Virus record (IMG/VR): IMGVR_UViG_3300022744_000001
Location: 258,022 to 322,021 of that record
Length of the DNA: 64,000 nucleotides
Direction: 5' to 3' (one strand)
From: a virus
Shown: piece by piece, positions 1-64,000 of the stretch
How the letters are laid out: each line of letters opens with the position of its first letter
How positions within the stretch are numbered: position 1 is the first letter of the stretch
Program-made: the position numbers and the translations under genes
The notes under the pieces: model-generated
The model's database searches: none
Told to the model about the DNA's origin: nothing
The model's input: the letters and a program-made list of their open reading frames with translations, nothing else

Positions 1-194
1 CTTCTTGGTTTTGTTCCCCTCGAGCACATGCGGGTAAGCCTTCGGATGGTTGCACTTGACCAAAGTCCCGGGGTTGATCCGGGTGATTTCGGAAAAGAAC
101 TCCGTGAGCCCCACTCTTCGCTCTGCATGAATCAACGTGATCCCTGGAGAGGCAAAGCCTGCTCGAAAGGGGAGGCCAGGAATGCCGAACGGAA
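1..194 (-). CDS. hypothetical protein, partial; continues beyond the window start. The start codon is uncertain, with GTG/TTG candidates near 102-104, 123-125 and 192-194
   Basis: The minus-strand frame directly downstream of the nucleotidase stop stays open to the window edge. Its translation (…VGLTEFFSEITRINPGTLVKCNHPKAYPHVLEGNKTKK) has a protein-like composition. No ATG is present in this frame. Confidence 0.3.
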
Positions 195-749
195 TTATCG
201 GCACAGGTGATTGCTCACCTTGGCCAAAACCTCATCCCACGTGTGCACACGGCCCGAGTGATCGAGGTTGCGCGTGTTGGGGATGTGCCACAGCATGGCC
301 AGCTCGTTCGGGTGCCGCGCCTGCCAGTTGTTCACGTGCTCGGGTTTGTCATCCAAGAGGGCCCGACCATGAACTAGGTACTTCGCGCCCGTGTTCACGA
401 CACGCTTGGAAGGGATACCGAAGTGCTGCCACAACCACTGCGTTCGCTCATGCACCCAGGTCGGCGACCGGAAGGGGGTCGTCACGATGATGACGGTACC
501 CAGCTTGGACAGGTTCTCGATGAACTGCTGAGCCCCCTCAGCGGGTTTCAGCTTGGCCGCGAACCCCGGCTGCTCGATGATCTGGAAGACCTTCTTGCGC
601 TCCTCTTCCGAGAGCGTCCCGAAGATATCCCACTCGTTGAAATCATGTTGGGTGTAACTGCGGCCGGTTACCTCACTCATGATGTCGAGTGCAGGGGTTT
701 GGAAGTCGGCCAACACCTCATCTACGTCTACCAATAGCTCGTCATGCAT
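195..749 (-). CDS. 5'(3')-deoxyribonucleotidase-like HAD-family phosphatase (NT5C-like)
   Basis: A 184-aa ORF with an N-terminal HAD motif I, LLVDVDEVLADF (DxDxV). This matches the D-M-D-G-V-L-A-D-F signature of 5'(3')-deoxyribonucleotidases. The size is typical of the family. Confidence 0.6.
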   Translation of the reverse strand: MHDELLVDVDEVLADFQTPALDIMSEVTGRSYTQHDFNEWDIFGTLSEEERKKVFQIIEQPGFAAKLKPAEGAQQFIENLSKLGTVIIVTTPFRSPTWVHERTQWLWQHFGIPSKRVVNTGAKYLVHGRALLDDKPEHVNNWQARHPNELAMLWHIPNTRNLDHSGRVHTWDEVLAKVSNHLCR

Positions 750-796
750 GCCCCCTGGTACACCGCTGGGTACATGCTTACGGTGTAGCCCAAACC
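750..796. promoter_or_regulatory. divergent intergenic region between the minus-strand nucleotidase gene and the plus-strand small gene
   Basis: A 47-nt non-coding gap flanked by diverging start codons at 749 (-) and 797 (+). No consensus -35/-10 elements could be identified by eye. Confidence 0.25.
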
Positions 797-1093
797 ATGA
801 TCTACTCGTTCAAAGTAACATCTCTCCGAGAGGTGGACGTCCCCCAACACTTCATCACCATCGGAAAGGGACTAGACACATTCACCGTCCGAACGGATGA
901 TGTTGATGCGCTGAAGGATTTCCTGCTAAATGAAGGCGTCTCGATTCTCGAGTGCAATCAGATTGACGACCTCGAGCCCGTCGAGCCACAGCCCGAAGTG
1001 GCCAACTACCTTCAGGGAGGGTTGAATGAGCGACAATGTCTGCCCACACTGCAAACAAACCATACCTACGACACCCCAGACGACGGCAACTGA
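797..1093 (+). CDS. hypothetical small protein (99 aa)
   Basis: This is the internal ATG of track ORF 689..1093. Translation from it (MIYSFKVTSLREVDVPQHFITIGKGLDTFTVRTDDVDALKDFLLNEGVSILECNQIDDLEPVE…) is protein-like. The 36 residues upstream of it are Arg/His/Pro-rich junk. Confidence 0.4.
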   Translation: MIYSFKVTSLREVDVPQHFITIGKGLDTFTVRTDDVDALKDFLLNEGVSILECNQIDDLEPVEPQPEVANYLQGGLNERQCLPTLQTNHTYDTPDDGN

Positions 1094-1436
1094 CACTGTC
1101 TTCTTGGGGTCAAGAGCTACGCCTTGGAACGACGTCCGAACCGACGTTTTGGGTGCTCTCTTCAAGGACTCGGAGCTTCGCCCCATCGTCCTCATCGGCG
1201 CTGTGGCGCACCACTTGAAGTGCGGCCTCGTAGAAGCCGAAAAGATCTTGGAACGACTCCAGAAAGAGGGGGCCGTCCGCGAGGCCACTGCGGAGGAGAA
1301 AGCCAAAGTTGGAGCCACCTTCGGCTATGTGGCAACCACTCCCGCCCCAACCCAGCTAGCTACCGCGCTCGAGCACGCCAAGAAGGCCGCGGAAATGGCT
1401 ACTCTGGCCGCTCCGGTAGATAGCGCTCGTACGTAG
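1026..1436 (+). CDS. hypothetical protein with an N-terminal CxxC pair (CPHC); possible small zinc-binding or regulatory protein
   Basis: A 136-aa ORF with balanced composition and a C-terminal Ala/Glu/Lys-rich helical-looking region. It overlaps the end of the previous plus-strand ORF by about 68 nt in another frame. It converges with the minus-strand gene at 1399. Confidence 0.45.
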   Translation: MSDNVCPHCKQTIPTTPQTTATDTVFLGSRATPWNDVRTDVLGALFKDSELRPIVLIGAVAHHLKCGLVEAEKILERLQKEGAVREATAEEKAKVGATFGYVATTPAPTQLATALEHAKKAAEMATLAAPVDSART

Positions 1437-2205
1437 CGTCCATCAGGTCGCCACGGGCCCATTGAGCCGCCTGGCTATCGCGGCCGGGCTCCATCACGTC
1501 GAGCCCCTTCGAACGCAGGTAGTCTTCACACTTCTCGAGGGAGAACTCCTTCTCAAAGAAGCGGGAGATCACGAAGGTGCGTTTCGAGCGCTCTACCCAC
1601 ACAGGGTTGTCCACCACTTCCGGGGGCTTCCACCCGAACGGAACGGCACCCTGTTCGATTGGCCGGAGCTGGGCTTCCAGCTTCGGCCGCAGGTGGTCCA
1701 GAAGCTCGTCCAGGGCCTTGTCCACGTCGCGCTGAAAGTCGTCCTTGTTCAACTCGATGGACTTCTGGAGAGACTCCAGGGCCTCGTCCTCGAGCTTCCG
1801 CATGAAGGTCTCGACCTTCCGGAACTCCTCATGGGTTACCCGGTTGAGCTGCCCCTTGCGCTCGAGCCGCACGATGCGGGACGACTGAGAGCGGGAGCTG
1901 TCCTCGAACTTCTCGTTCCCGTCGGTCGCACGCCACATGACCAACCGTTGGCGGTCCGTGTCGTAGACCCAGAGATACTTCCACTTGTTGGAAACCGGGC
2001 CCCGGATGATGCGAGGGTCGTTCCCGAACTCCTCCTCAGCCAAGTCCCCCAAGTCCCCGCCGTCCGTGGAGAGCACGTACTTGCGCCCCGCGATCAGCAC
2101 GGTAGGGATCTTGGGCCCGCGGGGTCCGAGGGGCACAACCGGCCCCGCTACGTGCAAAGCCGCGACTCGAGCAATGAGGTCCAGGTCCGACATTACCCCA
2201 GGCAC
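1399..2205 (-). CDS. hypothetical protein (268 aa)
   Basis: A long ORF with protein-like composition. The RL-rich antisense ORF 1462..2634 is judged the artefact. Confidence 0.6.
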   Translation of the reverse strand: MPGVMSDLDLIARVAALHVAGPVVPLGPRGPKIPTVLIAGRKYVLSTDGGDLGDLAEEEFGNDPRIIRGPVSNKWKYLWVYDTDRQRLVMWRATDGNEKFEDSSRSQSSRIVRLERKGQLNRVTHEEFRKVETFMRKLEDEALESLQKSIELNKDDFQRDVDKALDELLDHLRPKLEAQLRPIEQGAVPFGWKPPEVVDNPVWVERSKRTFVISRFFEKEFSLEKCEDYLRSKGLDVMEPGRDSQAAQWARGDLMDATYERYLPERPE

Positions 2206-2217
2206 CTTACAAGTGAA

Positions 2218-2547
2218 TCAACCGCCAGATTTCAGCGCCTCGTACTTCTTCCGAGCCGCTGCCAGACGACCCATAGCATCCTCACGGGCGGTCGCCTCGT
2301 CGTCATAGATCCTGGTGTTCTCAACGAACACGGTGTTTGGCCGAAGAAGAGTTGCCCCGATGATGTAAGTCGCGAGGCCCTTGAAATCGTATGGGCCATC
2401 CTCAGAGAGACTGCCACAGAAATAGGTAAGCCTGTCCTCGTCGCTCGCGTACTCCTCCGAGCTGAAAAACTCAACAAGGTCGGCCGCATCCGACATATCC
2501 CGCACCAACCAGATCTTCTTGATTTCGGCCATAGCTCCTCGTCTCAA
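2218..2547 (-). CDS. hypothetical protein (109 aa)
   Basis: An ORF in the operon with tight spacing to its neighbours. Confidence 0.5.
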   Translation of the reverse strand: MRRGAMAEIKKIWLVRDMSDAADLVEFFSSEEYASDEDRLTYFCGSLSEDGPYDFKGLATYIIGATLLRPNTVFVENTRIYDDEATAREDAMGRLAAARKKYEALKSGG

Positions 2548-2579
2548 GAACGCCCCAACGGCCGAGAATCTATACCGGA

Positions 2580-3719
2580 TCAGTGCAGGGTCTCCACAAT
2601 CACCCCGGTCAAGGCTACCTCAGAAAGCCGATAAACCTTGAGTTTCGACCAGTTGAGGTACAGAGTTCCAGTCAAAAACGCCTCCAACGTCCATTTGTCA
2701 TGCACGTCGCGCCAGCGGGCCGAGTAGTCTTTGACCTCGAGCTTACCTGGGTCCCCGGGCAAGTGAACCACGATGCCGTCGGGGCCGTCCACCACAAGGG
2801 TGCGCCCGTGGACGTAGGGGGCTGAATCCGGAGAGGCCAGGTAGAATCCCTCCCCCTCCAAGGTCTCGACCTCTGCGGAGGCCCAGGGGGCGGCTTTGGT
2901 GAGGATGAGCGAGCCCAAGACTCGAGCCCACTGGGCAGTGATGACGGCCGACGACGCCGCGATCTGGTCGAAGTGCAGGTTCAGGGTGGTCCCGTCCTGC
3001 ACCCCTGAGCGAACTCGAGCGGTCACGTCTACCGGGAAGACCTCGTGACCAAGCTCCCCCAGCTCGGGGGCCCCAAAGGGGAACCGTCGGAAGAACTCCG
3101 CCGCCGACCCAGTAGCCCCCTCAATGAGCTTCGGGAGTCGGGCATAAAGCTCCGCAGCCAGCTCCCCACGACCACCCCTGGTCGCGAGCCTCGTCCTCTG
3201 GTGCACCAGCGGGGCTGGCATGCGGGAAGGAGCCCGGGAGAGCAGGGCGGACTTCACCTGCTTCTCCCGCTCACTTTCGTGCACATTGACAGCGAGGAGG
3301 CTGGCGATCTCTGGCTTCACCTTGGGCTCGGGCACCACCATGCGACCGGACTCGCGCGGCACCATCTCGGGCTGGTAGAAGTCCTCGGGGCCCAACTTCG
3401 CGAGCGCTCGCCCGGTATCGGGTGAGATCACCAGGATGCTGTTGTCCCCTCCGAGCTGCTCGTGCTCGTCGGCCAGGAACTGCACCACGTTGGCCAACAA
3501 CTCGGGCCCAGTGTCCTCGTTCAGGTAGGCCCGCAACCGCTCTTGCAAGAACGCCTGGTCAATCTGGCGAACCGTGAAGACCTCTTGCAGGTCCGACTTT
3601 TGCTGGATGAGGTAGCGGACCGACAGCAAAAGCTCCGTGTCAGGTTGGGCTTCGGAGACCACGGCAACCTGGAACTTGTGCTCGAGGTTGGAGTCCCCTG
3701 TTTTCACCAGATTGCTCAT
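2580..3719 (-). CDS. hypothetical protein (379 aa)
   Basis: A long ORF that sits 8 nt from the AAA ATPase gene. No motif was recognised. Confidence 0.6.
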   Translation of the reverse strand: MSNLVKTGDSNLEHKFQVAVVSEAQPDTELLLSVRYLIQQKSDLQEVFTVRQIDQAFLQERLRAYLNEDTGPELLANVVQFLADEHEQLGGDNSILVISPDTGRALAKLGPEDFYQPEMVPRESGRMVVPEPKVKPEIASLLAVNVHESEREKQVKSALLSRAPSRMPAPLVHQRTRLATRGGRGELAAELYARLPKLIEGATGSAAEFFRRFPFGAPELGELGHEVFPVDVTARVRSGVQDGTTLNLHFDQIAASSAVITAQWARVLGSLILTKAAPWASAEVETLEGEGFYLASPDSAPYVHGRTLVVDGPDGIVVHLPGDPGKLEVKDYSARWRDVHDKWTLEAFLTGTLYLNWSKLKVYRLSEVALTGVIVETLH

Positions 3720-3726
3720 GCCTGCC

Positions 3727-5304
3727 TCACTTGATCAACTTGAACTGCTCGGAACGACGATCCGAAGCAAGCCGCGCCCGGACCCCATCATCCACGCTGG
3801 GGTCGTACCCCACCCACTCGAGGATGGCCTTGATCTCGTCCCCCATAGTAGTGATGAGCCTCGGCTTGCGCTCGAGCTGCTGGAGCAAAATCTCCTCGTC
3901 CAACCCTTTCTTCTTGGAGTTGAAGGACTTCACCAGGGACGACTCCATCACCTGTTCAATCTCGCGACCAACGAGAGACACCGATTTCTCGGCCAGATGG
4001 GCAAGGTTGAACTTGCTCATGTCCTGCCTCATCCGCTTGCCGTGAATCTTGAGGATATCGATGCGGTCTTCCTCCGATGGCAGGTCGAAGAAAAAGCGCT
4101 CGTCGAGGCGGTTGACCATTTCCGCGGGCAGGTTTTTCAGGCTGTTGGCCGTCATCACGATGCTCACGGGGGCTTTGGACTCCTGTGTCCAAGTGGAGAG
4201 GATGCCAAGCAGGCGAGACGTTGTACCCGCGTCGCTCTGCGCCGAGGAGGCCGACCCAGACAAGCTCTTCTCCGCCTCATCGACCCACATGATGCAAGGG
4301 GCCACCGAATCCACGATGCGAAGGGCTCGGTATAGGTTGGCCTCGGATTCACCCAAGGCTGAGGTGCGGATGCGCCCCATCTCGAACTGAACCAGGGGTA
4401 GCCCCCACTCGTTGGCCAGCGCTTTTGAGCACAAGCTCTTGCCGCACCCATGCACCCCCACAAGCAGTACGCCCCGAGGCGGCTGCAACCCGAACTTCTG
4501 ACCCTCCTCGGTCCAACAGGCTTTGCGCTCCTGCGCCCATGCCTTGAACCGTTGCGCCCCACCCACGGAGGAGAACGAGATTCCCTCCGTGTTGACCAGG
4601 TGCACCAACTCGCTCTTGCGAATCTGTTGGCGCTTGTATCGAGCCACGAACTCGGGCTCGATGACTCGAACGTCTTGAGGGTGGTGTTTCATGCGCGAAG
4701 ACACCACGGACAAAGACATAGCCGACTCGATTTCATACGAGGTCAGACCAGCGAACAGCCTGGTGGGGTTTTCCGGCAACTCCGGGACCTTGAGTTTCGC
4801 CGCCAAATTCGTCACCGTAGTCATCAACTCTTCGGGCGAAATCTCAGTTTCGTCCACGACCTCGATGTACCGCTGGAGCTTCTCCGGGATGTTGCGGCGG
4901 TGGTTCACGAAGATGAGGCACTTGGTGGAGTTGATGTCCTGGTGTGCCTGGTAGAGGATGTTCAGAATGCGCCGCACCACGTGGGCGTCCTGAAACCAAC
5001 GGTCCGGGTCGAGGATGAGGTAGTGGTGCGCCTTGCCGTTTGGGACGTCGTTGTAGACCTTCATCAAGGCGTCGTTGATAGAAGCGATCTTCTGATCCGG
5101 AGCCGCAGGCTTCTTGGCCTTCCAGTCCTCCACCACTTCGGCGATGTTCTTTATCCCCGTCGTAGCGTTGTAGACCCACACCCTCTCTTCGTTCTTCTTC
5201 ATCTTCTCGTGAAAATTCACGACGAAGCGGTCCTCCTCGTCAACAATGACGTACAGAGCTTTGGTAAAAGCCCGGAGGTGAAGTGACATCTCTTGGCTCA
5301 GCAT
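3727..5304 (-). CDS. classic-clade AAA+ ATPase (525 aa) with an N-terminal domain of unknown function
   Basis: Walker A is PPRGVLLVGVHGCGKS and Walker B is IMWVDEAEKS. A second region of homology reads …VMTANSLKNLPAEMVNRLDERFFFDLP, matching the TNRPDxLDxAxxRxGRFD pattern. Confidence 0.8.
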   Translation of the reverse strand: MLSQEMSLHLRAFTKALYVIVDEEDRFVVNFHEKMKKNEERVWVYNATTGIKNIAEVVEDWKAKKPAAPDQKIASINDALMKVYNDVPNGKAHHYLILDPDRWFQDAHVVRRILNILYQAHQDINSTKCLIFVNHRRNIPEKLQRYIEVVDETEISPEELMTTVTNLAAKLKVPELPENPTRLFAGLTSYEIESAMSLSVVSSRMKHHPQDVRVIEPEFVARYKRQQIRKSELVHLVNTEGISFSSVGGAQRFKAWAQERKACWTEEGQKFGLQPPRGVLLVGVHGCGKSLCSKALANEWGLPLVQFEMGRIRTSALGESEANLYRALRIVDSVAPCIMWVDEAEKSLSGSASSAQSDAGTTSRLLGILSTWTQESKAPVSIVMTANSLKNLPAEMVNRLDERFFFDLPSEEDRIDILKIHGKRMRQDMSKFNLAHLAEKSVSLVGREIEQVMESSLVKSFNSKKKGLDEEILLQQLERKPRLITTMGDEIKAILEWVGYDPSVDDGVRARLASDRRSEQFKLIK

Positions 5305-5332
5305 CGCTTGGCTACCTCTCCTGAATCAAATA

Positions 5333-5376
5333 CACCGAAAAAGGAAAGGGCCCGTCATTGCTGACGAGCCCTTTCA
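5333..5376 (-). terminator. rho-independent terminator candidate downstream of gene 5396..5755
   Basis: Plus-strand gaaagggcccgtca-ttgc-tgacgagccctttc forms a 14-bp stem with one mismatch and a 4-nt loop. On the minus-strand RNA the hairpin is followed by uuuccuuuuucgg (a U-run). Coordinates are approximate to within 2 nt. Confidence 0.5.
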
Positions 5377-5395
5377 CAGACAAGCTGTGTGAGGA

Positions 5396-5755
5396 TCAGC
5401 CAGTCTGCCAAGTCAGCACAACGACCTTCTCGCCGTTCTCCTCAACGACGTCGCGGCCGATGATTTGCACGCCTTCTTTTTCCGACTCGCGGCGGTATTT
5501 CGCCTCGGCGTACCACTGGCGAAGAATGCTCACGTCGCTTTTGGTGACCTGATTGCCGGTCGTGTGGCGGACAGCATCCACGTCACCGCTGGAGACTTTG
5601 CCCGTGCGAAGATCGACGGTCGTTCCGTTGTAGATGCCGGTCTTGAGGGTGAAGACTTGCTGCGATTCGCTGAACTGAACCTTGTTGTTCCGCAGCGCAT
5701 CGATCAAGGCTTCGCGGTCGTTGATGCTGGTTTTGATGGTCAAACGATGGGACAT
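5396..5755 (-). CDS. hypothetical protein (119 aa)
   Basis: An ORF followed by the hairpin terminator. Confidence 0.55.
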   Translation of the reverse strand: MSHRLTIKTSINDREALIDALRNNKVQFSESQQVFTLKTGIYNGTTVDLRTGKVSSGDVDAVRHTTGNQVTKSDVSILRQWYAEAKYRRESEKEGVQIIGRDVVEENGEKVVVLTWQTG

Positions 5756-5785
5756 AGCGCTTTCCTTTTCCTCAACGACCTACGG

Positions 5786-5974
5786 TCAATCCCCGACGAC
5801 CTCGTGCTGGGTCGGGGTGCAGTCGGGAAGTTCCTCGTCCGAGAGGACCTCGCCGACTCGCTCCGATACCCGGTACGACTCGGAGCACAAATGGCGCCCC
5901 CGATTCGTCACTTCCGTGACGACCCGTCCATCCGGGTAAAACTTGGCAATGCCGGTCATCGGTCCTTCGCTCAT
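5786..5974 (-). CDS. hypothetical small protein (62 aa)
   Basis: The protein has balanced composition (MSEGPMTGIAKFYPDGRVVTEVTNRGRHLCSESYRV…). Its start overlaps the upstream gene's stop by 4 nt in an ATGA-type coupling. Confidence 0.4.
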   Translation of the reverse strand: MSEGPMTGIAKFYPDGRVVTEVTNRGRHLCSESYRVSERVGEVLSDEELPDCTPTQHEVVGD

Positions 5975-6603
5975 TTGGAATCTCCTTGGTTTGGTTTCGC
6001 AGCGGGTGTTCCCCCCTCTACACCGGTGCCCAGTTGAATCCGGGCTCCTCGTTTCACCAGCTTTTCATTGGAACCTACTGGGGCTGGAGCTTCCCAGGGA
6101 TCACGCGAAGCTGGTTTTGCTTCAGGGGTTGGCCCACCTCGCAACATGACCCCTTCTTGTCGAGGGGTATTGATGAGCACCACGTCCTGAGTCAGCGTTG
6201 TGCTCAGAATGCGAGGCGGGGGCGGTTCCGGCGGAAAGACCGCCAACGGAGCTTGGGCTTCATTGACTGGAGGGCGGATGTCTTCCGGAACCTGAACCGT
6301 GGTTGGCTTCAAATCCCGAGGGTCGTCCCAGCTGCCCTGTTTCCCAGGGGGCGGAGGCGTGAACATCTTGAACTGCTGCCCCTGGATTACCTGAAACCGA
6401 GGGTCGCTAGGGTCCATCCTGGGCACGTCTGTAAACAGCCGCTCCTCCCAGTGAAGGACTCGGTCGTCAAACTTGGTTTTCCTGTGGAGACTGCGGGTGC
6501 ATTCAGGCTGGTAGCACCGGAAACAATGTGTCTCCTGCAAGTGCTCGAGCGTTACCCCAGGGGTGAGGCAATCCTTAACGCAATCTCTACGGGCCATACC
6601 CAA
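5971..6603 (-). CDS. hypothetical protein with an N-terminal Cys cluster and a Pro-rich middle region (210 aa)
   Basis: The N-terminus reads CVKDC…HCFRCYQPEC, a possible zinc-binding region. It is followed by PPPPGK/PPEPPPP low-complexity segments. Confidence 0.5.
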   Translation of the reverse strand: MGMARRDCVKDCLTPGVTLEHLQETHCFRCYQPECTRSLHRKTKFDDRVLHWEERLFTDVPRMDPSDPRFQVIQGQQFKMFTPPPPGKQGSWDDPRDLKPTTVQVPEDIRPPVNEAQAPLAVFPPEPPPPRILSTTLTQDVVLINTPRQEGVMLRGGPTPEAKPASRDPWEAPAPVGSNEKLVKRGARIQLGTGVEGGTPAAKPNQGDSK

Positions 6604-6612
6604 GCCGCTCTA

Positions 6613-9426
6613 TCAAAGGTTCAGTTCACGGAGGCGGGCATTGAACATGCCCTCGTCCACCGTGAGCGGGATTTGGTCGGGGTCGATCAAGATCTCCCCC
6701 GTGGTGATGTGTTTGAGTCGAACCAGCTTCCCGCTTTCCTGGTTGTAGGCGTGATGAACGGCCTGCCAAACCTGGCTCACACTCTGTGTGCTTAGGTTCG
6801 CAATCCATGCTTCAAACACTGGGCGGTTGCTGGTTGTCGTTCGAGGGGCCGCTGGGGCCACGTACGCCTTTGCCTGAGCCGCTGGAGCGGGGGTAGAAGG
6901 CACTGGGGTGGCCGGGGGCGGCGGAGCCCCACCGTCGCTCGAGGAAGGCGGGGGCGGGGCCGCTGGAGGCGGAGTGTGCCCGTCCTTCTTCCAATCGGGT
7001 ACCAAGTAGGGCTCAAGAAAATCGGGCACCCTCTGGTAAACCCGGTCTCCCACGCGCATTTCGCTGCTCTTGAGGGGCTTGTCACCGGGCTTCTCCGGCT
7101 TGTGCTCCCCGTGAAGGATCTTGTGCAGGTCGTACTTGGCGTCCCAGCTCTTGTCGATGAGGGGCTCGGCAACCAAGGGCACCTTCCAAGCCTTGTCTCC
7201 TCGCGGAATACGGCCGGGGAAGGTCATCCACTCATCAACCACCGGGGCCACTTCCATGATGTGCTCGAGCTTGACCTCGAACACGATTTCATCGTGCACC
7301 GTAAGCATCATGCGAACGATGTCGTTCTGGTACCAACCGCGCTGGTAGAACGTCTTGTGGAGTTTCACCATGGCGATCTTCATGATGTCCGCACCAGAAC
7401 CCTGGATGGGATAGTTGATCGCAGCGCGCTCACCCCCGGCCTGGATGGCCTTCTCGGGGTTGTCGATTTCAGGGATCGGAATCCATCGACCAAAGGCGGT
7501 CCAAACGCCCTTCTCCATGTGGACGCGCTTCTTTTGCGTCGCAACCCACTTGGCGAATGTCGGCAGACTCTTGTCGAAGTTGCTCTTCCTTCGGGCGGCT
7601 TCGGTGGGGTTACACCCGGTGGCACGCATGATGGCCTGCTGACCACCACCGTACACGAGCGAGAAGTTGGCCATCTTGCCCGCTTGGCGCTCTTGTTTTG
7701 TAACGTCTTGCTTGTTGAAGAAAGCTCGAGCCGTGATGGAGTGCAAGTCGCCAGAGCCTTCCAGGAACTCCTTCTCCCAGATCGGCTCCTTCGACAGGTT
7801 GGTCACGATGCGCAGCTCTTCACCGGCAAAGTCCACCTTGAGAATCACATACCCAGGACGTGCGATGAACGCTCGACGAAGGGCCGTTGCCACCTTCGGC
7901 TTCTTCTCATCGTAGCCCGAGGGAATGCCGTGGATAGGCACACCACCATAACCGTGGTCGGGGTCGCCTGCGGGAGCGCTGAAGCGACCCGTAGCGGCAC
8001 CGACCTGCCGGAACTGGTAGCGAAGGTCCCCGTACTGGTCGCAGTTGTTCGCCATGCTCTTGAGGTAGGTGCCGACGACCTTCTCAACCTGCCGGAACTT
8101 GACGATGGTGACGAGAATGGGGTTGATGTTCGAGTTCTCCTCGACCAACTTTTCCAAGGTATCGGCGTCAGTCTTGTACTGACCCGACTTCTCATTCATC
8201 TGCGGTTTGGGCTCCATGTTGAGCCCGTTCGGGCTCGCGAAAAGGAACTCAGAGAGCTGCTTGGGCGACTGCGGGTCGAAGTCCCGGAACCCGTGCTGGG
8301 ACGCCAGGGCGACGATTTCAGCGCGATAGATGGCCGATTCCTTCTCGGCTTCCGCGAGCAAGTTGCGCACGTAGTCGATATCGATTCGGATGCGGTTACG
8401 CTCCATGATGCGCGTAACCTGTGTGACCTGCTTCTCGAGTCGGTAGGTCTGGTTGTACTTGGGGCTGGTGAGGATCTCCTGCATCTCGGGTTTGGTGCAG
8501 TGCAGGAACGTGCAAATTGAGTCACCGCCCCAATACCAACGGCACTCGTGAGGGTCCAGCTCGGGGAACGAAATCTTGCGCCCGGGAGCGAAGCATTCCT
8601 TCAGCTCAACCATCTCGTAAGGTACCGTCGAGCCATTCTCGATGACGGGCTTGCCCCTCTCGTCCATCACTTGAAGGTTGCGCTTGGACTTGTCCTTCAA
8701 ACCCAAGCTTTTGTCGCTCGAGAGTTTCGTGAAGTACATGAGCATCCCGTCCTCGAAGGACTCAGGATGCCACCAGTCGATGCCCGTGACGGGGTAGAGG
8801 AACTCCTGGTCAAACTTGGCGTGCCAGAAGTACAGCTTGACCTTGCCCGGAGTCTTGATGACAGGGCTACCAAGAGGGTCGTCGGCGAGGGCCGCGGGGT
8901 CGATCTCCGGTTGGGCCGCAAGGCAGAGACGTCGAATCTCCCGGCTCACCACGTCGAGGTCAACGTTCTTGGCCATCTCGGCGGTGTGCCGAATCGGAAT
9001 GTAGTAGCCGTCTCGACCATTTGGGCTGATGCAGTACCCCACGATTTTGTGCACGGTTTGGGGCACACGCACGGGGGGATTGGCCGGGTCCCAGAAGCAC
9101 TCGTACTTCCCGGTCAACGTCGCCGGGTCATGCCAGTAGATGCGATTGTCGAGGCCCTGGGTCTCGAGGTCGAGCGACGCCCTACCCGATGCAAGGCAGG
9201 CGTCAATCAACTGAACCAGCTGCTCCTCATTCTCGATCAGGATGAAGTTGTGATACTTCATCCACGGACGTTCCTTGATGTTCACGTCCTTTTCCGGAGT
9301 GACCCCCATCGACGCCATCATGGCCATCGGGTCGTCGTCGTCGGTCTCCATCGGGGGCAGAGATTGCGGCGCGGGCTGAGCCTCCTCTTGCAGTGGTGGC
9401 AGGTCGTCGTCTTCCATTTCAGACAC
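6613..9426 (-). CDS. family-A DNA polymerase (Pol I-like) with 3'-5' exonuclease domain and a C-terminal extension
   Basis: Exo motif I is LDLETQGLD. Motif B is RQAGKMANFSLVYGGGQQ and motif C is LTVHDEIVFEV. There is no 5'-3' exonuclease domain. About 190 aa follow the normal Pol-A C-terminus (…SWDAKYD), comprising a Pro-rich linker and a further domain of roughly 90 aa. Confidence 0.9.
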   Translation of the reverse strand: MSEMEDDDLPPLQEEAQPAPQSLPPMETDDDDPMAMMASMGVTPEKDVNIKERPWMKYHNFILIENEEQLVQLIDACLASGRASLDLETQGLDNRIYWHDPATLTGKYECFWDPANPPVRVPQTVHKIVGYCISPNGRDGYYIPIRHTAEMAKNVDLDVVSREIRRLCLAAQPEIDPAALADDPLGSPVIKTPGKVKLYFWHAKFDQEFLYPVTGIDWWHPESFEDGMLMYFTKLSSDKSLGLKDKSKRNLQVMDERGKPVIENGSTVPYEMVELKECFAPGRKISFPELDPHECRWYWGGDSICTFLHCTKPEMQEILTSPKYNQTYRLEKQVTQVTRIMERNRIRIDIDYVRNLLAEAEKESAIYRAEIVALASQHGFRDFDPQSPKQLSEFLFASPNGLNMEPKPQMNEKSGQYKTDADTLEKLVEENSNINPILVTIVKFRQVEKVVGTYLKSMANNCDQYGDLRYQFRQVGAATGRFSAPAGDPDHGYGGVPIHGIPSGYDEKKPKVATALRRAFIARPGYVILKVDFAGEELRIVTNLSKEPIWEKEFLEGSGDLHSITARAFFNKQDVTKQERQAGKMANFSLVYGGGQQAIMRATGCNPTEAARRKSNFDKSLPTFAKWVATQKKRVHMEKGVWTAFGRWIPIPEIDNPEKAIQAGGERAAINYPIQGSGADIMKIAMVKLHKTFYQRGWYQNDIVRMMLTVHDEIVFEVKLEHIMEVAPVVDEWMTFPGRIPRGDKAWKVPLVAEPLIDKSWDAKYDLHKILHGEHKPEKPGDKPLKSSEMRVGDRVYQRVPDFLEPYLVPDWKKDGHTPPPAAPPPPSSSDGGAPPPPATPVPSTPAPAAQAKAYVAPAAPRTTTSNRPVFEAWIANLSTQSVSQVWQAVHHAYNQESGKLVRLKHITTGEILIDPDQIPLTVDEGMFNARLRELNL

Positions 9427-9856
9427 TAGGTACCCCCTTATCTTGAACGAGCACGATATACACCCCCTCCTTCCAGAGTCTGATCAGGTCGGAGGCAAGT
9501 TTTCTAGCTTCTGGCTCTTCGATCCCTTCGGGTTCGAAGCAGACGCGTAAGATTTTTGACCTTGGTACGCAGTGTTTTGCGTCGTAAAGCGGGCAGGTAC
9601 CCCGCTGAAAGCAAACTGGGTGCGGTAGTTTCCTCAGCGCCCCATCGGGGGGAATCCCAAGCTGTTGCACGAGAGGTTTGGACCAGCGGTAAAGGGCATG
9701 GTCCATGTCCTCCTTGGAAACCACTGTGAGAAGCGAGGTGATCGGACTACCTTGGAGGGCTCGCCACTGGGGTTCCCAAACACCGTCTTTCGAGTAAATG
9801 AGGTACAGCTCGAGGTCCCCCATCTCGAGTGTCTTGATCTTGAGCCGTCTAGGCAC
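9419..9856 (-). CDS. hypothetical protein (145 aa)
   Basis: An ORF overlapping the Pol start by 8 nt. Confidence 0.5.
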   Translation of the reverse strand: MPRRLKIKTLEMGDLELYLIYSKDGVWEPQWRALQGSPITSLLTVVSKEDMDHALYRWSKPLVQQLGIPPDGALRKLPHPVCFQRGTCPLYDAKHCVPRSKILRVCFEPEGIEEPEARKLASDLIRLWKEGVYIVLVQDKGVPSV

Positions 9857-10505
9857 TGCGGATTTTCTCTCCGATTTTGTCCAGGATCAGCCTGGCCCGC
9901 TTCTCGGCGTCCTCTGGTGTAATGAGTTCCCGCTCGAGCGCGTGGTAAAGACTGTCGAGCAACTTGCCTATGGTCAGAAACCCACGCATGTCGAAACAGG
10001 GCTTGCCCTCTTTCAGGCGGTTCTCACAGACATGCAGGAGCTGGTAGACCTCGTCGAGCTTCTCTTCCTTGGCCTCGTCTACGCCGTCTTCGATGTAGTC
10101 GTATTCGGGAGCGTCCGGAGCAACAATGCCAAACGCCTTCTCGAGGCCGCGGAGAGCGACACCAAATTTCATGGTCTCGTCGCCGTGGAAGTTCTTCCAC
10201 AGGGACACGATGTCCCAGCGCTTCTGACACGTCCAACAGTAGACCCCAGAGGGGGACGAGCCTCCCTCTGGGTACACACGCGCGGAGGGCTTCTTATCGT
10301 CGCCGTGGAAGGGGCAGGAAATCTGCTCTTCCGAGGTTGAAGTGCCGCTCTTCAAGGAAACCCCGAAGTGCCGCAGGACGTCGTGAGCGGAGACCGCCGC
10401 CCGTAGGGTATCAAGCCTCTGCTTGTTCCAACGGGAGAAGGTCTCGTTCTTCTCCTTCTCCCGGACCGACTTCTCGTAGCCCTGGTCCCCTACTGAACGG
10501 CGCAT
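9849..10505 (-). CDS. CHC2-type zinc-finger protein (DnaG primase N-terminal-domain-like) lacking a TOPRIM domain
   Basis: The motif CPFHGDDKKPSARVY…CWTCQKRWD fits the zf-CHC2 signature CPFHxExTPSF…CFGCG of bacterial and phage primases. At 218 aa it is too short to contain a TOPRIM catalytic core. Confidence 0.6.
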   Translation of the reverse strand: MRRSVGDQGYEKSVREKEKNETFSRWNKQRLDTLRAAVSAHDVLRHFGVSLKSGTSTSEEQISCPFHGDDKKPSARVYPEGGSSPSGVYCWTCQKRWDIVSLWKNFHGDETMKFGVALRGLEKAFGIVAPDAPEYDYIEDGVDEAKEEKLDEVYQLLHVCENRLKEGKPCFDMRGFLTIGKLLDSLYHALERELITPEDAEKRARLILDKIGEKIRSA

Positions 10506-10515
10506 AGCCCCTCAC

Positions 10516-12012
10516 TTAGCCCAGGAAAAGCTCGTTGATTGCATCAGTGGCGGCTCGGAAGTCGTCCACGGTCATACCCTTGTCCGAAGACGTGGAGAGC
10601 GGGTCAAGGTTGCCCATACGACGGGTTTTCCAGTCGATGGTGCAGTTGAAGGGGGTGAACATGGGTCCATCACGACGCTTGAGGCAATCGAAGAACGGCG
10701 TGCCTTGTTTGCGAAACTCTTCGTTCAAGTAGGTGGTCGTGACAATGTCCGCCGAACGCTCGGCCTCGTTGGCGTAGCTGAGCGCGCGGAGCTTGTATCG
10801 CCCTTCCATCTTGTCCGCGTAGTCCTTACCATCGCGGTTGATCTGGAAGAGCATGAGCACAGGCACTTTCTCACCATGGTTGAACTGCAACGCCAACTTC
10901 TTCGCATCACGAAGAATCGAATTGAGTTCAATCGTGTAGTCTTTGCCGCGCTTGTGCTTCTTGGCTTCGACGAGACCACCATGGTCGATGACCAGGAGGT
11001 CGATTTGGTTCGAGTTGTGGGCGATCTCAGCCTGCACCCGAATGTCATCGATGGTGACGTCCGAGTCCGGACCCCACACTTCGAACGTCCCGTACTCCGG
11101 GTTCTTCGAGAAGTCGTCCGCCACCATGTTGAGGAACTTCTCCTCGTCCGGCGTAAGCTCGCCGTTCTTGACCTTCTCGTAGTCAAGCGGGGCGAATTTG
11201 GCAGGGTCGAGGCCGTTCAACTCAGCCCAGGCCCGGAAGCGGCCGTTCGAGCTGTGCATCACGTAAATCTGCTGGCGGATCTGCTCGTAGGGCATCTCCA
11301 AGGTCACGTAGAAAACGTTGCCTCGGTACCGTGTCACCAGGTTGTAAGCCCAGTTGAGCGCAAACGTGGTTTTCAGCTCGCCCGTGTAGGCCGCGTGAAG
11401 CCACATCTCACCTTTTTTGATGCCCTTGACGATCTTGTCGATGTTGTTGATGCCGCAGAACTTGCCCCAGGTGAGGTTTTTGTTCGCCTTGGCCGTCTGG
11501 TACTCGGCTTTGACCTCTTCGCCATCCTCGCGGATGTTGCCCTGGATGCGTGACGAGCTGTTCTGCACCAAGAGGCGGTGCACGCTCTGAACCACGTGCA
11601 TGACGCCGTCACGAAGGCCCTGCTTCTTTTCCTTCTCAATGATGAGGCCCTTGGAGATGATCTCCATGCCCTCTTTGAAAAGCTTGATGGCCCCGAACTT
11701 GTTCTGCTCCTCGAGCGTGGTCGAGAGCAGGTGCGCGAAGTTGGTGCGCACGTATGGCGTGACGCCATCGAGGTCTTTCAGCTTCTCGATCGCCTCTTGG
11801 TCCTTCTGGGCCTCAAAGTAGTCCACCAAGGTTTGCTTGGCAGGTACCTCGAGCCGCTGCTGGAAATACCGGACCGAGAAGTCGTAGATGCGCTTGTCGG
11901 GCGGGGCGTTCCACTCGATGCGCGAAGGGATCAGCTTCTGAAGGTTGGACACCAGCTCAGGCTGCTTGACGTCGCCGTAGTCAAGGATGCTGCGAAGAAT
12001 ACCCTTGCTCAT
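10516..12012 (-). CDS. DnaB-like replicative helicase (498 aa)
   Basis: The segment LTWGKFCGINNIDKIVKGIKKGEMWLHAAYTGELKTTFALNWAYN aligns to DnaB G..TGF..LD…G.L.IIAARPxMGKTAFAL. TLEMPYEQI matches the H1a SLEMS.EQL motif. LLVIDHGGLV is the Walker B and LMLFQINRD is the arginine-finger region. Confidence 0.8.
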   Translation of the reverse strand: MSKGILRSILDYGDVKQPELVSNLQKLIPSRIEWNAPPDKRIYDFSVRYFQQRLEVPAKQTLVDYFEAQKDQEAIEKLKDLDGVTPYVRTNFAHLLSTTLEEQNKFGAIKLFKEGMEIISKGLIIEKEKKQGLRDGVMHVVQSVHRLLVQNSSSRIQGNIREDGEEVKAEYQTAKANKNLTWGKFCGINNIDKIVKGIKKGEMWLHAAYTGELKTTFALNWAYNLVTRYRGNVFYVTLEMPYEQIRQQIYVMHSSNGRFRAWAELNGLDPAKFAPLDYEKVKNGELTPDEEKFLNMVADDFSKNPEYGTFEVWGPDSDVTIDDIRVQAEIAHNSNQIDLLVIDHGGLVEAKKHKRGKDYTIELNSILRDAKKLALQFNHGEKVPVLMLFQINRDGKDYADKMEGRYKLRALSYANEAERSADIVTTTYLNEEFRKQGTPFFDCLKRRDGPMFTPFNCTIDWKTRRMGNLDPLSTSSDKGMTVDDFRAATDAINELFLG

Positions 12013-12899
12013 ACGATGTCGTCCCTCGTGTCTTTCTTGCCCTTCTTGGACTTGTAGCGAGAGGGCTCGGAAACCTCATTGAGAACCGCATCGTGGACGG
12101 GAGCTTCCATCCTTGATTTGCGCGGGGGCGGCGGGGTGGACGGCGTATCTTCCTCCTCCTCATCCACAGCCAAGCCAGGTTCATGGCTGCTCTTGGGCGG
12201 CGGTACGTAGCTCTTCTTCTTGGTCAGGTTGATGGTCTTGAACCGGGCCGAGATGTAATCCGCCGTGTCCTCGGAATAGGCGAAAAGCCCCGGCCCCCAA
12301 AGCATGTCGGGCTCCGGGCTTTCCACGATCCAGGTCGGAAGCGACGCGGCTTGCCGGATCAGGAGGGCTTCTTTCAGGATGCCGGGCATCGCAACGTTCT
12401 TGTGCCCGAGAAACCCTAGCTTGATGATGACCAGGTCGAAGTCAGTCCCGATCAGGTCCGACAGGGAGTTGTAGACCGGAATCTCCTCTCGCTTCTTTTT
12501 GTTTTGCTTGTCGTAGGACTGCTTCCCCAGGTAGACCGTTCTGAGCTGCTCGTCCGTGACAATGTGTATGCGGTAGTTGAGGTCGGTCGAGTACAACTTC
12601 CACGTGAGCACGTACTTGAAGTGGGAGCACAGATCCGCCCACCAGCCTTTGATGAAAAGGTTGGATTTGGTCTCGTCTACCTCCGGTGGCTCCCCAGGCT
12701 CCGGCGGCACGTACAAGGGCGAGGAAGGAATCCCAGGGGCCGAGGCAATCTCGGTCCCCACCTTGAGCTTGAACATCTTGGCGAAGCCGCAATGGCATCG
12801 TACCCAGGTGTCGGTCTCTCCCTCGACTCCTGGTTTGGTCAAAATGCGGCCAGCTCCACCGCATTTTGAGCATACCTTCTCCTCTTGAGGCATCTGCAA
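12009..12899 (-). CDS. zinc-ribbon protein translationally coupled to the helicase gene; possible helicase loader or replication initiator (296 aa)
   Basis: The N-terminus reads CSKCGGAG…RCHCGF, a Cys4 ribbon. The C-terminus is acidic and Pro-rich. Its stop overlaps the DnaB-like start in an ATGA arrangement. The function is inferred from gene context only. Confidence 0.5.
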   Translation of the reverse strand: MQMPQEEKVCSKCGGAGRILTKPGVEGETDTWVRCHCGFAKMFKLKVGTEIASAPGIPSSPLYVPPEPGEPPEVDETKSNLFIKGWWADLCSHFKYVLTWKLYSTDLNYRIHIVTDEQLRTVYLGKQSYDKQNKKKREEIPVYNSLSDLIGTDFDLVIIKLGFLGHKNVAMPGILKEALLIRQAASLPTWIVESPEPDMLWGPGLFAYSEDTADYISARFKTINLTKKKSYVPPPKSSHEPGLAVDEEEEDTPSTPPPPRKSRMEAPVHDAVLNEVSEPSRYKSKKGKKDTRDDIV

Positions 12900-12931
12900 A
12901 CCCCCTCAGCGGAACCGTCTACACCGGGGGA

Positions 12932-14650
12932 TCACTTCTCTCGGAGGGCGAGCGCAAGTTCTCGGATTTCTCCTTCTGGTCGCTCGAACCTGAGAGCGCC
13001 TACCGCTGCCTCGCCAATGATTTGGTCGATCAGGCCCTTCTTGCGCCGCAGTTTTGCGATAACTTTGTGGTCGATAGACTCTCGAGCTTTCCCCTTCTTC
13101 CCGGGGCGCTCGGCCACCAGGTGGATCGCCAAAACCTTCTGATGAGGGGAGCCAATACGAATCATTCGCCCCAAAAGCTGTACGTAGTTGCCCCAAGACC
13201 ATGGCGTCTCGAGGAAGACCATTGCTCCGGCCATCTGGAGGTTGATGGCCTCGGACCCCGCGTCCGTGATGATGATGACCCGAGTCTTGCTCTTGGGGTC
13301 CTGGAACTCGTCCTGCGCCTTCTTGCGCTGTTCAGATTTCTCCGCCCCGGTGATGCGAACGCTCTTGATGTGCTCCTTGGCCAGAAGCTCCTGGAGCCGT
13401 CCCGCCCACGACTCGAACCGGGTGTAGAGGATGACCTTCTCGTCATCGAACTCCTCCGTGAGCAGGTCGATGAGTGCCGCTTCCTTGGCGCTCTTACCCT
13501 CGAAGGTATCTTTGTCAGTGACGTCGTCCCCCTCTTTGAACTTGAGCAGGTGGAGCGAGTTGCACACCTCTTGGGCGTAGATGAGGCCGGTGAGGTCCTT
13601 CGTCTCCTGGAAGTCCTTCAACTCGCCATCGCCCATGAGCATGAGACCCTCGAGCGCCTCTTCATACTTGCGGTCCTCCGCCGGGCTCAGCTCGCACAGG
13701 ATCTCGCGGGTGGTGAGGCTCGGAAGCTCGTCCGACACGACGTGCTTGGGCCGACCGTAGAAGAACGGGTCGATGGTGGAACGGAAGTGGGTCAGGTTCT
13801 TGTACCCGACCACGATGGGTACCTTGGCCCCGCCCTTCACTCGTTGCAGCTCCGTGACGCAGTAGTCGTCCATGAACCTCGTCTTGGACGAGAACGTCCC
13901 GGGCCGGATAACCTGGTAGATGCCAAAGCCCTCCATCAGGTTGTTCTTCAAGAGGGTCGCAGTAAGGCCCCAAACTCGCTGACTCCGCTGAGAAAGGAAC
14001 TTGCACGTTTGATGGGTCTTGGTGCTTGGGTTCTTGAACGCTGTGGCTTCATCGAAGACCACGAGTAGGTCCTTCATGTTCGCCGTAATGGTGTCGAGGA
14101 ACCCGCTGCCAAGAGCCCCCTGCGTGCCCTTCTTGGAACCCGCTGGGACTGCCTCTTTGGTCACTCCATGGTCCCAGTCGCGAACCATCGAGTGGTAGTT
14201 CACGACGAGCAGAGAGGGGGTCTTGGTCTTGGACCAAGTCTCGTAGGCTTGAAGCCGTGTCTTGAGCGACCCCGTTGCCACATGGACCGTGACGCCGGTC
14301 GAGAACTTGTCCACCTCAGCGGCCCACTGCCGAATCGCCGACTTCGGGCACACTACGAGTACCTTCAACGCTGGAGAGCGCTCCCAGAGATAGCACATGG
14401 CCCCAATCGCCTGGAGCGTCTTCCCGAGGCCCGTGCCGTCCCCGAGAATCATGCGGTTCATGGCCAGCAGGTGAAAAACACCTTGAACCTGATAATACCG
14501 CATCCGGAAAGGTTGAATGGAGCCGTCAATTGCGACGATCTCTTTGCGAAGCATGGGAGTCGGTCGTAACTCGACCGTTTTGCTATCTCGAACCTGCTTC
14601 AACTTCTCGTACGTGGCGAGGATCTTGGGGTCGTTCAGCGTGGTGAGCAT
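12932..14650 (-). CDS. SNF2/DEAD-like superfamily-2 helicase (572 aa)
   Basis: Motif I is ILGDGTGLGKTLQAIG. Motif II is VVFDEATAFKN, a DEAH-like box. The C-terminal helicase domain reads …TDAGSEAINLQMAGAMVFLETPWSWGNYVQLLGRMIRIGS. Confidence 0.8.
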   Translation of the reverse strand: MLTTLNDPKILATYEKLKQVRDSKTVELRPTPMLRKEIVAIDGSIQPFRMRYYQVQGVFHLLAMNRMILGDGTGLGKTLQAIGAMCYLWERSPALKVLVVCPKSAIRQWAAEVDKFSTGVTVHVATGSLKTRLQAYETWSKTKTPSLLVVNYHSMVRDWDHGVTKEAVPAGSKKGTQGALGSGFLDTITANMKDLLVVFDEATAFKNPSTKTHQTCKFLSQRSQRVWGLTATLLKNNLMEGFGIYQVIRPGTFSSKTRFMDDYCVTELQRVKGGAKVPIVVGYKNLTHFRSTIDPFFYGRPKHVVSDELPSLTTREILCELSPAEDRKYEEALEGLMLMGDGELKDFQETKDLTGLIYAQEVCNSLHLLKFKEGDDVTDKDTFEGKSAKEAALIDLLTEEFDDEKVILYTRFESWAGRLQELLAKEHIKSVRITGAEKSEQRKKAQDEFQDPKSKTRVIIITDAGSEAINLQMAGAMVFLETPWSWGNYVQLLGRMIRIGSPHQKVLAIHLVAERPGKKGKARESIDHKVIAKLRRKKGLIDQIIGEAAVGALRFERPEGEIRELALALREK

Positions 14651-14678
14651 CGACCCCTTTACACCACCTGGGTACGTG

Positions 14679-15284
14679 TCAGAACCCGAAGTAAAGACCC
14701 GCTTGAGGGTTTGACCTTAGTGTCCAGAACGAGAAGGCGTACCCAGCAAACGCCCCAAAGTTACGGGTAATGTCGTAACCTACCCCCAGACCCGCAGAAC
14801 GAAACCCTGTTGCCACGTTCACGTTGAGGTCTTTCCAGTAGAAGAATTCCCACAAGAGGCCGACGTCCACCGCATCCTGGGGGCTACGTTCAACCGCGTC
14901 GAGGAAAAGGAAGCTCCCAGCGAACTTGACGCGAAACCGAAAACCCCAAACGTCGGGGACCTTCTTGGCCACGATGACATTGAGGCGAGCTTCGGCATCC
15001 ACCGTGTAGTGGCACCACTTCATCCTCATGGTCAACGGATGAGGGGCCGCCCCCGAGTAGTAGACGCGGCCGTCCTCGTCCGTGGTGATCGTAAACGAAC
15101 CCATCTCGTAGGTGGGTACTTCGGTCTTGAGGCACTTGGCCTCTTCGGCCAACGTGATCAGGTCTTGAAGGTCTTGGTCCGCCACACAGGTACTGCCTGC
15201 CTCGCATTGAGCGAACCCCTGGAGCGGAGCGAGCACAAACGCGAACACTGAGAGCAGCAGAGCCTGGTACATGGGAGACCTCAC
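14679..15284 (-). CDS. secreted protein with a signal peptide and a C-terminal aromatic residue; candidate small outer-membrane beta-barrel (Lom/Ail-like)
   Basis: The N-terminus MRSPMYQALLLSVFAFVLAPLQGFA|QC is a signal-peptidase I type signal peptide. The mature part has alternating hydrophobic strands (GFRFRVKFAGSFLFL; LGVGYDITRNFGAFAGYAFSFW) and ends …GLYFGF. At about 180 aa the mature size fits an 8-strand OMP. Confidence 0.55.
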   Translation of the reverse strand: MRSPMYQALLLSVFAFVLAPLQGFAQCEAGSTCVADQDLQDLITLAEEAKCLKTEVPTYEMGSFTITTDEDGRVYYSGAAPHPLTMRMKWCHYTVDAEARLNVIVAKKVPDVWGFRFRVKFAGSFLFLDAVERSPQDAVDVGLLWEFFYWKDLNVNVATGFRSAGLGVGYDITRNFGAFAGYAFSFWTLRSNPQAGLYFGF

Positions 15285-15682
15285 TCGAAACGGCTTGCCA
15301 CGCGGAGCACCATGGAGGCTGTCTTGGTGCCTTCCTCGAGCTTGCCTTTGTTACTCTTGAACCACTTGGCCACCGAGCTGACCGCGGCCTCCAGGGATGG
15401 CGCTGTGGTGCGACGGATCTTCACGTCCCCTTTCGACACCGGTTTGACCTCGAACTTGTCCCCGCCTGCCGGAAGGATGATGAGCTGCACTGTGAAATGC
15501 GGCTTGTCATCCTGGTACTTCTCGAGGAACTGCCGTTTGGCGTACGCCTCTTCGTCCTCCCGCTCATACGTGACTTTGATGCCACGATGAGTGGTCGAGT
15601 TGTACTCGACTTTGATCAGGTTTCCGAAGAGTGGCTTGAGCTGCTGCTCGAGCGTGTGGGCGGCTTGGGTCAGGTCCATCAC
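15281..15682 (-). CDS. hypothetical protein (133 aa)
   Basis: An ORF coupled to both neighbours by 4-nt overlaps. Confidence 0.5.
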   Translation of the reverse strand: MMDLTQAAHTLEQQLKPLFGNLIKVEYNSTTHRGIKVTYEREDEEAYAKRQFLEKYQDDKPHFTVQLIILPAGGDKFEVKPVSKGDVKIRRTTAPSLEAAVSSVAKWFKSNKGKLEEGTKTASMVLRVASRFE

Positions 15683-16185
15683 TTCTTGTATTTCTTCAAG
15701 AGATCATCGATGCGCTGAGCCGAGACCTTGGAGTTGTCTGTGACCTTGGTTGTAGTCACTTCTGGCTTCACCACGACCTCTTGGGCTACCTCTTTGCTGG
15801 TAACCCCCACGGGAAGCTCCACTTCGATGGGCTTTTCGTTGGGTGGATCAATGACAATCTTGCTGTCGTCCGAAAACACCCCGGTCTTCTCGATGGGAAG
15901 CACCTCGGCCTGGGTTTGCCCCTTGGAATCAGGCTGCCCAATCTCAATGGGCTTGCCGTCAGGCGCAACACGGCCTTTGTCCACCGTGTTGGCCTTCTCA
16001 ATGGCCTTCGAAGGGTCATCCTCGGGCTTGCCCAGGAGCTTCCCCAAGAGGCCCCCAAACTTGGCCTTCTTGCCAGTCATGAGGGTGACCACGACCAAGA
16101 CAACGGCCAGAATCAGCCCCAGGTACTTCTTGGAGCCTTCCCAAAGCTGGAGGAGCTTGGCCTTGATCCAATCCCACATGGTCAA
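15679..16185 (-). CDS. type-II (N-in) single-pass membrane protein with a Lys/Pro/Glu-rich extended C-terminal domain; possible i-spanin-like or TonB-like periplasm-spanning protein
   Basis: The transmembrane segment is YLGLILAVVLVVVTLMTG. It is followed by a KKAKFGG…KPEDDP…PPNEKPIEVELP…KPEV low-complexity region. The call is made from topology only. Confidence 0.5.
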   Translation of the reverse strand: MTMWDWIKAKLLQLWEGSKKYLGLILAVVLVVVTLMTGKKAKFGGLLGKLLGKPEDDPSKAIEKANTVDKGRVAPDGKPIEIGQPDSKGQTQAEVLPIEKTGVFSDDSKIVIDPPNEKPIEVELPVGVTSKEVAQEVVVKPEVTTTKVTDNSKVSAQRIDDLLKKYKK

Positions 16186-16589
16186 TCCCCTGCCTTGGGC
16201 TCATCCGCTGGAGGCAGAGAGTCCAGCACCGGCGGCGGGATCGAAGGCGGGTCCGATGGCAACCCGGGGACAGGCTTCGACTTCAACCACGAGCGAACGC
16301 GGCCGTAAACCAACGCCGACAACATGCCGCAAACGGAGCCGAAAAGCATCCGGCCGCCCGCAGAGGTTCCCACCATCGCGGGCCACTCAAACGCCTTCAT
16401 GAAAAAGCCAAGGATCGTCCCGTTCGCAATGGGCCCAATCGGCAAGGCAATCTCAGCGTAGTAACGGTTGGTCCGGATTTTCGGCCAGACCGTCTCGAGT
16501 ACCCGCCGAATCACGTAGGTCATGGCATAGATGCCAAGACACAACATGAGCATTTGTGCGCTAAAGAACACCTCAAACAACTGATCCAT
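16182..16589 (-). CDS. small membrane protein with three predicted TM helices; possible holin
   Basis: Hydrophobic segments are LMLCLGIYAMTYVI, IALPIGPIANGTILGFFM and MLFGSVCGMLSALVYG. The C-terminus is Pro-rich. It is the first gene of a 4-gene coupled cluster. No endolysin was identified nearby. Confidence 0.5.
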   Translation of the reverse strand: MDQLFEVFFSAQMLMLCLGIYAMTYVIRRVLETVWPKIRTNRYYAEIALPIGPIANGTILGFFMKAFEWPAMVGTSAGGRMLFGSVCGMLSALVYGRVRSWLKSKPVPGLPSDPPSIPPPVLDSLPPADEPKAGD

Positions 16590-16639
16590 GGCGCCTCTCT
16601 TTGGTAAGAGCGCGCCAGTGATAGTTTACCGGTGGGAGA

Positions 16640-16945
16640 TCAGTCTTCGGAGACCGAAAGGGAGTCGGCCACTTCCACTGAGTGGTTCGTGCCTTGCCGT
16701 GGCGGCTCAGAGGGCGCTGGAGCGGGCTCCGGCTCAACCACCGGCGGCGGAGGCGGAAGAACCTCCCCCACCTTGAGCTGCTCCCACTTTGAGCACCAGA
16801 GAAGACGCTGGCGGAGGTCGTCCCGTTGCTGAGAGGTCAGGTGGGGATTCGACTGCAATTGCAGAAGATGCTTCCGAGCCTCAGCCGCGCCTTTGGCCCG
16901 GATTTCCGCTGGTACATCGTAAAGGGTCAGAACGCCACGCGCCAC
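16640..16945 (-). CDS. hypothetical protein with a PPPPPVVEPEPAPAP linker (101 aa)
   Basis: An ORF lying between the structural block and the membrane cluster. Confidence 0.4.
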   Translation of the reverse strand: MARGVLTLYDVPAEIRAKGAAEARKHLLQLQSNPHLTSQQRDDLRQRLLWCSKWEQLKVGEVLPPPPPVVEPEPAPAPSEPPRQGTNHSVEVADSLSVSED

Positions 16946-16963
16946 AAATCACCTCGGCTCAGG

Positions 16964-19900
16964 TCAGAAGGTTCGGTTGGCCACTGTGATCGTGTTCGGG
17001 TCCACATCATAGTGCACGTGGTTTGACACCAGGGGGTGACCCTCGATGCGGTACAAGTCCGCCGCCGCGTACCCTTCTCTCGTGCCATTCGTCCCGATAA
17101 TCACCTCGGAGGTGTACCCGTCGTTGCTGAGCCTGGAGGCGTTTGTGACCACGAGCATCATTAGCTCGTCGCCCGCACTGGCCTCGTTCGCCCCCACGTT
17201 GGTAACCGAGTTGCGCACCAGGAATGCCCGACCTGTGATCAAGTTCGTGTCGCGGCCCGTGCCCTCCTGGTGGTCGTACGTGGCATGCAGCTCGCCGCCC
17301 GGGTGGCTACCCGACCCAAGGAAGACCGAGCCACCGCGGTTCGTGCGGAAGTTGGTCAACAGAGCATAGTTGCCCGTCTCGCCATCCACATGCACCAGGG
17401 TGTCCCCAGGAACCCCAGGAGACCGTTCCGCCGTCTGAACCTCAACTTCTTCGTACTCGGCCGACGAGGCAACCAAGCTCGAGATGCTGGTTCCAGTACC
17501 AACCGAGTTGGTGTACCGGAACGGAGCCTTGTTCGTGTCGGAAAAACTTCCGCCATGGAACTGGTAGTCCTTCCAGAACGCACCCAGGGGGAGGCGCTCT
17601 GTGCACCCGAGATAGTCCTGGCTTACCTCACGGTCATTCGTGACCGACAGGGTCGAACTCAAGTGCCCCGGAAGGATGGGGGGCCGAGGAGCCACGCCCG
17701 AAGAAGGTGGGTAGTTAGTCAAATCTTCTCGGCCCACGTTGCGGAAGTCGTACTGGTTGACTTCGACGATGTCCCCGGAAAGGCGACCGGTGCCGAGAGT
17801 CGTCACGAATCCAATCGAAGCCAAAATCTCGAGTGGCTTCTGGTTTGGACGCGTGAGGTTCGTGAGGTCGATTTCGGACGATTGAACCTGGTAGGCCACC
17901 GAACTCGACAACGGGCCCGCGGAGTAGGGGATGTCCACGTAGCTCGTCTGGGAGCCCCAGGCGTCGCCCTGGTAAGGCGTACGGCTGTAGTTCACGAGAG
18001 CCGTGTCCGCCGCCGAAATGGGCGCCGGGATGATGGCCGACGGGCCTGCGATGAAATTGCTGAGGTTGGTCGCCCGGTTGCCCGTGTTGGCACCCGTGCC
18101 CGTAGGACGGTTCCGCGAAAGCACGAGGCGGAACGGCTTGCTGAGGTCGAACGCACCACGGTCGAAACCAAAGAGGCTGGCCTCGATGACATAGTGGGCC
18201 GACTCAAAGCTCGCGATCGGGGTCGGAGACTTGGTCAGGTCAAGAACGTCCGCATTGAGCACGAACGTCGAATCCCCGTCGTCGTCGATTTCGATCCAGA
18301 AGGTCGGGCCTTTGAAGTCCTGTCGGAGCAGGTTCTTCGCACCACCGCCACCGATGCTCGCACGAGTGGAAGGGTTGAAGGCCGAGCCATTGGTCTTGTA
18401 GTCGCTGGCCTCGTACACCGCGAAGAGGCGAGCGATACCATAAAAGGGCGGAAGCTCGAGGCCCTTGCGCCCCATGCCACGCTGGTCGGTGAAAAAGCGA
18501 AGGCCCGCAAAGGTGTTGCCACCGAACGAGAACGTCGCGTTGTACGTGGCTGGAGTGGTCGAAACGCCAGAGAAGTTACCCGTGGACAGCGCTGCATAGG
18601 ACAGCGTGCCGTTCACGTAGTTGATGTACTGGCGGTTGTGGTCCGGGTCGTTGAGGTTCGTGTTCAACCCCTCAAGCGACTGGAGCATGTAGTTGATGCC
18701 GTTGTGGAAGTTCGTCCCGTTCACAGGGAGGATCGGCACTCGCACTTCGCCCCAGCCAGGTACCAAATGGCGAGGCAACGTGACGTAGAAGTTCTTCCGG
18801 TTTGCATCGGAATCCGTGGTGCCACTGAAGAGGCCCAGCGGGTCCGTGGTTGTCCACTTCGACGTCGTCCCATCCAGCTTCTTGAGCGGCATGAGCGACT
18901 GTGTGTGGTGGATTCGATAGTCGATGCCCGTGGCCGTGGGGATGTTCCGGTCCACCGTGAACGTGGTTGCACCCACGGCACCCGTGATTCGGTACCTTCC
19001 AGCCGCAAGGCCCGTGTCGATGATGAGGGTGTCATCCGCTTGGACGTTGGCACCCGAGAAGTTCTGAGTGCTGTCCGTGAACGTCAGGGTCAGGTTGGAA
19101 ACGCCAGCCGTCCCCGTCGTCACAGGTGACGAGTAGGGATTGGCCGACGTGCCGTCCAAGGCGTGAACCTGGGTCGGGAACGACACGTGGCGGAAGGGGG
19201 ACAGGATAACGGTCTTCGACCCCACGTCCGCATAGGCTTCCGCCGTAACGGGGAGGAGATTCTTGTACTCGTTGTTCCGGTACTTCGACCAGAGGAGCGC
19301 CCAAGAGGTTCGGAGAGCAGGCAGGGGAGACGTGGAAATGTTCACGCCCGACTGCTGCACCATGAGCGTTGCACTGGGGTTATACAGCAGGATGTTGTGC
19401 AGAGCGTCCGGGCGACGGGACAAACCACGCCCACCGCCGTACTGCACGTGCATCGTGATGTAGACGTCCCGAGTAGACGGGAACGGAGAACCCACACCCT
19501 TGAACTTGATCGTAATGTCGTCGTTCGGTCCGGGATTGTTGGGGGTCACCTTGTAGCGGTGAGGCGGAAGAGGGGCTTCGTCGCCGTCCAAGCGAACTTC
19601 AATCGCACCACGACCCCTACGAATTACGTAGGAAACACTCGAGTCCGTGGGGAGGTTTTCATCCACATGAACTGAATCGTTTCCATTTACCGTGTCAATC
19701 AGATAGGAACCGGCAGCGGGTCCAGTGAAGATGACCAGAGTGTCCCCAGGAAGCACCGAACCCAAGTTGTTGGTGTCCGTGAAGGTCCGGGTGCCGTTGG
19801 TGCTACCCGTCGAGCCACTTGCAGGAGCCTCATTCAAGAACCGAACCTGGTCGCCATCAGCACCAGGGACCGTATTCTTGAACTGCGCAATGGCGACAGT

Positions 19901-21547
19901 GATTTCGTCGCCATTGCCGTCCCCAAGGGTGGACTCGGCGGTCCATTGACCCGGGGTAGTACCCGAGGGGGACGCCAAACTCGTCACCGTTGCGCCAATC
20001 GCCAAGGAGAAGTTCAGGTTCTGCACCTGAGCAAACCCGGGGGACTGCACTGCGGTTGCCGAGGGAGTGCAGATGACTTCGACCTTCTGCTGCACCGGAG
20101 CATCCGAATAGATCATGCGGATGTTGTCGGGAGCATCGATCTTCGTCACGCCCAGACCAGCCGCCGAAGCGCTGATACGGTCCTGGTACGCCACGAAGGT
20201 TCCCTGGGTGCTGCCACCGGAACGCTTCCAGTTCGCCCGGAGCTGCCCCTTGAGGAGCTTGTCCAGGTTCGACTGCAAAAGCGTGGCGTAGTTGAACCCG
20301 TTGGGATTCACAACGTGACGAAGGTCCAGGACGTCGGTCGCCGCAATCTGGTCTGCAAAGAGGCCGTCCGGGCGGCCGGACAACACCTTCACAGGGGCGC
20401 CCGCTGGGTGAGCCTCTGCCTTCGTCCCGTTGACTCCGCGACTCACACCACTCACGGTCGTCCCCGTGATGGCTTGGTACGTCATCAACTCGTCCCCAAT
20501 TTGGATGAGCACTGGGGAAGTAGGCGAAGCCGGGAGCGGAATGTCCGTAGCCGAAGCCAACGTAAACGTCGTGGCGGTCGAAGTCATGGACGACGCAATC
20601 GACGGGGTCGTCGAGAAGGTCCTGATGCCGGTACGGTCAGTCGCCGTGGGGTTGCGGTTGAAACCACCGTTCAAATTCTGGCTGGGGTCGGGAGACCAGG
20701 CCACCCCGTTGCGGCGGAAGACGACGCAAAGCGGGATTGCGTAGACATACCCATCCACCGTGCCGAGAGCGTTCTCCGTGCCGTCTCCAGCACGCCAGAG
20801 GCCCGCATCGCCAAGCTCCTGCCGCATGTTGGCGAAGGTGTACGACGTGGCTGACGAGGCCGCGCCCTGAGCCTTCACCGTGGTGGGGTCGAAGCCATCC
20901 GGATAGGTCGCGAGGCCAATGAGACCCTTCACGACACGGATGCGGTATTGAACCTGGACGCGCTGAGTGGTCTCAAACCCAATAGCCGGGTCCTGGATGT
21001 CGTCGCTGAGGTAGCTGTAGCCGCCCTCGACGTTGCCATAGCGGTAAATGGCCGAAGCCGACGGCTTGTTCAGCGTGCTCGGAGTCGAAGGCACGCGAGC
21101 CTGCCAAACCTCGAGAAACACGAAGTCGGAACGGAAATCGCCGCTGTTGGACGGGGGCGGGTCGAGCGTGATCTTGTTCGTCGTATCGACGTTGTTGGGC
21201 GAGCCCGGAGGAGTACCGGTCTTCGTACCCGTCACCGGGATGAGCCACCCGTTGACCACAGCCCACATGATCGAACGCTTCTCGCCACTGCGCTGACGGC
21301 CAAACTGAAGCCAATTGCTCCAGCTCGAGTCAGTGACGAAATCCTTCGAAGTGTTGACTTCGTTCCCCAACCACCCCGAGGGGGTGTTCCGCATGATGAA
21401 CTGCTGACGCCAATCGGTGTCGAGCTGCTGCATCAGGTTCAACTCAGCATCCGTAGGGGGCTTGCCCTGCTGCCAGATGACTTGAGTGAACTGAGCTTGC
21501 TTGGGGTCCAGGACGCGGCTCACGCCGCCGCCAAACTTGTCCGCCAT
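16964..21547 (-). CDS. giant virion structural protein P1 (1527 aa); its N-terminal ~350 aa are paralogous to the 867-aa protein at 31543..34146
   Basis: Shared blocks between the two proteins are MADKFGGGVSRVLDPKQAQF/MGQKNFGGAVSGYLDPTGRAF, DFVFLEVWQARV/DLLVLEVWRKL, TQRVQVQYRIRVV/TKRVQIQYRLRAV and GLWRAGDGTENALGTVDGYVYAIPL/GLWRAGDGDPSNALGTVDGYMYAIPL. The composition is Ser/Thr/Gly/Asn-rich and beta-type. Confidence 0.8.
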   Translation of the reverse strand: MADKFGGGVSRVLDPKQAQFTQVIWQQGKPPTDAELNLMQQLDTDWRQQFIMRNTPSGWLGNEVNTSKDFVTDSSWSNWLQFGRQRSGEKRSIMWAVVNGWLIPVTGTKTGTPPGSPNNVDTTNKITLDPPPSNSGDFRSDFVFLEVWQARVPSTPSTLNKPSASAIYRYGNVEGGYSYLSDDIQDPAIGFETTQRVQVQYRIRVVKGLIGLATYPDGFDPTTVKAQGAASSATSYTFANMRQELGDAGLWRAGDGTENALGTVDGYVYAIPLCVVFRRNGVAWSPDPSQNLNGGFNRNPTATDRTGIRTFSTTPSIASSMTSTATTFTLASATDIPLPASPTSPVLIQIGDELMTYQAITGTTVSGVSRGVNGTKAEAHPAGAPVKVLSGRPDGLFADQIAATDVLDLRHVVNPNGFNYATLLQSNLDKLLKGQLRANWKRSGGSTQGTFVAYQDRISASAAGLGVTKIDAPDNIRMIYSDAPVQQKVEVICTPSATAVQSPGFAQVQNLNFSLAIGATVTSLASPSGTTPGQWTAESTLGDGNGDEITVAIAQFKNTVPGADGDQVRFLNEAPASGSTGSTNGTRTFTDTNNLGSVLPGDTLVIFTGPAAGSYLIDTVNGNDSVHVDENLPTDSSVSYVIRRGRGAIEVRLDGDEAPLPPHRYKVTPNNPGPNDDITIKFKGVGSPFPSTRDVYITMHVQYGGGRGLSRRPDALHNILLYNPSATLMVQQSGVNISTSPLPALRTSWALLWSKYRNNEYKNLLPVTAEAYADVGSKTVILSPFRHVSFPTQVHALDGTSANPYSSPVTTGTAGVSNLTLTFTDSTQNFSGANVQADDTLIIDTGLAAGRYRITGAVGATTFTVDRNIPTATGIDYRIHHTQSLMPLKKLDGTTSKWTTTDPLGLFSGTTDSDANRKNFYVTLPRHLVPGWGEVRVPILPVNGTNFHNGINYMLQSLEGLNTNLNDPDHNRQYINYVNGTLSYAALSTGNFSGVSTTPATYNATFSFGGNTFAGLRFFTDQRGMGRKGLELPPFYGIARLFAVYEASDYKTNGSAFNPSTRASIGGGGAKNLLRQDFKGPTFWIEIDDDGDSTFVLNADVLDLTKSPTPIASFESAHYVIEASLFGFDRGAFDLSKPFRLVLSRNRPTGTGANTGNRATNLSNFIAGPSAIIPAPISAADTALVNYSRTPYQGDAWGSQTSYVDIPYSAGPLSSSVAYQVQSSEIDLTNLTRPNQKPLEILASIGFVTTLGTGRLSGDIVEVNQYDFRNVGREDLTNYPPSSGVAPRPPILPGHLSSTLSVTNDREVSQDYLGCTERLPLGAFWKDYQFHGGSFSDTNKAPFRYTNSVGTGTSISSLVASSAEYEEVEVQTAERSPGVPGDTLVHVDGETGNYALLTNFRTNRGGSVFLGSGSHPGGELHATYDHQEGTGRDTNLITGRAFLVRNSVTNVGANEASAGDELMMLVVTNASRLSNDGYTSEVIIGTNGTREGYAAADLYRIEGHPLVSNHVHYDVDPNTITVANRTF

Positions 21548-21594
21548 GGTCTTCTCCGATTCGATCCGTTCTTGCCGTCAATCGTGGTCGCGCA

Positions 21595-22248
21595 CTAAAA
21601 CAAAAGTGCCCAGGACCCGATGAAGACCCGACCACGTACGGTCACGTCAGTTACCCGCGTAAATCGAAGAATCACCTGGGTACCTTGAGAACCATTAGGG
21701 ATAGTTAAAAGTGCTTTGTCCGTTGCGGAGATGAAGTTAACTCCACCGTCAAAGCTGACTTCCGCAGTCACATCAACGTCCGGGGCCACTTCTCGGTAGG
21801 ACCGCTGAAAGGCTGAGGTGCGGGCATCCGAATCGACAACCTCGAAAAGCTCGTAGGTCAACGTCGCTTGAGCCGGGCCTGCACCAGGGCCGCCCCACGT
21901 GATCCCCAGCGGAACCGTCTCGAGCACCGGGACTTGGACGTCAGTGGGGTACAAAGCCACCGCCCCATTCTTGCCGACAAGCACGCCTGTGCTGTTCGCC
22001 AAGTTCACCCCGCTCTCATCGAGCATATCGTCGTAGGCAATCTGGGTGAAGAGGCCGTAGGTACCCAAAATCCCCGCGTACTTCTTTGTGATGAGGTCCG
22101 GGAGGTCCGTGGGGTTCTGCACGATCACGTCGTCAGGCACCCGAACCACGTAGTTTCCCGTGATCTGGGTTTGAGGGGGCACCCCAAGTGACGCCACTAC
22201 GTCATTGATTTCGTCGTTGTACTGGTTGATGAGGTAGTGAGTGCTCAC
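21595..22248 (-). CDS. virion structural protein (217 aa)
   Basis: An ORF in the structural operon. The upstream giant gene overlaps it by 4 nt. Confidence 0.6.
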   Translation of the reverse strand: MSTHYLINQYNDEINDVVASLGVPPQTQITGNYVVRVPDDVIVQNPTDLPDLITKKYAGILGTYGLFTQIAYDDMLDESGVNLANSTGVLVGKNGAVALYPTDVQVPVLETVPLGITWGGPGAGPAQATLTYELFEVVDSDARTSAFQRSYREVAPDVDVTAEVSFDGGVNFISATDKALLTIPNGSQGTQVILRFTRVTDVTVRGRVFIGSWALLF

Positions 22249-25200
22249 TTGTTCTCTCCCTTGAGGGGCTTCTGACCGTACCTGCCAGGCACCCCCGACC
22301 GCACATTCGTGATGCGGAGGAGGTTGACCTTACCCGCCGGAGTCGGATGGATGTGGTTTGCCTTGGGTGCCGGAAGAATCGTGTTGCCAACCGTCTCGTT
22401 GGGCATACCCACGATGGCCCCGCTGATCTGCCAGTACGGACGGCTCATGTGCCGCATACGCAGCGAGATGTCGCTGAAGCCTTCGAAGTCCACGTCTTCC
22501 ACAAACACCTGGTCGGCACTATCTACCAACACCGGGTGTGCGTTATGGCCGATGGTCCACACGAACACGTCCTCGCGGGGTACCGCGTGGAACCTGTGAC
22601 TGGTCGGGACCGCCACGGACACTTCACTCTGGTCCGTGCTGATCGTGATAGCCTTCGGGGCGCTAACGTCGCCGTCCACAACGTGGAAGATGAATTCGTT
22701 CGTGTAGGTTCCGTGCTTGATCGAAACCGTTGTGTTTCCCGTGGGCACCGGAGAAATCGAGCCCTTCAAGAAGCAGTGTTGAGTAGCGGGGGCGGTAACC
22801 ACCGAGCTGCCCGAGGAGGCACGATAGTACCCCGTAGTGGAACCAACCGACCCGACATAATCGATTTTGACGATGTCGTCGCGCTGGACTGAGCTGTACA
22901 ACTCCCCCACCGTAGTGAGGGCACTGATCACCATCCCGTCCAGATAGCCGGACGGCCAGCGAGAATCGCTTGATGTCAGCATGTACGAGCGGTTGCCGCT
23001 CGGGGGCGTCGAGTCCGTGTTATTCGTCGGAAGGCTGCCCGCCGAAGTAATACGGTTGTTCTCGAGGTAGGTCAGGTATCGAACACCCGTTTGAATCGGG
23101 GTCGTCAGGGCGGAGAAGCTCAAAACACGACCCGCACTGCCTGCCGTTGTCCAAGAACTCAACGAATCCAAGTCTACCAAGGTCTGCGAAATGGACTCAG
23201 CCTCAGTGCTCAAGAGCGTAGAAAGCTCGTCCGCGACCTGGAAGGCCACCGAGATAGTCCACTGAGCGGACACCGGATTCCATTTCGCGTGGGCTGCTCG
23301 AGCAACGTACTGGCTTGTGGAAGCCGAGTTGATCGATCCATAGCCCACACCAGGCTTGGAGCCGTAGAAGGACGAGGAGTTGCCCGAACCAATGGGGTTG
23401 GAGAGGGTGACCTCGTGGACGACTGAGAGGTTCAAGTCGATGAAGTTGACCAGGGCCGCGTAACTGCCACTGATGTTGTTCACCTTCGACATGCGCACCA
23501 TGGCAAAGTGGCTGCCATTGAACGAGATCGAGGCGATGTTGTAGGGGGTAGCCTCGGAGCTGAAATCGAAGGTTACCGTTTTGCGAAGCGTCCAGTTCGG
23601 GGTGACCACGTGTGCATGCGCAATGGTACCGAGGTCCGCCGAGTTCGCAGTGAAAATAACGAAGTCCCCACGGCTCTCCAGGTAGAAGAAGCCCAGGATG
23701 TTGTCGTCGCTGATCGCGCTAATCGTGGTGTCGAGGGAGCCAGCGGGCCGCACCAAAACACTCTGCTGCTTGAGCGTGCCCGAGGGGTTGAAGAACGCCA
23801 GGCTGGTATCCAGCACAGGCAGCGCCCCTTCTCCAGCCAGAATCATTCCGTACACGGTATACCCAATCGACGTGCTGTCCGCCGAAAGGTCCGCGCTCAG
23901 CTGAATCTGATTGGTGGCACCATTTACGGCGACAACCTTGTAGACGCCATTCATGTTCGAGAACTGGGGGTCGCCGAACACGGTACCCGAAGGGGGAGCA
24001 GTACGAACAATCTGGACTAGGTCACCCCTCTTCGCCAGAAGGTTCCCAGAAGCCGTCAGTTTACCATCGGAAGAGATGGTCCCAAGGTTCCCACCCCCGT
24101 TAATCCCACTGGAGTTGAACGCAGCGGCGTTGGCGATGTTGACGTTGGAGCGGAACCCATCCTTGGGGATCCGATACATGCTCAGGTACGGGCCGTACTT
24201 CGAAGCCACCACGAACTGAGTCCCATCCCAAAGAATACGGGGGGACGAGATCTGGTAGGCCGTCGTTAGGTGCGAGAGAACGTAGGTTGAAACGTTCACA
24301 TTGAGGGGCTCATTCAGGTAGCTCGAACTCACAAGTCCGATTGGACGAGTAGAGTTCAGGATGGTGATACCCAAAGTGCAACCAGAGTTGAGGTTCGCGT
24401 TGACACGAGGAACCCCGCCAACACGCCAGGCAACCGCGAGCTTTTCCCCAGACCAGCAAACCTCAAAGGTCAACGCGTCCTGGACCTGCGGGTTGTTGAG
24501 CACCACCTGCGAGCCATCTGGCTTCACAACCGTAGGCCCACCGATACCGAAATCGAGATCCGCGTACCCAACCAAGTTGATCCAGTCGTTCTGGTACTGG
24601 TTGAAGTTGTAGGTCTTGGCCCGTACGCCAGTAAGCTCTTCGCCTTCGGTGCGGTCGTCCACGCCGAGGTCAAAGAAATAGAGCCGGTTTTCCGCGGCGA
24701 TCACGCCAAGGAACTGACTGCCCGTCCAAACGACTCGACCCGTGTGTGCTGGGTGCGAGTAATCACTGAACCCAACCCCCGCACCACCGTTCTGGAAGCG
24801 CGAGCCGCGAGGCATGAGACCGTTTTGAACACGGAGGCGCTTGCGGATCGGGTTACGACCCTCGGCATCCGTAAAGACCGCGCACACCGAGGTGAACCAC
24901 GAGTCCACGAAACGAGGATCGGGGCTATCCACCTGCGAATAGAGCGGGTCACCACCCGAACCAGCGTAAGGGTTCGGGCCGTGGTTGATGTAGAAGCTCT
25001 GAACACCCCAGTGGATGAATGCGTTGCGGAATCCATCCGTGTCGAAGAAGTTGCTCGAGGCCCCGATGCCGCCATGACGAGTCAAAACGTGTTTACGCGT
25101 CTTCTCCGCGAAGTTCGTGACCGACGCTCCCGACTCAAGCGTCAAGCTCTTCAAGCCCGACTTCCAAGGGCCGAAAGTTTGGCGGAAGGCACGAAGCTGC

Positions 25201-28200
25201 TTGTTGAAGCTCCCGGAGAGGCCCCACTTCTCAAGGTCCACGGCGCAGTAGAAGTTGTCACCCCAAGCGATCGCCATGTAAGGCGCTTCGGACGGGGTTT
25301 GAACGGAGGTACCACGCTTCGGGGCGCCTACGCAGATGCCCTGGAAGCTGAGGTTCGCCGACAACCGATAGCCCTCTACCAGGTCGTTCCACTGGTTCGT
25401 GGTCAACCCAGAGATCGCATCGGTCACCACCGACCCGAACATATTGCGGTTCAGGACTTCCTGCTTGCGGTCGTAGATGGTGGACCCGCTCGAGTCCGAG
25501 TTCAAAGCATGAGTCGTGTAGGCGGTAGAGACGATCATCTCCCCGTCCACGGACACACGGAACCCAGGGGTCTTGAAACCCTTGGTCGTAGACGCGCCAC
25601 CGGAGAAAGCGCCGTCCGCAACCTGGTACTCAATCACCGAGCCAGAGATTGCGCCCGTGGGGGCTGCACTGAGGCGCACCACGTGCTCACTGAACACGCT
25701 CGAGATGCTGACCGTGTTCCCGTTGTTGGGGAAATAGATTCGCGTCCCAGAGTCCACCGTGATAGGCAGGAAGGCTCGAGTGGTCGCCGAGACCGACCCC
25801 ACACCGTCTTGCCCGAAGAGCATGTTCGGATCGATGAGGTAGTGGCTACCACTGAAGAAGAAATACGCCCCCGAGTAGGAGTGGTATGAGCAAGGGGTCG
25901 GGCTCACAACCACCCAGTCCTGACCGTTCCATGTGATGTCAGGAATCAACGAGGGGTACTCGTTGTAAACCGAGGAGCACTCCATGAAGTAGAGCAGCGG
26001 GGCGACCTCGTTGTAAGGGCGCCACGTGTTCGACTGCACGTTGCGATAGGGAACCATCGGGTCGCGACTACCCATAGAGCGCTCAAGCGTGTCGCGGTCC
26101 TGTGGGGTGAGAACGACCGTGCCGGTGTTCGGCGTGTAGTAAATGTCGAGGATGTTGAAGCTCGTACCGAGATGCTCACGGTAGGGCCACGGGTTCATGG
26201 ACCCGTGCGGGAAATCGAGGTAGGCGATGTTGAACCCGTTGTCCCAGTTCTCGACGTTCGAATTGCGGTGAGCCGCAGTCGTGTCGAAGTTCTGGTAAAC
26301 CGCCAACACCTTGCCGTTCGGGCCCTTGCTCAGGCGCACGAAGTCCGGCTCACGCTCCTGGTCGTAGTAAACCGAAGCGTCCGGTCGGAAGTTGGTCGTA
26401 TTGGCGTGGCCTGCAACAACTTTGGACGTCGTAGACGCACCGGTACCGCCATTGACAGTGCACGCCATGACCCAGCATAGCGGCGCAATGGCATAGGTGT
26501 AGCTCCCATTCGGGGGCACCGTCCCGTCGTCATAAACGACGGTCAGGTTGGCCGCACTTGAATCTATCACCACACCGTTCTTGCCGTTGGTTAGATCCAA
26601 GAAACGGCTGCCAATACGAACAGAAAGGCCAAGGGTGTCGCCGGTCCAGTTCGTAACTGCGGGGTCAGTCAATACCCCAGAGGCAATTGTAGCCCCAGAA
26701 CCCGTGACGATCTTATGCCGACGCACCGAGTAGGCGACAACGAACTCGTCATTGACCCCGGACCAAGCCACATCAGTAGACCCGATCAAAGACCGAACGA
26801 TAGAAGGGCTGGCGTTGTTCGGTGAGTTGGTCGTACGCTGCAAAGCCAGACTGACTGAACCAAACGAGAGATTGAGAGTGTAGACGTAGAGGTTCGGGGA
26901 AACCACGCCCCCCGCAAAGTTCACCGTTGCAATGACCGCGTAGTTGCCGTTGACCGCCACCGAAGGCGTAGTGGTCATGCCGTTGCCGGTGTTGGACACG
27001 GTATCGGTAAAACGAACCGAATACTGAGCGGTCTGAGTGTTGTACCCCAGAGACACATAACGAGTCACCGGGTACCCTGCCCCAGGGGTGGCATCCTCTA
27101 CCCAAACAACAACGTAGCCGCCGTGGTTCTCATCGAACGCAGCTCGAGGGTAGTGACCCGTCGTGTGGTGGGCAGACTGCAACCCCACCGAAGCTCGGGT
27201 AAAGAGGGGGAACGAAGTCCCTGTCATGGCCTTGAGGTCGATGCCCTTGTACGCGTTGTCGCTGTAGACCATCGAGCCGTCAGGACGCAACTCGTTGAAG
27301 TACACGATGTCGGCAGTCTCATCCGCAACGAAGATAGCCCAGACCCTGCGAATCGGATTCCAAACCACCTCATACCCTTCGACGGTATTCGAGGTGTTGG
27401 TGCCATTTGCGTACTGCCAGGTGTTGGGGATCGTCGTGGTTCCATTCCAAGTGGGGTCGTAAACACCCCATGGAGTGTTCGCGCCAAACTTGAACGCCCC
27501 AGAGGTCGTCCCCTTGACCTTGGTAGCCGCCCCCTCGCCCTCCACAGTCACTCCGGGAGGAACATAAACTGGGCTGTTCGCGATGAACCGGAACTCGCCG
27601 CGCTTGAGGTGCACAACGCCATTGCCGGTGAACGAAGCCGCTAACAGCGCGTCATTCAAATGAGCATAGGAGTCCACCCAAGTCTCAGTGGAAACGCTCC
27701 CTTGCACGGACAGGTAGTTGAAGTCTGCGGCCAACTCCCGCGGATTGTTCGAGGTGGAGACCGTGATCGACGTTTTCTCTTGGATGGGGGCTTTGGAGAA
27801 CTCGTTGCCGAACCGGTTGTCCCCGAAACTCACCATCTGCACCGCGTTTGTGCCACGGTAGATGCTGTAGTTGCCGCTCGGGTCCCAACCATCAACGAAA
27901 TCGTCGAGGTAGACCGTCGTCCCATCACTGGAGATGTCTACAACCAACCAAGTCAAACCGTTGCTGACAACCAAGTCGCCACGGCGCACACCCAGGTTCT
28001 TGTAGTTCAGGGTGCCTTCGTTGAAGTTGGTTGTCCCGTTGTCCGGAGCAGCGTTTCCGCTGTAAACCAACGTGCGGCCAATACGAATGCCGCGGAACGA
28101 GTCAGGCGACTCGAGGTTGATCTGACCGCCGAAATCCGTGTTTGTCGAGCCAGTGTTGGCCCGAACCATGAAATCATTGCCGTCGGTCGTGGCCCCAAGT

Positions 28201-29378
28201 ACCCACCCCGTCCCGTTGTAATGAACCTTCGCGGGGGTGAGGGTGCTGAACTCCGTGCTGTTCGGGACAAACAAACTGTCCGCACTGCGAGCGGTCAGGC
28301 TTTGGTCCACCGCGAAGAACACGGCGTAGAGCTGGAGTCGCCCAGTCGTAGTGCTCACGCCACCGTTGCCGCCGCTCGGCTTGATGTCATCGCCAGCTCG
28401 AGGAGCGACCGAGAAGCGGACGATGCCCGCCTTGTAGTCGATCGTCATGCGCTGGTCAGCCGCCGGGATCGTGCTGTCAATGACCGGGTTCAGAGTCGCA
28501 ATCGGCGAGGTGAGATCAGGTGCAGTGCCGCTCGCGTTGCTCTTGTAGAGCACAACGCGGTAGCCAAGGTGGTCGAGCGCAAGACGGGGCCCAGACGTGT
28601 TCGGAGGGCCGAATACGGCATCCGCACGGTCCACAGAAGAGTCCGCCCCAAAGAGCGGCGGGACGAGGTTGCGGACGCGGTCAGCGTTGATGGCATTGAG
28701 GGTGGGGCCCGCCTGCGTATGCAACGTCGAGCCGGGGACCACCATCATGAACGACTGCTCACGCCCCAGAGGGCCGGAGCCCGGGACCGCAAACAGCTGG
28801 ACCACATTGGGTCGGATGATTGTGTAGGGGTACCCCAGGGCATCCATGGTCAAAGCCGAGGATGCGTTGTTGACTCCAAGGGAGTTGGCCGCCACCGAAG
28901 TAATCGAAGCGACCTTGTACTCGTTCGCCCCCGAGCCACTGGGTCGATTGCGGATGATCAGGTAGTCCCCAACCTGAACCCCCGCCGCCACCATGTCTAC
29001 GGAGGTCCCCCACGTGATGCCGCCAGGAGAGGTAACTGCCCCATCTTCGGTTGTGACGTTGACAACCGTGCTAGGGCCGTACCACTGAACGGTCTCCGAA
29101 GGAACGTTATCCCTAGCGATCTGCGTAATGGTCAGAAGCCCAGTACCAGGGTAGACCGGGGGACGAATCGAATAGATGTCCCCCAAGTCGATGGTCGGCG
29201 CCGTGCTGTACGGCTCCGCATTGATCGACCCCACCCCCACCACGCCCTCCGGAGACAACCCGGAGTCGCCCACCGTGAGAGCCTTGCCGCCCGCAAAGAA
29301 ATCTGACTTGCGAAGCTGTTCCAGCTCCAAACGAGTCAGATTCGAGTAGGTACCTGTTGCGGAGTATGAGCCTGCCAT
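22245..29378 (-). CDS. giant virion protein (2377 aa), beta-rich; fibre, spike, decoration or injected-protein candidate; not a tape measure
   Basis: A single uninterrupted 7.1-kb ORF with Ser/Thr/Gly/Asn/Val-rich composition and no long Ala/Glu/Lys helical segments. All overlapping antisense ORFs are Arg-rich artefacts. Confidence 0.85.
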   Translation of the reverse strand: MAGSYSATGTYSNLTRLELEQLRKSDFFAGGKALTVGDSGLSPEGVVGVGSINAEPYSTAPTIDLGDIYSIRPPVYPGTGLLTITQIARDNVPSETVQWYGPSTVVNVTTEDGAVTSPGGITWGTSVDMVAAGVQVGDYLIIRNRPSGSGANEYKVASITSVAANSLGVNNASSALTMDALGYPYTIIRPNVVQLFAVPGSGPLGREQSFMMVVPGSTLHTQAGPTLNAINADRVRNLVPPLFGADSSVDRADAVFGPPNTSGPRLALDHLGYRVVLYKSNASGTAPDLTSPIATLNPVIDSTIPAADQRMTIDYKAGIVRFSVAPRAGDDIKPSGGNGGVSTTTGRLQLYAVFFAVDQSLTARSADSLFVPNSTEFSTLTPAKVHYNGTGWVLGATTDGNDFMVRANTGSTNTDFGGQINLESPDSFRGIRIGRTLVYSGNAAPDNGTTNFNEGTLNYKNLGVRRGDLVVSNGLTWLVVDISSDGTTVYLDDFVDGWDPSGNYSIYRGTNAVQMVSFGDNRFGNEFSKAPIQEKTSITVSTSNNPRELAADFNYLSVQGSVSTETWVDSYAHLNDALLAASFTGNGVVHLKRGEFRFIANSPVYVPPGVTVEGEGAATKVKGTTSGAFKFGANTPWGVYDPTWNGTTTIPNTWQYANGTNTSNTVEGYEVVWNPIRRVWAIFVADETADIVYFNELRPDGSMVYSDNAYKGIDLKAMTGTSFPLFTRASVGLQSAHHTTGHYPRAAFDENHGGYVVVWVEDATPGAGYPVTRYVSLGYNTQTAQYSVRFTDTVSNTGNGMTTTPSVAVNGNYAVIATVNFAGGVVSPNLYVYTLNLSFGSVSLALQRTTNSPNNASPSIVRSLIGSTDVAWSGVNDEFVVAYSVRRHKIVTGSGATIASGVLTDPAVTNWTGDTLGLSVRIGSRFLDLTNGKNGVVIDSSAANLTVVYDDGTVPPNGSYTYAIAPLCWVMACTVNGGTGASTTSKVVAGHANTTNFRPDASVYYDQEREPDFVRLSKGPNGKVLAVYQNFDTTAAHRNSNVENWDNGFNIAYLDFPHGSMNPWPYREHLGTSFNILDIYYTPNTGTVVLTPQDRDTLERSMGSRDPMVPYRNVQSNTWRPYNEVAPLLYFMECSSVYNEYPSLIPDITWNGQDWVVVSPTPCSYHSYSGAYFFFSGSHYLIDPNMLFGQDGVGSVSATTRAFLPITVDSGTRIYFPNNGNTVSISSVFSEHVVRLSAAPTGAISGSVIEYQVADGAFSGGASTTKGFKTPGFRVSVDGEMIVSTAYTTHALNSDSSGSTIYDRKQEVLNRNMFGSVVTDAISGLTTNQWNDLVEGYRLSANLSFQGICVGAPKRGTSVQTPSEAPYMAIAWGDNFYCAVDLEKWGLSGSFNKQLRAFRQTFGPWKSGLKSLTLESGASVTNFAEKTRKHVLTRHGGIGASSNFFDTDGFRNAFIHWGVQSFYINHGPNPYAGSGGDPLYSQVDSPDPRFVDSWFTSVCAVFTDAEGRNPIRKRLRVQNGLMPRGSRFQNGGAGVGFSDYSHPAHTGRVVWTGSQFLGVIAAENRLYFFDLGVDDRTEGEELTGVRAKTYNFNQYQNDWINLVGYADLDFGIGGPTVVKPDGSQVVLNNPQVQDALTFEVCWSGEKLAVAWRVGGVPRVNANLNSGCTLGITILNSTRPIGLVSSSYLNEPLNVNVSTYVLSHLTTAYQISSPRILWDGTQFVVASKYGPYLSMYRIPKDGFRSNVNIANAAAFNSSGINGGGNLGTISSDGKLTASGNLLAKRGDLVQIVRTAPPSGTVFGDPQFSNMNGVYKVVAVNGATNQIQLSADLSADSTSIGYTVYGMILAGEGALPVLDTSLAFFNPSGTLKQQSVLVRPAGSLDTTISAISDDNILGFFYLESRGDFVIFTANSADLGTIAHAHVVTPNWTLRKTVTFDFSSEATPYNIASISFNGSHFAMVRMSKVNNISGSYAALVNFIDLNLSVVHEVTLSNPIGSGNSSSFYGSKPGVGYGSINSASTSQYVARAAHAKWNPVSAQWTISVAFQVADELSTLLSTEAESISQTLVDLDSLSSWTTAGSAGRVLSFSALTTPIQTGVRYLTYLENNRITSAGSLPTNNTDSTPPSGNRSYMLTSSDSRWPSGYLDGMVISALTTVGELYSSVQRDDIVKIDYVGSVGSTTGYYRASSGSSVVTAPATQHCFLKGSISPVPTGNTTVSIKHGTYTNEFIFHVVDGDVSAPKAITISTDQSEVSVAVPTSHRFHAVPREDVFVWTIGHNAHPVLVDSADQVFVEDVDFEGFSDISLRMRHMSRPYWQISGAIVGMPNETVGNTILPAPKANHIHPTPAGKVNLLRITNVRSGVPGRYGQKPLKGENK

Positions 29379-29410
29379 TTGATTTCCCGTTCAGGTAGAA
29401 GAAGCCGTCG

Positions 29411-31540
29411 TCAGGGAGTCCATTCAACTTCGGTGACGCTTAGGTTCTGCCCTACTCCGTTTTTGATAAATGAAATTCTGACGAAAATCAGGAATTTCCC
29501 GGAGCCGTTGTTCGAAGTGAAAGAACCCGTGTCGTAAGCGTAGACGTCCCCAGAAATTCCGGTGCGGCATCCACGGAAGTCCGAACTCTTGTTCAGATCC
29601 GGCACACCATTCGCGCGACCAAGGTCAAGCCAGCCGGTCGCCCCGGGCACCTTGATCTGCACGATGGCTCCGCCAGGGTGGTCGGTGATTTCGTTGAGGT
29701 CGATGGCCGCATTGCCTGCGTCAAAAGCCGAGAAGGCCAACCCCGTGATACGAAGGTGTCCGGTGTTGCGCGCGATGCCCGTGTCGAAAGCACGGACCCA
29801 GCGACGCTTTGTGCTCGAGGCGTCCCCAGAAAGCACCGTGGCATAGTTTCGACCCGCATTTGCAGGGTAGATACTGGCCGCGGTGAAGTCGATGCTCGGG
29901 TAAACCAAGCGACCGCTGAGGACCTGCAACTCGTTCGAGGGGATCGAGACCGACGAGTTGAACGCGTTGCCGCCCGCCGGAAGGATGGGAGTAGTCGCCG
30001 ACGAAGCCGCGAACGTGTTGACGTGGCGATAGGTCTCGGACGTGAACGAGTCCAACGTGTCCGAGGCAACCCCAGTGAACTGGGTGTTGTAGAGATACTG
30101 CTCCGTGCTGACCGCATCGACGTTGGCTGCGAAAGCCCCGCGCCAACGAACCCTGACTTGAGCGAAGGGGTAGGTCGGAGCCGCACTCCCCGTCGCCACC
30201 GGGTGAGTCGAGTGCTGGAAACGAGCCACTGAGGTGAGTCCAGCTGGATTGACCAACGTGTAGGGCAACCCGCTGCTGTTATGGACGATGTGATTCCCAG
30301 AGTCGTCGTAAAGCTGGTACCCCGTTGTGCCTCCACTACCAAAATCGCCCATGAGAACTGCAACTGGAGTTCCGGCCGACTCGTACCCGACCGGTACGCT
30401 CGCTGAAGCCACGGTATTGGTGAGGTACGAATTCTCGAACAGGCTGCTGACCGTCGAGAGGATATTGATTTGCAGGTTGAACGAGTTGTAGTAGGCGATG
30501 CCGGACAGGTTTGAGGTGGTCAGCGTACCTGTGGGGCTCGTCGTGATCGTGGCGCCACTCGGGGGCGTCCCGCTCAAAGCGTCCACGAAAACGTTCAAGC
30601 GGTTGACGTTGTCGTAGTTCGTGCTGTCGGCAGGAGCCGCGCTGTAGCAGTTGGCCGCCACGAAAGTCAGCGCCGTGAGCGAGGCTGGCTGAATAGACGC
30701 CAGCGTGGTCGCGTAGGTCTCCTTCCAGTGCACCAGCAGGAACGAGCCGCTGTCGCCGCTCACCAGCGTCACGGACGTGCTGTACTTGGCAAGCTGATAG
30801 GCACTGAAATTCGTGCTGAAAGGGGTGTATTCGCTGCCAGGGTACGAGCTTGCATAGGGCAGACGATCGATGAGGCTGATCTTGTCCAGACCCGTATTGC
30901 TCGCCGTGTAATCGGTCTGGCCCGATGTCCGAGTAGCCTCAATGAAGGCCGACCCAGGAAGACCCGCCGGTGCGGGGTTAGGGCCAAGCCACAAGGCCGC
31001 CATCAACGTGGTCTGTCCCGCGTTGAAGAAATCCCCGTTCGTGGTTGAGTAAAGAGCGAGGACGCCGCGGTCAGCAGGGTAAATGGTGCCGCTGATGGTC
31101 TGAGTCCCTGCACTTGCCACAGGGGTCAGGTACTTCGTCACGATACCCACGCCAGACTTCGTGAAACCACCCTGAATGGCGGAAGAGCCCACCGTCATGG
31201 CGTTGCTCCACGACGGGAGACCAGAGTTCGGCACCGACCCATTGTTGAAGCCGATACGGTCAGGCTTGACGGGCAAAAGGTCTGAGAGCGTCGAGAGGGC
31301 GTCCATAACCGATTCCCCGTCATAGGGACCACCGGCCGAGGAGAGGAGCGGTTGGCCCGTTGTCGGGTTCACCGGGGGCATCCCAATGGACCCCGCCATG
31401 TGAGCGTCAACAGGGTCGCTGATGTGCGCCGAAAGTTCGCCACCCCCAAGAGGGAAAGCCAACGCCGAGGCCGGAACCTGCCCCGCGGCAAGCTTGCCTG
31501 GGCCGGGCTGAACTACGCTAGGGTTCTTGGACGAGGGCAT
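29411..31540 (-). CDS. virion structural protein (709 aa)
   Basis: A long ORF with beta-rich composition that directly follows the P2 paralog. Confidence 0.75.
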   Translation of the reverse strand: MPSSKNPSVVQPGPGKLAAGQVPASALAFPLGGGELSAHISDPVDAHMAGSIGMPPVNPTTGQPLLSSAGGPYDGESVMDALSTLSDLLPVKPDRIGFNNGSVPNSGLPSWSNAMTVGSSAIQGGFTKSGVGIVTKYLTPVASAGTQTISGTIYPADRGVLALYSTTNGDFFNAGQTTLMAALWLGPNPAPAGLPGSAFIEATRTSGQTDYTASNTGLDKISLIDRLPYASSYPGSEYTPFSTNFSAYQLAKYSTSVTLVSGDSGSFLLVHWKETYATTLASIQPASLTALTFVAANCYSAAPADSTNYDNVNRLNVFVDALSGTPPSGATITTSPTGTLTTSNLSGIAYYNSFNLQINILSTVSSLFENSYLTNTVASASVPVGYESAGTPVAVLMGDFGSGGTTGYQLYDDSGNHIVHNSSGLPYTLVNPAGLTSVARFQHSTHPVATGSAAPTYPFAQVRVRWRGAFAANVDAVSTEQYLYNTQFTGVASDTLDSFTSETYRHVNTFAASSATTPILPAGGNAFNSSVSIPSNELQVLSGRLVYPSIDFTAASIYPANAGRNYATVLSGDASSTKRRWVRAFDTGIARNTGHLRITGLAFSAFDAGNAAIDLNEITDHPGGAIVQIKVPGATGWLDLGRANGVPDLNKSSDFRGCRTGISGDVYAYDTGSFTSNNGSGKFLIFVRISFIKNGVGQNLSVTEVEWTP

Positions 31541-31542
31541 CT

Positions 31543-34146
31543 TCAGCTTCTCCGGTTGAGCAGGTTCCCAGCAACACGGAACACAGCCGCGACAGTTGTG
31601 TTGTTGGAGTTCAAGAACTTCACCGAGTTCTCAGCGTCGAAACTCGCCCAACGAATGAGCAGGACAAGATAAAGGGCACCCTTGGGCCCCAGAGTCGTGT
31701 CCGCAGTGCTCTCCATGAGCGTCGGGAGAACGACCTTGTGCACACGGTCGTCCGACAGATTTTGCCCGAAGGCGTTCGGGTTGTACCCCGCAGCCGCATT
31801 GGGGAAATAGGTGCGACCTTCAATGTCGATGTCCGAAGGGGACCGTGTGAAGGTGACTCCTTCCGGGTTCGGCACGTAGGGGATGTACGCCGGGACTTTG
31901 AGGAAACCCGTTGAGGCGTTGAACTCCGCAACGTAGATCTCCGGTGCGCCGTCCAGCTCGTGCTCACCAGACCAGGTGCCGCCATTCTTGATGATGCCGC
32001 CGGTTTGAACATATGCGAGAGGGTAAGGGTACCCTTCGCCCTGGGACGCCGACCCCGTTGTGATCGTGTAGAGGGAGGGGGAGATCCAGCGCGGCACGAA
32101 TGTGATGCTCGTCCCCAACACACTCGAGTGCACCGTTTGAGGCGCTCGAGTGCGGTAGTAGACGGTCATCTGGAAACCCGTCTGAGGATAGGGCCGCACA
32201 GCTTGGTACGTGACGCTGATGGTGGACCCAATGGCCGCAGCACTGACCAAGTTCAAATCACGGCCAGAAGAATCCACCGATGCTGGGGCTGGGTTGCCGT
32301 TCACCGTCACACCGACCAAGGTTTTCACACGTTCAGGCATGAGGTGGTGCCGAGCCGTGTGGGTCGAGTTGGAGATGAAGGAGTAGGTCAGATTGCCCGT
32401 CAGATACTGCATCTGAGCTTCACGATGAGTAGCATCGATAGCAAGCGTATCTGCACTGGCGAACGACACCGGAGCGGTATTGGGCAGAGCCCCAGGGTTG
32501 TTACCCGAAAAGCTCGCATTGCCGAAATCATCAGATGGGGTTTTGGCCAAACCACATCCAGGCGGGTACGCGATCAAAAGGTCCACATACATGGGCTCGG
32601 TCGTAAACCCTGACACCGGGGCAGCGCCAAGAGTGATCACGATGTTGCCAGGGGGGTAACTTCCAATCCCCGTGATGCTCTCAACCGGCCAGGGGGTCGT
32701 GGTCGTGGTGACATACAACATGCCGACTTCAGCGCTCTTCTGGCCAGCAGACGCGCCCTGCACCCATACCCGAGTCACATCAACGATGCGCGTACCACTC
32801 GGGGCTCGGCTCAAGAACCCAATCGCACCCGAGTAGGGGTACTGGGCGATCACCGAGGGGTTGATCGTAACCTGGGTGCCCGTCTGCCATGTCGAGGTGG
32901 AGACGTTCGGGTCACCAGGGGAGATGGTGAAGGTCATGACCTCGTAGATGGGCCGGTCGGAGAAGAACCGTCGAGTGCAGTCGAACTGCCCCAGGAACTC
33001 CGCCCCAGGCGTGTCCCCCGTAACGACGCCATCCCCAGGAAGCACGCCGATCTCGTCCGCCCAAAGGGGGGAGTGGCCGTTGACCCCGCCGCCAATGGGC
33101 GTCGTCGTCCACTCGGTCTTCAGGTTGTTATCGAGCAGGTACCCGAAGTTCTTCTCAGCGATCTCCTGGTAGGAAGACCACCCGGTGAGAGAGACCGCGC
33201 GACGAAGATCGGCAACGTCCTGAATCTGAAACACGTCCGCGTAGAAACCGTCAGGACGGGTAGTTGAGGGGTAGTTGCCGCCGCCGTTGTGGTTGGTATT
33301 GCGGTCGAACGCCGTCGAATTGCGGCGGAAGATCGCCACCAGCGGAATGGCGTACATATACCCGTCCACCGTGCCCAAGGCATTGGAGGGGTCGCCATCA
33401 CCAGCACGCCAAAGGCCGGGGTCACCGTTCGCACTCTGGTTCACGTACACGAACGAGGAAAGGTTCCCGTCTGGAGTCGTAGGCGTCGGAGGCACCGTGT
33501 TGGCCACCACTGCTGGGTCGTCAATGCCCGCAGGGTAGGTGAAAACGTCCACCCCATGAACGGCACGAAGTCGGTACTGGATCTGGACACGCTTGGTCGT
33601 CTCAGTTCCCACTGTGCCGTCCAAGATGTCGTCGTCGTAGTTCAACCCTAAACCCGTCGGTACCTTGACGTTACCGTTGCGCCAGATTTTCCCACCCGCA
33701 GTCTTGCCATCCGTTGAGGGGGCCGCGGAAAGCAGCTTGCGCCATACCTCGAGCACGAGAAGATCAGTACGCTTTGCTCCCGCCCCGGTAGGGGGTGCAT
33801 TGAACGTAACCCGATTCGAGGAAGCATGGTTCGTGCACTGCACGTCGATGATCCAGCCATTCACCAGAGCCCGAAGGTTGTTCGAGAGGATGAGCTGGTT
33901 CGCCGTCGTGGTGCTGGTGAAAATCGGGTCGATGGAGTCGCTGTTGTTCAGCGGGTCATCCGTAAACCACCCAGAGGCGCATGCCTTCCTGGCTAGCTCG
34001 AGCCCAAATAGTGAAGCGACCTCGTCCGACAGGTTGAGGTCTTTGTCGAGAACGGGTTTGCCAGCCTGGTAGACAGCTTGCTCAAACGCCCTTCCGGTTG
34101 GGTCGAGGTAGCCGCTAACTGCCCCTCCAAAGTTCTTCTGGCCCAT
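31543..34146 (-). CDS. virion structural protein P2 (867 aa), N-terminal paralog of P1
   Basis: See the evidence for P1. The C-terminal regions of P1 and P2 are unrelated. Confidence 0.8.
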   Translation of the reverse strand: MGQKNFGGAVSGYLDPTGRAFEQAVYQAGKPVLDKDLNLSDEVASLFGLELARKACASGWFTDDPLNNSDSIDPIFTSTTTANQLILSNNLRALVNGWIIDVQCTNHASSNRVTFNAPPTGAGAKRTDLLVLEVWRKLLSAAPSTDGKTAGGKIWRNGNVKVPTGLGLNYDDDILDGTVGTETTKRVQIQYRLRAVHGVDVFTYPAGIDDPAVVANTVPPTPTTPDGNLSSFVYVNQSANGDPGLWRAGDGDPSNALGTVDGYMYAIPLVAIFRRNSTAFDRNTNHNGGGNYPSTTRPDGFYADVFQIQDVADLRRAVSLTGWSSYQEIAEKNFGYLLDNNLKTEWTTTPIGGGVNGHSPLWADEIGVLPGDGVVTGDTPGAEFLGQFDCTRRFFSDRPIYEVMTFTISPGDPNVSTSTWQTGTQVTINPSVIAQYPYSGAIGFLSRAPSGTRIVDVTRVWVQGASAGQKSAEVGMLYVTTTTTPWPVESITGIGSYPPGNIVITLGAAPVSGFTTEPMYVDLLIAYPPGCGLAKTPSDDFGNASFSGNNPGALPNTAPVSFASADTLAIDATHREAQMQYLTGNLTYSFISNSTHTARHHLMPERVKTLVGVTVNGNPAPASVDSSGRDLNLVSAAAIGSTISVTYQAVRPYPQTGFQMTVYYRTRAPQTVHSSVLGTSITFVPRWISPSLYTITTGSASQGEGYPYPLAYVQTGGIIKNGGTWSGEHELDGAPEIYVAEFNASTGFLKVPAYIPYVPNPEGVTFTRSPSDIDIEGRTYFPNAAAGYNPNAFGQNLSDDRVHKVVLPTLMESTADTTLGPKGALYLVLLIRWASFDAENSVKFLNSNNTTVAAVFRVAGNLLNRRS

Positions 34147-34199
34147 CAGTGGATCTCCCCGATTGTTGCGAATCTCAAGCCATTACGCACGGACCCACC

Positions 34200-34844
34200 T
34201 CAGAAGGTTAGACGCCAAGTGATTTCCAACGTACTGGTGGCTGGCTTCGAGATCACGTTGAACGTGAGGTAGTTGATCAACGTCTCTTTGGTGGTGAGAT
34301 CCACCAGAGTGTTGTATGAGCCGTTGGGGGGCGTAACCGGGTTGCGCACGGAAAGGTTCGTAGAGATGTTGCCGCCGATGAGCCCCATCTCGACCAGCGG
34401 GCCCACGGCCTCTGATTCAGTGAACACCGTGGTGAAGTCCACGACGTTCGTCGGGATGCTCGTCGGGATGCCATCACCATCAATGAACTGAGTTGTCGAG
34501 AACGTCTTGCGGGTAAGCTCCGAGTAGAGCGCTCGTTGCGTGTTGGTCGGAGCGGGCGGAGACAGAGGGTTCCAGCCAACATCGCCGGTACCTACAGCCA
34601 ACACGAAAGCGCCCTTGGACGGCTCGGAGTTGTCCTTGACAAGGCGAGCAATCAGAATCGAAGCGTCTTTGACAATGAGGTTGCGCTTCTCCCAGCGCTG
34701 AGTTTCCCCACTTCGCACATCCTGCATCTTGAAGAAAACGTCGCCCCGAATTGCATAGGGGACCCTCTCTTCATACCGAGGCTTGAAGGCGCCGAAGAAC
34801 GCATTTGCGACGCGGGAAAAAACTTCACTCTTCCTCATATTCAT
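34200..34844 (-). CDS. virion structural protein (214 aa), possible tail or baseplate component
   Basis: A 214-aa ORF with beta-rich composition that ends …LEITWRLTF. No family could be assigned. Confidence 0.6.
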   Translation of the reverse strand: MNMRKSEVFSRVANAFFGAFKPRYEERVPYAIRGDVFFKMQDVRSGETQRWEKRNLIVKDASILIARLVKDNSEPSKGAFVLAVGTGDVGWNPLSPPAPTNTQRALYSELTRKTFSTTQFIDGDGIPTSIPTNVVDFTTVFTESEAVGPLVEMGLIGGNISTNLSVRNPVTPPNGSYNTLVDLTTKETLINYLTFNVISKPATSTLEITWRLTF

Positions 34845-34916
34845 CTGCTCCAGGTCCGGTCCGTGGAGGCCCGGACAAAGCCGAGCTTCAACGTGCCCGA
34901 GTCATAAGAGAAAACT

Positions 34917-36656
34917 TCAGGTGGACACGGTCAGCCCTACAGAGGCGGTCAACGTCTCGGACAAGTTGATGCCCATTTGTGTCACCACCGAATCGGACAA
35001 ACTGACCGAGTCGGAGATGTTGACCTGAACGACGTTTTCACCAGGGGTCAGGTCGAAGTTGTCGGTACGCGCAAGGGTTTCAGACAGGTTCGAAGCCATG
35101 CCATGTGACTGGGTTATGGCTTCTACCAACCCAAGAACCTCCGAGGGGTTCACGAAGTGCTGGGTATTGCCCGTTGTGGGCGACGGGAACGGGCTGAGAT
35201 TGTCCGCCGTGATGAAGTTGTAGGGCGGAGCTGCTGCGCCCGTAAAAAGGGTCCAGCCGGGGCTATTGAGAAGGGCGGCCCGAAGAGGCGGCCACACCTC
35301 GGTCAGGACCATAGTCGCGCCAATGTCGGACGCTGGCGATACTAGCTCGTCCTCTTTGATTGCGAGATTGTGCCTCGCCTCGCCGAGGCGGTAGAAGTTC
35401 GTAAACAACGAAGCGTTGTTTAGGGTCGAAGCACCGAAAGGCGAGAACGTGAACAACGCGACCGGGTCCACCGGCTTTGGGAACACGTAGCTATCATACG
35501 CCGTGGTGCAGGCATTAACCTCATCCACTTGGATCGAGGAGTTTGGGGCCCCGCCAGGTACCAACGAAGGCGAGAAGAACACCAGCCCTTGGGGCGATCC
35601 GAACAGCTCCGCAATGCCTGGGTCTATCGAGCCATTCGGCAGTTCAGGGAGTACCTGCAAGAACTCCCGTAGCTCGAACCGCTCGACAACTTGAGCCGAA
35701 ACGTTTGGCCGAGTATCCAAAACCGAGCGATAGCTGGCTTGGGACCGGAAAAGCATACTGCTGCTAGTCGAAACGTAGGTAACTTCCGAGCTATTGGAGG
35801 AGGCAACTGAAAGGTTCTCTACGAAGTCAGCGCGTTCCTCGAATGCCTGGCCAAACCAAGGCTCAGCGACCACAGAGAGGGTCTCATGCAGGTGGAACGT
35901 TTCAGCCACCTGCTCGAGCATGCCCTCACGGGCCCGAACCTCACGAGTGAAAGACGAGAAAGGGACCTTGGTGACGAGCGGACGCTGAATCCATACGACA
36001 AGGTCAGAGGAGGGGAGGACCAAGCGACCATCCGAGGTGCGCACCCCAGAGATCGTCACCCGGTACGAGACCGCAGACCGCATCCCCGAACCAAGACTCA
36101 AAACCACCCGCGTTGCATCGGAAGGATAGTTCGAACTTACCGCAACAACGGGGAGAGCCGACCCAGTAGAGACCTCGGTCACCGTGTAGCTGACAGGATC
36201 AAGCAACGACCCGTCTACCGACATTGGCTGCGAGAAAACGAGGTTGATGCCGTCAGGCCGAATTGCTTTCGCCTTGAACCCAAACTCCCCCTCAGCTGGG
36301 TATCCGGTGAGCTGGGCTGTGTCAGCTTCGGAGTCAACGCCAACCGCGTTTGTGTCCGTGACGAGATTCGCTACCTGAACCTCGTACAGAATGTAGTGCT
36401 GGAGCCCGGTGATGAGGCGGACCGAATTCGGGTCGTTGTCCGGTTGGACTTGAACCGTAGGCAACAACTCCTCGGGACCAACGGTACTGATGACGTAGTT
36501 GGCTGGGTTCGTCGTCTCAGGGTTCGAGAAATCCGGCGGGTTCGTGAATGTAACGACAACCGTGAACGAGTTGATCGCGGTCGCCCCGGTCACCTGGAAA
36601 AGAGGGAACCCACCACCGTAGTAACTTGAGCCGAACTCACCACTTCCGAAGGTCAT
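34917..36656 (-). CDS. virion structural protein (579 aa) with C-terminal short SETL-type repeats
   Basis: The N-terminus MTFGSGEFGSSYYGGG resembles the N-terminus of the next giant protein. The C-terminus reads …NLSETLARTD…VSLSDSVVTQMGINLSETLTASVGLTVST. Confidence 0.7.
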   Translation of the reverse strand: MTFGSGEFGSSYYGGGFPLFQVTGATAINSFTVVVTFTNPPDFSNPETTNPANYVISTVGPEELLPTVQVQPDNDPNSVRLITGLQHYILYEVQVANLVTDTNAVGVDSEADTAQLTGYPAEGEFGFKAKAIRPDGINLVFSQPMSVDGSLLDPVSYTVTEVSTGSALPVVAVSSNYPSDATRVVLSLGSGMRSAVSYRVTISGVRTSDGRLVLPSSDLVVWIQRPLVTKVPFSSFTREVRAREGMLEQVAETFHLHETLSVVAEPWFGQAFEERADFVENLSVASSNSSEVTYVSTSSSMLFRSQASYRSVLDTRPNVSAQVVERFELREFLQVLPELPNGSIDPGIAELFGSPQGLVFFSPSLVPGGAPNSSIQVDEVNACTTAYDSYVFPKPVDPVALFTFSPFGASTLNNASLFTNFYRLGEARHNLAIKEDELVSPASDIGATMVLTEVWPPLRAALLNSPGWTLFTGAAAPPYNFITADNLSPFPSPTTGNTQHFVNPSEVLGLVEAITQSHGMASNLSETLARTDNFDLTPGENVVQVNISDSVSLSDSVVTQMGINLSETLTASVGLTVST

Positions 36657-36666
36657 GGGTCACCTA

Positions 36667-39600
36667 TCAAGGGTCAATCAGGAAATCCACCGTGCCGTCT
36701 TCGATGTTCTTGACCAGCCGGTACGTGTGGTACAACCCGTCAAGGAAATCAAAGGAAACCGCGCCGACAACCATCTCTGTGGCGAGGTCCAGGAGGCGAA
36801 CTTCGCGCTCCCCCGAAGGCATAGACACGAAAGCCAAAGCAGCTGTGATTGTGCCAAAGGCACTGAACCCGAACCTCACCCCAGTATCCCCGGTACCTCC
36901 AGTCGAATCGTTGTTCACCCGAAGAGTGAACGAGACCTCGGTATTCAACCCGATAGGATCCGTGAGTGGCGTAGCGTTGCGGTAAATCGTGTTCCCCGAG
37001 GAAACGGAGTAGGTCAAAACCCCATTGAAGATGGAGCGACTGATGGCCCCAGGGGAGTCCGACTCAATGACCCAAGGAGAGCCAAACCCGGAATCAAACT
37101 CAGGGAGGGCATTCCCGGCATACGTGCCGCAAACCTCTTTGGTCCAGTTCAACTTGTGGGAGATCGGGTTTGACTCGTCCGAGAACGGAGCAATGAAGTC
37201 CGTGGAGCCCGTCGTCTGCTCAACCACCTGCAACGAGTTGTAGAGCACGTCGTCAGGGACGATGAGGCGGACCTCTGTGGAGGCGTCGTTCAACAGGAAC
37301 CCATCCCCGTTGAGCACGTCCTCTGGCCGGTTGAGGGCGGAAAGGAAATAGACCTGCGGGGTCGGACGACGAACCTCGTATGTCTGGGTGCTGGGGACGA
37401 GCGGAGTGCCCTCGTTGAGACGCGTGAACGCCACCACTGCCGGGTTTTCCACGTACTGCTCCCAGGGATAGGGCACCCCTGTGGAAGACGAAGAGAACTG
37501 CGTGTGGTTGTGCGTGACCGACGTATCGAGGTGCTCCGGAGAGGACATCACGTTGCGCTGGTTCAGCACCTGGTGGTGCGGGACAATCCGGTCTTTGGAG
37601 ACCGCGGCCGAGTTGGTTACCCCGTACCGAACGAAGTCCCAAGCAACCTGGGAAAGGTTCGTAGGGTCGAACGCGCCCCAAGCCACCGAGGGAAGGCCCC
37701 CACTGGCCTTGGCCGGGAAACCCAAGCTGCTAGCGGGCAACGTTGTGGCGCTGTAGTCCACCCGGATCAAAGGGATCGAGATAGCGTCGAGAAGCAGCGA
37801 AACCGACCCGCCGGGCTCCCGCACAAGACGGTACTTGTGGTTGGCGGTCCAGTCGGTTTGGAGCGGGATTCGGTACCCCACTTCGCTTGGAGCCGCAGGG
37901 AAGCTTGCCGTAATGGTCAACGTCGTAGCTGACACCGTGGCAACCGAATAAATGCCCTTGTTTGACCCCACGTCGATGACCAGGTCGTCTCCAGGAGAAA
38001 CTCCCGCTGCAACGAAGTTCGCCGTCAGGTCAGTGAACGAGTTACCCGCAATCTTCGCAGCCTGCCCGGATGCCTTGAGCGGCAAGTGGTAGCCGGTGAG
38101 CAGGTTCGAATCGAAGCCCTTCCAGATACCTACGTAGCGACGCACGCCCGTTGTGGGCTGACCCCGCCAGACGTTGACGTAGTGCCAAGAAACAACGCTC
38201 TTGGCGCCCGAGCTAGCGGAGGTTGAGGAGCCGAACGAGATGGTCGGGTTCCCCACGGACATATTGAACGAAGAGTAGGCGAACGTGCCGAGCAAAGAGC
38301 CATCAACGAACAAGCTGACCAGGTCACCCGAAGTGCTCTTGACCATGCGCACGATGTGCTCAGACCCGTCGAACCAGTTGAAGTCGAACTCCGAGGAGCC
38401 CCCCAGTAGGAAGCCGTCCGAATGGAAGGCCAGCCGCCGAGTCCCGCCCACCGTCTGGCGAGCCATGAGCCCGATAGCTCGAGTGCCGTCGAAGACGTCC
38501 ACGGTAGCTCCGCAGAAGTTCTCGAGCGCCCCATCCGAGGTGTAGGATTCAATCTTGAGTTTGAACTCAATGTAGTAGTCGTTGTTGACCGAAATGACTC
38601 GAGTATCTGCTGTCGGGGGCTCGAGGTCTTCGATCGCGTACACACGACCGTCTGAAATCGACGTGTCCTCGATGACGAGGGTTTGCCCGGACATCCTTCC
38701 CACCTGGCCGCCCAGAGCCGCCCAGGGGCTCGGAGAGGCATTCTCGGGAAGGGTTCGGCCTGCGTACCCAATCTTGGGTTGAGCCTTCGTCGGGAAGAAC
38801 GAAACCTGCACCAGCCGCGACCCGTCGTCCACCGCCAACGTGACCGCGTCCTGGGTCACCCCATGGGTGTAGGTGCGAAGCTGGAGCCCAAAGTCAACGA
38901 CCACATCCGAGGACGAAGCCAGGAGCGGTTCGATGCGGGTGAAACCCTTGAAGTCTCCCCCGAGGATGCCCGCGTCGGTCGTCGCCGCCGCACTTGTCGA
39001 ATCGAGCACCAGGGTGCTCCCCGAGATCGTCTCGTTCCCATGCGAACCCACCGGCGTCCATGGGGCCGCAGATTCTTCGGGGGCCTCGTCCCCTTCATAC
39101 GAGACGTAGATGGTGGGCGCCGTTTGCTGGGGGTTTGTGGGCAGTACCAGGTACCGCACGAAGTCCCAGGTGCTAACGTTCTTGGCCTCACGGCTCAGAG
39201 ACCCAAAGAATGCGCCCTGCACTTGGTCAAACGGGTCGTTGATTTCACTCAGGTAGGGCAGCTCATCCGAAGTTACCCGTAGGGTCTCCACTACGTCGCC
39301 ATCCACGTAGAAGCGGATGACCCCGTCCAAGTCCCGAAGAACGCGATAGGAGTGCAGCGTTGACCAGTCGAAGGTAGCCGCCAGCCCTGTCGAGCTTCCA
39401 CTCGAGAGCCCTCCTGTCCAAGAGGCCGCCACAGAGGGGTCGTTGCCTTGTCCCTTCTTCAAGAAGCCGACTTTGCGGACGCCACCCTCAACGAGAAAGC
39501 CCACCAGGGCCACCTTCTCGTCGTCGGACCAGCCCGCCGAGATACCCGTGAAAACCCCGTCTGGCGTCGAGCTGTTGATCAACATGCGCCACGTCATCGC

Positions 39601-42081
39601 AAAAACATGCGGGAACGTGAGGTCCACTGGGTGAACCCAAAAGAGGGGGTTCCCCGCAGGGTAGGGGCCGTCCGTGTTGTCCTGCATGACCAGGTTGCCC
39701 GCGACCACGGAAGCGAGCCCAAGCCCCTGACGAGTCCAAGGGTCCGCGTCAGCCTCCGGCAAGGTATCCGCCGCGTAGGAAACCGAGACCTCGTCGATGG
39801 GCCTCGAGAGGGGTGGGTAGGCAATCCGATGGATCGGGGTGTTCAAGAGCAACGAGTTCGGGTCGTTCAGCGCGACCGAGTAGGCTCGCTCGAAAGCCCG
39901 ATAGTGCAGCTCACGAAGCAGGGGCTGCTCCTGGTTCGCCTCCATGTCGTCGGGTTCAAACGTCGTGGGGGTGATCAGCACGTTGCGGTAGCGGTACGTG
40001 TGCTGAGTTGGGCCCTGCCGTCCCGCATCCGTAGTCCAGCCGTTGAGCTTGAACTCATGGGAATTCAAACGACGGATCTCAATCGTGGGGTCAGAAATCC
40101 ACGAGTAATCCACCTTGACGTCATCGGTGGGGCTCGGAGCCGAGGGCAAGACGATCTGCCCAAGAAGCCCGATGACCGAATCCGGAATGACAGGCACCCC
40201 GTTGACACGCACCACCACGTCGGACGGGTCGTCCGCGACTTCCCCCGTCCTTGGGTTGTACAAACGCCAGGTCAGAGACCCGTTGGAGGGATCGGGAAGG
40301 CGGAGGTTGGCCTCGAGCCGAAGTCGTGTTGCCGACAGAACCGAAGTGACCTTGTACGAGCCCCCGTTTACCGAAGTTCCGCCAAGCGTGAGGTACATGC
40401 CCACGTGATTGGAGTTGAACGCGCCCCCAGGGAGCAGAACCTCGTTCAGCGTGACAGCCCCGAAATACATCGTGGGGGTTGTTTGAATCGTCCCCCCAAC
40501 GCCGCTGAACAACGTGAGCGACGGTTTCGCGATAGGGCCCTTGTCCGTAAAGATGGAGCGGGTTGTGAGCGGCACAGAGGCCGTGAACGCCGCCTGGTTG
40601 AACAAGGGGTCCATCGGGTTGCCCGCGACGTCCTTGGGCGTCCCAAAGGCATTCACGGTCAACGTGTACGACCCAGCCCCAAACCCACTGGTCAACAAAG
40701 CCACCGTTCGCATGTCGATAGCTCGAACTTCGTGGATGTACACGGGGGTCGGGCCACTGATTGTGTACTCATCCGGGGACAGCAACGCATCGTCAATGCG
40801 CATGTCCTCGTTGAAGGTGACCGTGACCGTCCCGTTGTCCGGCAAAAACTGCACCGAGGCCGTCTGGGGCTTGGTCGAGTTCGCGACGTAAACGGTGCGG
40901 CCTGTGAAGTACCGGTTCACCGACTTTCGGCGGATGCCCTTGACCGTGACTTGGTACTGCCTGCCTCGAGTGCCCTCCGTGGTCTTCAGAACCACTTGCT
41001 TGATGGCCTGGGTCTGAGCCCAGTACAGATTCCCTGTGCCAGGAACGAACCCCGTACCAGGCACGTAGGTGCCGTTGGAAGGGTCCATCGTGACCAGGGG
41101 CTTGTCCGTGGTCAGCACGGTACCGCTGACACTCTCAATGCGGAAATACTCGCGACCGATGAACGAGCGTTGGTCCGGTTCGTCTGTGTCCAAGACGAAC
41201 AGGTAGCGACCCACGAACGTCGGGTCGAACGTGCCTGTGTATGTGTCGAACAGCCAGGACTTGTTATCGTCTAACTGCTGTGCAACCACCTGCCCCTGCG
41301 AGCCCGTTTGGTCCACGTTGAAAACCGGGGTGACCGATTCGATGAGGATCGGGACGCCCCCGTCAATGGGTTCAACCGAGTAGTTGAAGATGTCCGAAAC
41401 CCCGTCGAGACGAACCTCTTCTGGGAACTCGAGCAGCACCGTCGTATCGTCGAGACTTGTGCTGAGGAGAGTGCCGACCTGAACGCCCTCGAAAAGGGTC
41501 AGGGTCTCGGACGAAGCCAAGGCCATGCTGAACTGAACCGAGACATCCTCGGACAGGGTCAGTGTGTCTGATGCGTTCGCCACGAACGGAGAGATGCCCT
41601 CCACGATCGTCATTGTCTCAGAGAGCGTGATCGTGCCGCCAAGGTTGAGCGTCTCAGAAAGGGTCAACGTCTCGGTGCTGCTCACGCCCCCAGGGGCGAT
41701 GTTGAAGGTGTAGCTAACCGCCAAAAGCGTGCTGGAGAGGTCGAGCGCATTGAAGGCTACGGAGACCGCATTCCCGATGGTGAAGTCTGGGTGCGTCACG
41801 GTGATGAGCAAGTCGGAGGCGTTCTCGTCCACGAAAGTGATCGTGCCCGAGTAGGGCGCCACGAAGCCTGAGTCCCGAATGACCTGAATCCCATCGAAGG
41901 TCAGGTAGATGGTCCCAGGGTCGAACTCCGACGGGGCATTCAAACGGAGCGAGAACGATGTGTTGGGGGCAACCGCGGTAGCATTTGGGGCGGGGGTTGC
42001 ACTCACCAGGGTAATGCCGCCGGATTCGATCGCGGCACTACCCCAGGGGGTGGTTCCGTATGGTGTCTGCCCGAAGCTCAT
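36667..42081 (-). CDS. giant virion structural protein (1804 aa)
   Basis: The N-terminus is MSFGQTPYGTTPWGS. Residues ~130-200 carry LSETLxL repeats (TETLTLSETLNLGGTITLSETMTIVEG…SETLTLFEG). It is a single 5.4-kb ORF. Confidence 0.85.
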   Translation of the reverse strand: MSFGQTPYGTTPWGSAAIESGGITLVSATPAPNATAVAPNTSFSLRLNAPSEFDPGTIYLTFDGIQVIRDSGFVAPYSGTITFVDENASDLLITVTHPDFTIGNAVSVAFNALDLSSTLLAVSYTFNIAPGGVSSTETLTLSETLNLGGTITLSETMTIVEGISPFVANASDTLTLSEDVSVQFSMALASSETLTLFEGVQVGTLLSTSLDDTTVLLEFPEEVRLDGVSDIFNYSVEPIDGGVPILIESVTPVFNVDQTGSQGQVVAQQLDDNKSWLFDTYTGTFDPTFVGRYLFVLDTDEPDQRSFIGREYFRIESVSGTVLTTDKPLVTMDPSNGTYVPGTGFVPGTGNLYWAQTQAIKQVVLKTTEGTRGRQYQVTVKGIRRKSVNRYFTGRTVYVANSTKPQTASVQFLPDNGTVTVTFNEDMRIDDALLSPDEYTISGPTPVYIHEVRAIDMRTVALLTSGFGAGSYTLTVNAFGTPKDVAGNPMDPLFNQAAFTASVPLTTRSIFTDKGPIAKPSLTLFSGVGGTIQTTPTMYFGAVTLNEVLLPGGAFNSNHVGMYLTLGGTSVNGGSYKVTSVLSATRLRLEANLRLPDPSNGSLTWRLYNPRTGEVADDPSDVVVRVNGVPVIPDSVIGLLGQIVLPSAPSPTDDVKVDYSWISDPTIEIRRLNSHEFKLNGWTTDAGRQGPTQHTYRYRNVLITPTTFEPDDMEANQEQPLLRELHYRAFERAYSVALNDPNSLLLNTPIHRIAYPPLSRPIDEVSVSYAADTLPEADADPWTRQGLGLASVVAGNLVMQDNTDGPYPAGNPLFWVHPVDLTFPHVFAMTWRMLINSSTPDGVFTGISAGWSDDEKVALVGFLVEGGVRKVGFLKKGQGNDPSVAASWTGGLSSGSSTGLAATFDWSTLHSYRVLRDLDGVIRFYVDGDVVETLRVTSDELPYLSEINDPFDQVQGAFFGSLSREAKNVSTWDFVRYLVLPTNPQQTAPTIYVSYEGDEAPEESAAPWTPVGSHGNETISGSTLVLDSTSAAATTDAGILGGDFKGFTRIEPLLASSSDVVVDFGLQLRTYTHGVTQDAVTLAVDDGSRLVQVSFFPTKAQPKIGYAGRTLPENASPSPWAALGGQVGRMSGQTLVIEDTSISDGRVYAIEDLEPPTADTRVISVNNDYYIEFKLKIESYTSDGALENFCGATVDVFDGTRAIGLMARQTVGGTRRLAFHSDGFLLGGSSEFDFNWFDGSEHIVRMVKSTSGDLVSLFVDGSLLGTFAYSSFNMSVGNPTISFGSSTSASSGAKSVVSWHYVNVWRGQPTTGVRRYVGIWKGFDSNLLTGYHLPLKASGQAAKIAGNSFTDLTANFVAAGVSPGDDLVIDVGSNKGIYSVATVSATTLTITASFPAAPSEVGYRIPLQTDWTANHKYRLVREPGGSVSLLLDAISIPLIRVDYSATTLPASSLGFPAKASGGLPSVAWGAFDPTNLSQVAWDFVRYGVTNSAAVSKDRIVPHHQVLNQRNVMSSPEHLDTSVTHNHTQFSSSSTGVPYPWEQYVENPAVVAFTRLNEGTPLVPSTQTYEVRRPTPQVYFLSALNRPEDVLNGDGFLLNDASTEVRLIVPDDVLYNSLQVVEQTTGSTDFIAPFSDESNPISHKLNWTKEVCGTYAGNALPEFDSGFGSPWVIESDSPGAISRSIFNGVLTYSVSSGNTIYRNATPLTDPIGLNTEVSFTLRVNNDSTGGTGDTGVRFGFSAFGTITAALAFVSMPSGEREVRLLDLATEMVVGAVSFDFLDGLYHTYRLVKNIEDGTVDFLIDP

Positions 42082-42135
42082 GCCATTGCCTTGCCATTCA
42101 AGGAAAAGTAAACAGGCAAGCCATGAAGGAGCCCC

Positions 42136-42606
42136 TCAGAAGTTCCAGCTAGAAATGTCCTGCCCCACGCACGCATACAGCGAAGTGTTTACCCCGTAGA
42201 CCCCATACCCCACGCCACGGGGGTACTGAATACCGTCCGGGTCAGGAAACTCAGTCAACCAAGACACGAAGCGGTTTGCGGTGCTATCCCAGGCGTAATT
42301 CACAACGCTCTTGTCACGCACCCAAACCGAAGTTGCCCAGGTACCCCCGAGGGAAGCACCCTCCACGAGAGGGGTGCTGGGGAAACTGTAGTTACCGCCC
42401 GAGTAGTTGGCTCCCGCTAAAGGTAAATACGAAGCGATTGTGCCAACACTCTTGCCGGTCGAGGAGTACCAACCACCACTTGCAACAACAACTGAGGGGA
42501 CCGTGTACGAAATAACTCGAGACGCGCTCGCAAAGTTGCCGCCGCCAGCAGTAACCACAGAGGTTACTGCCCCAAGGCTCCTCGTGTTTGTGGTGAAATT
42601 GGCCAA
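42136..42606 (-). CDS. small fibre-associated protein A1 (156 aa), paralog of A2; candidate tail-fibre assembly chaperone
   Basis: MANFTTNTRSLGAVTSVVTAGGGNFASASR… aligns with A2's MANFTGNSRTLSTVGVIATASGGNFAGASR…. It sits directly downstream of B1. Confidence 0.6.
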   Translation of the reverse strand: MANFTTNTRSLGAVTSVVTAGGGNFASASRVISYTVPSVVVASGGWYSSTGKSVGTIASYLPLAGANYSGGNYSFPSTPLVEGASLGGTWATSVWVRDKSVVNYAWDSTANRFVSWLTEFPDPDGIQYPRGVGYGVYGVNTSLYACVGQDISSWNF

Positions 42607-42614
42607 GGGTCACC

Positions 42615-43583
42615 TTAGAGCGTCGGCGCGGTATTGTTCTCCCACGGCACAACATGAGTGGAATCCACCCAAGCATAAGCATCCGTAGTGAGATTGGCCG
42701 TATCCGGGTAGGCTCGAGAGAAATTGCCCCCAAAAGCTAGGCGCTGAAAGATGCCCTTGAACCCATAGTTGGTAGCGCCATCAACTTGAAGTCGAAAGAG
42801 GCCCGCGAACAGGTAATACTCCTCGTTGCTGTCAAACGGGTTCGGGGAAACACTCTGATTCGCCGCAGTAGGAGGGATTGGCCCAACGGTACCCGAAGCA
42901 GTCGAAGCGGTCCAATGCCAGTTGGTGAAGCTAGCCCCGCTAAGACCGTACTTTGACCAGGCGAAAGTGGAAGTGTTGATCGGAGACAAAACGGCGGAGG
43001 TGACAAGACCTGCGGTGAGGTTGATGAAAATGCCTACGGGGGACGTGTCCAAGGCGTTCGTGTTATTGAGGCCGTCAAAGAAAATCCGCGTACGCGGCGT
43101 ACCGGTCGTGTTGTCAGTAGTGAAGAAAAAGAATGAGTAGACGTTGGTACTCACAACATCACTGAAAGCGATGCTGTGGCACTTGTACGTGTTGTCCGTG
43201 TTGAAGAGCGCCACGCCAGTAGGGGCAGCATCGGTACCAGAGCCAAGGATCACGCCCTCATCAGTTGCTGAAGGAGTTTGAGTGATTCCAGGGGTACCGC
43301 CTGTGAACTTAGCGCTCTCGGAAAATTTGACGCGCCAAAGCAGGTTCGTAGTCGTTCGCTGGAAAGTGAACTCCCGCTGAGTCCCCGGATCTTGGATACG
43401 AAACCACGCGTTGGTCGCGGCCAAAGAGGTCGAGAGCGTGATCTGGTCTCCGGTCGAGTTGTAGGTGGTGCCATTCGAACTCGACTTGACGACCCAGCCC
43501 GCAGAAACCAGCAACTGCTTCAACGAGAAAATCGCAGCAGCCCCGGTCGCAGGAGTTTGATTGACCGAAGTAAACTTCGCCAT
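42615..43583 (-). CDS. fibre-like protein B1 (322 aa), paralog of B2 and B3
   Basis: The N-terminus MAKFTSVNQTPATGAAAIFSLKQ…TTYNSTGDQIT…NAWFRIQDPGTQREFTFQRTT…LWRVKFSESAKFTGGTP is conserved across B1, B2 and B3. The C-terminal two thirds diverge but end in VPWENNTA. Confidence 0.75.
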   Translation of the reverse strand: MAKFTSVNQTPATGAAAIFSLKQLLVSAGWVVKSSSNGTTYNSTGDQITLSTSLAATNAWFRIQDPGTQREFTFQRTTTNLLWRVKFSESAKFTGGTPGITQTPSATDEGVILGSGTDAAPTGVALFNTDNTYKCHSIAFSDVVSTNVYSFFFFTTDNTTGTPRTRIFFDGLNNTNALDTSPVGIFINLTAGLVTSAVLSPINTSTFAWSKYGLSGASFTNWHWTASTASGTVGPIPPTAANQSVSPNPFDSNEEYYLFAGLFRLQVDGATNYGFKGIFQRLAFGGNFSRAYPDTANLTTDAYAWVDSTHVVPWENNTAPTL

Positions 43584-43589
43584 GGTACC

Positions 43590-44558
43590 TCACATCTGCG
43601 CGGCGGTATTGTCTTCCCACGGCACCGCAAAATCCGTGGAAGTCAGCACGTAGGAATTGCTGGTAATACTTTCCGTGAACGGGTAGGACCTTGCAAAATT
43701 CGTCACGTAGGCCAGACGCTGGCAAAACCCCTTGAACATAAGATTGGTGTCTGTGCTCGCCCGGTACAACCCCACCAGTTTCAGCAGTAGCTCATTACCA
43801 CTGTAGATGTCCGGGCCAACACCGTTTCCTGCCGTAGTCGCTGGCACATAAGCCGTGCCGATGTTGGCAATCGCCCACACCTTCCAGTTAGTGAAGGCTG
43901 CGCCGCTGAGCCCGTACTTGTACCAACCCCAAACCCACGTAAGAACTGTACCAGACATGAGAGTGCCAGCACTGAAGGCACCCGAGGAGTTCACCAGGAA
44001 GATCCCTAGCGGAGAAACGTCGGCCGCGTTTACCGGTGACAAACCGTCCACGAAAAACCGGGTTCGAATGTTTCCGGAGTTCGGGTAGTCCGTGGTGAAG
44101 AAGAAGAACGAGTACACGTTGGTCGCTACCGCATCGCTGAAAGCGATCGCATGGCACCGATAGGTCGCATCCGTGTTGAAGAGAGCTGCACCAGTAGGGG
44201 AAGCATCGGTACCCGAACCGAAGATCACACCCTCGTCGGTCGCAGAAGGTACCTGGGTAACGCCAGGAGTGCCCCCTGTGAACTTGGACGACTCAGAGAA
44301 TTTGATCCGCCACAGCGTGTTGTTGGTCGTCCTCTGGAAAACAAACTCTCGCCGTGTCCCAGGGTCCTGAATGCGGAACCACGCGTTGGTCGCGGCCAGA
44401 GACGTTGTGCCTGTGATCTGGTCCCCGGTCGAGTTGTAGGTGGTACCATCACTCGAGGCTTTGACTGACCAGCTCGCGTTCACGAGCGTTTGCTTGAGGC
44501 GGTAAACCGCTTCGGCACCAGTCGCTGGAAGGTTGTTGACTGAGGTGAACTTAGCCAT
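43590..44558 (-). CDS. fibre-like protein B2 (322 aa)
   Basis: The N-terminus MAKFTSVNNLPATGAEAVYRLKQ… has the same architecture as B1 and B3. Confidence 0.75.
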   Translation of the reverse strand: MAKFTSVNNLPATGAEAVYRLKQTLVNASWSVKASSDGTTYNSTGDQITGTTSLAATNAWFRIQDPGTRREFVFQRTTNNTLWRIKFSESSKFTGGTPGVTQVPSATDEGVIFGSGTDASPTGAALFNTDATYRCHAIAFSDAVATNVYSFFFFTTDYPNSGNIRTRFFVDGLSPVNAADVSPLGIFLVNSSGAFSAGTLMSGTVLTWVWGWYKYGLSGAAFTNWKVWAIANIGTAYVPATTAGNGVGPDIYSGNELLLKLVGLYRASTDTNLMFKGFCQRLAYVTNFARSYPFTESITSNSYVLTSTDFAVPWEDNTAAQM

Positions 44559-44561
44559 AGG

Positions 44562-45035
44562 TCAGTTCCATCCCGTGCGGTCACGCCCCACGTAGGTATA
44601 GCCAGAAGTGTTTGTTCCAAACGCCCCATACCCAGAACCCGAGGGGTAGAACTGCCCCTGGGGATCAGGCTGCTGCGTCCTCCACGTAACGATTCGACCT
44701 GCAATCGAGTCCCATACCGAGTTGATGATAGACAGATTTCGCGAAGGCCAAACCGAAGTCTGATAGTTTCCGCTGTTCTTGGGACCCTCAATCAAAGGGG
44801 TAGCCGGAAAGCTGTGGTTGCTACCCGAGTAGTTAGCGCCCGCAAGAGCCACATAAATGGCAGTTGTGGCTGAAAGCGAACGAGGAGTGGTTGCATAAGT
44901 ACCGCCTGAAGCGGTCGCGATTATCCCAATCGTCGTTGGGATAGAACGAGAAGCTCCAGCGAAGTTGCCCCCAGAGGCGGTCGCGATTACCCCAACCGTC
45001 GAGAGAGTGCGACTATTGCCCGTGAAGTTCGCCAT
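44562..45035 (-). CDS. small fibre-associated protein A2 (157 aa), paralog of A1
   Basis: See A1. It sits directly downstream of B3. Confidence 0.6.
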   Translation of the reverse strand: MANFTGNSRTLSTVGVIATASGGNFAGASRSIPTTIGIIATASGGTYATTPRSLSATTAIYVALAGANYSGSNHSFPATPLIEGPKNSGNYQTSVWPSRNLSIINSVWDSIAGRIVTWRTQQPDPQGQFYPSGSGYGAFGTNTSGYTYVGRDRTGWN

Positions 45036-45046
45036 AAGGCTCTACC

Positions 45047-46030
45047 TCAGAGAATCGCCGCGGTACTGTTTTCCCACGGAATCACGAAAGTCGTGTTGAC
45101 CCAGACATAGGCATCCGTGGTCAGGTTCAACGTGTCCGGATAGGTTCGAGCCGAGTTCATGTTGAGAGCCATGCGCTGGCTGATGCCTTTGTAGTGCTGG
45201 GAGGTGTCCGTGCTATCCCGGAAAGCCCCGCAAATTTTGGCAACGTCCTCGTCCCCCGCGTAACCGTTCGGGGAAACGCTCACGCTGTAAGGAGGAACCG
45301 ATGTCGCCGCCGAAGAACCTGTCGCAGTGCGGGTGAGCCCAAACATACGATAAACGTTGAACGCCGCGCCGCTGAGCCCGTACTTGTACCAAGCCCTTAT
45401 GATGTTGAGGGTGATAGTGACATTGTGGACATCTGTAGACGTCAAAATCGCAGTCTTGTACGCCGCAACGATGAAAAGAGGGGAGGTGTCTTGTGCGTTA
45501 GAGCTGTGGACGCCCGAAACAAAGAAGTAGGTACGAGTCAAGCCCGTGGTGAAATCCGTAGTGAAGAAATAAACGTCGTAGACGTTGGTACTCACTACGT
45601 CGCTAAAACAGATAGCGTGGCTGCGATAGGTCGCATCCGTGTTGAACATCTGCGTACCGGTTGCGGTAGAGTCGGTACCAAGAGCCGACCCGAACAACAG
45701 GGCTTCGTCGGTCGCTGTCGGGGTCGTCGTCGCGTTCGGGGTGCCACCCGTGAACTTGGACGACTCGGAGAATTTCACACGCCAGAGCGTGTTGTCCGTG
45801 CCTCTCTGGAAGGTGAACTCACGTCGCGTCCCGGGGTCCTGGATACGGAACCAAGCTCGAGTGACGGCAAGAGAAGCAGCTGAGGAGATCTGGTCTCCCG
45901 TGCTGTTGTACGTAGTGCCATCTCCGCTCGACTTGACAACCCAACCCGCACTAACCATGCAGGTTTTGAGGCGGTAGATTGCATCCGCCCCTGTCGAGGG
46001 AACCTGGTTCACCAGAGTGATCTTCGCCAT
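45047..46030 (-). CDS. fibre-like protein B3 (327 aa)
   Basis: MAKITLVNQVPSTGADAIYRLKT… is paralogous to B1 and B2. A GAGGGG ribosome-binding site lies about 9-14 nt upstream. Confidence 0.75.
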   Translation of the reverse strand: MAKITLVNQVPSTGADAIYRLKTCMVSAGWVVKSSGDGTTYNSTGDQISSAASLAVTRAWFRIQDPGTRREFTFQRGTDNTLWRVKFSESSKFTGGTPNATTTPTATDEALLFGSALGTDSTATGTQMFNTDATYRSHAICFSDVVSTNVYDVYFFTTDFTTGLTRTYFFVSGVHSSNAQDTSPLFIVAAYKTAILTSTDVHNVTITLNIIRAWYKYGLSGAAFNVYRMFGLTRTATGSSAATSVPPYSVSVSPNGYAGDEDVAKICGAFRDSTDTSQHYKGISQRMALNMNSARTYPDTLNLTTDAYVWVNTTFVIPWENSTAAIL

Positions 46031-46086
46031 CGCAGCAACCCCTCAAAGCCTCGCAGACCCAACACAAAGCGCTGGGCATAAGGGGA

Positions 46087-48018
46087 TCACCCGATGCTGA
46101 AGCCCGTCCACAAAAGCGAGGCCATGGGGTTGGTCGTAGGAGAGGCGTCCAGATACACCCGAAGTTCGTAAACTCGAGCAGTGTTGAAAATCTGGTTGGT
46201 GTTCGTCCCTGGGCTCGCGGTTTGAGTCAAGGTCTGGTCAATCACGTTGTAGAGGTTGACGTTCGCGAACGGAATCACGACCTGGCTTCGCAGCACCGGA
46301 GCAAAGCTCGTCCCGCCTGGGCCAAGGTCATAGAGGCTCATCGTGAGGCTCGCCGAGCTGTCCGTGGTCGAGAACATCGCCACCATGCGGAGCTTGACCG
46401 TGGTTGTGCTGTAGAGGGTCGGGTCGAAGTAGAACCCACCCATCGATTGAGTTACACGAGCCAACGTGATGGTGCGCCCGGAGGCCGCCGTGAGCTGGAT
46501 ACCGGACAGGCCGCCCGTACCGCCCGGGATCGTCACCGTGATGGGGTTCGTCCCGCTTGCGGTGACGCCAGCCCCCACGAAGTTGATGGAGGTGACGCTC
46601 GAGGACAGAGCAGAGCCTTCATCCGAAACCGTGATAGCCGGGGTTGGGACGTTGACCGTGACCGCCGTGGTGCCAGAAGCCGTTACGCCGCCACCAGTGA
46701 AGTTGATGGAGGTGACGGCAGCCGAGAGGGTTGAGCCCTCATCCTGCACCGTCAGGGCACTACCAGCACTACCCGGGATCGTCACCGTCACTGACGAGGT
46801 GCCCGTCGCAGTGACCCCAGCACCGACGAAATCGATCGAGGTGACAGCAGCCGAGAGCGGAGTCCCTTCGTCCGAAACCGTGAGAGCGCTTCCCGTACTA
46901 CCAGGAATCGTGACGGTTACCGCAGACGTTCCTGTGGCGGTTACACCTGCCCCAACGAAGTTGAGCGAAGTAACTCCCGAGGTGAGGGTTGAGCCCTCAT
47001 CCTGGACAGTCAAGTTACTAGCAGGGATCGTCACCGTGACGTTCGAGGTGCCCGTGGCTGTTACGCCACCGCCTACGAAATTGAGAGTGGAGAGCGCTGT
47101 AGTGAGGTTCGAACCCTCGTCTTGAACCGTGACGCCGGGGACCGTGACCGTGACCGCTGTAGTCCCTGTGGAGGTGACTCCTGCCCCTACAAAGTTGAGC
47201 GACGTGACGGCCGTCGAAAGGGTTGAACCCTCATCCTGGACCGTCAGGGCACTCCCGGTGCTGCCAGGGATCGTGACCGTGACCGAAGAGGTACCCGTAG
47301 CAGTGACGCCCGCCCCCACAAAATTCAGCGACGAAACCGAACTCGAAAGGGTTGAACCCTCATCCTGTACCGTGATGGCTGGGGTCGGGATCGTCACTGT
47401 GACCGACGAAGTTCCCGTTGCGGTTACGCCACCCCCAACGAAGTTCATGGAGGTCACACTCGAGGAGAGCGTGGAACCTTCGTCCTGCACTGTCAGAGAA
47501 TTGCCCGGGATGTTGACCGTTACTGCCGAGGTTCCTGATGCAGTAACCCCCGCACCGGTAAAGTTCAGCGATGCGGCCCCCGACGTAAGCGTGACCCCCT
47601 CGTCCTGCACCGTGAGGGGGTTGCCCGGGACGTTGACGGTAACGGCTGTGGTACCTGATGCTGTAATGCCTGCGCCAGTGAAGTTCAGAGACGCAACGCC
47701 GGTAGAAAGCGTCGAGCCCTCGTCCTGCACCTCCAACCCGGGGATCGTGACCGTGACGGCTGTCGTACCGCTCGAGGCGACTCCTGCCCCCGTGAAATCG
47801 ATGGACGAGACCGAGTTGGAAAGGGTTGAACCCTCGTCCGAGACCGTGAGGGTGCTGGCCGGGACGTCCCAGACGTCGATGATGGTGTCGTCTACAAGAG
47901 GCCCGCCGAAAGGGGGAGGGTTCGGATACGCCGAGCCCGGAGAGGTCGAAACCCAGGTGACGTAAGTGGTGCCAGGGGCGCCGGAGTCCCTGGCTCGCTT
48001 CTTGTAGAAGAGGGTCAT
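46087..48018 (-). CDS. repeat-shaft fibre or spike protein R1 (643 aa): conserved N-terminal anchor, about 11 tandem repeats of ~35-42 aa, and a unique C-terminal tip
   Basis: The N-terminus MTLFYKKRARDSGAPGTTYVTWVSTSPGSAYPNPPPFGGPL…IDVWDV is shared with R2. The repeat unit is LTVQDEGSTLSxxVTSLNFVGAGVTATGTSxVTVTIPG(+/-GSTGSA). The C-terminal ~145 aa are unrelated to R2. Confidence 0.8.
   Translation of the reverse strand: MTLFYKKRARDSGAPGTTYVTWVSTSPGSAYPNPPPFGGPLVDDTIIDVWDVPASTLTVSDEGSTLSNSVSSIDFTGAGVASSGTTAVTVTIPGLEVQDEGSTLSTGVASLNFTGAGITASGTTAVTVNVPGNPLTVQDEGVTLTSGAASLNFTGAGVTASGTSAVTVNIPGNSLTVQDEGSTLSSSVTSMNFVGGGVTATGTSSVTVTIPTPAITVQDEGSTLSSSVSSLNFVGAGVTATGTSSVTVTIPGSTGSALTVQDEGSTLSTAVTSLNFVGAGVTSTGTTAVTVTVPGVTVQDEGSNLTTALSTLNFVGGGVTATGTSNVTVTIPASNLTVQDEGSTLTSGVTSLNFVGAGVTATGTSAVTVTIPGSTGSALTVSDEGTPLSAAVTSIDFVGAGVTATGTSSVTVTIPGSAGSALTVQDEGSTLSAAVTSINFTGGGVTASGTTAVTVNVPTPAITVSDEGSALSSSVTSINFVGAGVTASGTNPITVTIPGGTGGLSGIQLTAASGRTITLARVTQSMGGFYFDPTLYSTTTVKLRMVAMFSTTDSSASLTMSLYDLGPGGTSFAPVLRSQVVIPFANVNLYNVIDQTLTQTASPGTNTNQIFNTARVYELRVYLDASPTTNPMASLLWTGFSIG
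46524..47853 (-). repeat. imperfect tandem coding repeats of ~105-126 nt within R1
   Basis: Units such as gaagttgatggaggtgacg…cgtgaccgtgac recur about 11 times. The antisense ORFs 46466..47125 and 47129..47965 (VTPAPTKL repeats) are mirror artefacts. Confidence 0.7.
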
Positions 48019-48126
48019 GTCGAGTCTGCCTCAACCACGCAAAGCATAGGTCAAATATGGGTTCTCAGATTTGACTGCTGCCACTAAAACCAGGTGTGCC
48101 TTCCCCAGCACGAAACCATGAGTCGC

Positions 48127-48837
48127 CTAAGTCTGATCCAGTTTCCATTGCCAGTAGTTTGTATACGCCTGGATCTCGTCCTCGCCCCATTCCCTATCGT
48201 CGATGAAGGCGTCAAGGAAACCACCAGCCTGGAAGGCGGATAAGTTCGTGTTCTTGCCGAGCGTCATGGGGCTGGTTGCTGCGATGGAGTTCCCCAGTGA
48301 TGCGCCGTTCTTCCAACCGATTCGCGTGCCGTTGATGTACATCGCAGCGTAGTCAGCAACTGCCCCTCCGGTCTGCACAGTTTTCGACGAGATGCCTTGC
48401 CGAAACAAACAAATCGCCTTCGTGAACGAGTAGGAGGGTCCCGACACGCCCGTAGCGATCGCTGTGCCCAGGTTCACCCAAGCCCCCGCAGGCACAGATA
48501 GGTTAGCGTTCAGGTACCAGCCGCAGTTCGAGCCCGACCAGTTGGACATGGTCACTGAGCCCGAATAGAGAACGATGCCAGCTGTGGCCATCGGGATAGT
48601 CGAGGTGTTGAGCCACGACCAGTCGGCCGCACTGGCCCCCGCAATGGATTGGCTCGCACCGTCAAATGTCAGCACGGGCAGCCCAATACCTGTCGTGGTG
48701 GTAAGCGTGGCAGTGCCTGTCAAATTCTTGGGGATCCTGCCCATGTCAGTCAGCGTGCCGCCGCTGAATTTGTGCGGGCGAAACCAATTTCGAGGCTGCT
48801 TCCACAGATGATTTTGAAAGCGGGCAATGACAGGCAC
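48127..48837 (-). CDS. LamG-like (concanavalin-A-like lectin or glucanase fold) protein L1 (236 aa)
   Basis: The C-terminal motif LGKNTNLSAFQAGGFLDAFIDDREWGEDEIQAYTNYW matches the Laminin_G_3 end signature (G…F.G.IDEVRIYNRALSAEEI). An upstream LTFDGASQSI block is also present. Confidence 0.75.
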   Translation of the reverse strand: MPVIARFQNHLWKQPRNWFRPHKFSGGTLTDMGRIPKNLTGTATLTTTTGIGLPVLTFDGASQSIAGASAADWSWLNTSTIPMATAGIVLYSGSVTMSNWSGSNCGWYLNANLSVPAGAWVNLGTAIATGVSGPSYSFTKAICLFRQGISSKTVQTGGAVADYAAMYINGTRIGWKNGASLGNSIAATSPMTLGKNTNLSAFQAGGFLDAFIDDREWGEDEIQAYTNYWQWKLDQT

Positions 48838-48846
48838 GGTGCACCC

Positions 48847-49560
48847 CTAAATCTGGTCGAGCTTCCACTTCCAGTAGTTCGTGTATGCCTGGATTTCGTC
48901 CTCACCCCACTCACGATCGTCCACGAACAGGTCTAGGAACCCGCCAGCCACAAAGGCATTCGTACTGAGGTTTTTACCCACTTGGAATGGGATCGCCGGA
49001 TTGACCGCGCCAGCGGTCCAAGTGCCCGCAGCGCGGTGGCCCACACGAAGGCCGTTGACGTACGCGGCTCCGGTATCGAAACCTGTGCTTGGCGAAACTG
49101 ATGTCCTTGTTGGTGGCGCAACACGAAACACAACCACTTGCTTGCCTGCAACGTTGCAGCCGGAAGCGCCGCACCGATAGAGCAGCGTCCCCGACGTGGT
49201 CTGGATGGCAAGGTCGGTGCCCGTGCTGCCCCACGCCAATCCGAAGACACCTGCCGTACCTGCCCCGCCCCATGTTCCAGGTTGGATCGTTCCAGTGTAT
49301 ACGACCCCGCCCATGGTGAAGGGGCCGGTCTGCATGAAGAACCAGTCCGCCACGCTGGACGCAGCCAGATACTCGCTGGTGCCATTGAACGAGCAGCCCC
49401 ACCCGCCATTCGTTAACGTCAGAGTGGCCGAACCTGTGGTGAAGTTTTTGGGCGAACGCCCCGAGTCGAGATATGACCCAGCCGCCTGCATTCGCCCCGG
49501 ATTGTACCAATGAAGCGGCTGTTGCCACTGCTCATTCACGGCGCGCGCCAAGTAAGCCAT
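48847..49560 (-). CDS. LamG-like protein L2 (~238 aa from the internal Met MAYLARAVNEQW…)
   Basis: The motifs are CSFNGTSEYL and VGKNLSTNAFVAGGFLDLFVDDREWGEDEIQAYTNYW. The track ORF extends to 49623, but that N-terminal extension overlaps L3. The start is chosen at 49560, giving a TGATG overlap with the L3 stop. Confidence 0.7.
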   Translation of the reverse strand: MAYLARAVNEQWQQPLHWYNPGRMQAAGSYLDSGRSPKNFTTGSATLTLTNGGWGCSFNGTSEYLAASSVADWFFMQTGPFTMGGVVYTGTIQPGTWGGAGTAGVFGLAWGSTGTDLAIQTTSGTLLYRCGASGCNVAGKQVVVFRVAPPTRTSVSPSTGFDTGAAYVNGLRVGHRAAGTWTAGAVNPAIPFQVGKNLSTNAFVAGGFLDLFVDDREWGEDEIQAYTNYWKWKLDQI

Positions 49561-50261
49561 CAGATCAGCCCCAACTTGTAATGCCAAAACCGTGTGTAGG
49601 CATAAACCTCGTCGTCCATCCACTCACGATTGTCGAGGAAGAAGTCGAGAAAGGTTCCCGCCTGAAAGCCTGACTGTGTAGAAGTCTTGCCAATGATGAG
49701 GGGACCCGCGGGAGTGACTGAGTTTGTGGTCCACGTTGAGTTCTTGAAGCCATAACGCCACCCATTGAAATAGCCGAAGCCCCACTCAATCTGCACACCG
49801 CCGATCGATGTGTGCGAAGACAACCCGCACCTGAAAACATGAACGGCTTTCACCGCAGGCATCACCTGGTTCATTACTCGCCAGACCGCCGAACCCGCGT
49901 TGGACATGAGACAGTCGGCCGATGCCGACCCTGGACCTGCGTTTACGGAAATCCCAGTGTTGGTCACGGCTGTGCGCGTGCACGGCGACATGATGCCCGT
50001 GTAAACCACCAGGCCCATCGTCCACGATGTATTGTGCAAGTAGGTCCAGTCCGCAGCCGCAGCGGCTGACAGGGACTGGCTGGTGCCGTTGAACGAGCCG
50101 TAAAGCACACCATTGCTGGTCGTGGTGCTCATGGTGCCGGTTAGGTTCTTGGCCGTACCTGAGCCCGAATCGGACAGCGTGCCACCGCTGTAGTCCTGTG
50201 GGCGCCAGCGATGATCGACCGACCGAACGAACAAAGGCTCAGTGCGTTGAAGGCGCGGCAT
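49560..50261 (-). CDS. LamG-like protein L3 (233 aa)
   Basis: The motifs are GSFNGTSQSL and IGKTSTQSGFQAGTFLDFFLDNREWMDDEVYAYTRFW. The N-terminus MPRLQRTEPLFVRSVDHRWRPQDYSGGTL parallels that of L1. Confidence 0.75.
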   Translation of the reverse strand: MPRLQRTEPLFVRSVDHRWRPQDYSGGTLSDSGSGTAKNLTGTMSTTTSNGVLYGSFNGTSQSLSAAAAADWTYLHNTSWTMGLVVYTGIMSPCTRTAVTNTGISVNAGPGSASADCLMSNAGSAVWRVMNQVMPAVKAVHVFRCGLSSHTSIGGVQIEWGFGYFNGWRYGFKNSTWTTNSVTPAGPLIIGKTSTQSGFQAGTFLDFFLDNREWMDDEVYAYTRFWHYKLGLI

Positions 50262-50264
50262 TGG

Positions 50265-52253
50265 TTACCCCACCAGATGCCAGTTGGTACCATCTGCCAT
50301 GAAATATGCTGACTCGCCGTCAGAGATCATGACCCACGAGGACGAAGTCTTGCTCAACGGGGTGACGATATTCCCCGTAAAAGCCACGGTAACTTGGTAG
50401 CCATAAGCCGGACCCTCTATTTTGACCGCAATCTGTGCACCGTTTGTTGCTGTCGGCAAATTCACGGTAAGGTTGGCTGAGGCTGCAAAAGGGTCAACTC
50501 GTACGAAATCCCCCGCCGCTGCGTTGTAGGTAGCAGTTTTTACCGCAGTAAACGTGTACGGGTTACTGCTAACGCCCGGGATCGTCACCGTGACCGGGTT
50601 CGTCCCGCTTGCGGTGACGCCTGCACCGGTGAAATTGATCGTAGTGACACTCGAGGAAAGCGTGGACCCTTCGTCCTGAACCGTAATCACCGGGGTTGGG
50701 ACGTTGACCGTGACCGACGAGGTACCCGTCGCAGTCACACCGCCGCCAGTGAAGTTCAGCGAAGTGACCGCGCTCGAAAGGGTCGAACCCTCATCCTGAA
50801 CCGTCAACGAACTTCCAGGAACCGTAACCGTGATGTTCCCCGTTCCGCTCGCGGTAACACCACTGCCAACGAAGTTCAGCGAAGTGACGTTGGTTGAGAG
50901 TGTCGAACCCTCATCCTGAACCGTGATCGCGGGGCTTGGAATGGTGACCGTGACTGCCGTTGTCCCCGTAGCAGTGACGCCCCCTCCCACGAAGTCGATG
51001 GAGGTAACCGCAGCCGAAAGCGTGGAGCCTTCATCTTTGACAGTAAGAGCGCTCCCACCTCCAGGAATCGTGACCGTGACAGCAGAGGCACCTGTGGCTG
51101 TGACCCCTGCGCCAACGAAATCGATCGACGCGACTGTGGTTGAAAGCGGAGTGCCTTCATCTGAAACCGTGAGAGCTGTGGCGGGGATCGTCACCGTGAC
51201 CGACGGCCCACCGGTTGCCGTAACCCCAGCTCCGACGAAGTTGAGAGTGGTGGCAGCCGTAGTGAGGGTGGAACCCTCGTCCTGTACCGTCAACGAACTC
51301 CCGGGGACCGAGACCGTCACCGTTCCTGTCCCCGACGCCGTGACCCCCGCGCCGGTGAAGTTCAGGGTGGAGACGCTCGAGGAGAGCGTGGAACCCTCAT
51401 CCTGTACCGTGAGAGAGCTGCCCGGGACCGTCACCGTGACCGCTGTGGTACCCGTGGCCGTGACCCCTGCGCCCACGAAGTCGATCGAGGTCACCGCACT
51501 CGAGAGGGTGGAACCTTCGTCCTGAACCGTGATGGTGGGAGCTGGGACGTTGACCGTCACCGTCCCAGGGCCGCCGCTCGAGGTGACCCCCGCGCCGGTG
51601 AAGTTCAGGGTCGTCGCCGCGGTCGAAACCGGAGTCCCTTCATCCTGCACCGTGAGCCCAGGGACGTTGACCGTGACTGCCGTTGTCCCCGTCGCTGTAA
51701 TCCCTGCGCCGGTGAAATTGATCGATGTGGCGGCGCTCGAGAGCGTCGAGCCCTCATCCTGAATGGTCAGCCCAGCCGATTCGGCCGCATGCTCAACCGA
51801 GTAGTACCACTGGACGCCCGAGCCAAAGTCTCGAGCCACAGCGTGCACCACCGAGACCGCGTTGGCCGCCGGGTTGATCGTCACCGTGGGGTCAACAGGT
51901 ACCCAGTTCGAACCAAACGCCAGAGTCCGCCCGCCCGTGGCGTCCTGCTTGACCGCCACCCAGAGGAGCTTGGTCGCCGAGGAGTGGGTAGGATTCCCGA
52001 GCGTCCGGTTGCCCCCCAGCGTGACCTGGAAATGGTCGCCAAGCTCGAGGTCAATAGCGATGGTCGCAGCATCTGTCAGAGTGACGACGTCGCCAAACAC
52101 CTCCCACACATCGACAATCATCTCTTCCGAGAGAGGGCCGCCGAAGGGGGGACTAAAGGGGTATGCCAGGCTGGCAGAGGTCGTCACCCAGGTCACGTAG
52201 GCTGGGGTAACGGACCCTGTATCTCTAGCTCGTTTCTTGTAGTACCGAGCCAT
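50265..52253 (-). CDS. repeat-shaft fibre or spike protein R2 (662 aa), paralog of R1 with a ~105-aa insertion and a different C-terminal tip
   Basis: The N-terminus is MARYYKKRARDTGSVTPAYVTWVTTSASLAYPFSPPFGGPL…VDVWEV. About 12 repeats of the same LTVQDEGSTLSxAVTSxNFxGAGVTATGT…VTVxIPG unit follow. The C-terminal ~100 aa (…ISDGESAYFMADGTNWHLVG) are unique. Confidence 0.8.
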   Translation of the reverse strand: MARYYKKRARDTGSVTPAYVTWVTTSASLAYPFSPPFGGPLSEEMIVDVWEVFGDVVTLTDAATIAIDLELGDHFQVTLGGNRTLGNPTHSSATKLLWVAVKQDATGGRTLAFGSNWVPVDPTVTINPAANAVSVVHAVARDFGSGVQWYYSVEHAAESAGLTIQDEGSTLSSAATSINFTGAGITATGTTAVTVNVPGLTVQDEGTPVSTAATTLNFTGAGVTSSGGPGTVTVNVPAPTITVQDEGSTLSSAVTSIDFVGAGVTATGTTAVTVTVPGSSLTVQDEGSTLSSSVSTLNFTGAGVTASGTGTVTVSVPGSSLTVQDEGSTLTTAATTLNFVGAGVTATGGPSVTVTIPATALTVSDEGTPLSTTVASIDFVGAGVTATGASAVTVTIPGGGSALTVKDEGSTLSAAVTSIDFVGGGVTATGTTAVTVTIPSPAITVQDEGSTLSTNVTSLNFVGSGVTASGTGNITVTVPGSSLTVQDEGSTLSSAVTSLNFTGGGVTATGTSSVTVNVPTPVITVQDEGSTLSSSVTTINFTGAGVTASGTNPVTVTIPGVSSNPYTFTAVKTATYNAAAGDFVRVDPFAASANLTVNLPTATNGAQIAVKIEGPAYGYQVTVAFTGNIVTPLSKTSSSWVMISDGESAYFMADGTNWHLVG
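50567..51770 (-). repeat. imperfect tandem coding repeats within R2
   Basis: These have the same unit type as the R1 repeats. The antisense ORFs 50923..51525 and 51529..51762 are mirror artefacts. Confidence 0.7.
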
Positions 52254-52256
52254 TCT

Positions 52257-53435
52257 TCAACCCCACTGAATGACCAGCTTGGCACTCGTGCATGTCACCC
52301 GGTCCGTAGGGCCACCAGAAGACGTCATACGAAGAACAACCTCGTACTCCTTCTCCCCTGCGGGCAACGTGACAACCTCCTCGACAAGGGCCGGGACGTC
52401 AGAAGCCGTGGTGAGAGTGTTGCTGACGTATGCCCCGTCCGTGACGTTGTAGAGCCTCACCTCAGCAGTCTTCCCCGAGGTGGCTTCAATCAGCGCCCGA
52501 AAGGTGGTGATCGCCGTGGAAGGGAACTTCGAAGGGTTGACCGTGCCCGTGCCGATACGGGTAGAAATCGTCTGGTCAGTAGACCGGTTGCCCGCTACAA
52601 GCTCGAACTCCTCCGAAACCCTCTCCACGTTCGTGCCCAGAACGCTCGAGTTGGCCAGATACCAGGCTGTCCCGTTGGAGGCGAACTCGAGGTCGTACCG
52701 AACGTAGGAAACGCCTGTAGGGGGCGCCTGGAGCGTCAGAAGGGCCGTCCCGCCCACCCCGTTCTTGATCGTCAGTCCTCCGGCACCCGGTTGCAGCTCA
52801 ACCCAATACCGGAACGTCTTGCCCTCGCCCGGGGCCGGAGAAACCACCAGCTCCTCCGTGTAGAGCCCCGCACCGGTGAGGGTCAGCATCCGATACGGCT
52901 TGCTCGAGCCGTCCGTGACTTGAACCGTGACCGGGGAGCCCGACGTGTGGGCGACCGTTTGAATGTGCCCGACGTACCGCCCAACCTTTGCCTTGAGGAA
53001 CCGTAGATAGGCGTCAAGTTGGGAGTTCGTCGAGGCATTCGCCCGGCCAGCCCAGCCCGCTTTTTGGGCCGCAACCGACTGGTTGGTCATGTTGCCGGTC
53101 TGACCCGCCGAGGGGAGCGTGAGCCCATCCTCGTCCACCACACCGAAGAACTTGAAGTCCGTGGTGATCGTGGCGCCTTCAGTGCGGGTCAGCTTGATGA
53201 TGTAGGTACCATCAAGAGTAGGGGTCACCGTCGCCACCTGAGCGGTAGAGTTGGTAACGGTCGGAGCAGAGGACAAAGGCGCTGGCCATGACACGACCTC
53301 CCAGAGGTACGAGGTCGCCCCCGCACCCCCAGCATCGGTCATCGTGACAACCTGGTTCGCACTGAAGCCGAACACGGATTGCCCGTTGCCCCCAACGATT
53401 ACCCCTTGGGTAAACTGACAGGTCGCTACGGCCAT
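52257..53435 (-). CDS. virion structural protein (392 aa)
   Basis: A long ORF with beta-rich composition directly upstream of R2. Confidence 0.7.
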   Translation of the reverse strand: MAVATCQFTQGVIVGGNGQSVFGFSANQVVTMTDAGGAGATSYLWEVVSWPAPLSSAPTVTNSTAQVATVTPTLDGTYIIKLTRTEGATITTDFKFFGVVDEDGLTLPSAGQTGNMTNQSVAAQKAGWAGRANASTNSQLDAYLRFLKAKVGRYVGHIQTVAHTSGSPVTVQVTDGSSKPYRMLTLTGAGLYTEELVVSPAPGEGKTFRYWVELQPGAGGLTIKNGVGGTALLTLQAPPTGVSYVRYDLEFASNGTAWYLANSSVLGTNVERVSEEFELVAGNRSTDQTISTRIGTGTVNPSKFPSTAITTFRALIEATSGKTAEVRLYNVTDGAYVSNTLTTASDVPALVEEVVTLPAGEKEYEVVLRMTSSGGPTDRVTCTSAKLVIQWG

Positions 53436-53439
53436 GATT

Positions 53440-53958
53440 TCACGCCAAGGTGATCGAGAAGGTCACCGTCAAAGTGTCGTTGGTAAAGAGAGTACGCTGC
53501 GAGAACTGGATCTCGTGCGCCATCGTGCCTGCACTGGACAGGTCGAACAGGGCAGTCTTCTGCACACCCTGAGACGAAATGCCCGTATAGGTGAAGATCT
53601 TCTGAACGACCGTCTGGGTACCTGAGCCAGTCGGAAGAGTCACCGTGCCCAACGCACGGTCGAGCCCGTTACCGGTCAGCTCACTCGCCAAAGTCGTATC
53701 GCCCGCCGCAGGAGCCGCCGCATCGTTCGACAAAGCGATGTAGTTGAAACCGCCACCGAGGCCCGAGCGTTGACCCGCCGACCCGTAGATGTACGTGTGG
53801 ATCTGACGGCGCCCGGCATCCGTGACGATGTTCCACGACTCCTGCTCGTCGATCACCTTGAGAAGATAGAGGCCCGACTTCTCATCGAAGTCATAGGGCC
53901 TCTCGTGGCGAATGAAAGCCTTGGCCCGGGGCCCCTGCATCTGGATCGTCGGCAGCAT
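53440..53958 (-). CDS. virion structural protein (172 aa)
   Basis: An ORF in the operon with protein-like composition. Confidence 0.6.
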   Translation of the reverse strand: MLPTIQMQGPRAKAFIRHERPYDFDEKSGLYLLKVIDEQESWNIVTDAGRRQIHTYIYGSAGQRSGLGGGFNYIALSNDAAAPAAGDTTLASELTGNGLDRALGTVTLPTGSGTQTVVQKIFTYTGISSQGVQKTALFDLSSAGTMAHEIQFSQRTLFTNDTLTVTFSITLA

Positions 53959-53979
53959 GTACGGTTCCTCCTACTCTCT

Positions 53980-54792
53980 TCAAAAATCCATCGAATGATC
54001 TTCGGACACGACCGACTTGTTTTCCTTGACCCCCAGACGGTCTCTGTCTTTGAGCCCTCTTGGGTAAACTCGGAAGTCGTCGTACCAATAGTTGGCAAGT
54101 CTCCAACGCATTGCGTCGTTGACCTTCCCTGTCGTATCTGCATTCGGGGTGTATGTGTCTCGAAAGATGTACCGAATGCGGAAAAGCGTGTGCGCCGGTC
54201 TCAGGATGTCCAAAATGAGCCGGATATTCGAGTCCAGAGAGAACACCTCGGAGGGGAAGCCTCCGAGCGAGTCAATGTCGATCTGGAACCCGAACTGGTC
54301 AGAAATGTCGAGGCCAGAAGCCCCCGCACGCACGAGGAGGAAGTTCTCCGTGATGGTCACGTTGTTCGAAACGAACAGCTGCACGCCATCACGCATGCTC
54401 CCAGGTACCGAGCCCTGGAAATAGATGCGGATCACGTTGAGCAGGAACTGCTTGAACTCCTGGTCGTCGAACGTCGTGATCGGAAGCTTGCCGTTCAAGA
54501 AGACCAGGTACCCAATGATGCTGTAGAGGAACTCCGAGCGCGTGTTCTTGAAGTCCCCGTCCAGGCTCACGTCCTCAAGCGCCAGCTCGAGCTTGGAAAG
54601 CTCCACCGCCACAGCCTTCAACTCGTTCGTGTAGTTGGGGCCCTGGACCGTTGAGATGTAGTTCGAGGGAAGCAGGTTGAGGAGGTTCGTGAAAATCGAC
54701 TGCGCCCGCGTAGCAAGGCGGAGGTTGTATTCCTTGCCTTGCTGCTGGATCGTGTAGTTGAGTCGATTCGGGTCTTGAACAAGCCTCGGCAT
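53980..54792 (-). CDS. virion or baseplate-associated protein (270 aa)
   Basis: An ORF immediately downstream of the 1148-aa protein. No motif was recognised. Confidence 0.6.
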   Translation of the reverse strand: MPRLVQDPNRLNYTIQQQGKEYNLRLATRAQSIFTNLLNLLPSNYISTVQGPNYTNELKAVAVELSKLELALEDVSLDGDFKNTRSEFLYSIIGYLVFLNGKLPITTFDDQEFKQFLLNVIRIYFQGSVPGSMRDGVQLFVSNNVTITENFLLVRAGASGLDISDQFGFQIDIDSLGGFPSEVFSLDSNIRLILDILRPAHTLFRIRYIFRDTYTPNADTTGKVNDAMRWRLANYWYDDFRVYPRGLKDRDRLGVKENKSVVSEDHSMDF

Positions 54793-54800
54793 ACTTCACC

Positions 54801-57800
54801 TCAAGTGGCTGTCCTGAAAGTGATCGTGAAGTTGCCAAGCTCCACGAACTCGACACCCGAAGCGGAGACGTCCTTGGAGCCCGAGTCCCCACGAACCACG
54901 TACGAGACGGCATAGCCGTGGTTCCCCGGAAGGTCCGAAGAGGGCAGGGCAACTACAACGTGATTGGCAGTACGGCGAAGCAACTCAGCCTCCTGTGCAG
55001 CCGCTGTTGTGAACCCAGCAGCGAGCAACGTGGCCGAATCTGTGTACCCCGCAATGAGGGCCCCCGAAGACCCAATAATGTACGCCTGGTTAGATGCGCT
55101 TGCGACGAGTGCCAAAGTCGCAGACAAAGTCATAGCCTCGTCATCTTGGAACACGCCCTTGTGTTCCGTGGTGAGGCCGCCGCCATCAGTCGTTGGGGAT
55201 TGCAACGGAGCGGTGAGGATGAAAGCCAAGTTCCCGCCAATACCCAGCGAGGTCAGCTCAAGACTTGCCGAGGAGAGGCTCTCCCGGAGCTTACGGGAAC
55301 CATCCGCATAGGCCATGCGCGCGAAGGGGACGACCTGGAAATCGACCCCCGTTGTGGAGTCGATGGCATTGATCATGTCGCTCTGGGCAACACCCTGACC
55401 AATCGTGCGCTTGTTGAGTTCGAGGCTGGCATTTGACCGGATGGCCGGGTCAGCCTTGTCCCTGGTGGCGCCGGAGAGCAACTGGACCGTCGTCTCAATG
55501 TCGATGGAGTTGTTGATCGCCTGCTTGACGATGACATCCGCCGTTACGTGGCGACGAGAGTTGATCGTCCGCTGGAGCTGCTGAAGCAGGTCGTTGATCA
55601 CGTAAGTGACCGTGAAATTCTCATCATGGACGTAGTCCACAGAGACCGCTGCGCCGTTCACGATGTCCGAGGTGGCGGTACGAACAATACGCACAGGGGT
55701 CGTGGCAGTACCGTCGATGACCTGGTAATCCGGGTTCGTGGCATCAGGCCCGTCATACTCGATGGAGCGGTCGGCATTGAACACTCGAATGGTCTTGGTG
55801 TTGATGCCGATGCTGAGAAGGGGCTCCTCGATGAACCCAATCAGCGTATGCACTTCATCGTTCACCGTGATGGTTTCACCCGAGGGGATACCGCCCACTT
55901 GGTTGATGGAGAGGTAGTCGCTTGCAATGGTGCTTTCACCCTCGAGCAGCGGGTCCTCGGTCTTGTAGAGGTTGTACCCAAGCGACGTGTCCAAAGTGCC
56001 GGAAACTTCGCCCACAACCGAAACTACGCGTCGAACCGGCTGCAACGAGAACTTGAACTGGTTCACGACGCGGAACCGGTAGTCGGCCGTGACCACGTCA
56101 TCGATATTGGTCGCAACTTGACCTACGAGCGAGGGGTCAAGCTTGAACGTCTGGTAGTCGATGATCTGGGCGTTGGTCAGAAGGTAGTCCAAACCCTGAG
56201 TCACGTTTCGGACGCCAAGGCCCTGGCCCGAATTGTCGAGCAGCTCGACAATCGGGGTATTCACCGTGACGCGGCTGTCCTGAACCCGGAAGGTGAGGGT
56301 TGGTAGGTCGATGATCTGGCAGATGATGTCGCGCGCAATCTCGAACGTGAACGCGAACTTCTCCGAGACCTGACGTTCACGAAGACCCTGAACCCAGATA
56401 TCAACTTTGCCCCCGATGTGCTTGTGCCGAACCAGGTCGTAGTCGCGCATCATGAGGTCGTCGCCCGACTTCACGACCTTGGCTTTGATGACCCCTACCT
56501 GCTCGGCCGACGTCGAGGTGTAGCCACCCTCGGTACCCGTATCGACCGACACGAAGCCAAGGAGCGCTCGAGCAGCAAGGTCGGCATTCGACTCGCGGTC
56601 CGCACCAAAGACCGTGGCCTCCAGGTTCGTGACCAGAAGCCCCGTGACGCCTTGAGAGCTGGTAATCTGACCGGCTGGGCGGTTACCCACTTCGCCGAGG
56701 GTCTCCGCCACGATATCGACAGTGATTTCGTAACGCTTGCGGTCGAAGTTGTAGTAGGAATCCGCCTGGGCGGCGGACATGACGTAGGTGCCACCGACAC
56801 GGTAACGCACCGACGGGATGCCCAAAGAGCTATCCGCACTGGTGCTCACGATGGTGCCAGCGGGGATTGGAAGGTCGAAGGTCGGCCGAGACGTCGTGTA
56901 GAAGACCTCTTGCCCCACTGCCGGACGGCCAGGGAGGCGAGTCTTGTTCACGTTGGCAGCGAGCTTGTCAAAAGCCGAGTCGATGAGCGACTGAACCGCT
57001 GCGTCAGTCGAGTAGCCCAAGGCCGCCTTCAAAGCCGTCTTGTAGGCGCTGCTCGCGACCGGGTCCGATACCCCATCCCCGTTCGCATCATCGATTTGAA
57101 GCAGGGTCAGGAAGCTCTGGGCCCGGTGGATGAAGTCGAGCAGGAAGTAGAGACGCTCAGCTTCGGAAGAGAACGGGTCGATGGACACGTCGCGGGTAGT
57201 CGAGCCAGGGATGAGGCTGATCTCCTGGTCCACCCGCTGAATCGCCGCAACGTAATCGGTCAGAACCTGAAACTGGGTGCGGCCCGGAAGGTCCCTGATG
57301 GCCGTGTCGATGGTCAGAGGTGTCCCAAGCACTTCCTGAGAAAAGGCGCTCTCAACCTCCACCGAGGTGGCGCTGTCGAAGTAAACCCCCGTCACAACAT
57401 AGTAGAGAGGGTCCGTATCGGCCACCGAAGCGAACTGGTCGCTATTCAGGATGCCGGTACCTCCCGACCGATAGTGACGAAATCTCGCGTACTGGGTCAG
57501 GGTCCGCTCTTGAAGCGTCGAGGTGAAACGTAGGTCCCCCGAGTAGTCGGTGACCGTGTAGGTCTGGTCGAGGCGCGTCGAGATTTCATTCCCGAACACG
57601 TCCTCCTCGGTCACCTTGACCCGGATGACATTACCCGTCTCATTCCGTGTCCAAACGGTGGACTCATCCCCAATGTCTGACGTCGTTTCGTCGTAAACAC
57701 CCGAGGCCGACGTGATGAGATTCTCGTTCAGGAGAAAGTAGCCCGTGGTACCCGCGGGGGACGTCGAGGCGTAGACGTTGAACCCTTGGAAAATAGCCGT

Positions 57801-58247
57801 TTCTGTGGCCCCGTAAGCACCTTGCTCGATGGTTGCGGGGATAGCCGCCAGAATATCCACCGCATCTCGACGCCGCCGAACCTTGATGCCCGAGGGGATG
57901 TCCACCTGGGCCACGTCGCTCTGTCGGATTTTCGTGACCGAAACCAGAGCCGTTGCGCTGACCCCGCCAACGATATCGATGGTGCGCACCAAAATCGTGT
58001 TGAGGCCAGGCTCGAGGATCAACCCTTCCGTGTACGAACTCGGGTTCGGAATCGTGAACGCGGGCAGGTCGAAGCTCACCAGGGTAGGGTCAGAAACGAA
58101 CGCCCCGCCGTTGATCGAAACCTGGATATCCACTGCCGAGGTATCCGCGAGGCCCTCGATGAAGATCGAGCTGCGGTTCGTACTGAACACGAGGTTTTGG
58201 GTGTACCCCGATCCATCCCTGAGTTTAATCTGCGGTGCAGTGGCCAT
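54801..58247 (-). CDS. large virion protein (1148 aa). A baseplate-wedge (gp6/J-like) role is suggested only by size and by its position upstream of the fibre cassette
   Basis: A single 3.4-kb ORF. The functional assignment is positional inference and is not motif-based. Confidence 0.7.
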   Translation of the reverse strand: MATAPQIKLRDGSGYTQNLVFSTNRSSIFIEGLADTSAVDIQVSINGGAFVSDPTLVSFDLPAFTIPNPSSYTEGLILEPGLNTILVRTIDIVGGVSATALVSVTKIRQSDVAQVDIPSGIKVRRRRDAVDILAAIPATIEQGAYGATETAIFQGFNVYASTSPAGTTGYFLLNENLITSASGVYDETTSDIGDESTVWTRNETGNVIRVKVTEEDVFGNEISTRLDQTYTVTDYSGDLRFTSTLQERTLTQYARFRHYRSGGTGILNSDQFASVADTDPLYYVVTGVYFDSATSVEVESAFSQEVLGTPLTIDTAIRDLPGRTQFQVLTDYVAAIQRVDQEISLIPGSTTRDVSIDPFSSEAERLYFLLDFIHRAQSFLTLLQIDDANGDGVSDPVASSAYKTALKAALGYSTDAAVQSLIDSAFDKLAANVNKTRLPGRPAVGQEVFYTTSRPTFDLPIPAGTIVSTSADSSLGIPSVRYRVGGTYVMSAAQADSYYNFDRKRYEITVDIVAETLGEVGNRPAGQITSSQGVTGLLVTNLEATVFGADRESNADLAARALLGFVSVDTGTEGGYTSTSAEQVGVIKAKVVKSGDDLMMRDYDLVRHKHIGGKVDIWVQGLRERQVSEKFAFTFEIARDIICQIIDLPTLTFRVQDSRVTVNTPIVELLDNSGQGLGVRNVTQGLDYLLTNAQIIDYQTFKLDPSLVGQVATNIDDVVTADYRFRVVNQFKFSLQPVRRVVSVVGEVSGTLDTSLGYNLYKTEDPLLEGESTIASDYLSINQVGGIPSGETITVNDEVHTLIGFIEEPLLSIGINTKTIRVFNADRSIEYDGPDATNPDYQVIDGTATTPVRIVRTATSDIVNGAAVSVDYVHDENFTVTYVINDLLQQLQRTINSRRHVTADVIVKQAINNSIDIETTVQLLSGATRDKADPAIRSNASLELNKRTIGQGVAQSDMINAIDSTTGVDFQVVPFARMAYADGSRKLRESLSSASLELTSLGIGGNLAFILTAPLQSPTTDGGGLTTEHKGVFQDDEAMTLSATLALVASASNQAYIIGSSGALIAGYTDSATLLAAGFTTAAAQEAELLRRTANHVVVALPSSDLPGNHGYAVSYVVRGDSGSKDVSASGVEFVELGNFTITFRTAT

Positions 58248-58250
58248 GGG

Positions 58251-59387
58251 TCATCCAACCAACGTGTAGTTGTTGAGGCTCTGACGAAACACGCCCTGAG
58301 ATTGCGTGTTGCCGAGCAGATTTGTGGGCTGAGGGAGCTTCAGTCCTCGAGACAGCACGATGGGCTTGAAGCTGCGATTCTGAACCTCGATGTTCACGAA
58401 AATGACCGTCGGGTCCTGCTGGCTTTGCTCCAAGTTGACGCCAGTAAGACGAAACGGGTACTCCTCGTCGGACACGATTTGACCTACCGTTTCCTCCTGC
58501 TGGCGCTTGATGCTCTGCCAACGAGCGAAGGTCGAGTAGATGTCCGAGGTGATGGTGTTTTGAATGACGCCGGTGGCCGAGTTTTTGTTGCCAATGCGCT
58601 CGACAATCGTTGTGCCGTACCAGGGGTGGAAGGGGTTTGACCCTCGAGCTGTGTACGTGACCTTGAGCAGCTCTTGGATGAGCAGAGCTTCATCACGAGC
58701 TTCGCCAACGTTGCCGTCCACGCTGTAGCGCCAGTCGTTCTCGACCCCGAGGCCACCACACCGACGGCACTCCTCCCGCACCGTAGCGTAGGAGACTTCC
58801 ACGAAGTTGTCTCCCGCCTGCAAGGTGTCATCGAAGTACACGAAGCGCTTAGGGCGGTCCCCCAACGTGTTCGGAGCAACTACCAGGGTCCAACCCGGGA
58901 AAGCGTCCTTGCCACGGAAAACTCGATCCGTGGAGACGCCCAAGAGCGAAGCCATGGTGCTCGAGCCCAGGATCATGAAAGTTGCGTCCTGGCCCGCCAG
59001 GGAGGTTCGAATACCGATTCGGTTGCGGTCGGCGAAAAACACGAGACCTGGGAACCGCGCCGTGAGAGCATCTGCAAGCCGAGCTGGCTGCACCTGTGCT
59101 GCTTGGGGCAACGTGACCGTCAAGGGAGGATCCGTGTTCACCTTGATGGTCAGCGTATTGTTCGCCGAGGTGATGTTGAACGGACCTTCCTTGGTACCCG
59201 TCACCCGAGCTTGAACTTGTACCCCCGAAGAGGGTACATCGATCTGCCCGTTGAGCCGCACCACCACAGAGCCCGCCGAAGAGATAGGGCGAAGCGGGAT
59301 TGCGGTCTGGCGGTCGGATTGGACATAGAGGAACTCGTCAGCAACCCTGTGCTCACAGATCTGGTCAATCTGACGGTCATAACTCAT
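58251..59387 (-). CDS. virion or baseplate protein (378 aa)
   Basis: An ORF that contains CRRCGG. It is coupled to its neighbours. Confidence 0.65.
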   Translation of the reverse strand: MSYDRQIDQICEHRVADEFLYVQSDRQTAIPLRPISSAGSVVVRLNGQIDVPSSGVQVQARVTGTKEGPFNITSANNTLTIKVNTDPPLTVTLPQAAQVQPARLADALTARFPGLVFFADRNRIGIRTSLAGQDATFMILGSSTMASLLGVSTDRVFRGKDAFPGWTLVVAPNTLGDRPKRFVYFDDTLQAGDNFVEVSYATVREECRRCGGLGVENDWRYSVDGNVGEARDEALLIQELLKVTYTARGSNPFHPWYGTTIVERIGNKNSATGVIQNTITSDIYSTFARWQSIKRQQEETVGQIVSDEEYPFRLTGVNLEQSQQDPTVIFVNIEVQNRSFKPIVLSRGLKLPQPTNLLGNTQSQGVFRQSLNNYTLVG

Positions 59388-60136
59388 TGTCCACTGCCCT
59401 CCCCTACGACCACGTAGCCAGAGTTCGTGCGCTCCACCGAGACCCCGCTGGTCGGGGTTCTGCCACCAGGCTCGTACGAAGACATGGGGGCATAGATGAA
59501 CTTTCCGAACTCGTCCCGGCCTGCATCATCCGCAATGGCACGATAGGTCGGGTCAGTGAACAGCTGCTTCACAAAGGCAACCAAGTTCTCGAGCGACCCG
59601 TCCGCCTCAGCGGTACCGCGAATCGACGTCAACTTGGAGATTTCGTCCTGGAGCTGGTCCGAGTAATCCACCGTCCGGCGGATCTTGCGCTCAAGTCGTT
59701 CAAGGCGCTCGAGGTCGTCCGCTATCCATGCTTTGATGGTACGGACAGCATTCCCCGAGGGCCCATCAGAAAGGCCCGCCGCAGGAATGGGCTCACCGTT
59801 CGAAAGGATTTTCGAGTTGGCAAGCTCGTTACCCTTGGGGCGAGTGATTGCCTGCCCCATGGTTCGCATTTGAAGGTCGTAGAACGGGTCCCCGCCAAGG
59901 ACCTCATACGCCGCAATGAGCTGCCCGATATACGTGGTCGCAGCGCCCCCGCTGCCCGTCGTGTATGAAACTGGCTTGCCTGCCGTGTCGTAGGAGAACT
60001 GGAGAAACCCAACTCGCTGGTACTCCACAGACAAGTGCCGAATACGGGCATCAATCAACGGCAACCGGCTACGGGCATACGCCGCAAGCCGGTTGAACTG
60101 TGATGCGTTAAAAGTGCCCAGGTAGTCGAACGGCAT
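59384..60136 (-). CDS. virion structural protein (250 aa)
   Basis: An ORF with a 4-nt overlap with the downstream gene. Confidence 0.6.
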   Translation of the reverse strand: MPFDYLGTFNASQFNRLAAYARSRLPLIDARIRHLSVEYQRVGFLQFSYDTAGKPVSYTTGSGGAATTYIGQLIAAYEVLGGDPFYDLQMRTMGQAITRPKGNELANSKILSNGEPIPAAGLSDGPSGNAVRTIKAWIADDLERLERLERKIRRTVDYSDQLQDEISKLTSIRGTAEADGSLENLVAFVKQLFTDPTYRAIADDAGRDEFGKFIYAPMSSYEPGGRTPTSGVSVERTNSGYVVVGEGSGQ

Positions 60137-60157
60137 GACCCTACTTACTCCTGGGGT

Positions 60158-62296
60158 TTAGAAGATTAGGCTGAAGGCACTGACAAACGCTTGGACGTCG
60201 GTACCCACATAGGCCAGCCCAACTCCCGCAGAATAACCGCCAGGACCCGATGGCGGAGGCGTGCCGCCCGCCGTGTCGATAGCCTCAGTCCAACCGGGGA
60301 GGCCCTTGTCGGTCTCTGGGACGTTGAGGAAGTAGAAGCCCGCGGAGAATGAATCGAGGTAGTTCAAGATTTCGATCAGGAACTGGATGAACCGCTCGAG
60401 CGAGTCGATCTTTCGCACCACAAGGTCGATGAACGCTTTAAGCTCGTCCAGTGCCGACTTGAACCCATCAAGGAGGCCATTGATCTTGGCGATGAGTTCG
60501 TACAGGAACCGTCCTGTCCAAGGGATAATGTCTTGGAGCAGAGAGATGGAAACCCAGTCCGGAGAAGTGCCGCCGAGTGAGAACGCCCCGATGAACTGGA
60601 TCGCACGTTGAAGGTTGAGGCGAACCTCCGCGTTGTAATACGCGTAGTTGTTCGTCACATAAACCTGGGGCACATACTGCTGAGGGAAGTTGGTAGGCAG
60701 CGTGTTGTACTGGGCCACCAGCTCTTCCATGGTCGAGGGGGACTCAAGGAACCCCTTGGAGCCCACTGGGAATGGCAAAGCCGCCTTGTAGAGGTTGCGG
60801 TACGACGTGAGCCCTTCCCCGCTCTCGTACAGGGACATTGCTGTCGCCCGAGCGAGCTTGGCCGCGTACTGTTTCACGACGAAGAAGTTGTGGACGACGT
60901 TTGGGTAGTCGCCGGTCACCGGGTCAGCAGTCACGCTGGTAACCGAGCCATCGCTGGCGAAGGTCACGCCATTGGGGGAGCCATAGACGATTCGAGAATC
61001 GAATTGAATGGGGCCCGCGATGTTGGACATCGAGCCCTGCCCGATGAAATCCACCGGGGTTGACCCTGTATTGCGCCCCTCTTCGTCGAAGGTTGAGCCC
61101 CCCGGTAGCTCGAGGTGGAAGCCCAACGAGAAAGCCATTTTGAAGGTCTGCTCGAGGGTCTCAATGAGGTCGATGTCGGTCGGAATGGTGTCTGGGAACC
61201 GTGTCGTTACGATGGGACTAGGACGCCCCATGACCACCGGGTCATTTGCGTCCGTGCTGGGCCACTCCTGAGTGGCTTGCTTCGTCCTACCATCAACAAT
61301 CGGGTCCTTGAGGTTGAGGGTGGTACCCGAAACGTCAAGAGAGCCGCTAAAAGCACGAACCCGATAGGTGTAGGTCTTGCCTTTGTCAACGTTCTTGTCG
61401 AGGTACCTGAACTTGCCCAGTTGACCAACCAAATAGGCGGCCGTTGCGACACCGGAGTCGATTACGATGTAGTCCTCGAATTTCCGGAAGTAGTCCCCAG
61501 TGGGATCGCGCGCCTTTTCATTCCGCTTGATGGGCTTACCGCTCTGCCCTTCGAAGCTTGTCTCCACTTCTGTGGTAACAATCTCTGGGCCTTGAGGGTT
61601 GCTCGTGCGCTCGATGAGCCACTTGGGCGGGATGAACTCGCTCGAGATGGTAGCCACAAGATCCGTGAAGCCCGGGTCCGGCGGATACTGATTGGTGGCG
61701 AGCGTCCACTCCACTGCAATGCCTTCGATGGTCTGGCTGAACAAGTCAGCCACCCGAAGGATCGGGTCGTCCTTGGCGCCGATGGGGAACGCTTTGACGT
61801 TGGCAGGCGCCGTATACTGGGCCGACAACAGCTCCTTCCCAAAGAAGCGGCGAAGGATGTTGACGAGCCGAAGGAGACCAAATTGGGACTCCGAGTCCGC
61901 CACGATGAGGACGAAACCGCTCTTCGTCGAACCTGCCACCGGCTGAGGCCGGAACGGGTCTCGGCTGTCATACAGCGAAGACTTGAAGCGCTGGGTAAAT
62001 GCTTGGTACCCGCCCTTGAACCGATCGAAGTTCGGGTCTTGAGTCGGGTTGGGGAAGTCAAAGTACCCATAGAGGCCAGTGCGACGAAGGCTCTCAAACA
62101 GCTGCAACACGAGAGCCAGCAGCGCTTCAACCAACGCTCGAACCGGATTCCCGAAGTCCACCAAGAACAACGAGACCGTTTGAAGCAGGGTTTTGATGAT
62201 CTCGAGAAAAACTACGAGGGTCTCGAGCGACCCACGCACTTGCTCGAGCAAATCCTTGCCCGGAATCTGAATCTGTAGTGCTTCCCAGTCAGCCAT
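60158..62296 (-). CDS. virion structural protein (712 aa)
   Basis: A long ORF. Its N-terminal ~80 aa are hydrophobic or helical (LVVFLEIIKTLLQTVSLFLVDF) and a helical C-terminus follows (LDELKAFIDLVVRKIDSLERFIQFLIEIL). Confidence 0.7.
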   Translation of the reverse strand: MADWEALQIQIPGKDLLEQVRGSLETLVVFLEIIKTLLQTVSLFLVDFGNPVRALVEALLALVLQLFESLRRTGLYGYFDFPNPTQDPNFDRFKGGYQAFTQRFKSSLYDSRDPFRPQPVAGSTKSGFVLIVADSESQFGLLRLVNILRRFFGKELLSAQYTAPANVKAFPIGAKDDPILRVADLFSQTIEGIAVEWTLATNQYPPDPGFTDLVATISSEFIPPKWLIERTSNPQGPEIVTTEVETSFEGQSGKPIKRNEKARDPTGDYFRKFEDYIVIDSGVATAAYLVGQLGKFRYLDKNVDKGKTYTYRVRAFSGSLDVSGTTLNLKDPIVDGRTKQATQEWPSTDANDPVVMGRPSPIVTTRFPDTIPTDIDLIETLEQTFKMAFSLGFHLELPGGSTFDEEGRNTGSTPVDFIGQGSMSNIAGPIQFDSRIVYGSPNGVTFASDGSVTSVTADPVTGDYPNVVHNFFVVKQYAAKLARATAMSLYESGEGLTSYRNLYKAALPFPVGSKGFLESPSTMEELVAQYNTLPTNFPQQYVPQVYVTNNYAYYNAEVRLNLQRAIQFIGAFSLGGTSPDWVSISLLQDIIPWTGRFLYELIAKINGLLDGFKSALDELKAFIDLVVRKIDSLERFIQFLIEILNYLDSFSAGFYFLNVPETDKGLPGWTEAIDTAGGTPPPSGPGGYSAGVGLAYVGTDVQAFVSAFSLIF

Positions 62297-62300
62297 AGCT

Positions 62301-62471
62301 TCAGCTCCCGTAGGTCATTTTCTCCAGCTTTCGCCGAAGTAGCGCCACTTCCTTTTCAGAAGCTTGCTTGGCTAAATCCACTACCTTACGAAGCTCTCCT
62401 ACGATGTGGAATTGGTCCTTTCGGGTCCACTCAGCTCGAGGAGCTTCGTCCTTCTTTTCCTCGTCGCTCAT
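62301..62471 (-). CDS. small hypothetical protein (56 aa from the internal Met MSDEEKKDEAPRAEW…)
   Basis: The first 43 codons of track ORF 62301..62600 overlap the upstream gene and look like off-frame junk. The trimmed ORF starts 2 nt after the upstream stop. Confidence 0.4.
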   Translation of the reverse strand: MSDEEKKDEAPRAEWTRKDQFHIVGELRKVVDLAKQASEKEVALLRRKLEKMTYGS

Positions 62472-62473
62472 GG

Positions 62474-64000
62474 TCACTCCACCGCTAGAAGTTTGGTCAA
62501 CTGCTTCAACGTCTCGGCTTGGGCCTTGATGCGGTTGGCAACTGCCCGCTCCTGCTTCACCAGGATGCCCTTCTCCAGGTTGATGCGGGCGTCGATCCAC
62601 ACATACCGCTTGTCATAGAAGCGATCGCTAGAAGCCAACGCAGCCTCTACCTTCGAAATCGCACTAGGGATATAGGCTTTGCGCGCGTTAATTGTGGTCA
62701 CTCGAGCAGAGAAGTCCGAGCTTGTGTACCCACGAGCGAAGTAGGTCGAGTCCACAACGCCAGGGGGCACCCGTACCGGTACAGCACTCGACACGAGAGA
62801 CGCCCACGCCGTGCTCGAGCTGTAGAAGCTCACCGCGTTCGCCCTGACCTCGAACAGGTCCGAAAGCGTTTGCTCGGACGCAGCAAAAGACGAAACCACC
62901 CTGAAGGTCACTGAACCCGAACCTGGGAAAGCGTCGGTCACCTTCAAGGTTGTCGGCCCTGTGACTTCCTCGACCAGGTAGAAGCCCTGGTTCGATTGGG
63001 TCGGGGTTACATACACGAAGTCTCCAGGCAGAACGCCCGCGGCCATGAAGTCCACGCTCACGCCGGTAAGCGTTGTGCCACTCACGCTACCCGAAGCACT
63101 GCTCGGGGAAAGACGGTCAGTGAAAAGGGTCTCAAAGAAGTTGTCGATGGAGTTGACCTCGGAATCCGTGTTGTCTTGCAGGATGTCCAGCAAGCCCGCC
63201 GGTGCCGAGGGGAGGTCCCCCGTATCGCTGTAAGTGCTGAGCGAGTTGGAGATACGGTACGCGGCCAACGCCACCGGGTTAGAAAACGCCGCGGTCAACG
63301 TGATCTGGGTGGCAGAATCCACCGACTTCACCTGCCGACGCTCGAGCCGAGAAAGGTTGCCAACCTGGGTGAGAATCACCGTGTGCCCAGGTTTGACTCC
63401 CGCCGTGATATAGTTGGCAGTGGTGTCGGTGACCACGGCCCCCACAGCCGTCGTGAACGAGCCCGAGACCAAGTTTGCCGCCGCGGTCACGAGGAAGCTG
63501 AAACCCGTGTCTGGGGCTGAGGGGAACGCCACGTCCACATTCACGCTGTTCGCGGACACGGAGATGACACGACGAAAATCAGAGGCCCCATTCGACCCTG
63601 ACAACGTGCGCACGAGGTCGCCCACCTGCGGCACCGGGGAGGGGAACGAACCCGAGGCCAGCGTAATCACCGTGCCTGCCCCGTTGAGGTTTCCCGTCCC
63701 CACGAACGGGCTCACCGAGTTGGAGAGCAGAAGGCCGCTCGGCTGGATGTAGGTCAGCTCTGTCTCGAGGTAGCCCGGGGCGCCAAGCTCGCGCTCCGAG
63801 GTCGGGTTGATCAAGGGAAGCCGCTGGTCCCCATCGTCATCCAAAGGCTGGCCATCAAGGGCAGGGAACCGGTCCGGCGCCGTGAGCTGGTTGTTCAGGT
63901 AAAGTCCCGCCTCCAAAAGCTCGTTGGAGTCAGGGGCTTGAACCTGAAGCTCAGCGGGAACCGCCGGTACCGACCCGTCATAGGGCGGGTAGGGCTTCAC
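62474..64000 (-). CDS. virion structural protein, N-terminally truncated by the window edge (at least 508 aa)
   Basis: The ORF stays open to position 64000 and has Ser/Thr/Val-rich beta-type composition. Its C-terminus is helical (…RAVANRIKAQAETLKQLTKLLAVE). Confidence 0.7.
   Translation of the reverse strand: MKPYPPYDGSVPAVPAELQVQAPDSNELLEAGLYLNNQLTAPDRFPALDGQPLDDDGDQRLPLINPTSERELGAPGYLETELTYIQPSGLLLSNSVSPFVGTGNLNGAGTVITLASGSFPSPVPQVGDLVRTLSGSNGASDFRRVISVSANSVNVDVAFPSAPDTGFSFLVTAAANLVSGSFTTAVGAVVTDTTANYITAGVKPGHTVILTQVGNLSRLERRQVKSVDSATQITLTAAFSNPVALAAYRISNSLSTYSDTGDLPSAPAGLLDILQDNTDSEVNSIDNFFETLFTDRLSPSSASGSVSGTTLTGVSVDFMAAGVLPGDFVYVTPTQSNQGFYLVEEVTGPTTLKVTDAFPGSGSVTFRVVSSFAASEQTLSDLFEVRANAVSFYSSSTAWASLVSSAVPVRVPPGVVDSTYFARGYTSSDFSARVTTINARKAYIPSAISKVEAALASSDRFYDKRYVWIDARINLEKGILVKQERAVANRIKAQAETLKQLTKLLAVE

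Follow-up and report, generated by a model that had tools for sequence, protein, structure and literature searches.

Conserved membrane-targeted proteins g1, g2 and g4 of an uncultivated ~450-kb phage, a possible membrane-acting half of a lysis system

The locus and its conservation in related huge phages

The window, the 64-kb stretch of DNA analysed here, belongs to a 448,224-bp phage contig and represents ~14% of the genome. Four consecutive minus-strand ORFs (g1 to g4) are located in it between a PHROG-annotated tail protein and an SNF2-family helicase, which opens a replication block continued by DnaB, primase and PolA (Table 1), in agreement with the original prediction of a cluster placed between structural and replication modules. 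Among the ~47 genes checked in the window, TMD or signal segments were found only in g1, g2, g4 and one 712-aa protein. The products of g0 to g4 gave nothing significant in Pfam, PHROG, PADLOC, NCBIfam and PDB-sequence searches. Among the GenBank phages, no DNA matched positions 12000-22000 of the window, which hold the cluster with its flanks, nor did any protein match g4, g1 or two members of the g1 family; the g4 pattern was unmatched in GTDB genomes. The scan for promoters and terminators returned chance-level sites only.

Table 1. Positions of the genes and features discussed, in nucleotides of the window
Feature	Position	Strand	Description
Tail protein	16964..21547	(-)	1527 aa; upstream bound of the module; phrog_1101 'tail protein', E 5.9e-9; syntenic in relatives
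g0	16640..16945	(-)	soluble 101-aa protein, conserved, between the tail protein and g1
g1	16182..16589	(-)	135 aa, from ATG
g2	15679..16179	(-)	166 aa from ATG; 168 aa if from TTG 16185 (then 15679-16185)
g2, TMD	16075-16122		~residues 20-35
g3	15281..15679	(-)	132 aa from ATG; 133 aa if from GTG 15682 (then 15281-15682)
g4	14679..15272	(-)	197 aa from ATG; 201 aa if from GTG 15284 (then 14679-15284)
g4, signal peptide	15210-15272		residues 1-21
g4, barrel-like domain	14682-14948		residues 109-197 (predicted structure)
g4, beta-signal	14682..14705	(-)	Q-A-G-L-Y-F-G-F; fits zeta-x-G-x-x-aromatic-x-aromatic
SNF2-family helicase	12932..14650	(-)	downstream bound; opens the replication block; PF00176 E 3.3e-29, PF00271 E 1.1e-17; syntenic in relatives
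712-aa protein	60158-62296		

The order tail protein, g0, g1, g2, g4, SNF2 helicase is kept in ~25 related huge-phage loci, on contigs of up to 529 kb. g0 was detected at the same position in ~18 related loci and g1 lies beside g2 in ~20, while g4 always follows g2, either immediately or after an insertion. The identity of g2 and g4 declines in step with that of the SNF2 helicase, as in vertically inherited core genes. A distant clade has no detectable g1, and a large lipoprotein adjoins g2 there. The SNF2 helicase itself contains inteins in some relatives. The claim that the four genes form one cluster was not upheld, as g3 is absent from the relatives: g1, g2 and g4 are the conserved membrane-targeted set of this uncultivated ~450-kb phage.

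Overlaps of 4 nt had been proposed to join all four genes. They exist only if the upstream TTG, GTG and GTG codons serve as starts of g2, g3 and g4, whereas the recorded ATG starts give spacings of +2, -1 and +8 nt. In any case the tight junctions of the cluster are nothing special, since 26 of the 46 junctions in the window are of 10 nt or less. Such ordinary spacing, together with the insertion of mobile elements between the genes, might be expected of unrelated membrane 'morons' that are neighbours by chance and have no joint function. This explanation is quite improbable: the g2-g4 pairing persists down to 28-33% identity with the g4 of the window, the two genes adjoin each other or share 4 nt in eight distinct relatives, junctions of -4 to +3 nt being seen in L002, L014, L027, L031, L033, L035 and L036, and the g1-g2-g4 order survives repeated insertions.

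The product of g3 has no hydrophobic segment, as expected from its earlier description as a soluble protein. Its search against 5.8 billion proteins returned only itself, and no match was found in any related locus. The slot between g2 and g4 is empty in eight relatives (L002, L014, L025, L027, L031, L033, L035 and L036), is occupied in L005 by a GIY-YIG/NUMOD3 homing endonuclease and carries other cargo in further relatives. g3 is strain-specific cargo of this variable slot and lies outside the conserved module. The suspicion that it might hide an endolysin was also pursued. No muramidase, amidase, peptidase or transglycosylase domain was found in it by Pfam, PHROG, NCBIfam and PDB-sequence searches, PADLOC gave no match either, and BLASTP against lambda R gave nothing; a cryptic endolysin was rejected on these negative searches, together with the lack of homologues and the absence of g3 from related loci.

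Predicted topology of g1 and g2

The alignment of the 38-member g1 family reveals three hydrophobic segments, at about residues 7-27, 45-66 and 80-96, with family-averaged hydropathy peaks of 2.4, 1.9 and 1.25, which bears out the original prediction of a 3-TM protein; the third segment is weak. The charges of the flanks (-1.3, +2.7, -0.9 and +1.8) fit a predicted N-out/C-in orientation, and the C-terminal tail has a basic start followed by a Pro-rich and acidic part. A small protein with three TMDs and N-out/C-in topology is what defines a class I holin, and g1 is predicted to have this topology. The family is large among phages (399 cluster representatives at E<=1e-3). Nine of its 38 aligned members weakly match phrog_1299 'holin' (E 8.7e-7 to 0.01), a link through annotation only. 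The g1 of the window has no Pfam or PHROG match, holin models included, Pfam holin matches for the family are at noise level, and hhalign against lambda S105 was negative. Other members of the family are located among tail-like genes, and in the distant neighbourhoods no recognisable lysin was found next to them, the neighbours being giant proteins resembling tail proteins or, for L012, a 116-aa TM-plus-helical protein. g1 is described here as holin-like.

The product of g2 carries a single strong TMD (KD 2.15). Its N-terminal flank is more positive than the C-terminal one across the family (net +2.3 against +1.2), which predicts N-in/C-out orientation and thus the type-II membrane protein proposed earlier. 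The proposal of Lys/Pro/Glu richness is right for Lys (25 K of 168 residues) and overstated for Pro (11) and Glu (12). The TMD is accompanied by a conserved, amphipathic, Gly/Lys juxtamembrane motif, QIGGLLGKLLGK. The C-terminal ~110 aa form a conserved domain, which has short strands and lacks a coiled coil. The g2 family comprises 13 homologues. In the AF2 model, built from 13 sequences, the TMD is followed by no more than two short helices and some short strands; the model is poor (pLDDT 65) and unfit for a fold search.

With its N-terminal TMD and N-in/C-out orientation, g2 is predicted to have the topology of an i-spanin. In i-spanins, the periplasmic domain is mainly alpha-helix or coiled-coil (PMC6139136, PMC12894885), which is not seen in the poor model of g2, and hhalign against lambda Rz found no similarity (probability 0.1). 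The gross topology of g2, one N-in/C-out TMD with a sizeable periplasmic domain, also fits the definition of a class III holin (PMC12894885), and the Gly/Lys motif beside the TMD might belong to such a protein. g2 would then resemble T4 gpt in topology, with g4 as a periplasmic regulator and g1 in another membrane role. We consider this highly improbable, as the class III holins established so far are closely homologous to gpt or, for class IIIB, to phiKZ gp142 (PMC12894885), g2 had no match at E<=1 among the PHROGs annotated as holin and none above threshold in Pfam, and the outer-membrane signals of g4 would stay unexplained.

Signals and barrel-like domain of g4

g4 begins with a signal peptide that ends at a predicted signal peptidase I cleavage site, GFA|Q. 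A hydrophobic h-region followed by AxA-type sites is present in 36 of 36 aligned homologues. The first Cys is preceded by Q, E, D, S, T, A or V at variable spacing from the AxA site (GFA|QC in g4), so no lipobox exists across the family, and the reading of g4 as a signal-peptide protein that is not a lipoprotein stands. The N-terminal domain of ~85 residues, predicted to be periplasmic, has four conserved Cys. It is followed by a C-terminal barrel-like domain, in which the predicted structure contains six confident long strands within residues 109-195; a hairpin at residues 80-95 could contribute two further strands. Closed barrels of BAM substrates are built from an even number of amphipathic transmembrane strands, eight or more. 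The conserved face of this domain is Gly/polar and the variable face is rich in Phe, Val and Leu.

The last residues of g4 form an OMP-type beta-signal, a feature absent from the earlier note, according to the motif zeta-x-G-x-x-[aromatic/hydrophobic]-x-[aromatic/hydrophobic] (PMC10945584). The signal is found at the extreme C-terminus of 42 of 53 distinct g4-family members, compared with 4 of 724 control ORFs. The sequence of g4 thus has both the predicted cleavable Sec signal peptide and the C-terminal beta-signal of a BAM substrate. The Pfam model OMP_b-brl matched it weakly, below threshold (E 0.039). Its fold matches were mostly barrels, many of them from the outer membrane, with a six-strand barrel as the best one; no Foldseek match against PDB and BFVD was significant, and the best, weak, matches in BFVD were phage 'Opa-like' and 'OMP beta-barrel' proteins. 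An analogy with TonB/TolA-ExbB/TolQ, based on the pattern of a 3-TMD protein, a bitopic protein and an outer-membrane protein, was dropped, since an ExbD/TolR-like partner is missing, g1 is of much smaller size and no family match was obtained.

To our knowledge, a six-strand unit is too small for any natural OMP, and g4 carries a perfect C-terminal beta-signal on such a unit. g4 alone might be an outer-membrane effector. Late in infection it could jam or perforate the outer membrane, acting as a decoy or an incomplete barrel targeted to BAM, or else it could be a subunit of an oligomeric barrel pore; g2 would be its periplasmic chaperone or timer. A precedent comes from a protein-antibiotic family described as inhibiting BAM through beta-signal mimicry (bioRxiv 10.64898/2026.09.25.754295). 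The chance of this explanation is small, for a conserved interior of Gly/polar character under a hydrophobic exterior resembles a stably folded membrane domain more than a decoy.

The outer-membrane-type features of g4 may also point to superinfection exclusion or receptor masking. Located in the outer membrane and helped by g2 and g1, g4 would block or modify the receptor of the adjacent tail protein, so that the infected cell is protected or the progeny are kept from adsorbing to debris. The position of the module immediately downstream of the 1527-aa tail protein is in line with this, lambda lom being located between J and the tail-fibre gene. Llp and Cor of T5 are likewise encoded next to tail-fibre genes. 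However, the known examples are single accessory genes, mostly for lipoproteins and patchily distributed, whereas here a pair is retained clade-wide with identities that track the SNF2 helicase, a behaviour not typical of accessory exclusion genes. In addition, PADLOC gave no match, hhalign of g4 with lambda Lom was negative, and a coupled bitopic inner-membrane partner would be left without a role. Exclusion is therefore unlikely, and fits less well than a role in lysis.

A possible role in lysis and comparison with known systems

The absence of a muramidase or amidase, noted at the outset, was reproduced by the Pfam scan for the 64-kb window: the four ORFs of the cluster and three neighbouring ones gave no lysozyme, amidase or transglycosylase at E<=1, and the 43 other ORFs scanned gave none at E<=0.01. 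No endolysin adjoins the module in this locus or in any relative. The absence from the window says little, because it covers only ~14% of the 448-kb genome. The lipobox of o-spanins is [LVI][ASTVI][GAS]C (PMC6139136), and it is not present in g4. A scan of all frames of the whole window, ORFs embedded in g1 to g4 included, found no lipobox ORF; the same scan was validated on loci that do hold lipoproteins. Thus, no canonical o- or u-spanin is present in the window to make g2 and g4 redundant. An o-spanin embedded in or overlapping g1 to g4 in an alternative frame was rejected on the same result. Spanin genes follow the rule of the inner-membrane partner first and the outer-membrane partner immediately after (PMC12894885), the o-spanin gene being embedded in, overlapping or just downstream of the i-spanin gene. 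The position of g4 relative to g2 is of this kind, with only inserted cargo between them in the window and some other loci.

The predicted topologies and order of the three genes, their core conservation, the coupling of g2 and g4 in relatives and the phrog_1299 matches in the g1 family lead us to favour, tentatively, a role in lysis, in which holin-like g1 acts with a non-canonical, spanin-like inner- and outer-membrane pair of g2 and g4, and the endolysin is encoded elsewhere in the genome. We regard this as a real possibility, if somewhat short of an even chance. In this respect the original likening of the cluster to holin, i-spanin and o-spanin suits g1, g2 and g4 better than any other reading considered, but none of the three could be assigned to a known holin or spanin family.

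We infer holin activity of g1, a g2-g4 complex, an outer-membrane location of g4 and a role in lysis, and these would fit together as follows. The run of tail genes ends with this module, which would encode the membrane-acting half of the lysis system of an uncultivated ~450-kb phage infecting a diderm host. g1, with three TMDs in N-out/C-in orientation, would be the holin, and g2 would sit in the inner membrane and extend its C-terminal domain into the periplasm. g4 would be exported via Sec, cut by signal peptidase I and oxidised to form two disulfides; BAM would put its six-strand barrel-like domain into the outer membrane, the ~85-residue N-terminal domain staying periplasmic. Bound to each other, g2 and g4 might bridge the periplasm and be functionally equivalent to a two-component spanin. 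When the peptidoglycan has been removed by an endolysin from another part of the 448-kb genome, their complex would disrupt the outer membrane. The gene inserted between them, g3, is unrelated and strain-specific.

A stronger proposal is that g2 and g4 form a new envelope-spanning lysis device, a spanin equivalent whose outer-membrane subunit is held by a BAM-inserted mini beta-barrel of six strands per chain, monomeric or oligomeric, and not by lipid; in this specific form we find it rather doubtful. We know of no spanin with a beta-barrel anchor, nor, for most huge phages, of an established lysis route. No recognisable spanin was found in ~13% of surveyed Gram-negative phages (91 of 677; PMC6139136). 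If the proposal is true, a conserved inner- and outer-membrane pair anchored in beta-barrel fashion would add a third way of disrupting the outer membrane to those of the lipoprotein spanins and the cationic disruptin peptides, and a clade of phages of 286-529 kb could be annotated by a searchable signature. Protein designers deemed the six-strand barrel fold to be essentially unsampled in evolution; g4 may offer a natural case, and would, if embedded in the membrane, test the lower size limit of BAM substrates.

Among known systems, the class I holins, such as lambda S105, are similar to g1 in small size, three TMDs, N-out/C-in topology (for g1 predicted by the positive-inside rule), the basic start of the C-terminal tail and fast divergence. 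g1 differs from them in the lack of S105 similarity, a weakly hydrophobic third TMD, a tail that is otherwise Pro-rich and acidic, and the location of family members among tail genes and not beside lysins. Like lambda Lom, the Ail/Lom/OmpX family and the phage OMPs of BFVD, g4 has a signal peptide and amphipathic beta-strands, ends in an aromatic residue and is encoded beside tail genes. These barrels have eight strands, in contrast to the six confident long ones of g4, which also has the additional ~85-residue Cys-bearing N-terminal domain, a coupling to an inner-membrane partner and no sequence or significant Foldseek similarity to them. BBn6 (PDB 9XZT) is a designed soluble six-strand beta-barrel, of a fold which, according to its authors, is rarely if ever natural (PMC12478100); it was designed de novo, and the faces of g4 are the reverse of what is expected of a soluble barrel.

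The two-component spanins (lambda Rz/Rz1, T4 PseT.3/PseT.2 and phiKZ gp141/gp141.1) differ from g2 and g4 in several respects: g4 has no lipobox and ends in a barrel-like domain that bears a BAM beta-signal, the periplasmic domain of g2 has no coiled coil and no Rz similarity, and neither an endolysin nor a canonical holin is encoded beside the pair. g4 (197 aa) is also much larger than T4 PseT.2 (83 aa). Mature Rz1, at 40 aa (PMC6139136), is smaller still. What they have in common with g2 and g4 is a gene for a bitopic N-in/C-out inner-membrane protein followed by an abutting or overlapping gene for an exported, outer-membrane-directed protein, conserved periplasmic Cys in the exported partner, and the organisation as a late-region, core-conserved pair.

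Gene organisation and genomic context

The ORFs g1 to g4 lie, as the original prediction had placed them, between structural and replication genes, with a tail protein upstream and a SNF2 helicase, a DnaB-type helicase, a primase-like protein and a family-A polymerase encoded beyond g4. Every large ORF in the window is encoded on the minus strand, and the GC3 of the g1-g4 ORFs (0.72-0.79) is similar to that of the rest. The uniform 4-nt overlaps claimed for the cluster are obtained with upstream TTG, GTG and GTG starts, but not with the recorded ATG starts, which give proteins of 135, 166, 132 and 197 aa and junctions of +2, -1 and +8 nt. Under either set of starts the genes are tightly packed, which is normal here, since 26 of 46 window junctions are <=10 nt.

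No match to the window was found among GenBank phages at the DNA level. The g1-g4 genes were found on a 58-kb Logan contig, and exact-sequence look-up located identical proteins on a 448,224-bp contig, while the polymerase has its best match in an uncultured 485-kb phage (34% identity); thus, the window represents about one seventh (14%) of a huge-phage genome. Within this portion the reported lack of a muramidase or amidase was confirmed with Pfam: lysozyme, amidase and transglycosylase domains were found neither in g1-g4 and three neighbouring ORFs (E<=1) nor in the 43 other window ORFs scanned (E<=0.01). Hydrophobic segments occur, among about 47 window genes checked, only in g1, g2, g4 and a 712-aa protein with two TMD-like segments at its N-terminus, and no lipobox ORF was detected in any frame of the window.

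The window also encodes a Baseplate_J protein and several proteins of 1100-2400 aa. The three giant structural proteins listed in the table (2377, 1804 and 1527 aa) are essentially devoid of Pfam domains; they match only Big_5, below threshold, and PHROG tail families, weakly. In the conserved soluble protein g0 (about 100 aa), always located between the tail protein and g1, the N-terminus bears the motif MARGxLTxYDVP...SNPHL...SKWE and the tail is Pro-rich and acidic; possible roles are tail chaperoning or, as for phiKZ gp143, cytoplasmic regulation of lysis.

Coordinates of the gene cluster, its neighbours and features of related loci (L numbers)
Feature	Position	Strand	Remark
g1-g4	14679-16589	minus	four consecutive ORFs
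g0, 101-aa ORF	16640-16945		upstream of g1
Tail protein, 1527 aa	16964-21547		upstream of g0/g1-g4; weak PHROG tail-protein matches
SNF2 helicase, 572 aa	12932-14650		downstream of g4
Giant structural protein, 2377 aa	22245-29378
Giant structural protein, 1804 aa	36667-42081
712-aa protein	60158-62296
Distant-clade lipoproteins	L031 4379-5377; L032 4357-5217; L035 4399-5373; L036 6699-7268		lipobox FLAC, IIAC or LVGC
GIY-YIG/NUMOD3 endonuclease genes	L005 5342-6004; L029 1274-2089; L022 6546-7517; L023 4818-5807		g2-g4 or g4-SNF2 junctions
Proteins with N-terminal motif of about 15 residues	L006 5098-5973; L015 5106-5987; L017 4494-5576; L023 3786-4202
Intein-containing helicase genes	L003 6610-9708; L006 6619-9720 and 10606-12561
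Class-III aminotransferase gene	L002 6600-7949		between g4 and SNF2 helicase
Genes around g1-like gene	L012 4436-6549		unrelated phage contig

Predicted properties of the envelope proteins

The topologies proposed for all four proteins were upheld by hydropathy, flank charges and signal-peptide inspection. The averaged profile of 38 members of the g1 family has three hydrophobic peaks, with flank charges (-1.3, +2.7, -0.9, +1.8) that fit an N-out/C-in orientation. The window g1 itself has no Pfam or PHROG match; 9 of the 38 diverse members match phrog_1299, annotated as 'holin' (best E 8.7e-7, TMD2-TMD3 region), and Pfam holin matches are at noise level. In other phage lineages g1-like genes lie within runs of large tail-like genes, none adjoining a recognisable lysin. 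In L012 the g1-like gene is directly followed by a gene for a 116-aa i-spanin-like protein (TMD and helical tail). This contig also encodes a 184-aa HExxH-motif protein ahead of the g1-family gene and, behind it, one of 256 aa that matches no family, and may carry a different lysis cassette around the same membrane protein family.

In g2 a variable cytoplasmic N-tail and a single strong TMD are accompanied by the invariant-like motif QIGGLLGKLLGK and a C-terminal region that is conserved; family-wide, the N-flank carries the greater positive charge, consistent with N-in/C-out. The AF2 model of g2 is poor (pLDDT 65), with short strands only and no coiled coil. A class III-like holin is a minor alternative for this protein. 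g3 has no hydrophobic segment.

The g4 signal peptide ends in G-F-A|Q. The first Cys of its homologues is variably spaced after the cleavage site and preceded by Q, E, D, S, T or A, so the protein, as originally stated, is not a lipoprotein. It has four conserved cysteines. The AF2 model (36 sequences, pLDDT 88) comprises a helix and small sheet (residues 32-95) and six long strands (109-195, pLDDT about 97). On one face of the strands Phe makes up 31%, accompanied by Val and Leu, and residues vary among homologues (1.27 bits); on the other, Gly makes up 31%, alongside Ser, Asp, Asn and Arg, and conservation is strong (0.57 bits, p = 1.4e-4). A lipid-exposed exterior with a packed interior would give this pattern, and a soluble barrel the opposite one. 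The putative barrel may close with six strands, recruit hairpin 80-95, or form only as an oligomer. The C-terminus, Q-A-G-L-Y-F-G-F, conforms to the BAM beta-signal consensus as given in PMC10945584, and such a signal stands at the extreme C-terminus of 42 of 53 distinct family members versus 4 of 724 control ORFs. It is a minor alternative that g4 alone acts as a BAM-directed outer-membrane disruptor. The g4 family is new, with no relative found in Pfam, PHROG, NCBIfam, PDB or GenBank phages, and it is unusual in its predicted barrel of six strands bearing a textbook beta-signal.

Conservation of the cluster and its insertion slots

Searches yielded 49 g4 homologues (44-70% identity, contigs up to 512 kb), 13 g2 homologues and 399 cluster representatives of the g1 family (E<=1e-3); a profile scan of IMG/VR added 25 loci on viral contigs up to 529 kb, and that of 185,579 GTDB genomes added none. 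Gene order at all loci was read by hmmsearch. The order tail, g0, g1, g2, g4, SNF2 is maintained across the closer group. In L002, L014, L025, L027, L031, L033, L035 and L036, g2 and g4 directly adjoin each other or share a 4-nt overlap. The g2-g4 pair persists in a distant clade of five loci (g4 identity 28-33%), in which g1 was not detected. A lipoprotein of 286-332 aa is encoded upstream of g2 in three of these (L031, L032, L035), and one of 189 aa downstream of g4 in L036. The lipoproteins adjoining the pair are Gly/Ser-rich with a Cys-rich C-terminus; closer relatives have g1 in that position.

The cluster did not hold together as a unit of four: the conserved order is g1, g2, g4, and g3 has no homologue but itself among 5.8 billion proteins. 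What fills the g2-g4 slot differs by locus: g3 in the window, in L005 a homing endonuclease of the GIY-YIG/NUMOD3 type, in L006, L013, L015 and L022 a recurrent helical protein of about 295 aa, and elsewhere other ORFs. Such an endonuclease also lies directly upstream of g4 in L029, a locus whose scanned DNA yielded no g2, and the g1-g2 and g4-SNF2 junctions likewise carry insertions in relatives. In different relatives homing endonucleases are inserted at the g2-g4 and g4-SNF2 junctions, which are mobile-element hot spots; g3 occupies one of them and is therefore strain-specific cargo. As a candidate for the missing lysin, g3 was rejected on its sole self-match and its variable slot.

Some otherwise unlike slot proteins have a common N-terminal motif, L-x-x-[LV]-D-x-x-I-A-A-[RK]-V, which may mark a past recombination event or serve as a shared peptide for targeting or interaction. 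The aminotransferase gene (PF00202) belongs to a 470-kb relative. In several relatives the SNF2 (about 1032 aa) and DnaB (651 aa) helicases contain LAGLIDADG-bearing inteins; the window SNF2 and DnaB (498 aa) are intein-free.

A putative lysis or envelope module

The most economical reading is a joint, essential envelope function of g1, g2 and g4, because g1 resembles a holin, an outer-membrane-directed protein comes immediately after a bitopic inner-membrane one, and all three are conserved like core genes. That they are coincidental neighbours is a minor alternative. The identity of g2 and g4 declines in parallel with the SNF2 helicase (g4/g2 versus SNF2: 57/48 versus 71, 42/42 versus 54, 33/34 versus 43); g1 diverges faster.

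Receptor masking or superinfection exclusion is the strongest competing reading, by analogy with outer-membrane proteins whose genes adjoin tail genes, such as lambda lom. This fits less well, since the g2-g4 pair is clade-wide, diverges at the core-gene rate and supplies g4 with an inner-membrane partner; PADLOC gave no match. Lysis is favoured because it is the known phage process needing exactly these parts, as defined in PMC6139136 and PMC12894885. Judged from sequence, it is possible, if somewhat short of an even chance, that g1 is the holin and g2 with g4 a spanin-equivalent pair, the endolysin being encoded elsewhere in the 448-kb genome. This assignment describes a probable mode of action, not membership of known families: hhalign comparisons with lambda Rz (i-spanin), S105 (class I holin) and Lom were negative. 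Unlike o-spanin lipoproteins, g4 has no lipobox, and unlike i-spanins, g2 has no coiled coil. As a lysis or envelope cassette, the module would differ from the known kind in having an outer-membrane component that is not a lipoprotein.

Follow-up and report, generated by a model that had tools for sequence, protein, structure and literature searches.

The 64,000-nucleotide stretch of viral DNA analyzed here (the window), taken from a contig of 448 kb, carries a gene for a protein of 2377 amino acids (aa), which we call the giant protein. This protein is probably a structural component at the periphery of the tail or baseplate in a huge phage with a contractile tail. There it would make contact with the host surface, in receptor binding or as an adhesin, with binding or cleavage of a surface glycan as a possible further activity. 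Hardly any phages above 400 kb have been brought into culture, and most of their structural genes lack annotation; information on their hosts and adsorption machinery is all but absent. If our reading is true, the receptor-binding architectures of phages widen from trimeric fibers, beta-helix spikes and single propellers to giant bodies of tandem propellers.

The giant protein is the product of a single gene. Given the base composition of the window, 2377 stop-free codons would arise by chance with a probability of about 1e-35. Three independently assembled contigs (Logan SRR7614061, ENA ERZ27252002 and JGI) carry the identical protein, and its full-length homologues form at least 87 clusters, nearly all of 2200-2900 aa. 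The family alignment took in 46 of these clusters, whose members are collinear from M1 to the C-terminus. Because the same protein occurs in three assemblies and has so many full-length homologues, an artificial fusion created by frameshift errors, the event named in the original prediction as fatal to a single uninterrupted 7.1-kb gene, is excluded.

The composition of the protein (S 10.3%, G 9.8%, V 9.5%, T 8.8%, N 6.6%, A 7.7%, E 2.8%, K 2.3%; A, E and K together 12.8%) agrees with the predicted richness in Ser, Thr, Gly, Asn and Val and scarcity of helix formers. Its beta-rich character, also predicted, was confirmed by AlphaFold2 models with about 3% helix and 30-39% strand. A tape measure protein, already thought improbable, was rejected on the 44 and 28 helical residues per 1200 in the two models. 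That two or more genes were joined by sequencing or assembly errors, or that the product is a tape measure protein, thus has practically no chance of being correct. The expected neighbors of 1804, 1527 and 1148 aa are present, and the four proteins amount to 6856 aa (20.6 kb). Yet another giant gene, the fifth, codes for 1964 aa and extends beyond the right end of the window.

Table 1. Genes and protein regions in the window (positions refer to the window; aa numbers refer to the giant protein)
Feature	Position	Strand	Evidence
1527-aa fiber-like protein, closes the block	16964..21547	minus	PHROG matches and Tunturi_5 match
217-aa partner gene, downstream	21595..22248	minus	GTG start overlaps the stop codon of the giant gene (GTGA)
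Giant gene, 2377 aa	22245..29378	minus	ORF list and translation; ATG start; stop codon 22245-22247
Conserved C-terminal domain, aa ~2255-2377	22248..22616	minus	Conservation rises again; pLDDT 77-91
Hypervariable distal region, aa ~2060-2250	22629..23201	minus	Gap fraction up to 0.59; column conservation 0.14-0.2
Second blade array (predicted), aa ~1140-2050	23229..25961	minus	AlphaFold2 pTM 0.77; Foldseek; W-x-G-x-x-F-x-V motifs
First beta-propeller (predicted), aa ~660-1080	26139..27401	minus	AlphaFold2 pLDDT mostly above 80; Foldseek
Neck/cap segment, aa 537-631	27486..27770	minus	hhalign and AlphaFold2 secondary structure
Lineage-specific insertion, aa 440-520	27819..28061	minus	Gap fraction 0.7-0.8; pLDDT below 50
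N-terminal adaptor domain, aa 71-400	28179..29168	minus	pLDDT, family identity, short-form profile match
Small beta domain of about 80 aa inside the adaptor, aa ~100-190	28809..29081	minus	Family HMM
N-terminal arm, aa 1-70	29169..29378	minus	Conservation map, invariant residues, pLDDT 41-63
709-aa partner gene, upstream	29411..31540	minus	Synteny in 22 of 23 loci
867-aa fiber-like protein	31543..34146	minus	N-terminal ~300 aa common to the 1527-aa protein
Baseplate wedge protein, 1148 aa	54801..58247	minus	phrog_6 'baseplate wedge subunit', E 1.8e-27

Since the 1148-aa wedge protein matches phrog_6, the surrounding genes were identified as a tail and baseplate block (Table 1). The wedge protein also shares 37% identity with an ORF of the sister lineage LR745208 and 30-32% with gp241 ('baseplate wedge subunit') of Tunturi_5, and a 378-aa protein matches Tunturi_5 gp242 ('baseplate protein'); Tunturi 5 is a myovirus. 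Downstream of the wedge gene, the giant gene lies between genes for fiber-like proteins. The N-termini of the 867- and 1527-aa proteins are 38% identical over 309 aa, and both match Tunturi_5 gp247 (E 3e-29 for the 867-aa protein), whose label, 'tail fiber protein', is a computational prediction of its depositors. In addition, aa 304-389 of the 1527-aa protein match PHROGs labeled tail, tail-fiber or virion structural protein. The giant gene is part of one co-directional block; over 19.5 kb, neither sigma-70-like promoter sites nor an excess of terminator-like sites was found in it.

The gene order 214-like / 867-like / 709-like / giant / 217-like / 1527-like is kept in 23 loci from contigs of 30-620 kb (19 of them IMG/VR viral contigs), with two gaps: the outgroup locus L008 has no 217-like match, and L027, which begins inside the giant gene, has no upstream flank. 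A homologue of the 709-aa gene precedes the giant gene, or the shorter gene that occupies its slot in some loci, wherever the upstream flank is available. A homologue of the 217-aa gene follows in 22 of the 23 loci, L008 being the exception. The 217-aa partner is present after both giant and short forms, which rules it out as a chaperone dedicated to the distal module.

Judged from these sequence matches and the gene order, the giant protein is encoded in a tail/baseplate module. Very large phage proteins can be ejected proteins, and the original prediction had listed ejection and decoration among its options; that the giant protein is internal and ejected, or decorates the capsid, nevertheless seems very unlikely. 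Its gene sits between fiber-like genes in the baseplate block, far from any recognizable head gene in the window, an adaptor with an exchangeable module is not a trait of ejected proteins, and passage through the tail tube would be difficult for a propeller body that is compact and has a mass of ~260 kDa. No positive support was obtained for either option.

To describe the structure of the giant protein, we used AlphaFold2 monomer models in two parts of 1200 residues each. The models are all-beta (mean pLDDT 76 and 72; pTM 0.77 for the C-terminal half) and divide the protein into five parts: an arm and adaptor (aa 1-400), a neck (537-631), a propeller of about six blades (660-1080), a second array of blades (1140-2050), and finally a hypervariable stretch with a conserved C-terminal domain. 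The arm is the most conserved stretch of the protein, with about 80% column conservation over aa 1-40; it is modeled as disordered with one short helix (aa 16-25) and may act as a docking segment. The adaptor has a pLDDT mostly of 85-94 over aa 71-360 and of 67-82 over aa 361-400, and its identity across the family is 48-60%. Fold searches were swamped by propeller matches, and the fold of the adaptor was not found among them. The small beta domain inside the adaptor recurs, according to the family HMM, in the 1804-aa protein (aa 1336-1421, E 1.3e-6), in the 1527-aa protein (aa 774-850, E 4.5e-5) and at two sites in the 1964-aa protein. Conservation and synteny suggest that the arm and adaptor dock the giant protein to a conserved baseplate site or to the 709- and 217-aa partners. 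The insertion at aa 440-520 is missing from about 70% of family members.

The neck is the predicted link between the adaptor and a globular body, which comprises about 1750 aa. It consists of a helix followed by short strands and carries the motif VVHLKRGEFRF...VYVPPGVTVEGEG, which we take to resemble the start of beta-helix tailspike or depolymerase domains. Only this short, cap-like segment of the protein resembles the start of pectate-lyase/beta-helix domains. A beta-helix tailspike was rejected: at aa 571-631, AlphaFold2 gives only a helix with some six short strands, and four-stranded blades come next. No long right-handed parallel beta-helix is predicted in the models of the giant protein, and no fiber-type trimerization repeats were found in it. 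The pectate-lyase or beta-helix depolymerase fold that had been suggested for it did not hold up, as Pfam returned nothing at E<=1 and both the models and Foldseek point to propeller blades. With a pTM of 0.77, the monomer model is compact, differs in this from classical trimeric fibers and spikes, and hints at a globular unit.

In the first propeller, the DSSP strand pattern alone gives a count of about six blades, with one small inserted barrel. Its Foldseek matches include GH93, sialidase Neu2, GH43, paramyxovirus HN and phage endosialidases at E about 1e-5, and those to sialidase, GH93 and GH43 are at fold level only (TM 0.3-0.4, about 10% identity). A check against the sialidase-type six-bladed fold gave E about 1e-5 with TM 0.1-0.4 and an rmsd above 10 Å. 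The second array is predicted to contain about 10-11 blades with small inserted barrels; W-x-G-x-x-F-x-V motifs recur in it, and its conservation falls toward the C-terminus (17-43% identity). It matches the propellers of DPP9 and prolyl oligopeptidases, the multi-propeller proteins DDB1, CPSF160 and Elp1, and the T7/Kp7 nozzle. Other fold matches were also propellers, in a protein annotated 'short tail fiber' and in gp424 and gp427 of phage G (BFVD), the former labeled an adhesion protein family in the phage G paper. Because all fold matches are weak (TM 0.1-0.4, about 10% identity), they establish a beta-propeller but no specific superfamily. Internal repeats are detectable as two short motifs only, and Pfam gave no match to the named propeller repeats WD40, Kelch, RCC1, YVTN, FG-GAP or BNR. 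Beyond the hypervariable region, the C-terminal domain has the invariant residues R2268, E2269 and D2270. Neither Peptidase_S74 (PF13884) nor any other Pfam domain was found at the C-terminus, and a BFVD match to one S74-bearing protein runs via the propeller (TM<0.1).

The first propeller holds most of the invariant polar residues of the family (E696, H742, R745, D1012, R1015 and R1067), and nearly all of the charged ones. Its invariant or near-invariant charged residues are E667, R677, E696, H738, H742, R745, D869, H888, E1010, D1012, R1015, R1067 and H1069, many of them at or near the starts of predicted strands; in the later blades, conservation is almost confined to W and G. The first propeller may form a conserved ligand-binding or catalytic pocket. 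This concentration of residues, together with best Foldseek matches to glycosidase propellers, including phage endosialidases, would fit an enzyme, for instance a glycoside hydrolase or an esterase, from the structural class of sialidases, GH93 or GH43, which would make the giant protein a depolymerase of capsule, EPS or LPS. We regard such an activity as a tentative and rather doubtful possibility. The giant protein has no BNR or Sialidase Pfam match, no Asp-box (S-x-D-x-G-x-T-W, searched by regular expression) and no conserved FRIP motif, a single YRIP lying at aa 1735, outside the first propeller; moreover, non-enzymatic propellers such as those of paramyxovirus attachment proteins score equally well. 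An enzymatic first propeller would refine the receptor-binding reading and is compatible with it. Of the original prediction of a fiber or spike with an enzymatic domain, the fiber or spike part stands as the best of the three options, in view of the baseplate/fiber block, the conserved adaptor and the fast-evolving, exchanged distal body, and the enzymatic part is left with a fold-level resemblance.

Conservation is graded along the protein. Across loci, with L008 excluded, identity falls from 48-60% in the adaptor to 27-43% at aa 530-1500 and 17-25% at aa 1500-2060; it is 12-29% at aa 2060-2250, and that of the neighboring genes is 36-75%. The giant protein scores 0.29-0.37 bits per residue versus 0.54-1.37 for the 214-, 867-, 709-, 217- and 1527-aa neighbors. 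By these measures it evolves faster, outside its adaptor, than any other protein in the conserved six-gene core of the baseplate/fiber block. A conserved N-terminal part followed by a fast-evolving distal part is, at the level of sequence, the pattern typical of receptor-binding proteins, and the fast-evolving distal blades and the hypervariable region would face the host and set specificity.

The family profile also picks up about ten proteins of 1070-1240 aa, but only with its positions 1-396. Three of these short forms, in L018, L024 and L025, sit in the genomic slot of the giant gene and consist of its adaptor and neck followed by an unrelated distal module of about 800 aa. The neck is recognizable in both (giant 537-621 versus short form 535-612, hhalign probability 90.6%, E 1.3e-6). 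In trees of two neighboring genes, the short forms fall into two distinct positions, each among loci with the giant type, which is also the type of the outgroup L008. These comparisons show that the adaptor is an exchangeable module common to giant and short forms and that the distal body is a cassette, replaced in related phages by an unrelated module on the same adaptor and neck. The giant protein appears to be the only member of the six-gene core that is modularly exchanged. Its fastest evolution and sole modular exchange make it the prime candidate for the host-range determinant of the lineage, and therefore a target for host prediction, for expression with glycan-binding and activity screens, and for cryo-EM interpretation. 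In the short forms, C-x-F/I motifs recur at intervals of 22-29 aa, and one of these proteins has a Pectinesterase match below threshold (E 7.7e-4, 18.7 bits versus a cutoff of 27); a beta-helix is a candidate fold for them.

The conserved length and architecture and the collinearity of the 46 aligned members also fit a fixed structural scaffold and differ from the mosaicism common in receptor-binding proteins. The giant protein would then be a purely architectural part of an oversized baseplate, in a role like that of T4 gp7 or gp10, with propellers serving as rigid blocks and protein-protein platforms and without host recognition. Conserved domain order, strict synteny with other baseplate genes, the matches of the C-terminal half to DDB1, CPSF160, Elp1 and the T7 nozzle, and the ~80-aa domain in other giant proteins of the block agree with such a role, which would be of specialist interest. 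We nevertheless judge it unlikely, because the giant protein evolves fastest in the block outside its adaptor, its distal body gave way, in two parts of the tree, to an unrelated module only a third as large while the neighbors stayed in place, and LR745208 has wedge, 867-like and 709-like genes without a giant homologue. An indispensable scaffold would not be expected to tolerate this replacement and absence.

The receptor-binding reading has parallels in known systems. Like the giant protein, the phage endosialidase tailspikes (K1F and phi92; PDB 3ju4 and 4hiz) have an N-terminal particle-binding part followed by a sialidase-type propeller with an inserted small beta-barrel (Foldseek E about 2e-5 to 2e-4, but TM only 0.12-0.14). 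Unlike them, the giant protein lacks Asp-boxes, Pfam sialidase/BNR matches, a triple-beta-helix stalk and a Peptidase_S74 chaperone domain, is longer by a factor of about 2.5 and carries about 11 additional blades. The receptor-binding proteins of Staphylococcus phages (phi11/80alpha type) are trimeric, of about 600 aa, with an N-terminal stem and a single five-bladed propeller as a platform at the baseplate periphery that binds cell-wall glycan. The concept is the same, but no sequence or specific structural match to them was found. The giant protein differs from beta-helix tailspikes (Pectate_lyase_3 / Beta_helix) in lacking such a Pfam match and in the propeller blades modeled after its neck. 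DDB1, CPSF160, SF3B3 and Elp1 likewise place several propellers in a compact cluster on one polypeptide of >1000 aa; these are eukaryotic nuclear scaffolds, and the likeness is architectural only (TM about 0.1). Tunturi_5 gp245/gp246 and Bacillus phage G gp424/gp427 are also very large (770-1970 aa) and beta-rich, without detectable sequence relationship to the giant protein. The Tunturi_5 pair adjoins fiber genes in the baseplate module of a jumbo myovirus, and Pfam finds only He_PIG Ig-like domains in it.

Finally, we investigated the distribution of the family. Pfam, PHROG, PDB-sequence and GenBank-phage searches with the giant protein gave no match, and precomputed Pfam domains are absent from all 87 homologues. 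The present data define a family of about 100 clusters for which neither Pfam nor PHROG has a model and no source gives a name. More speculatively, and with rather low confidence, the compact ~260 kDa cluster of ~17 blades may represent an undescribed class of phage host-recognition module, ancestral in a lineage of 250-620 kb phages and borne on a dedicated 400-aa adaptor that can also bear a much smaller, unrelated module, with the first propeller founding a new family of glycan-active enzymes. A search of 185,579 species genomes returned one match only, which indicates that the protein is phage-specific, and the family is conserved in a lineage of uncultivated phages of 250-620 kb. In an exhaustive search, the adaptor domain was found in 103 proteins.

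The original prediction described a single uninterrupted gene, and this reading held: the ORF encoding the 2377-aa protein (hereafter, the giant) opens with ATG, and the probability of 2377 codons without a stop is ~1e-35 under the base composition of the window. Three independent assemblies carried the identical giant sequence (JGI; Logan SRR7614061; and ENA ERZ27252002, in a contig of 448,224 bp), at least 87 homologue clusters, nearly all of 2200-2900 aa, were recovered from 5.8 billion proteins, and 46 aligned homologues were collinear from an invariant M1 through the C-terminus. The gene is therefore real and not a fusion created by sequencing errors, a risk raised together with the prediction. 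The composition was also as described, rich in Ser, Gly, Val, Thr and Asn (10.3, 9.8, 9.5, 8.8 and 6.6%) and poor in Glu and Lys (2.8 and 2.3%), and the proposed beta-rich character agreed with AlphaFold2 models containing ~3% helical and 30-39% strand residues. Both an artefact and a tape measure were excluded as readings of the giant. The large 1804-, 1527- and 1148-aa neighbours were present as claimed.

Every source names members of this family only as "hypothetical protein", and the family is not described in the jumbo-phage review, the phage G paper or the Tunturi paper. The giant received no annotation from Pfam (E ≤ 1) or PHROGs, no PDB sequence was matched by phmmer or by hmmsearch with the family profile, and tblastn against 50,697 GenBank phage records returned no match. 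Among 185,579 species genomes, only a "Lysinibacter sp." MAG contained a homologue; the contig bearing it (205 kb) is probably a co-binned phage, and we rejected the match as unusable for host assignment. Across 23 loci (contigs of 30-620 kb, 19 of them IMG/VR viral contigs), the gene order 1804-like/579-like/214-like/867-like/709-like/giant/217-like/1527-like/101/135/168, named by protein length, was conserved with minor gaps in some loci, and a more distant clade carried a 2039-aa version of the giant in the same order.

The window is phage DNA, in which a replication module precedes a long co-directional block (table). The sole strong family match in the block was that of the 1148-aa protein to phrog_6 "baseplate wedge subunit" (E = 1.8e-27). 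Two GenBank records came nearest: LR745208, an uncultured phage of 485 kb, and Tunturiibacter phage Tunturi_5, a cultured jumbo myovirus with a 309-kb genome, 58% GC and a host from the Acidobacteriota. In Tunturi_5, gp241 was matched by the wedge protein, gp242 "baseplate protein" by a 378-aa protein of the window, and gp247 "tail fiber protein" by the N-terminus common to the 867- and 1527-aa proteins, the labels of all three being computational predictions of the depositors. Based on the wedge match and these matches of neighbours, we place the giant gene downstream of the core baseplate genes, with fibre-like genes around it. The GTG start of the 217-aa gene overlaps the stop codon of the giant. 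Between window positions 16000 and 35500 (19.5 kb), no sigma-70-like promoters were found where shuffled sequence predicts 4.4 ± 2.2, and terminator-like sites were below expectation (11 vs 16.2), suggesting long transcription units transcribed from non-canonical promoters. We detected no tRNA genes in the window (64 kb of a 448-kb phage genome). Tunturi_5 gp245 and gp246 were deposited as "regulator of chromosome condensation"; Pfam detected no RCC1 repeats in them at E ≤ 1e-3 and only He_PIG Ig-like domains, with five stretches in gp245. Both were rejected as relatives of the giant.

Coordinates of the genes, protein regions and compared loci (nt positions refer to the window unless a locus is named; aa positions refer to the giant)
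Feature	Position	Strand	Description
Replication module	2.5-15 kb		AAA ATPase, DNA polymerase, primase, DnaB-type helicase, SNF2 helicase
Co-directional block	~17 kb to right end		single block
1527-aa protein	16964-21547	-	
Giant	22245-29378	-	2377 aa
867-aa protein	31543-34146	-	
214-aa protein	34200-34844	-	
1804-aa protein	36667-42081	-	four short segments, 25-41% identity to LR745208 1763-aa ORF
Paralogue arrays	42136-53958	-	between wedge-proximal genes and 1804-aa gene
Paralogue set, 662 + 643 aa			54-61% identity, shifted internal repeat
Paralogue set, 233, 258, 236 aa			34-38% identity
Paralogue set, 327, 322, 322 aa			53-60% identity
Paralogue set, 157 + 156 aa			53% identity
172-aa protein	53440-53958	-	
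270-aa protein	53980-54792	-	directly after wedge gene
Wedge protein (1148 aa)	54801-58247	-	
1964-aa protein, visible part	62474-64000	-	extends past right edge; upstream of wedge-proximal genes
~80-aa beta domain	28809-29081, 37819-38076, 18998-19228, two sites in 62474-64000	-	motif G-V-x-x-G-D-...-V-x-x-V-...-L-T-L
N-terminal arm	aa 1-70		peak conservation, ~80% per column over aa 1-40; modelled disordered, one short helix
Adaptor	aa 71-400		beta domain, confident model (pLDDT mostly 85-94 up to ~aa 360)
Insertion	aa 440-520		missing in ~70% of family members
Neck	aa 537-631		helix then short strands; motif VVHLKRGEFRF...VYVPPGVTVEGEG
First propeller	aa 660-1080		~six four-stranded blades, one small inserted barrel
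Second blade array	aa 1140-2050		~10-11 blades, inserted barrels, recurring W-x-G-x-x-F-x-V motifs
Hypervariable region	aa 2060-2250		
C-terminal domain	aa 2255-2377		conserved, modelled confidently
Identity to giant	aa 1-400		42-60% (48-60% in all loci except one)
Identity to giant	aa 530-1100		28-35%
Identity to giant	aa 1100-1500		27-43%
Identity to giant	aa 1500-2060		17-25%
Identity to giant	aa 2060-2250		12-29%
Identity to giant	aa 2250-2377		23-41%
Identity, five neighbouring genes			34-75%
Short forms	L018, L024, L025, 10001 to ~13700		N-terminal 395 aa and neck as in giant
LR745208 1763-aa ORF	L005, 36542-41833		
Tunturi_5 gp245/gp246	L031, 16297-25573		

AlphaFold2 models built from the 46-sequence alignment (mean pLDDT 76 for aa 1-1200; pLDDT 72 and pTM 0.77 for aa 1178-2377) were read jointly with the conservation map, giving the predicted anatomy listed in the table. 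The original prediction proposed a windowed fold search with pectate-lyase or beta-helix depolymerases in mind. Foldseek, run on the models of the two halves, returned propellers; the models contain no beta-helix, and with Pfam also empty at E ≤ 1 that suggestion was not supported. The first half matched GH93, sialidase Neu2, GH43, paramyxovirus HN and phage endosialidase propellers, and the second half matched the propellers of DPP9 and prolyl-oligopeptidase, the multi-propeller proteins DDB1, CPSF160 and Elp1, and the T7/Kp7 nozzle. In a viral fold library, the matches were propeller-bearing phage structural proteins, including gp424 and gp427 of phage G, the former labelled an adhesion protein family in the phage G paper. 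All Foldseek matches had E values of ~1e-5 to 1e-4, yet TM scores of 0.1-0.4 and ~10% identity, so that "beta-propeller" alone, and no finer class, is the predicted fold of the body. Propeller matches dominated these searches, masking the fold of the adaptor itself. No Asp-box was found in the giant, nor any conserved FRIP motif. Profile-profile self-comparison yielded only two short motif-level repeats, suggesting that the blades are old and divergent rather than a recent repeat expansion.

Regional identity to the giant, calculated over 13 loci excluding the outgroup L008, was lower beyond the adaptor (table). Overall, the giant scored 0.29-0.37 bits per residue vs 0.54-1.37 for its 214-, 867-, 709-, 217- and 1527-aa neighbours; with its adaptor set aside, no other protein of the conserved six-gene core evolves as fast.

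With aa 1-430 as query, exhaustive phmmer searching of 1.84 billion representatives recovered just 103 proteins. Distant relatives of the adaptor (P0117, P0119, P0122, P0125, P0126, P0131 and P0133) had no Pfam or PHROG match, and the contigs inspected for P0119 and P0133 were too short to reveal neighbouring genes. About 10 proteins of 1070-1240 aa matched the family profile at positions 1-396 only. Three such short forms (1211-1237 aa) fill the exact slot of the giant in L018, L024 and L025, each with the 217-like gene next in line. The neck is common to these short forms and the giant (hhalign probability 90.6%, E = 1.3e-6), and the ~800-aa distal parts of the short forms are unrelated to the giant body, yet mutually related. 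In neighbour-joining trees of the 867-like and 1527-like proteins, the short-form loci occupied two separate positions among giant-bearing loci, with L025 sister to L023 and L018 + L024 sister to L006, and the outgroup carried the giant type. These placements indicate two or more replacements of the distal module, with the adaptor, neck and surrounding genes staying the same. The short module contains C-x-F/I motifs spaced 22-29 aa and one sub-threshold Pectinesterase match, and may be a beta-helix; a PDB profile search, PHROGs and tblastn against phages were negative in this respect, an hhalign rung-periodicity scan gave no clear beta-helix signal, and a large-database search returned six matches, none with Pfam domains.

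Taken together, the position in a baseplate/fibre block, the conserved arm and adaptor, the rapidly diverging body with its hypervariable region, and the substitution of the body by another module in related phages suggest that the giant is probably a receptor-binding protein of the tail, be it a fibre, a spike or an adhesin. The constant length of the family and its collinearity would also suit a purely architectural baseplate component, the main alternative, which we regard as unlikely given that the distal body has been exchanged, that the giant evolves fast, and that the sister phage LR745208 has the wedge, 214-like, 867-like and 709-like genes but no homologue of the giant. The giant ORFs of LR745208 (3642 and 1763 aa) were considered as remote homologues and rejected. 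An internal, ejected or decoration protein, for which we found no positive support, is highly improbable.

As a receptor-binding protein, the giant would use its arm and adaptor to dock onto the baseplate or onto the 709- and 217-aa proteins conserved with it, while the distal blades would face the host and the first propeller would form a conserved pocket. The first propeller holds nearly all invariant charged residues (E696, H742, R745, D1012, R1015, R1067 and others), and catalysis in this putative pocket, which is compatible with receptor binding, can be proposed only tentatively. In function, the giant is closest to propeller-bearing phage receptor-binding proteins and to endosialidase-type spikes; by sequence-level criteria, it belongs neither to the sialidases, beta-helix depolymerases or S74-chaperone spikes nor to any named propeller repeat family. 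The most fitting description is a phage host-recognition protein with a giant tandem-propeller body as its distal module, representing no new principle but a well-defined family without previous annotation, and the best candidate host-range determinant for an uncultivated lineage of 250-620 kb phages.

Several neighbours showed features of their own. The 867- and 1527-aa proteins are alike over the N-terminal ~300 aa (38% identity) and then diverge, forming a second adaptor-plus-variable-body pair in the block. The 1804-, 1527- and 1964-aa proteins also carry a ~80-aa beta domain of the adaptor (aa ~100-190), which repeats inside the giant; of the five giant proteins in the block, only the wedge protein lacks it. 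The visible part of the fifth, 1964-aa protein holds two copies, making a helical tape measure unlikely. The 214-aa protein, the most conserved of the block across loci (56-75% identity; 51% in L008), matched phrog_5417 (E = 1.1e-22), a family of unassigned function that also matched the 172-aa protein (E = 1.7e-6). The paralogue arrays resemble fibre and accessory cassettes that have been duplicated, and LR745208 lacks this insertion. One 1763-aa ORF of LR745208 matches both the 270-aa protein and parts of the 1804-aa protein, which suggests that a gene was split or fused and that, in the phage of the window, the arrays were inserted between its two pieces.

Follow-up and report, generated by a model that had tools for sequence, protein, structure and literature searches.

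On the 448,224-bp contig of an uncultured phage of about 448 kb, ten genes of four paralogous families probably form a composite host-adhesion block within the tail module, assembled from separable cassettes, with the paralogs mostly serving as distinct parts that co-assemble; we hold this reading with moderate confidence. The phage is best read as contractile-tailed, and the block as elaborate but of a recognisable tail-module kind. All ten open reading frames lie on the minus strand and occupy exactly positions 42136-52253 of the window, by which we mean the whole 64-kb stretch of DNA that was analysed. In the order of transcription and together with the two flanking genes discussed below they are:

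54801..58247, minus strand: Baseplate_J-like/baseplate wedge protein, 1148 aa; the cluster lies directly downstream
50265..52253, minus strand: A1, 662 aa, fibre-shaft protein
49560..50261, minus strand: B1, 233 aa, stand-alone protein with a predicted ConA/LamG-like lectin fold, first member of a trio
48847..49560, minus strand: B2, 237 aa, ConA/LamG-like, second member of the trio; the long open reading frame reaches 49623
48127..48837, minus strand: B3, 236 aa, GTG start, ConA/LamG-like, third and most divergent member of the trio
46087..48018, minus strand: A2, 643 aa, the other of the two fibre-shaft proteins; the 108-nt gap ahead of it is the widest in the cluster
45047..46030, minus strand: L1, 327 aa, globular, with the fold of gp47/gp48 of phage JBD30; the L protein of cassette 1
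44562..45035, minus strand: R1, 157 aa, N-terminus MANFTG, partner protein of cassette 1
43590..44558, minus strand: L2, 322 aa, first L protein of cassette 2
42615..43583, minus strand: L3, 322 aa, second L protein of cassette 2, closest paralog L2
42136..42606, minus strand: R2, 156 aa, TTG start, N-terminus MANFTT, partner protein of cassette 2
36667..42081, minus strand: 1804-aa protein, immediately downstream of the ten-gene cluster

The initial annotation had given the order of transcription as R2, L3, L2, L1, R1, B3, A2, B2, B1, A1 and had called it mosaic. This string runs in ascending coordinates, which is the reverse of transcription, and in it L1/R1 and B3/A2 are swapped; the true order, A1-B1-B2-B3 / A2 / L1-R1 / L2-L3-R2, is modular. 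The common orientation and tight packing that it had reported are correct: the gaps between the ten minus-strand genes, in transcription order, are 3, -1, 9, 108, 56, 11, 3, 6 and 8 nt (range -1 to 108 nt). The only sizeable gaps (108, 56 and 54 nt) are all found at module borders, with none between L1-R1 and L2-L3-R2. B2 more likely starts at 49560, the start chosen by the gene-caller, where a TGATG overlaps with the stop of B1, than at 49623. A scan of the cluster for promoters and terminators gave signals not above shuffled expectation; the ten genes may be co-transcribed and co-expressed, as judged only from their strand and spacing.

Four families of two to three divergent copies had been described, and all-vs-all blastp agrees: A1 and A2 are 54-61% identical (E 1e-110 to 1e-144), B1, B2 and B3 34-38% (E 1e-32 to 1e-43), L1, L2 and L3 53-60% (E 1e-112 to 1e-132) and R1 and R2 54% (E 3e-52), with zero matches across families. 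By these alignments the paralogy within each family is real and far beyond chance. The conserved N-termini and divergent C-termini that the initial annotation had ascribed to the ten proteins are found in family A (a shared 52-aa N-terminus and repeats, followed by unrelated C-terminal domains) and in family L (N-halves more alike than C-halves), but not in family B, whose C-terminus is the most conserved part, nor in family R, which is uniformly about 54% identical. Nor are there ten fibre paralogs: the fibre-shaft proteins are A1 and A2 alone, and families B, L and R consist of globular accessory proteins.

The position of the cluster was deduced from its neighbours. The 1148-aa protein matches Pfam Baseplate_J (E 7.5e-16) and phrog_6, baseplate wedge (E 1.8e-27), is 37% identical to its counterpart in the huge phage LR745208 and is related to gp241 of Tunturiibacter phage Tunturi_5; its gene places the cluster in a tail-baseplate module, with Baseplate_J/wedge upstream and very large fibre-like proteins downstream. 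When LR745208 was searched with the window proteins (tblastn), the homolog of the 1804-aa protein was found to follow directly upon the "270-aa" baseplate gene, and between the flanking homologs there was no match to any of the ten genes or to those for the 172-aa and 392-aa proteins, which indicates that the stretch is an accessory insertion. Among 50,697 phage records neither the region (megablast) nor L1 (tblastn) had a match, none of the ten proteins had a direct match to a family in Pfam or PHROG, and sequence searches of the PDB (with profiles of families A, B, R and L, a deeper B profile, a profile of the 40-aa repeat and both A C-terminal domains) gave nothing significant.

A1 is composed of a 52-aa N-terminal anchor, an insert of about 110 aa (residues 53-161), 10 repeats and a 102-aa C-terminal domain; A2 has the same 52-aa anchor, 11 repeats and a different C-terminal domain of 144 aa. 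The repeat of about 40 aa (consensus LTVQDEGSTLSSxVTSLNFVGAGVTATGTxAVTVTIPG in the 10 copies of A1) appears in the DNA of both genes as 120-nt tandem repeats. Of the 678 homologs of the A family one is named tail fiber domain-containing protein by NCBI, and those scanned bear Phage_T7_tail N-terminal, PRD1_P5_spike_N, Peptidase_S74, C1q, Collagen or YadA_head domains; A1 and A2 thus have their repetitive shaft in common with bona fide fibre proteins. Their termini gave no Pfam, PHROG or PDB sequence match, so that a recognised fibre anchor or tip/chaperone domain is absent, and a sequence search with the repeat found no solved structure. The anchor was found only in A1 and A2 themselves, and the only detectable relative of the C-terminal domains is P0130, which is 81% identical to that of A1 and whose gene also precedes a B trio. 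A1 and A2 would be trimeric fibres present in the virion. A2 would be a second fibre which, having the same anchor, would use the same type of docking site and carry another domain at its C-terminus.

The tandem paralogs and the 120-nt repeats in A1 and A2 superficially resemble an active variation system, in which the tips would be reshuffled or mutated by an invertible segment, a diversity-generating retroelement (DGR) or recombination among the paralogs. An unrecognised variation system had been suggested by the initial annotation, but we found no signature of one and consider it very improbable. Inverted repeats are absent both from 41500-53500 and from the whole window, all ten genes have one orientation, in DNA the A repeats reach only 60-76% identity, and the scanned window proteins include no reverse transcriptase or recombinase. 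Logan SRR7614061, a second assembly that may stem from the same sample, is 100% identical over 19.9 kb. A DGR was rejected because repeats in the window do not exceed about 77% identity in DNA, so that near-identical ones are absent, and the Pfam-scanned window proteins include no reverse transcriptase; an invertible segment of the Mu Gin/P1 Cin type or a shufflon because of the zero inverted repeats and the co-orientation of the ten genes; and recent gene conversion because the paralogs are 41-77% identical in DNA, with a longest exact match of 27 nt.

The model of B3 is a jelly-roll beta-sandwich of the ConA-like lectin/Laminin_G_3 superfamily, and B1 would, by extension from this model, have the same fold. 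B1-B3 themselves have no Pfam match at E <= 0.1; among 35 remote relatives only three match PF13385, somewhere along their length, and a Pfam scan of ten B relatives covered none of these three. In the remote relatives the domain forms the C-terminus of fibre-like proteins. On a contig designated L009 an A homolog whose C-terminal domain is of the A1 type (70-81% identical) stands ahead of three B genes; these are collinear with B1, B2 and B3 and are their reciprocal best hits, B2 being 67% identical to the second of them. In the 14.4 kb of L009 that were fetched no other protein of the 64-kb window was detected, and the link between A1 and the trio comes from this one other contig.

A1 would be a probably trimeric fibre with a 40-aa-repeat shaft whose C-terminal domain travels with three anciently diverged lectin proteins, and the B proteins, as putative carbohydrate-binding subunits, may sit detachably at the distal end of this fibre, in keeping with the distant relatives in which the domain is fused to the fibre C-terminus. 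It had been proposed instead that the paralogs act independently of one another, as alternative receptor-binding proteins carried side by side to serve several hosts or receptors. Lectin folds are typical binders, and A1 and A2 combine a common anchor with different C-terminal domains, as expected of such proteins. The trio is, however, ancient and collinear in L009, which argues for three non-redundant roles, and we consider this alternative unlikely, if far from negligible. For A1 versus A2 co-assembly and alternative binding are not mutually exclusive.

The L proteins have the fold of the tail-fibre-forming proteins gp47 and gp48 of phage JBD30 (PDB 8rk3). In JBD30 the two, paralogs encoded by neighbouring genes, pair as heterodimers, and stacks of these make up lateral arms of the baseplate, which bind the type IV pilus (Valentova et al. 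2024, PMC11445458); the arms consist of three gp47/gp48 heterodimers, and the N-terminal domain of Dit wraps around them (PMC11445458). The likeness is one of fold only, at a sequence identity of about 10%: hhalign of the L profile with gp48 gave a marginal E of 0.009 over the first 60 residues and with gp47 no alignment; the N-terminus of gp48, MAYFTGTANNPA (MAYFTG...), resembles the start of L. L2 and L3 are likewise neighbours, and L1 is one gene away. Among the three, the N-halves are 68-77% and the C-halves 36-43% identical, L2 and L3 being 61% identical overall and 77% in the N-half.

Metagenomes contain at least 248 members of the L family. L genes are arranged in tandem, 1-4 copies to a run, in 25 IMG/VR loci (scanned with a 16-sequence alignment, the deep alignment being too diverse), and single-copy homologs lie inside myophage baseplate modules, beside Baseplate_J, gp25 or gpV genes. 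By identity matrices, which were used in place of a tree, the L paralogs of one genome are each other's nearest relatives. Recurrent, lineage-specific duplication of L combined with divergent C-halves is a pattern also expected from diversifying selection on alternative binders. To that extent the far greater divergence of the C-halves, and a copy number that varies between phages, speak for separate receptor-binding proteins; against them stands that the closest structural relatives of L are paralogs which obligatorily co-assemble.

That some of the families have no role in the virion at all, L being for instance an enzyme or B a secreted lectin acting in lysis, host takeover or superinfection exclusion, is improbable, though somewhat less so than a variation system. 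None of the ten proteins matches a virion family directly, JBD30 gp47 was placed in the nitrilase superfamily by its authors (PMC11445458), and ConA-like domains occur also in glycoside hydrolases and toxins. However, the proteins that resemble L in structure carry annotations as virion structural proteins, L homologs in small myophages sit between baseplate genes, and the relatives of B are C-terminal domains of fibre-like proteins. A nitrilase-type enzyme was rejected for L, since its nearly invariant residues include neither the Cys nor the Glu needed for the Glu-Lys-Cys triad.

The R proteins are encoded next to L. In 13 of the 25 loci an M-A-[DN]-[FY] start is found no more than 100 nt from the stop codon of the final L copy, the background over 397 kb being 20 starts of this kind, of which 14 are these same sites; it also follows L in three of four further MAG loci. 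Among the open reading frames downstream of L a single R homolog was found, in locus L015 (hmmsearch E 3.7e-10, local HMM). Scans of viral and metagenome contigs for the R family found nothing, and in BLAST the similarity of R to small open reading frames downstream of L elsewhere was limited to the N-terminal motif. R thus appears nearly unique at the level of sequence, with one detectable homolog outside this phage.

L1-R1 and L2-L3-R2 would accordingly be two copies of one (L)n-R cassette, R standing for the variable proteins that many phages encode after L and that would have only the N-terminal MA[D/N][F/Y](T/S)G in common. We suggest that this peptide docks R onto an L oligomer, much as a segment of the JBD30 Dit gp49 lies around the gp47/gp48 arm. 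R comes after the final L of a run and after no other, which points to an ordered assembly unit and away from a set of interchangeable binders.

A bolder version, which we offer tentatively, is that (L)n-R is a widespread, undescribed plug-and-socket baseplate adhesin with peptide-attached downstream proteins, and B1-B3 a fixed lectin tip. The L proteins with their gp47/gp48 fold would be the socket or arm, and the plug would be whatever protein is encoded downstream (76-616 aa, of unrelated folds), attached by its conserved N-terminal MA(D/N)(F/Y)(T/S)G, an attachment that would leave the distal domains freely swappable. Huge phages would amplify L into hetero-oligomeric arms and, in parallel, the trimeric A1 fibre would be tipped by a fixed set of three lectin paralogs, B1-B3, in an arrangement comparable in its logic to the C1q heterotrimer.

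The multivalent adsorption apparatus of the initial annotation survives in part. A multi-component apparatus is plausible, given the location in the tail module and the adhesin affinities of at least three of the four families (the shaft repeats of A, the lectin fold of B, the JBD30 fold of L). Ten alternative receptor-binding tips are disfavoured by the collinearity of the B trio elsewhere, the likeness of L to hetero-oligomerising gp47/gp48 and the conserved (L)n-R architecture. For the composite block, we infer incorporation into the virion, the stoichiometry and the part that touches the receptor.

A very large uncultured phage would thus have built its attachment organelle from exchangeable cassettes, combining a fibre and a lectin trio with a gp47/48-like arm and a peptide-docked partner, and not by simple multiplication of one receptor-binding protein. 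L and B, neither of them annotated in Pfam or PHROG, now have a structural assignment. The MA[D/N][F/Y] start after L offers a simple rule for finding the variable partners, possibly the true determinants of specificity, which would aid host-range prediction and engineering for uncultured phages. No new biological principle is involved, co-assembling fibre paralogs being already documented in phiKZ and JBD30.

With the modular trimeric phage fibres (T7 gp17-type N-terminus, Peptidase_S74, C1q/collagen tips) A1 and A2 have the 40-aa repeat in common, found in hundreds of proteins, but they lack all of those terminal domains. Compared with the ConA/LamG modules of the cyanopodophage Pan3 tailspike gp15 (9vyh), clostridial neurotoxin Hc-N and CBM40, B1-B3 differ in being stand-alone proteins of about 235 aa, in forming a fixed trio, in their conserved C-terminal helix and in falling below every Pfam threshold.

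In JBD30, a siphophage of 37 kb, the two paralogs have diverged very far, and heterodimer stacking and pilus binding are described for them, whereas the phage described here has about 448 kb, a Baseplate_J wedge and three L paralogs, 53-60% identical, with two small R partners. In both, adjacent paralogs are encoded in the tail-tip/baseplate region, and the JBD30 gp49 (Dit), encoded next, holds the arm with an N-terminal segment, a parallel to the MA[DN]F-headed R proteins.

The phiKZ proteins gp131-135 are tandem paralogs with similar N-termini and different C-termini which co-assemble into one hetero-hexameric fibre base (PMC13250141). The C-terminus of gp131 is a seven-bladed propeller, and in our phage four unrelated families are interleaved; a relation in sequence or fold is not expected. 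The likeness, which weighs against independent receptor-binding proteins, is that of tandem paralogs in a jumbo phage that co-assemble and are not alternative fibres.

The ten ORFs at 42136-52253, all on the minus strand, belong to four families, which showed zero cross-family matches when the ten proteins were compared all-vs-all by blastp:

A1 and A2, repeat-shaft fibre proteins: 662 and 643 aa, 54-61% identical, E down to 1e-144
B1, B2 and B3, putative lectin-fold proteins: 233, 237 and 236 aa, 34-38% identical, E 1e-32 to 1e-43
L1, L2 and L3, globular proteins: 327, 322 and 322 aa, 53-60% identical, E about 1e-112 to 1e-132
R1 and R2, small proteins encoded after L: 157 and 156 aa, 54% identical, E 3e-52

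The paralogy claimed in the initial annotation, which had asked for this comparison, is therefore real. The gene order given there was wrong: in the direction of transcription the genes read A1, B1, B2, B3, A2, L1, R1, L2, L3, R2. Nor is the arrangement a mosaic, as had been thought, but modular. The intergenic distances are, in transcription order, 3, -1, 9, 108, 56, 11, 3, 6 and 8 nt, with 54 nt before the next gene, and each of the larger gaps coincides exactly with one of the borders in A1-B1-B2-B3 / A2 / L1-R1-L2-L3-R2 / 1804-aa protein:

48019-48126: 108-nt gap between B3 and A2
46031-46086: 56-nt gap between A2 and L1
42082-42135: 54-nt gap between R2 and the gene of the 1804-aa protein

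All three gaps contain hairpin-capable sequence, e.g., a terminator-like site at 48111-48096 after B3; the promoter and terminator scan overall was not above shuffled expectation. The start of B2 is most likely at 49560 (237 aa; TGATG overlap with the B1 stop), in agreement with an independent gene call. Many genes of the operon begin 3-11 nt past the upstream stop codon, which is abutted by a GGTG/GGTA-type element (for example tgaGGTGACCCttg and tgaGGTACCatg; short gaps with the element at 42607-42614, 43584-43589, 45036-45046, 48838-48846 and others). Element and spacing suggest translational coupling with a non-canonical Shine-Dalgarno sequence. Plus-strand ORFs of up to 608 aa (39448-41274, 51789-53006 and others) run antisense over minus-strand genes; they are probably not genes, since their translations are of low complexity and rich in Arg, Gly and Pro, as in shadow ORFs of 59% GC DNA.

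A1 and A2 have in common a 52-aa N-terminus (60% identical), which occurred nowhere else in the data examined. It is followed by 10 (A1) or 11 (A2) copies of a unit of about 40 aa, LTVQDEGSTLSSxVTSLNFVGAGVTATGTxAVTVTIPG, and then by unrelated C-terminal domains of 102 aa (A1) and 144 aa (A2). Inside A1 there is an extra domain of about 110 aa (residues 53-161; window 51771-52097) that A2 does not have and that is found in three tandem copies, 51-63% identical, in a metagenomic protein (P0132) carrying PF26209. The repeat is widespread (678 matches); the ten repeat-bearing matches that were scanned have Phage_T7_tail N-terminal, PRD1_P5_spike_N, Peptidase_S74, C1q, Collagen or YadA_head domains alongside, and one match carries the NCBI name "tail fiber domain-containing protein". 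Because of these partner domains and this name we interpret A1 and A2 as a pair of fibres that would use the same kind of docking site and present different ends. From the partner domains we also infer that both are trimeric; a sequence search found no solved structure containing the repeat.

For the B proteins a word-indexed search found just one outside homolog; HMMER, run exhaustively against 1.8 billion representatives, gave 40 relatives, and 3 of 35 relatives reached Pfam Laminin_G_3. The distant relatives are longer proteins: the B-like region makes up their C-terminal part, behind upstream parts that look fibre-like, with collagen triplets and Gly/Thr/Val-rich repeats. The AF2 model of B3 predicts a ConA-like jelly roll (pLDDT 83.5, pTM 0.84). 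A 48-kb JGI contig (L009) encodes an 851-aa A homolog, the last approximately 275 residues of which are 70% identical to A1 and the C-terminal domain 81% identical to that of A1, followed by three B genes that match B1 (47-54%), B2 (67%) and B3 (39%) in collinear order as reciprocal best hits. No other window proteins were detected in the 14.4 kb of L009 examined. These best hits indicate that the B triplication is older than the divergence of the two phages; the three copies have stayed in order and travel with an A1-type C-terminal domain. The ancient, ordered trio thus linked to the A1 tip argues for a separate role of each copy in connection with the A1 fibre and against three recent, interchangeable variants.

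The L proteins share the fold of gp47 and gp48 of the Pseudomonas siphophage JBD30. These two proteins, which resemble each other in fold, pair as heterodimers; a stack of three such pairs makes up each of three lateral arms ("tail fibres") embracing the type IV pilus, and the distal tail protein gp49, whose gene comes directly after theirs, wraps its N-terminal domain (residues 2-74) around the arms (Valentova et al., PMC11445458). By hhalign, L matched the first 60 residues of gp48 only marginally (E 0.009) and nothing aligned with gp47. The start of gp48, MAYFTGTANNPA...LGW, is much like that of L, MAKFTSVNQTPATGA...AGW. In the JBD30 locus (L038 4083-6200) gp47 begins with MATEFG, gp48 with MAYFTG and gp49 with MATFPGF, resembling the starts of L (MAKFT) and R (MANFTG); the resemblance could mark an N-terminal strand that these proteins have in common and that serves to assemble the arm.

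In BFVD, L matches "virion structural proteins" of siphophages. Small contractile-tailed phages have single-copy homologs within their baseplate modules, in one myophage locus between Baseplate_J and a wedge-like gene and in another between the gpV spike and gp25. A nitrilase-type enzyme has been suggested for gp47 (PMC11445458); for L this is unlikely because there is no Cys and no Glu among its nearly invariant residues. Directly upstream of single-copy L homologs in two unrelated myophage contigs (L010 9515-9706, L012 9808-9999) lies a 63-aa Cys/His-rich ORF (CPCPE...CP.GHVH), 54% identical between the two and absent from the window, that may encode a small metal-binding partner.

Hardly any relatives of R1 and R2 could be detected. 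In many loci, however, the ORF after the last L copy opens with M-A-[D/N]-[F/Y] (MADFTG, MANFTG, MADYTG, MADFSS, MADFTT), as do R1 (MANFTG) and R2 (MANFTT). The strict motif was found there in 13 of 25 non-redundant loci and in three of four further MAG loci; the background was 20 strict-motif starts in 397 kb, 14 of them being the post-L sites themselves. Relaxed starts (MAEF, MATY, MTDF, MADR...) cover several of the remaining loci. Beyond the start the post-L proteins vary (76 to 616 aa), several being built of Ig-like repeats of about 100 aa; the one in locus L015 is truly homologous to R (E 3.7e-10). The window thus holds two cassettes, L1-R1 and L2-L3-R2, and the identities are consistent with a cassette duplication followed by duplication of L within the second. 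By analogy to gp49 of JBD30 (start MATFPGF), which holds the gp47/48 arm by its N-terminal region, the conserved peptide would dock R onto an L oligomer.

Runs of one to four L copies were found in 25 IMG/VR and three Logan loci: four copies in a 436-kb contig, three each in contigs of 394, 104, 96 and 70 kb, and a single copy in most of the other loci, whose contigs reach about 92 kb. The nearest relatives of L copies are other copies in the same genome, which points to repeated tandem amplification or to copies evolving in concert. Within L1-L3 the N-terminal halves are 68-77% and the C-terminal halves 36-43% identical. Recent gene conversion in the window is ruled out by a DNA identity between paralogs of 41-77% with a longest common exact string of 27 nt.

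A variation system within the window was likewise rejected. Neither inverted repeats nor direct repeats of more than about 77% identity were present in 41500-53500 or in the whole 64 kb, all ten genes have the same orientation, and the window proteins that were scanned include no reverse transcriptase. The Logan assembly for run SRR7614061, which may derive from the same sample, showed 100% identity along 19.9 kb.

The window comes from a metagenome contig of 448,224 bp (ENA ERZ27252002 k141_47206), and the cluster is preceded by a baseplate gene (window positions):

195-15284, minus strand: replication module with PolA (family A DNA polymerase), DnaB-like helicase, primase zinc ribbon, SNF2 helicase, AAA ATPase and NT5C nucleotidase
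16964 onward, minus strand: structural genes only
54801-58247, minus strand: Baseplate_J/wedge protein, upstream of the ten genes

At about 16 kb, the start of the structural module, the AT skew flips sign with the coding strand unchanged. On the 3' side of the cluster, proteins of 1804, 579, 867, 709, 2377 and 1527 aa are encoded. The wedge protein is 37% identical to its counterpart in LR745208, a 485-kb uncultured phage; another relative is gp241 of the Tunturiibacter phage Tunturi_5 (309 kb). The 270-aa and 1804-aa proteins have homologs that sit close to each other in LR745208, and between them neither the ten genes nor the 172-aa and 392-aa genes were detected, which indicates that the cluster is an accessory, lineage-variable insertion within a conserved baseplate-fibre backbone. 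Outside 42136-52253, the first approximately 300 residues of the 1527-aa (16964-21547) and 867-aa (31543-34146) minus-strand proteins are 38% identical (E 7e-48), and both proteins have matches in Tunturi_5 (gp247, a "tail fiber protein") and in one region of LR745208; they make up a fifth paralogous fibre family. An edge-truncated 508-aa ORF (62474-64000, minus) with weak PHROG tail-fibre matches has in common with the 1804-aa protein (36667-42081, minus) a segment of 85-157 aa (31-39% identical).

Of the initial interpretation a composite adsorption apparatus remains plausible for the cluster; ten fibre variants and a variation system do not. Multi-fibre baseplates are expected in jumbo phages. 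Co-assembling fibre paralogs are already documented: the tandem paralogs gp131-135 of phiKZ, with similar N-termini and different C-termini, co-assemble into a hetero-hexameric fibre base (PMC13250141), as JBD30 gp47/48 likewise are co-assembling tandem paralogs. New are the structural assignment for two unannotated families, L and B, the conserved cassette of A1 tip and B trio, and the (L)n-R cassette, marked by an N-terminal signature.
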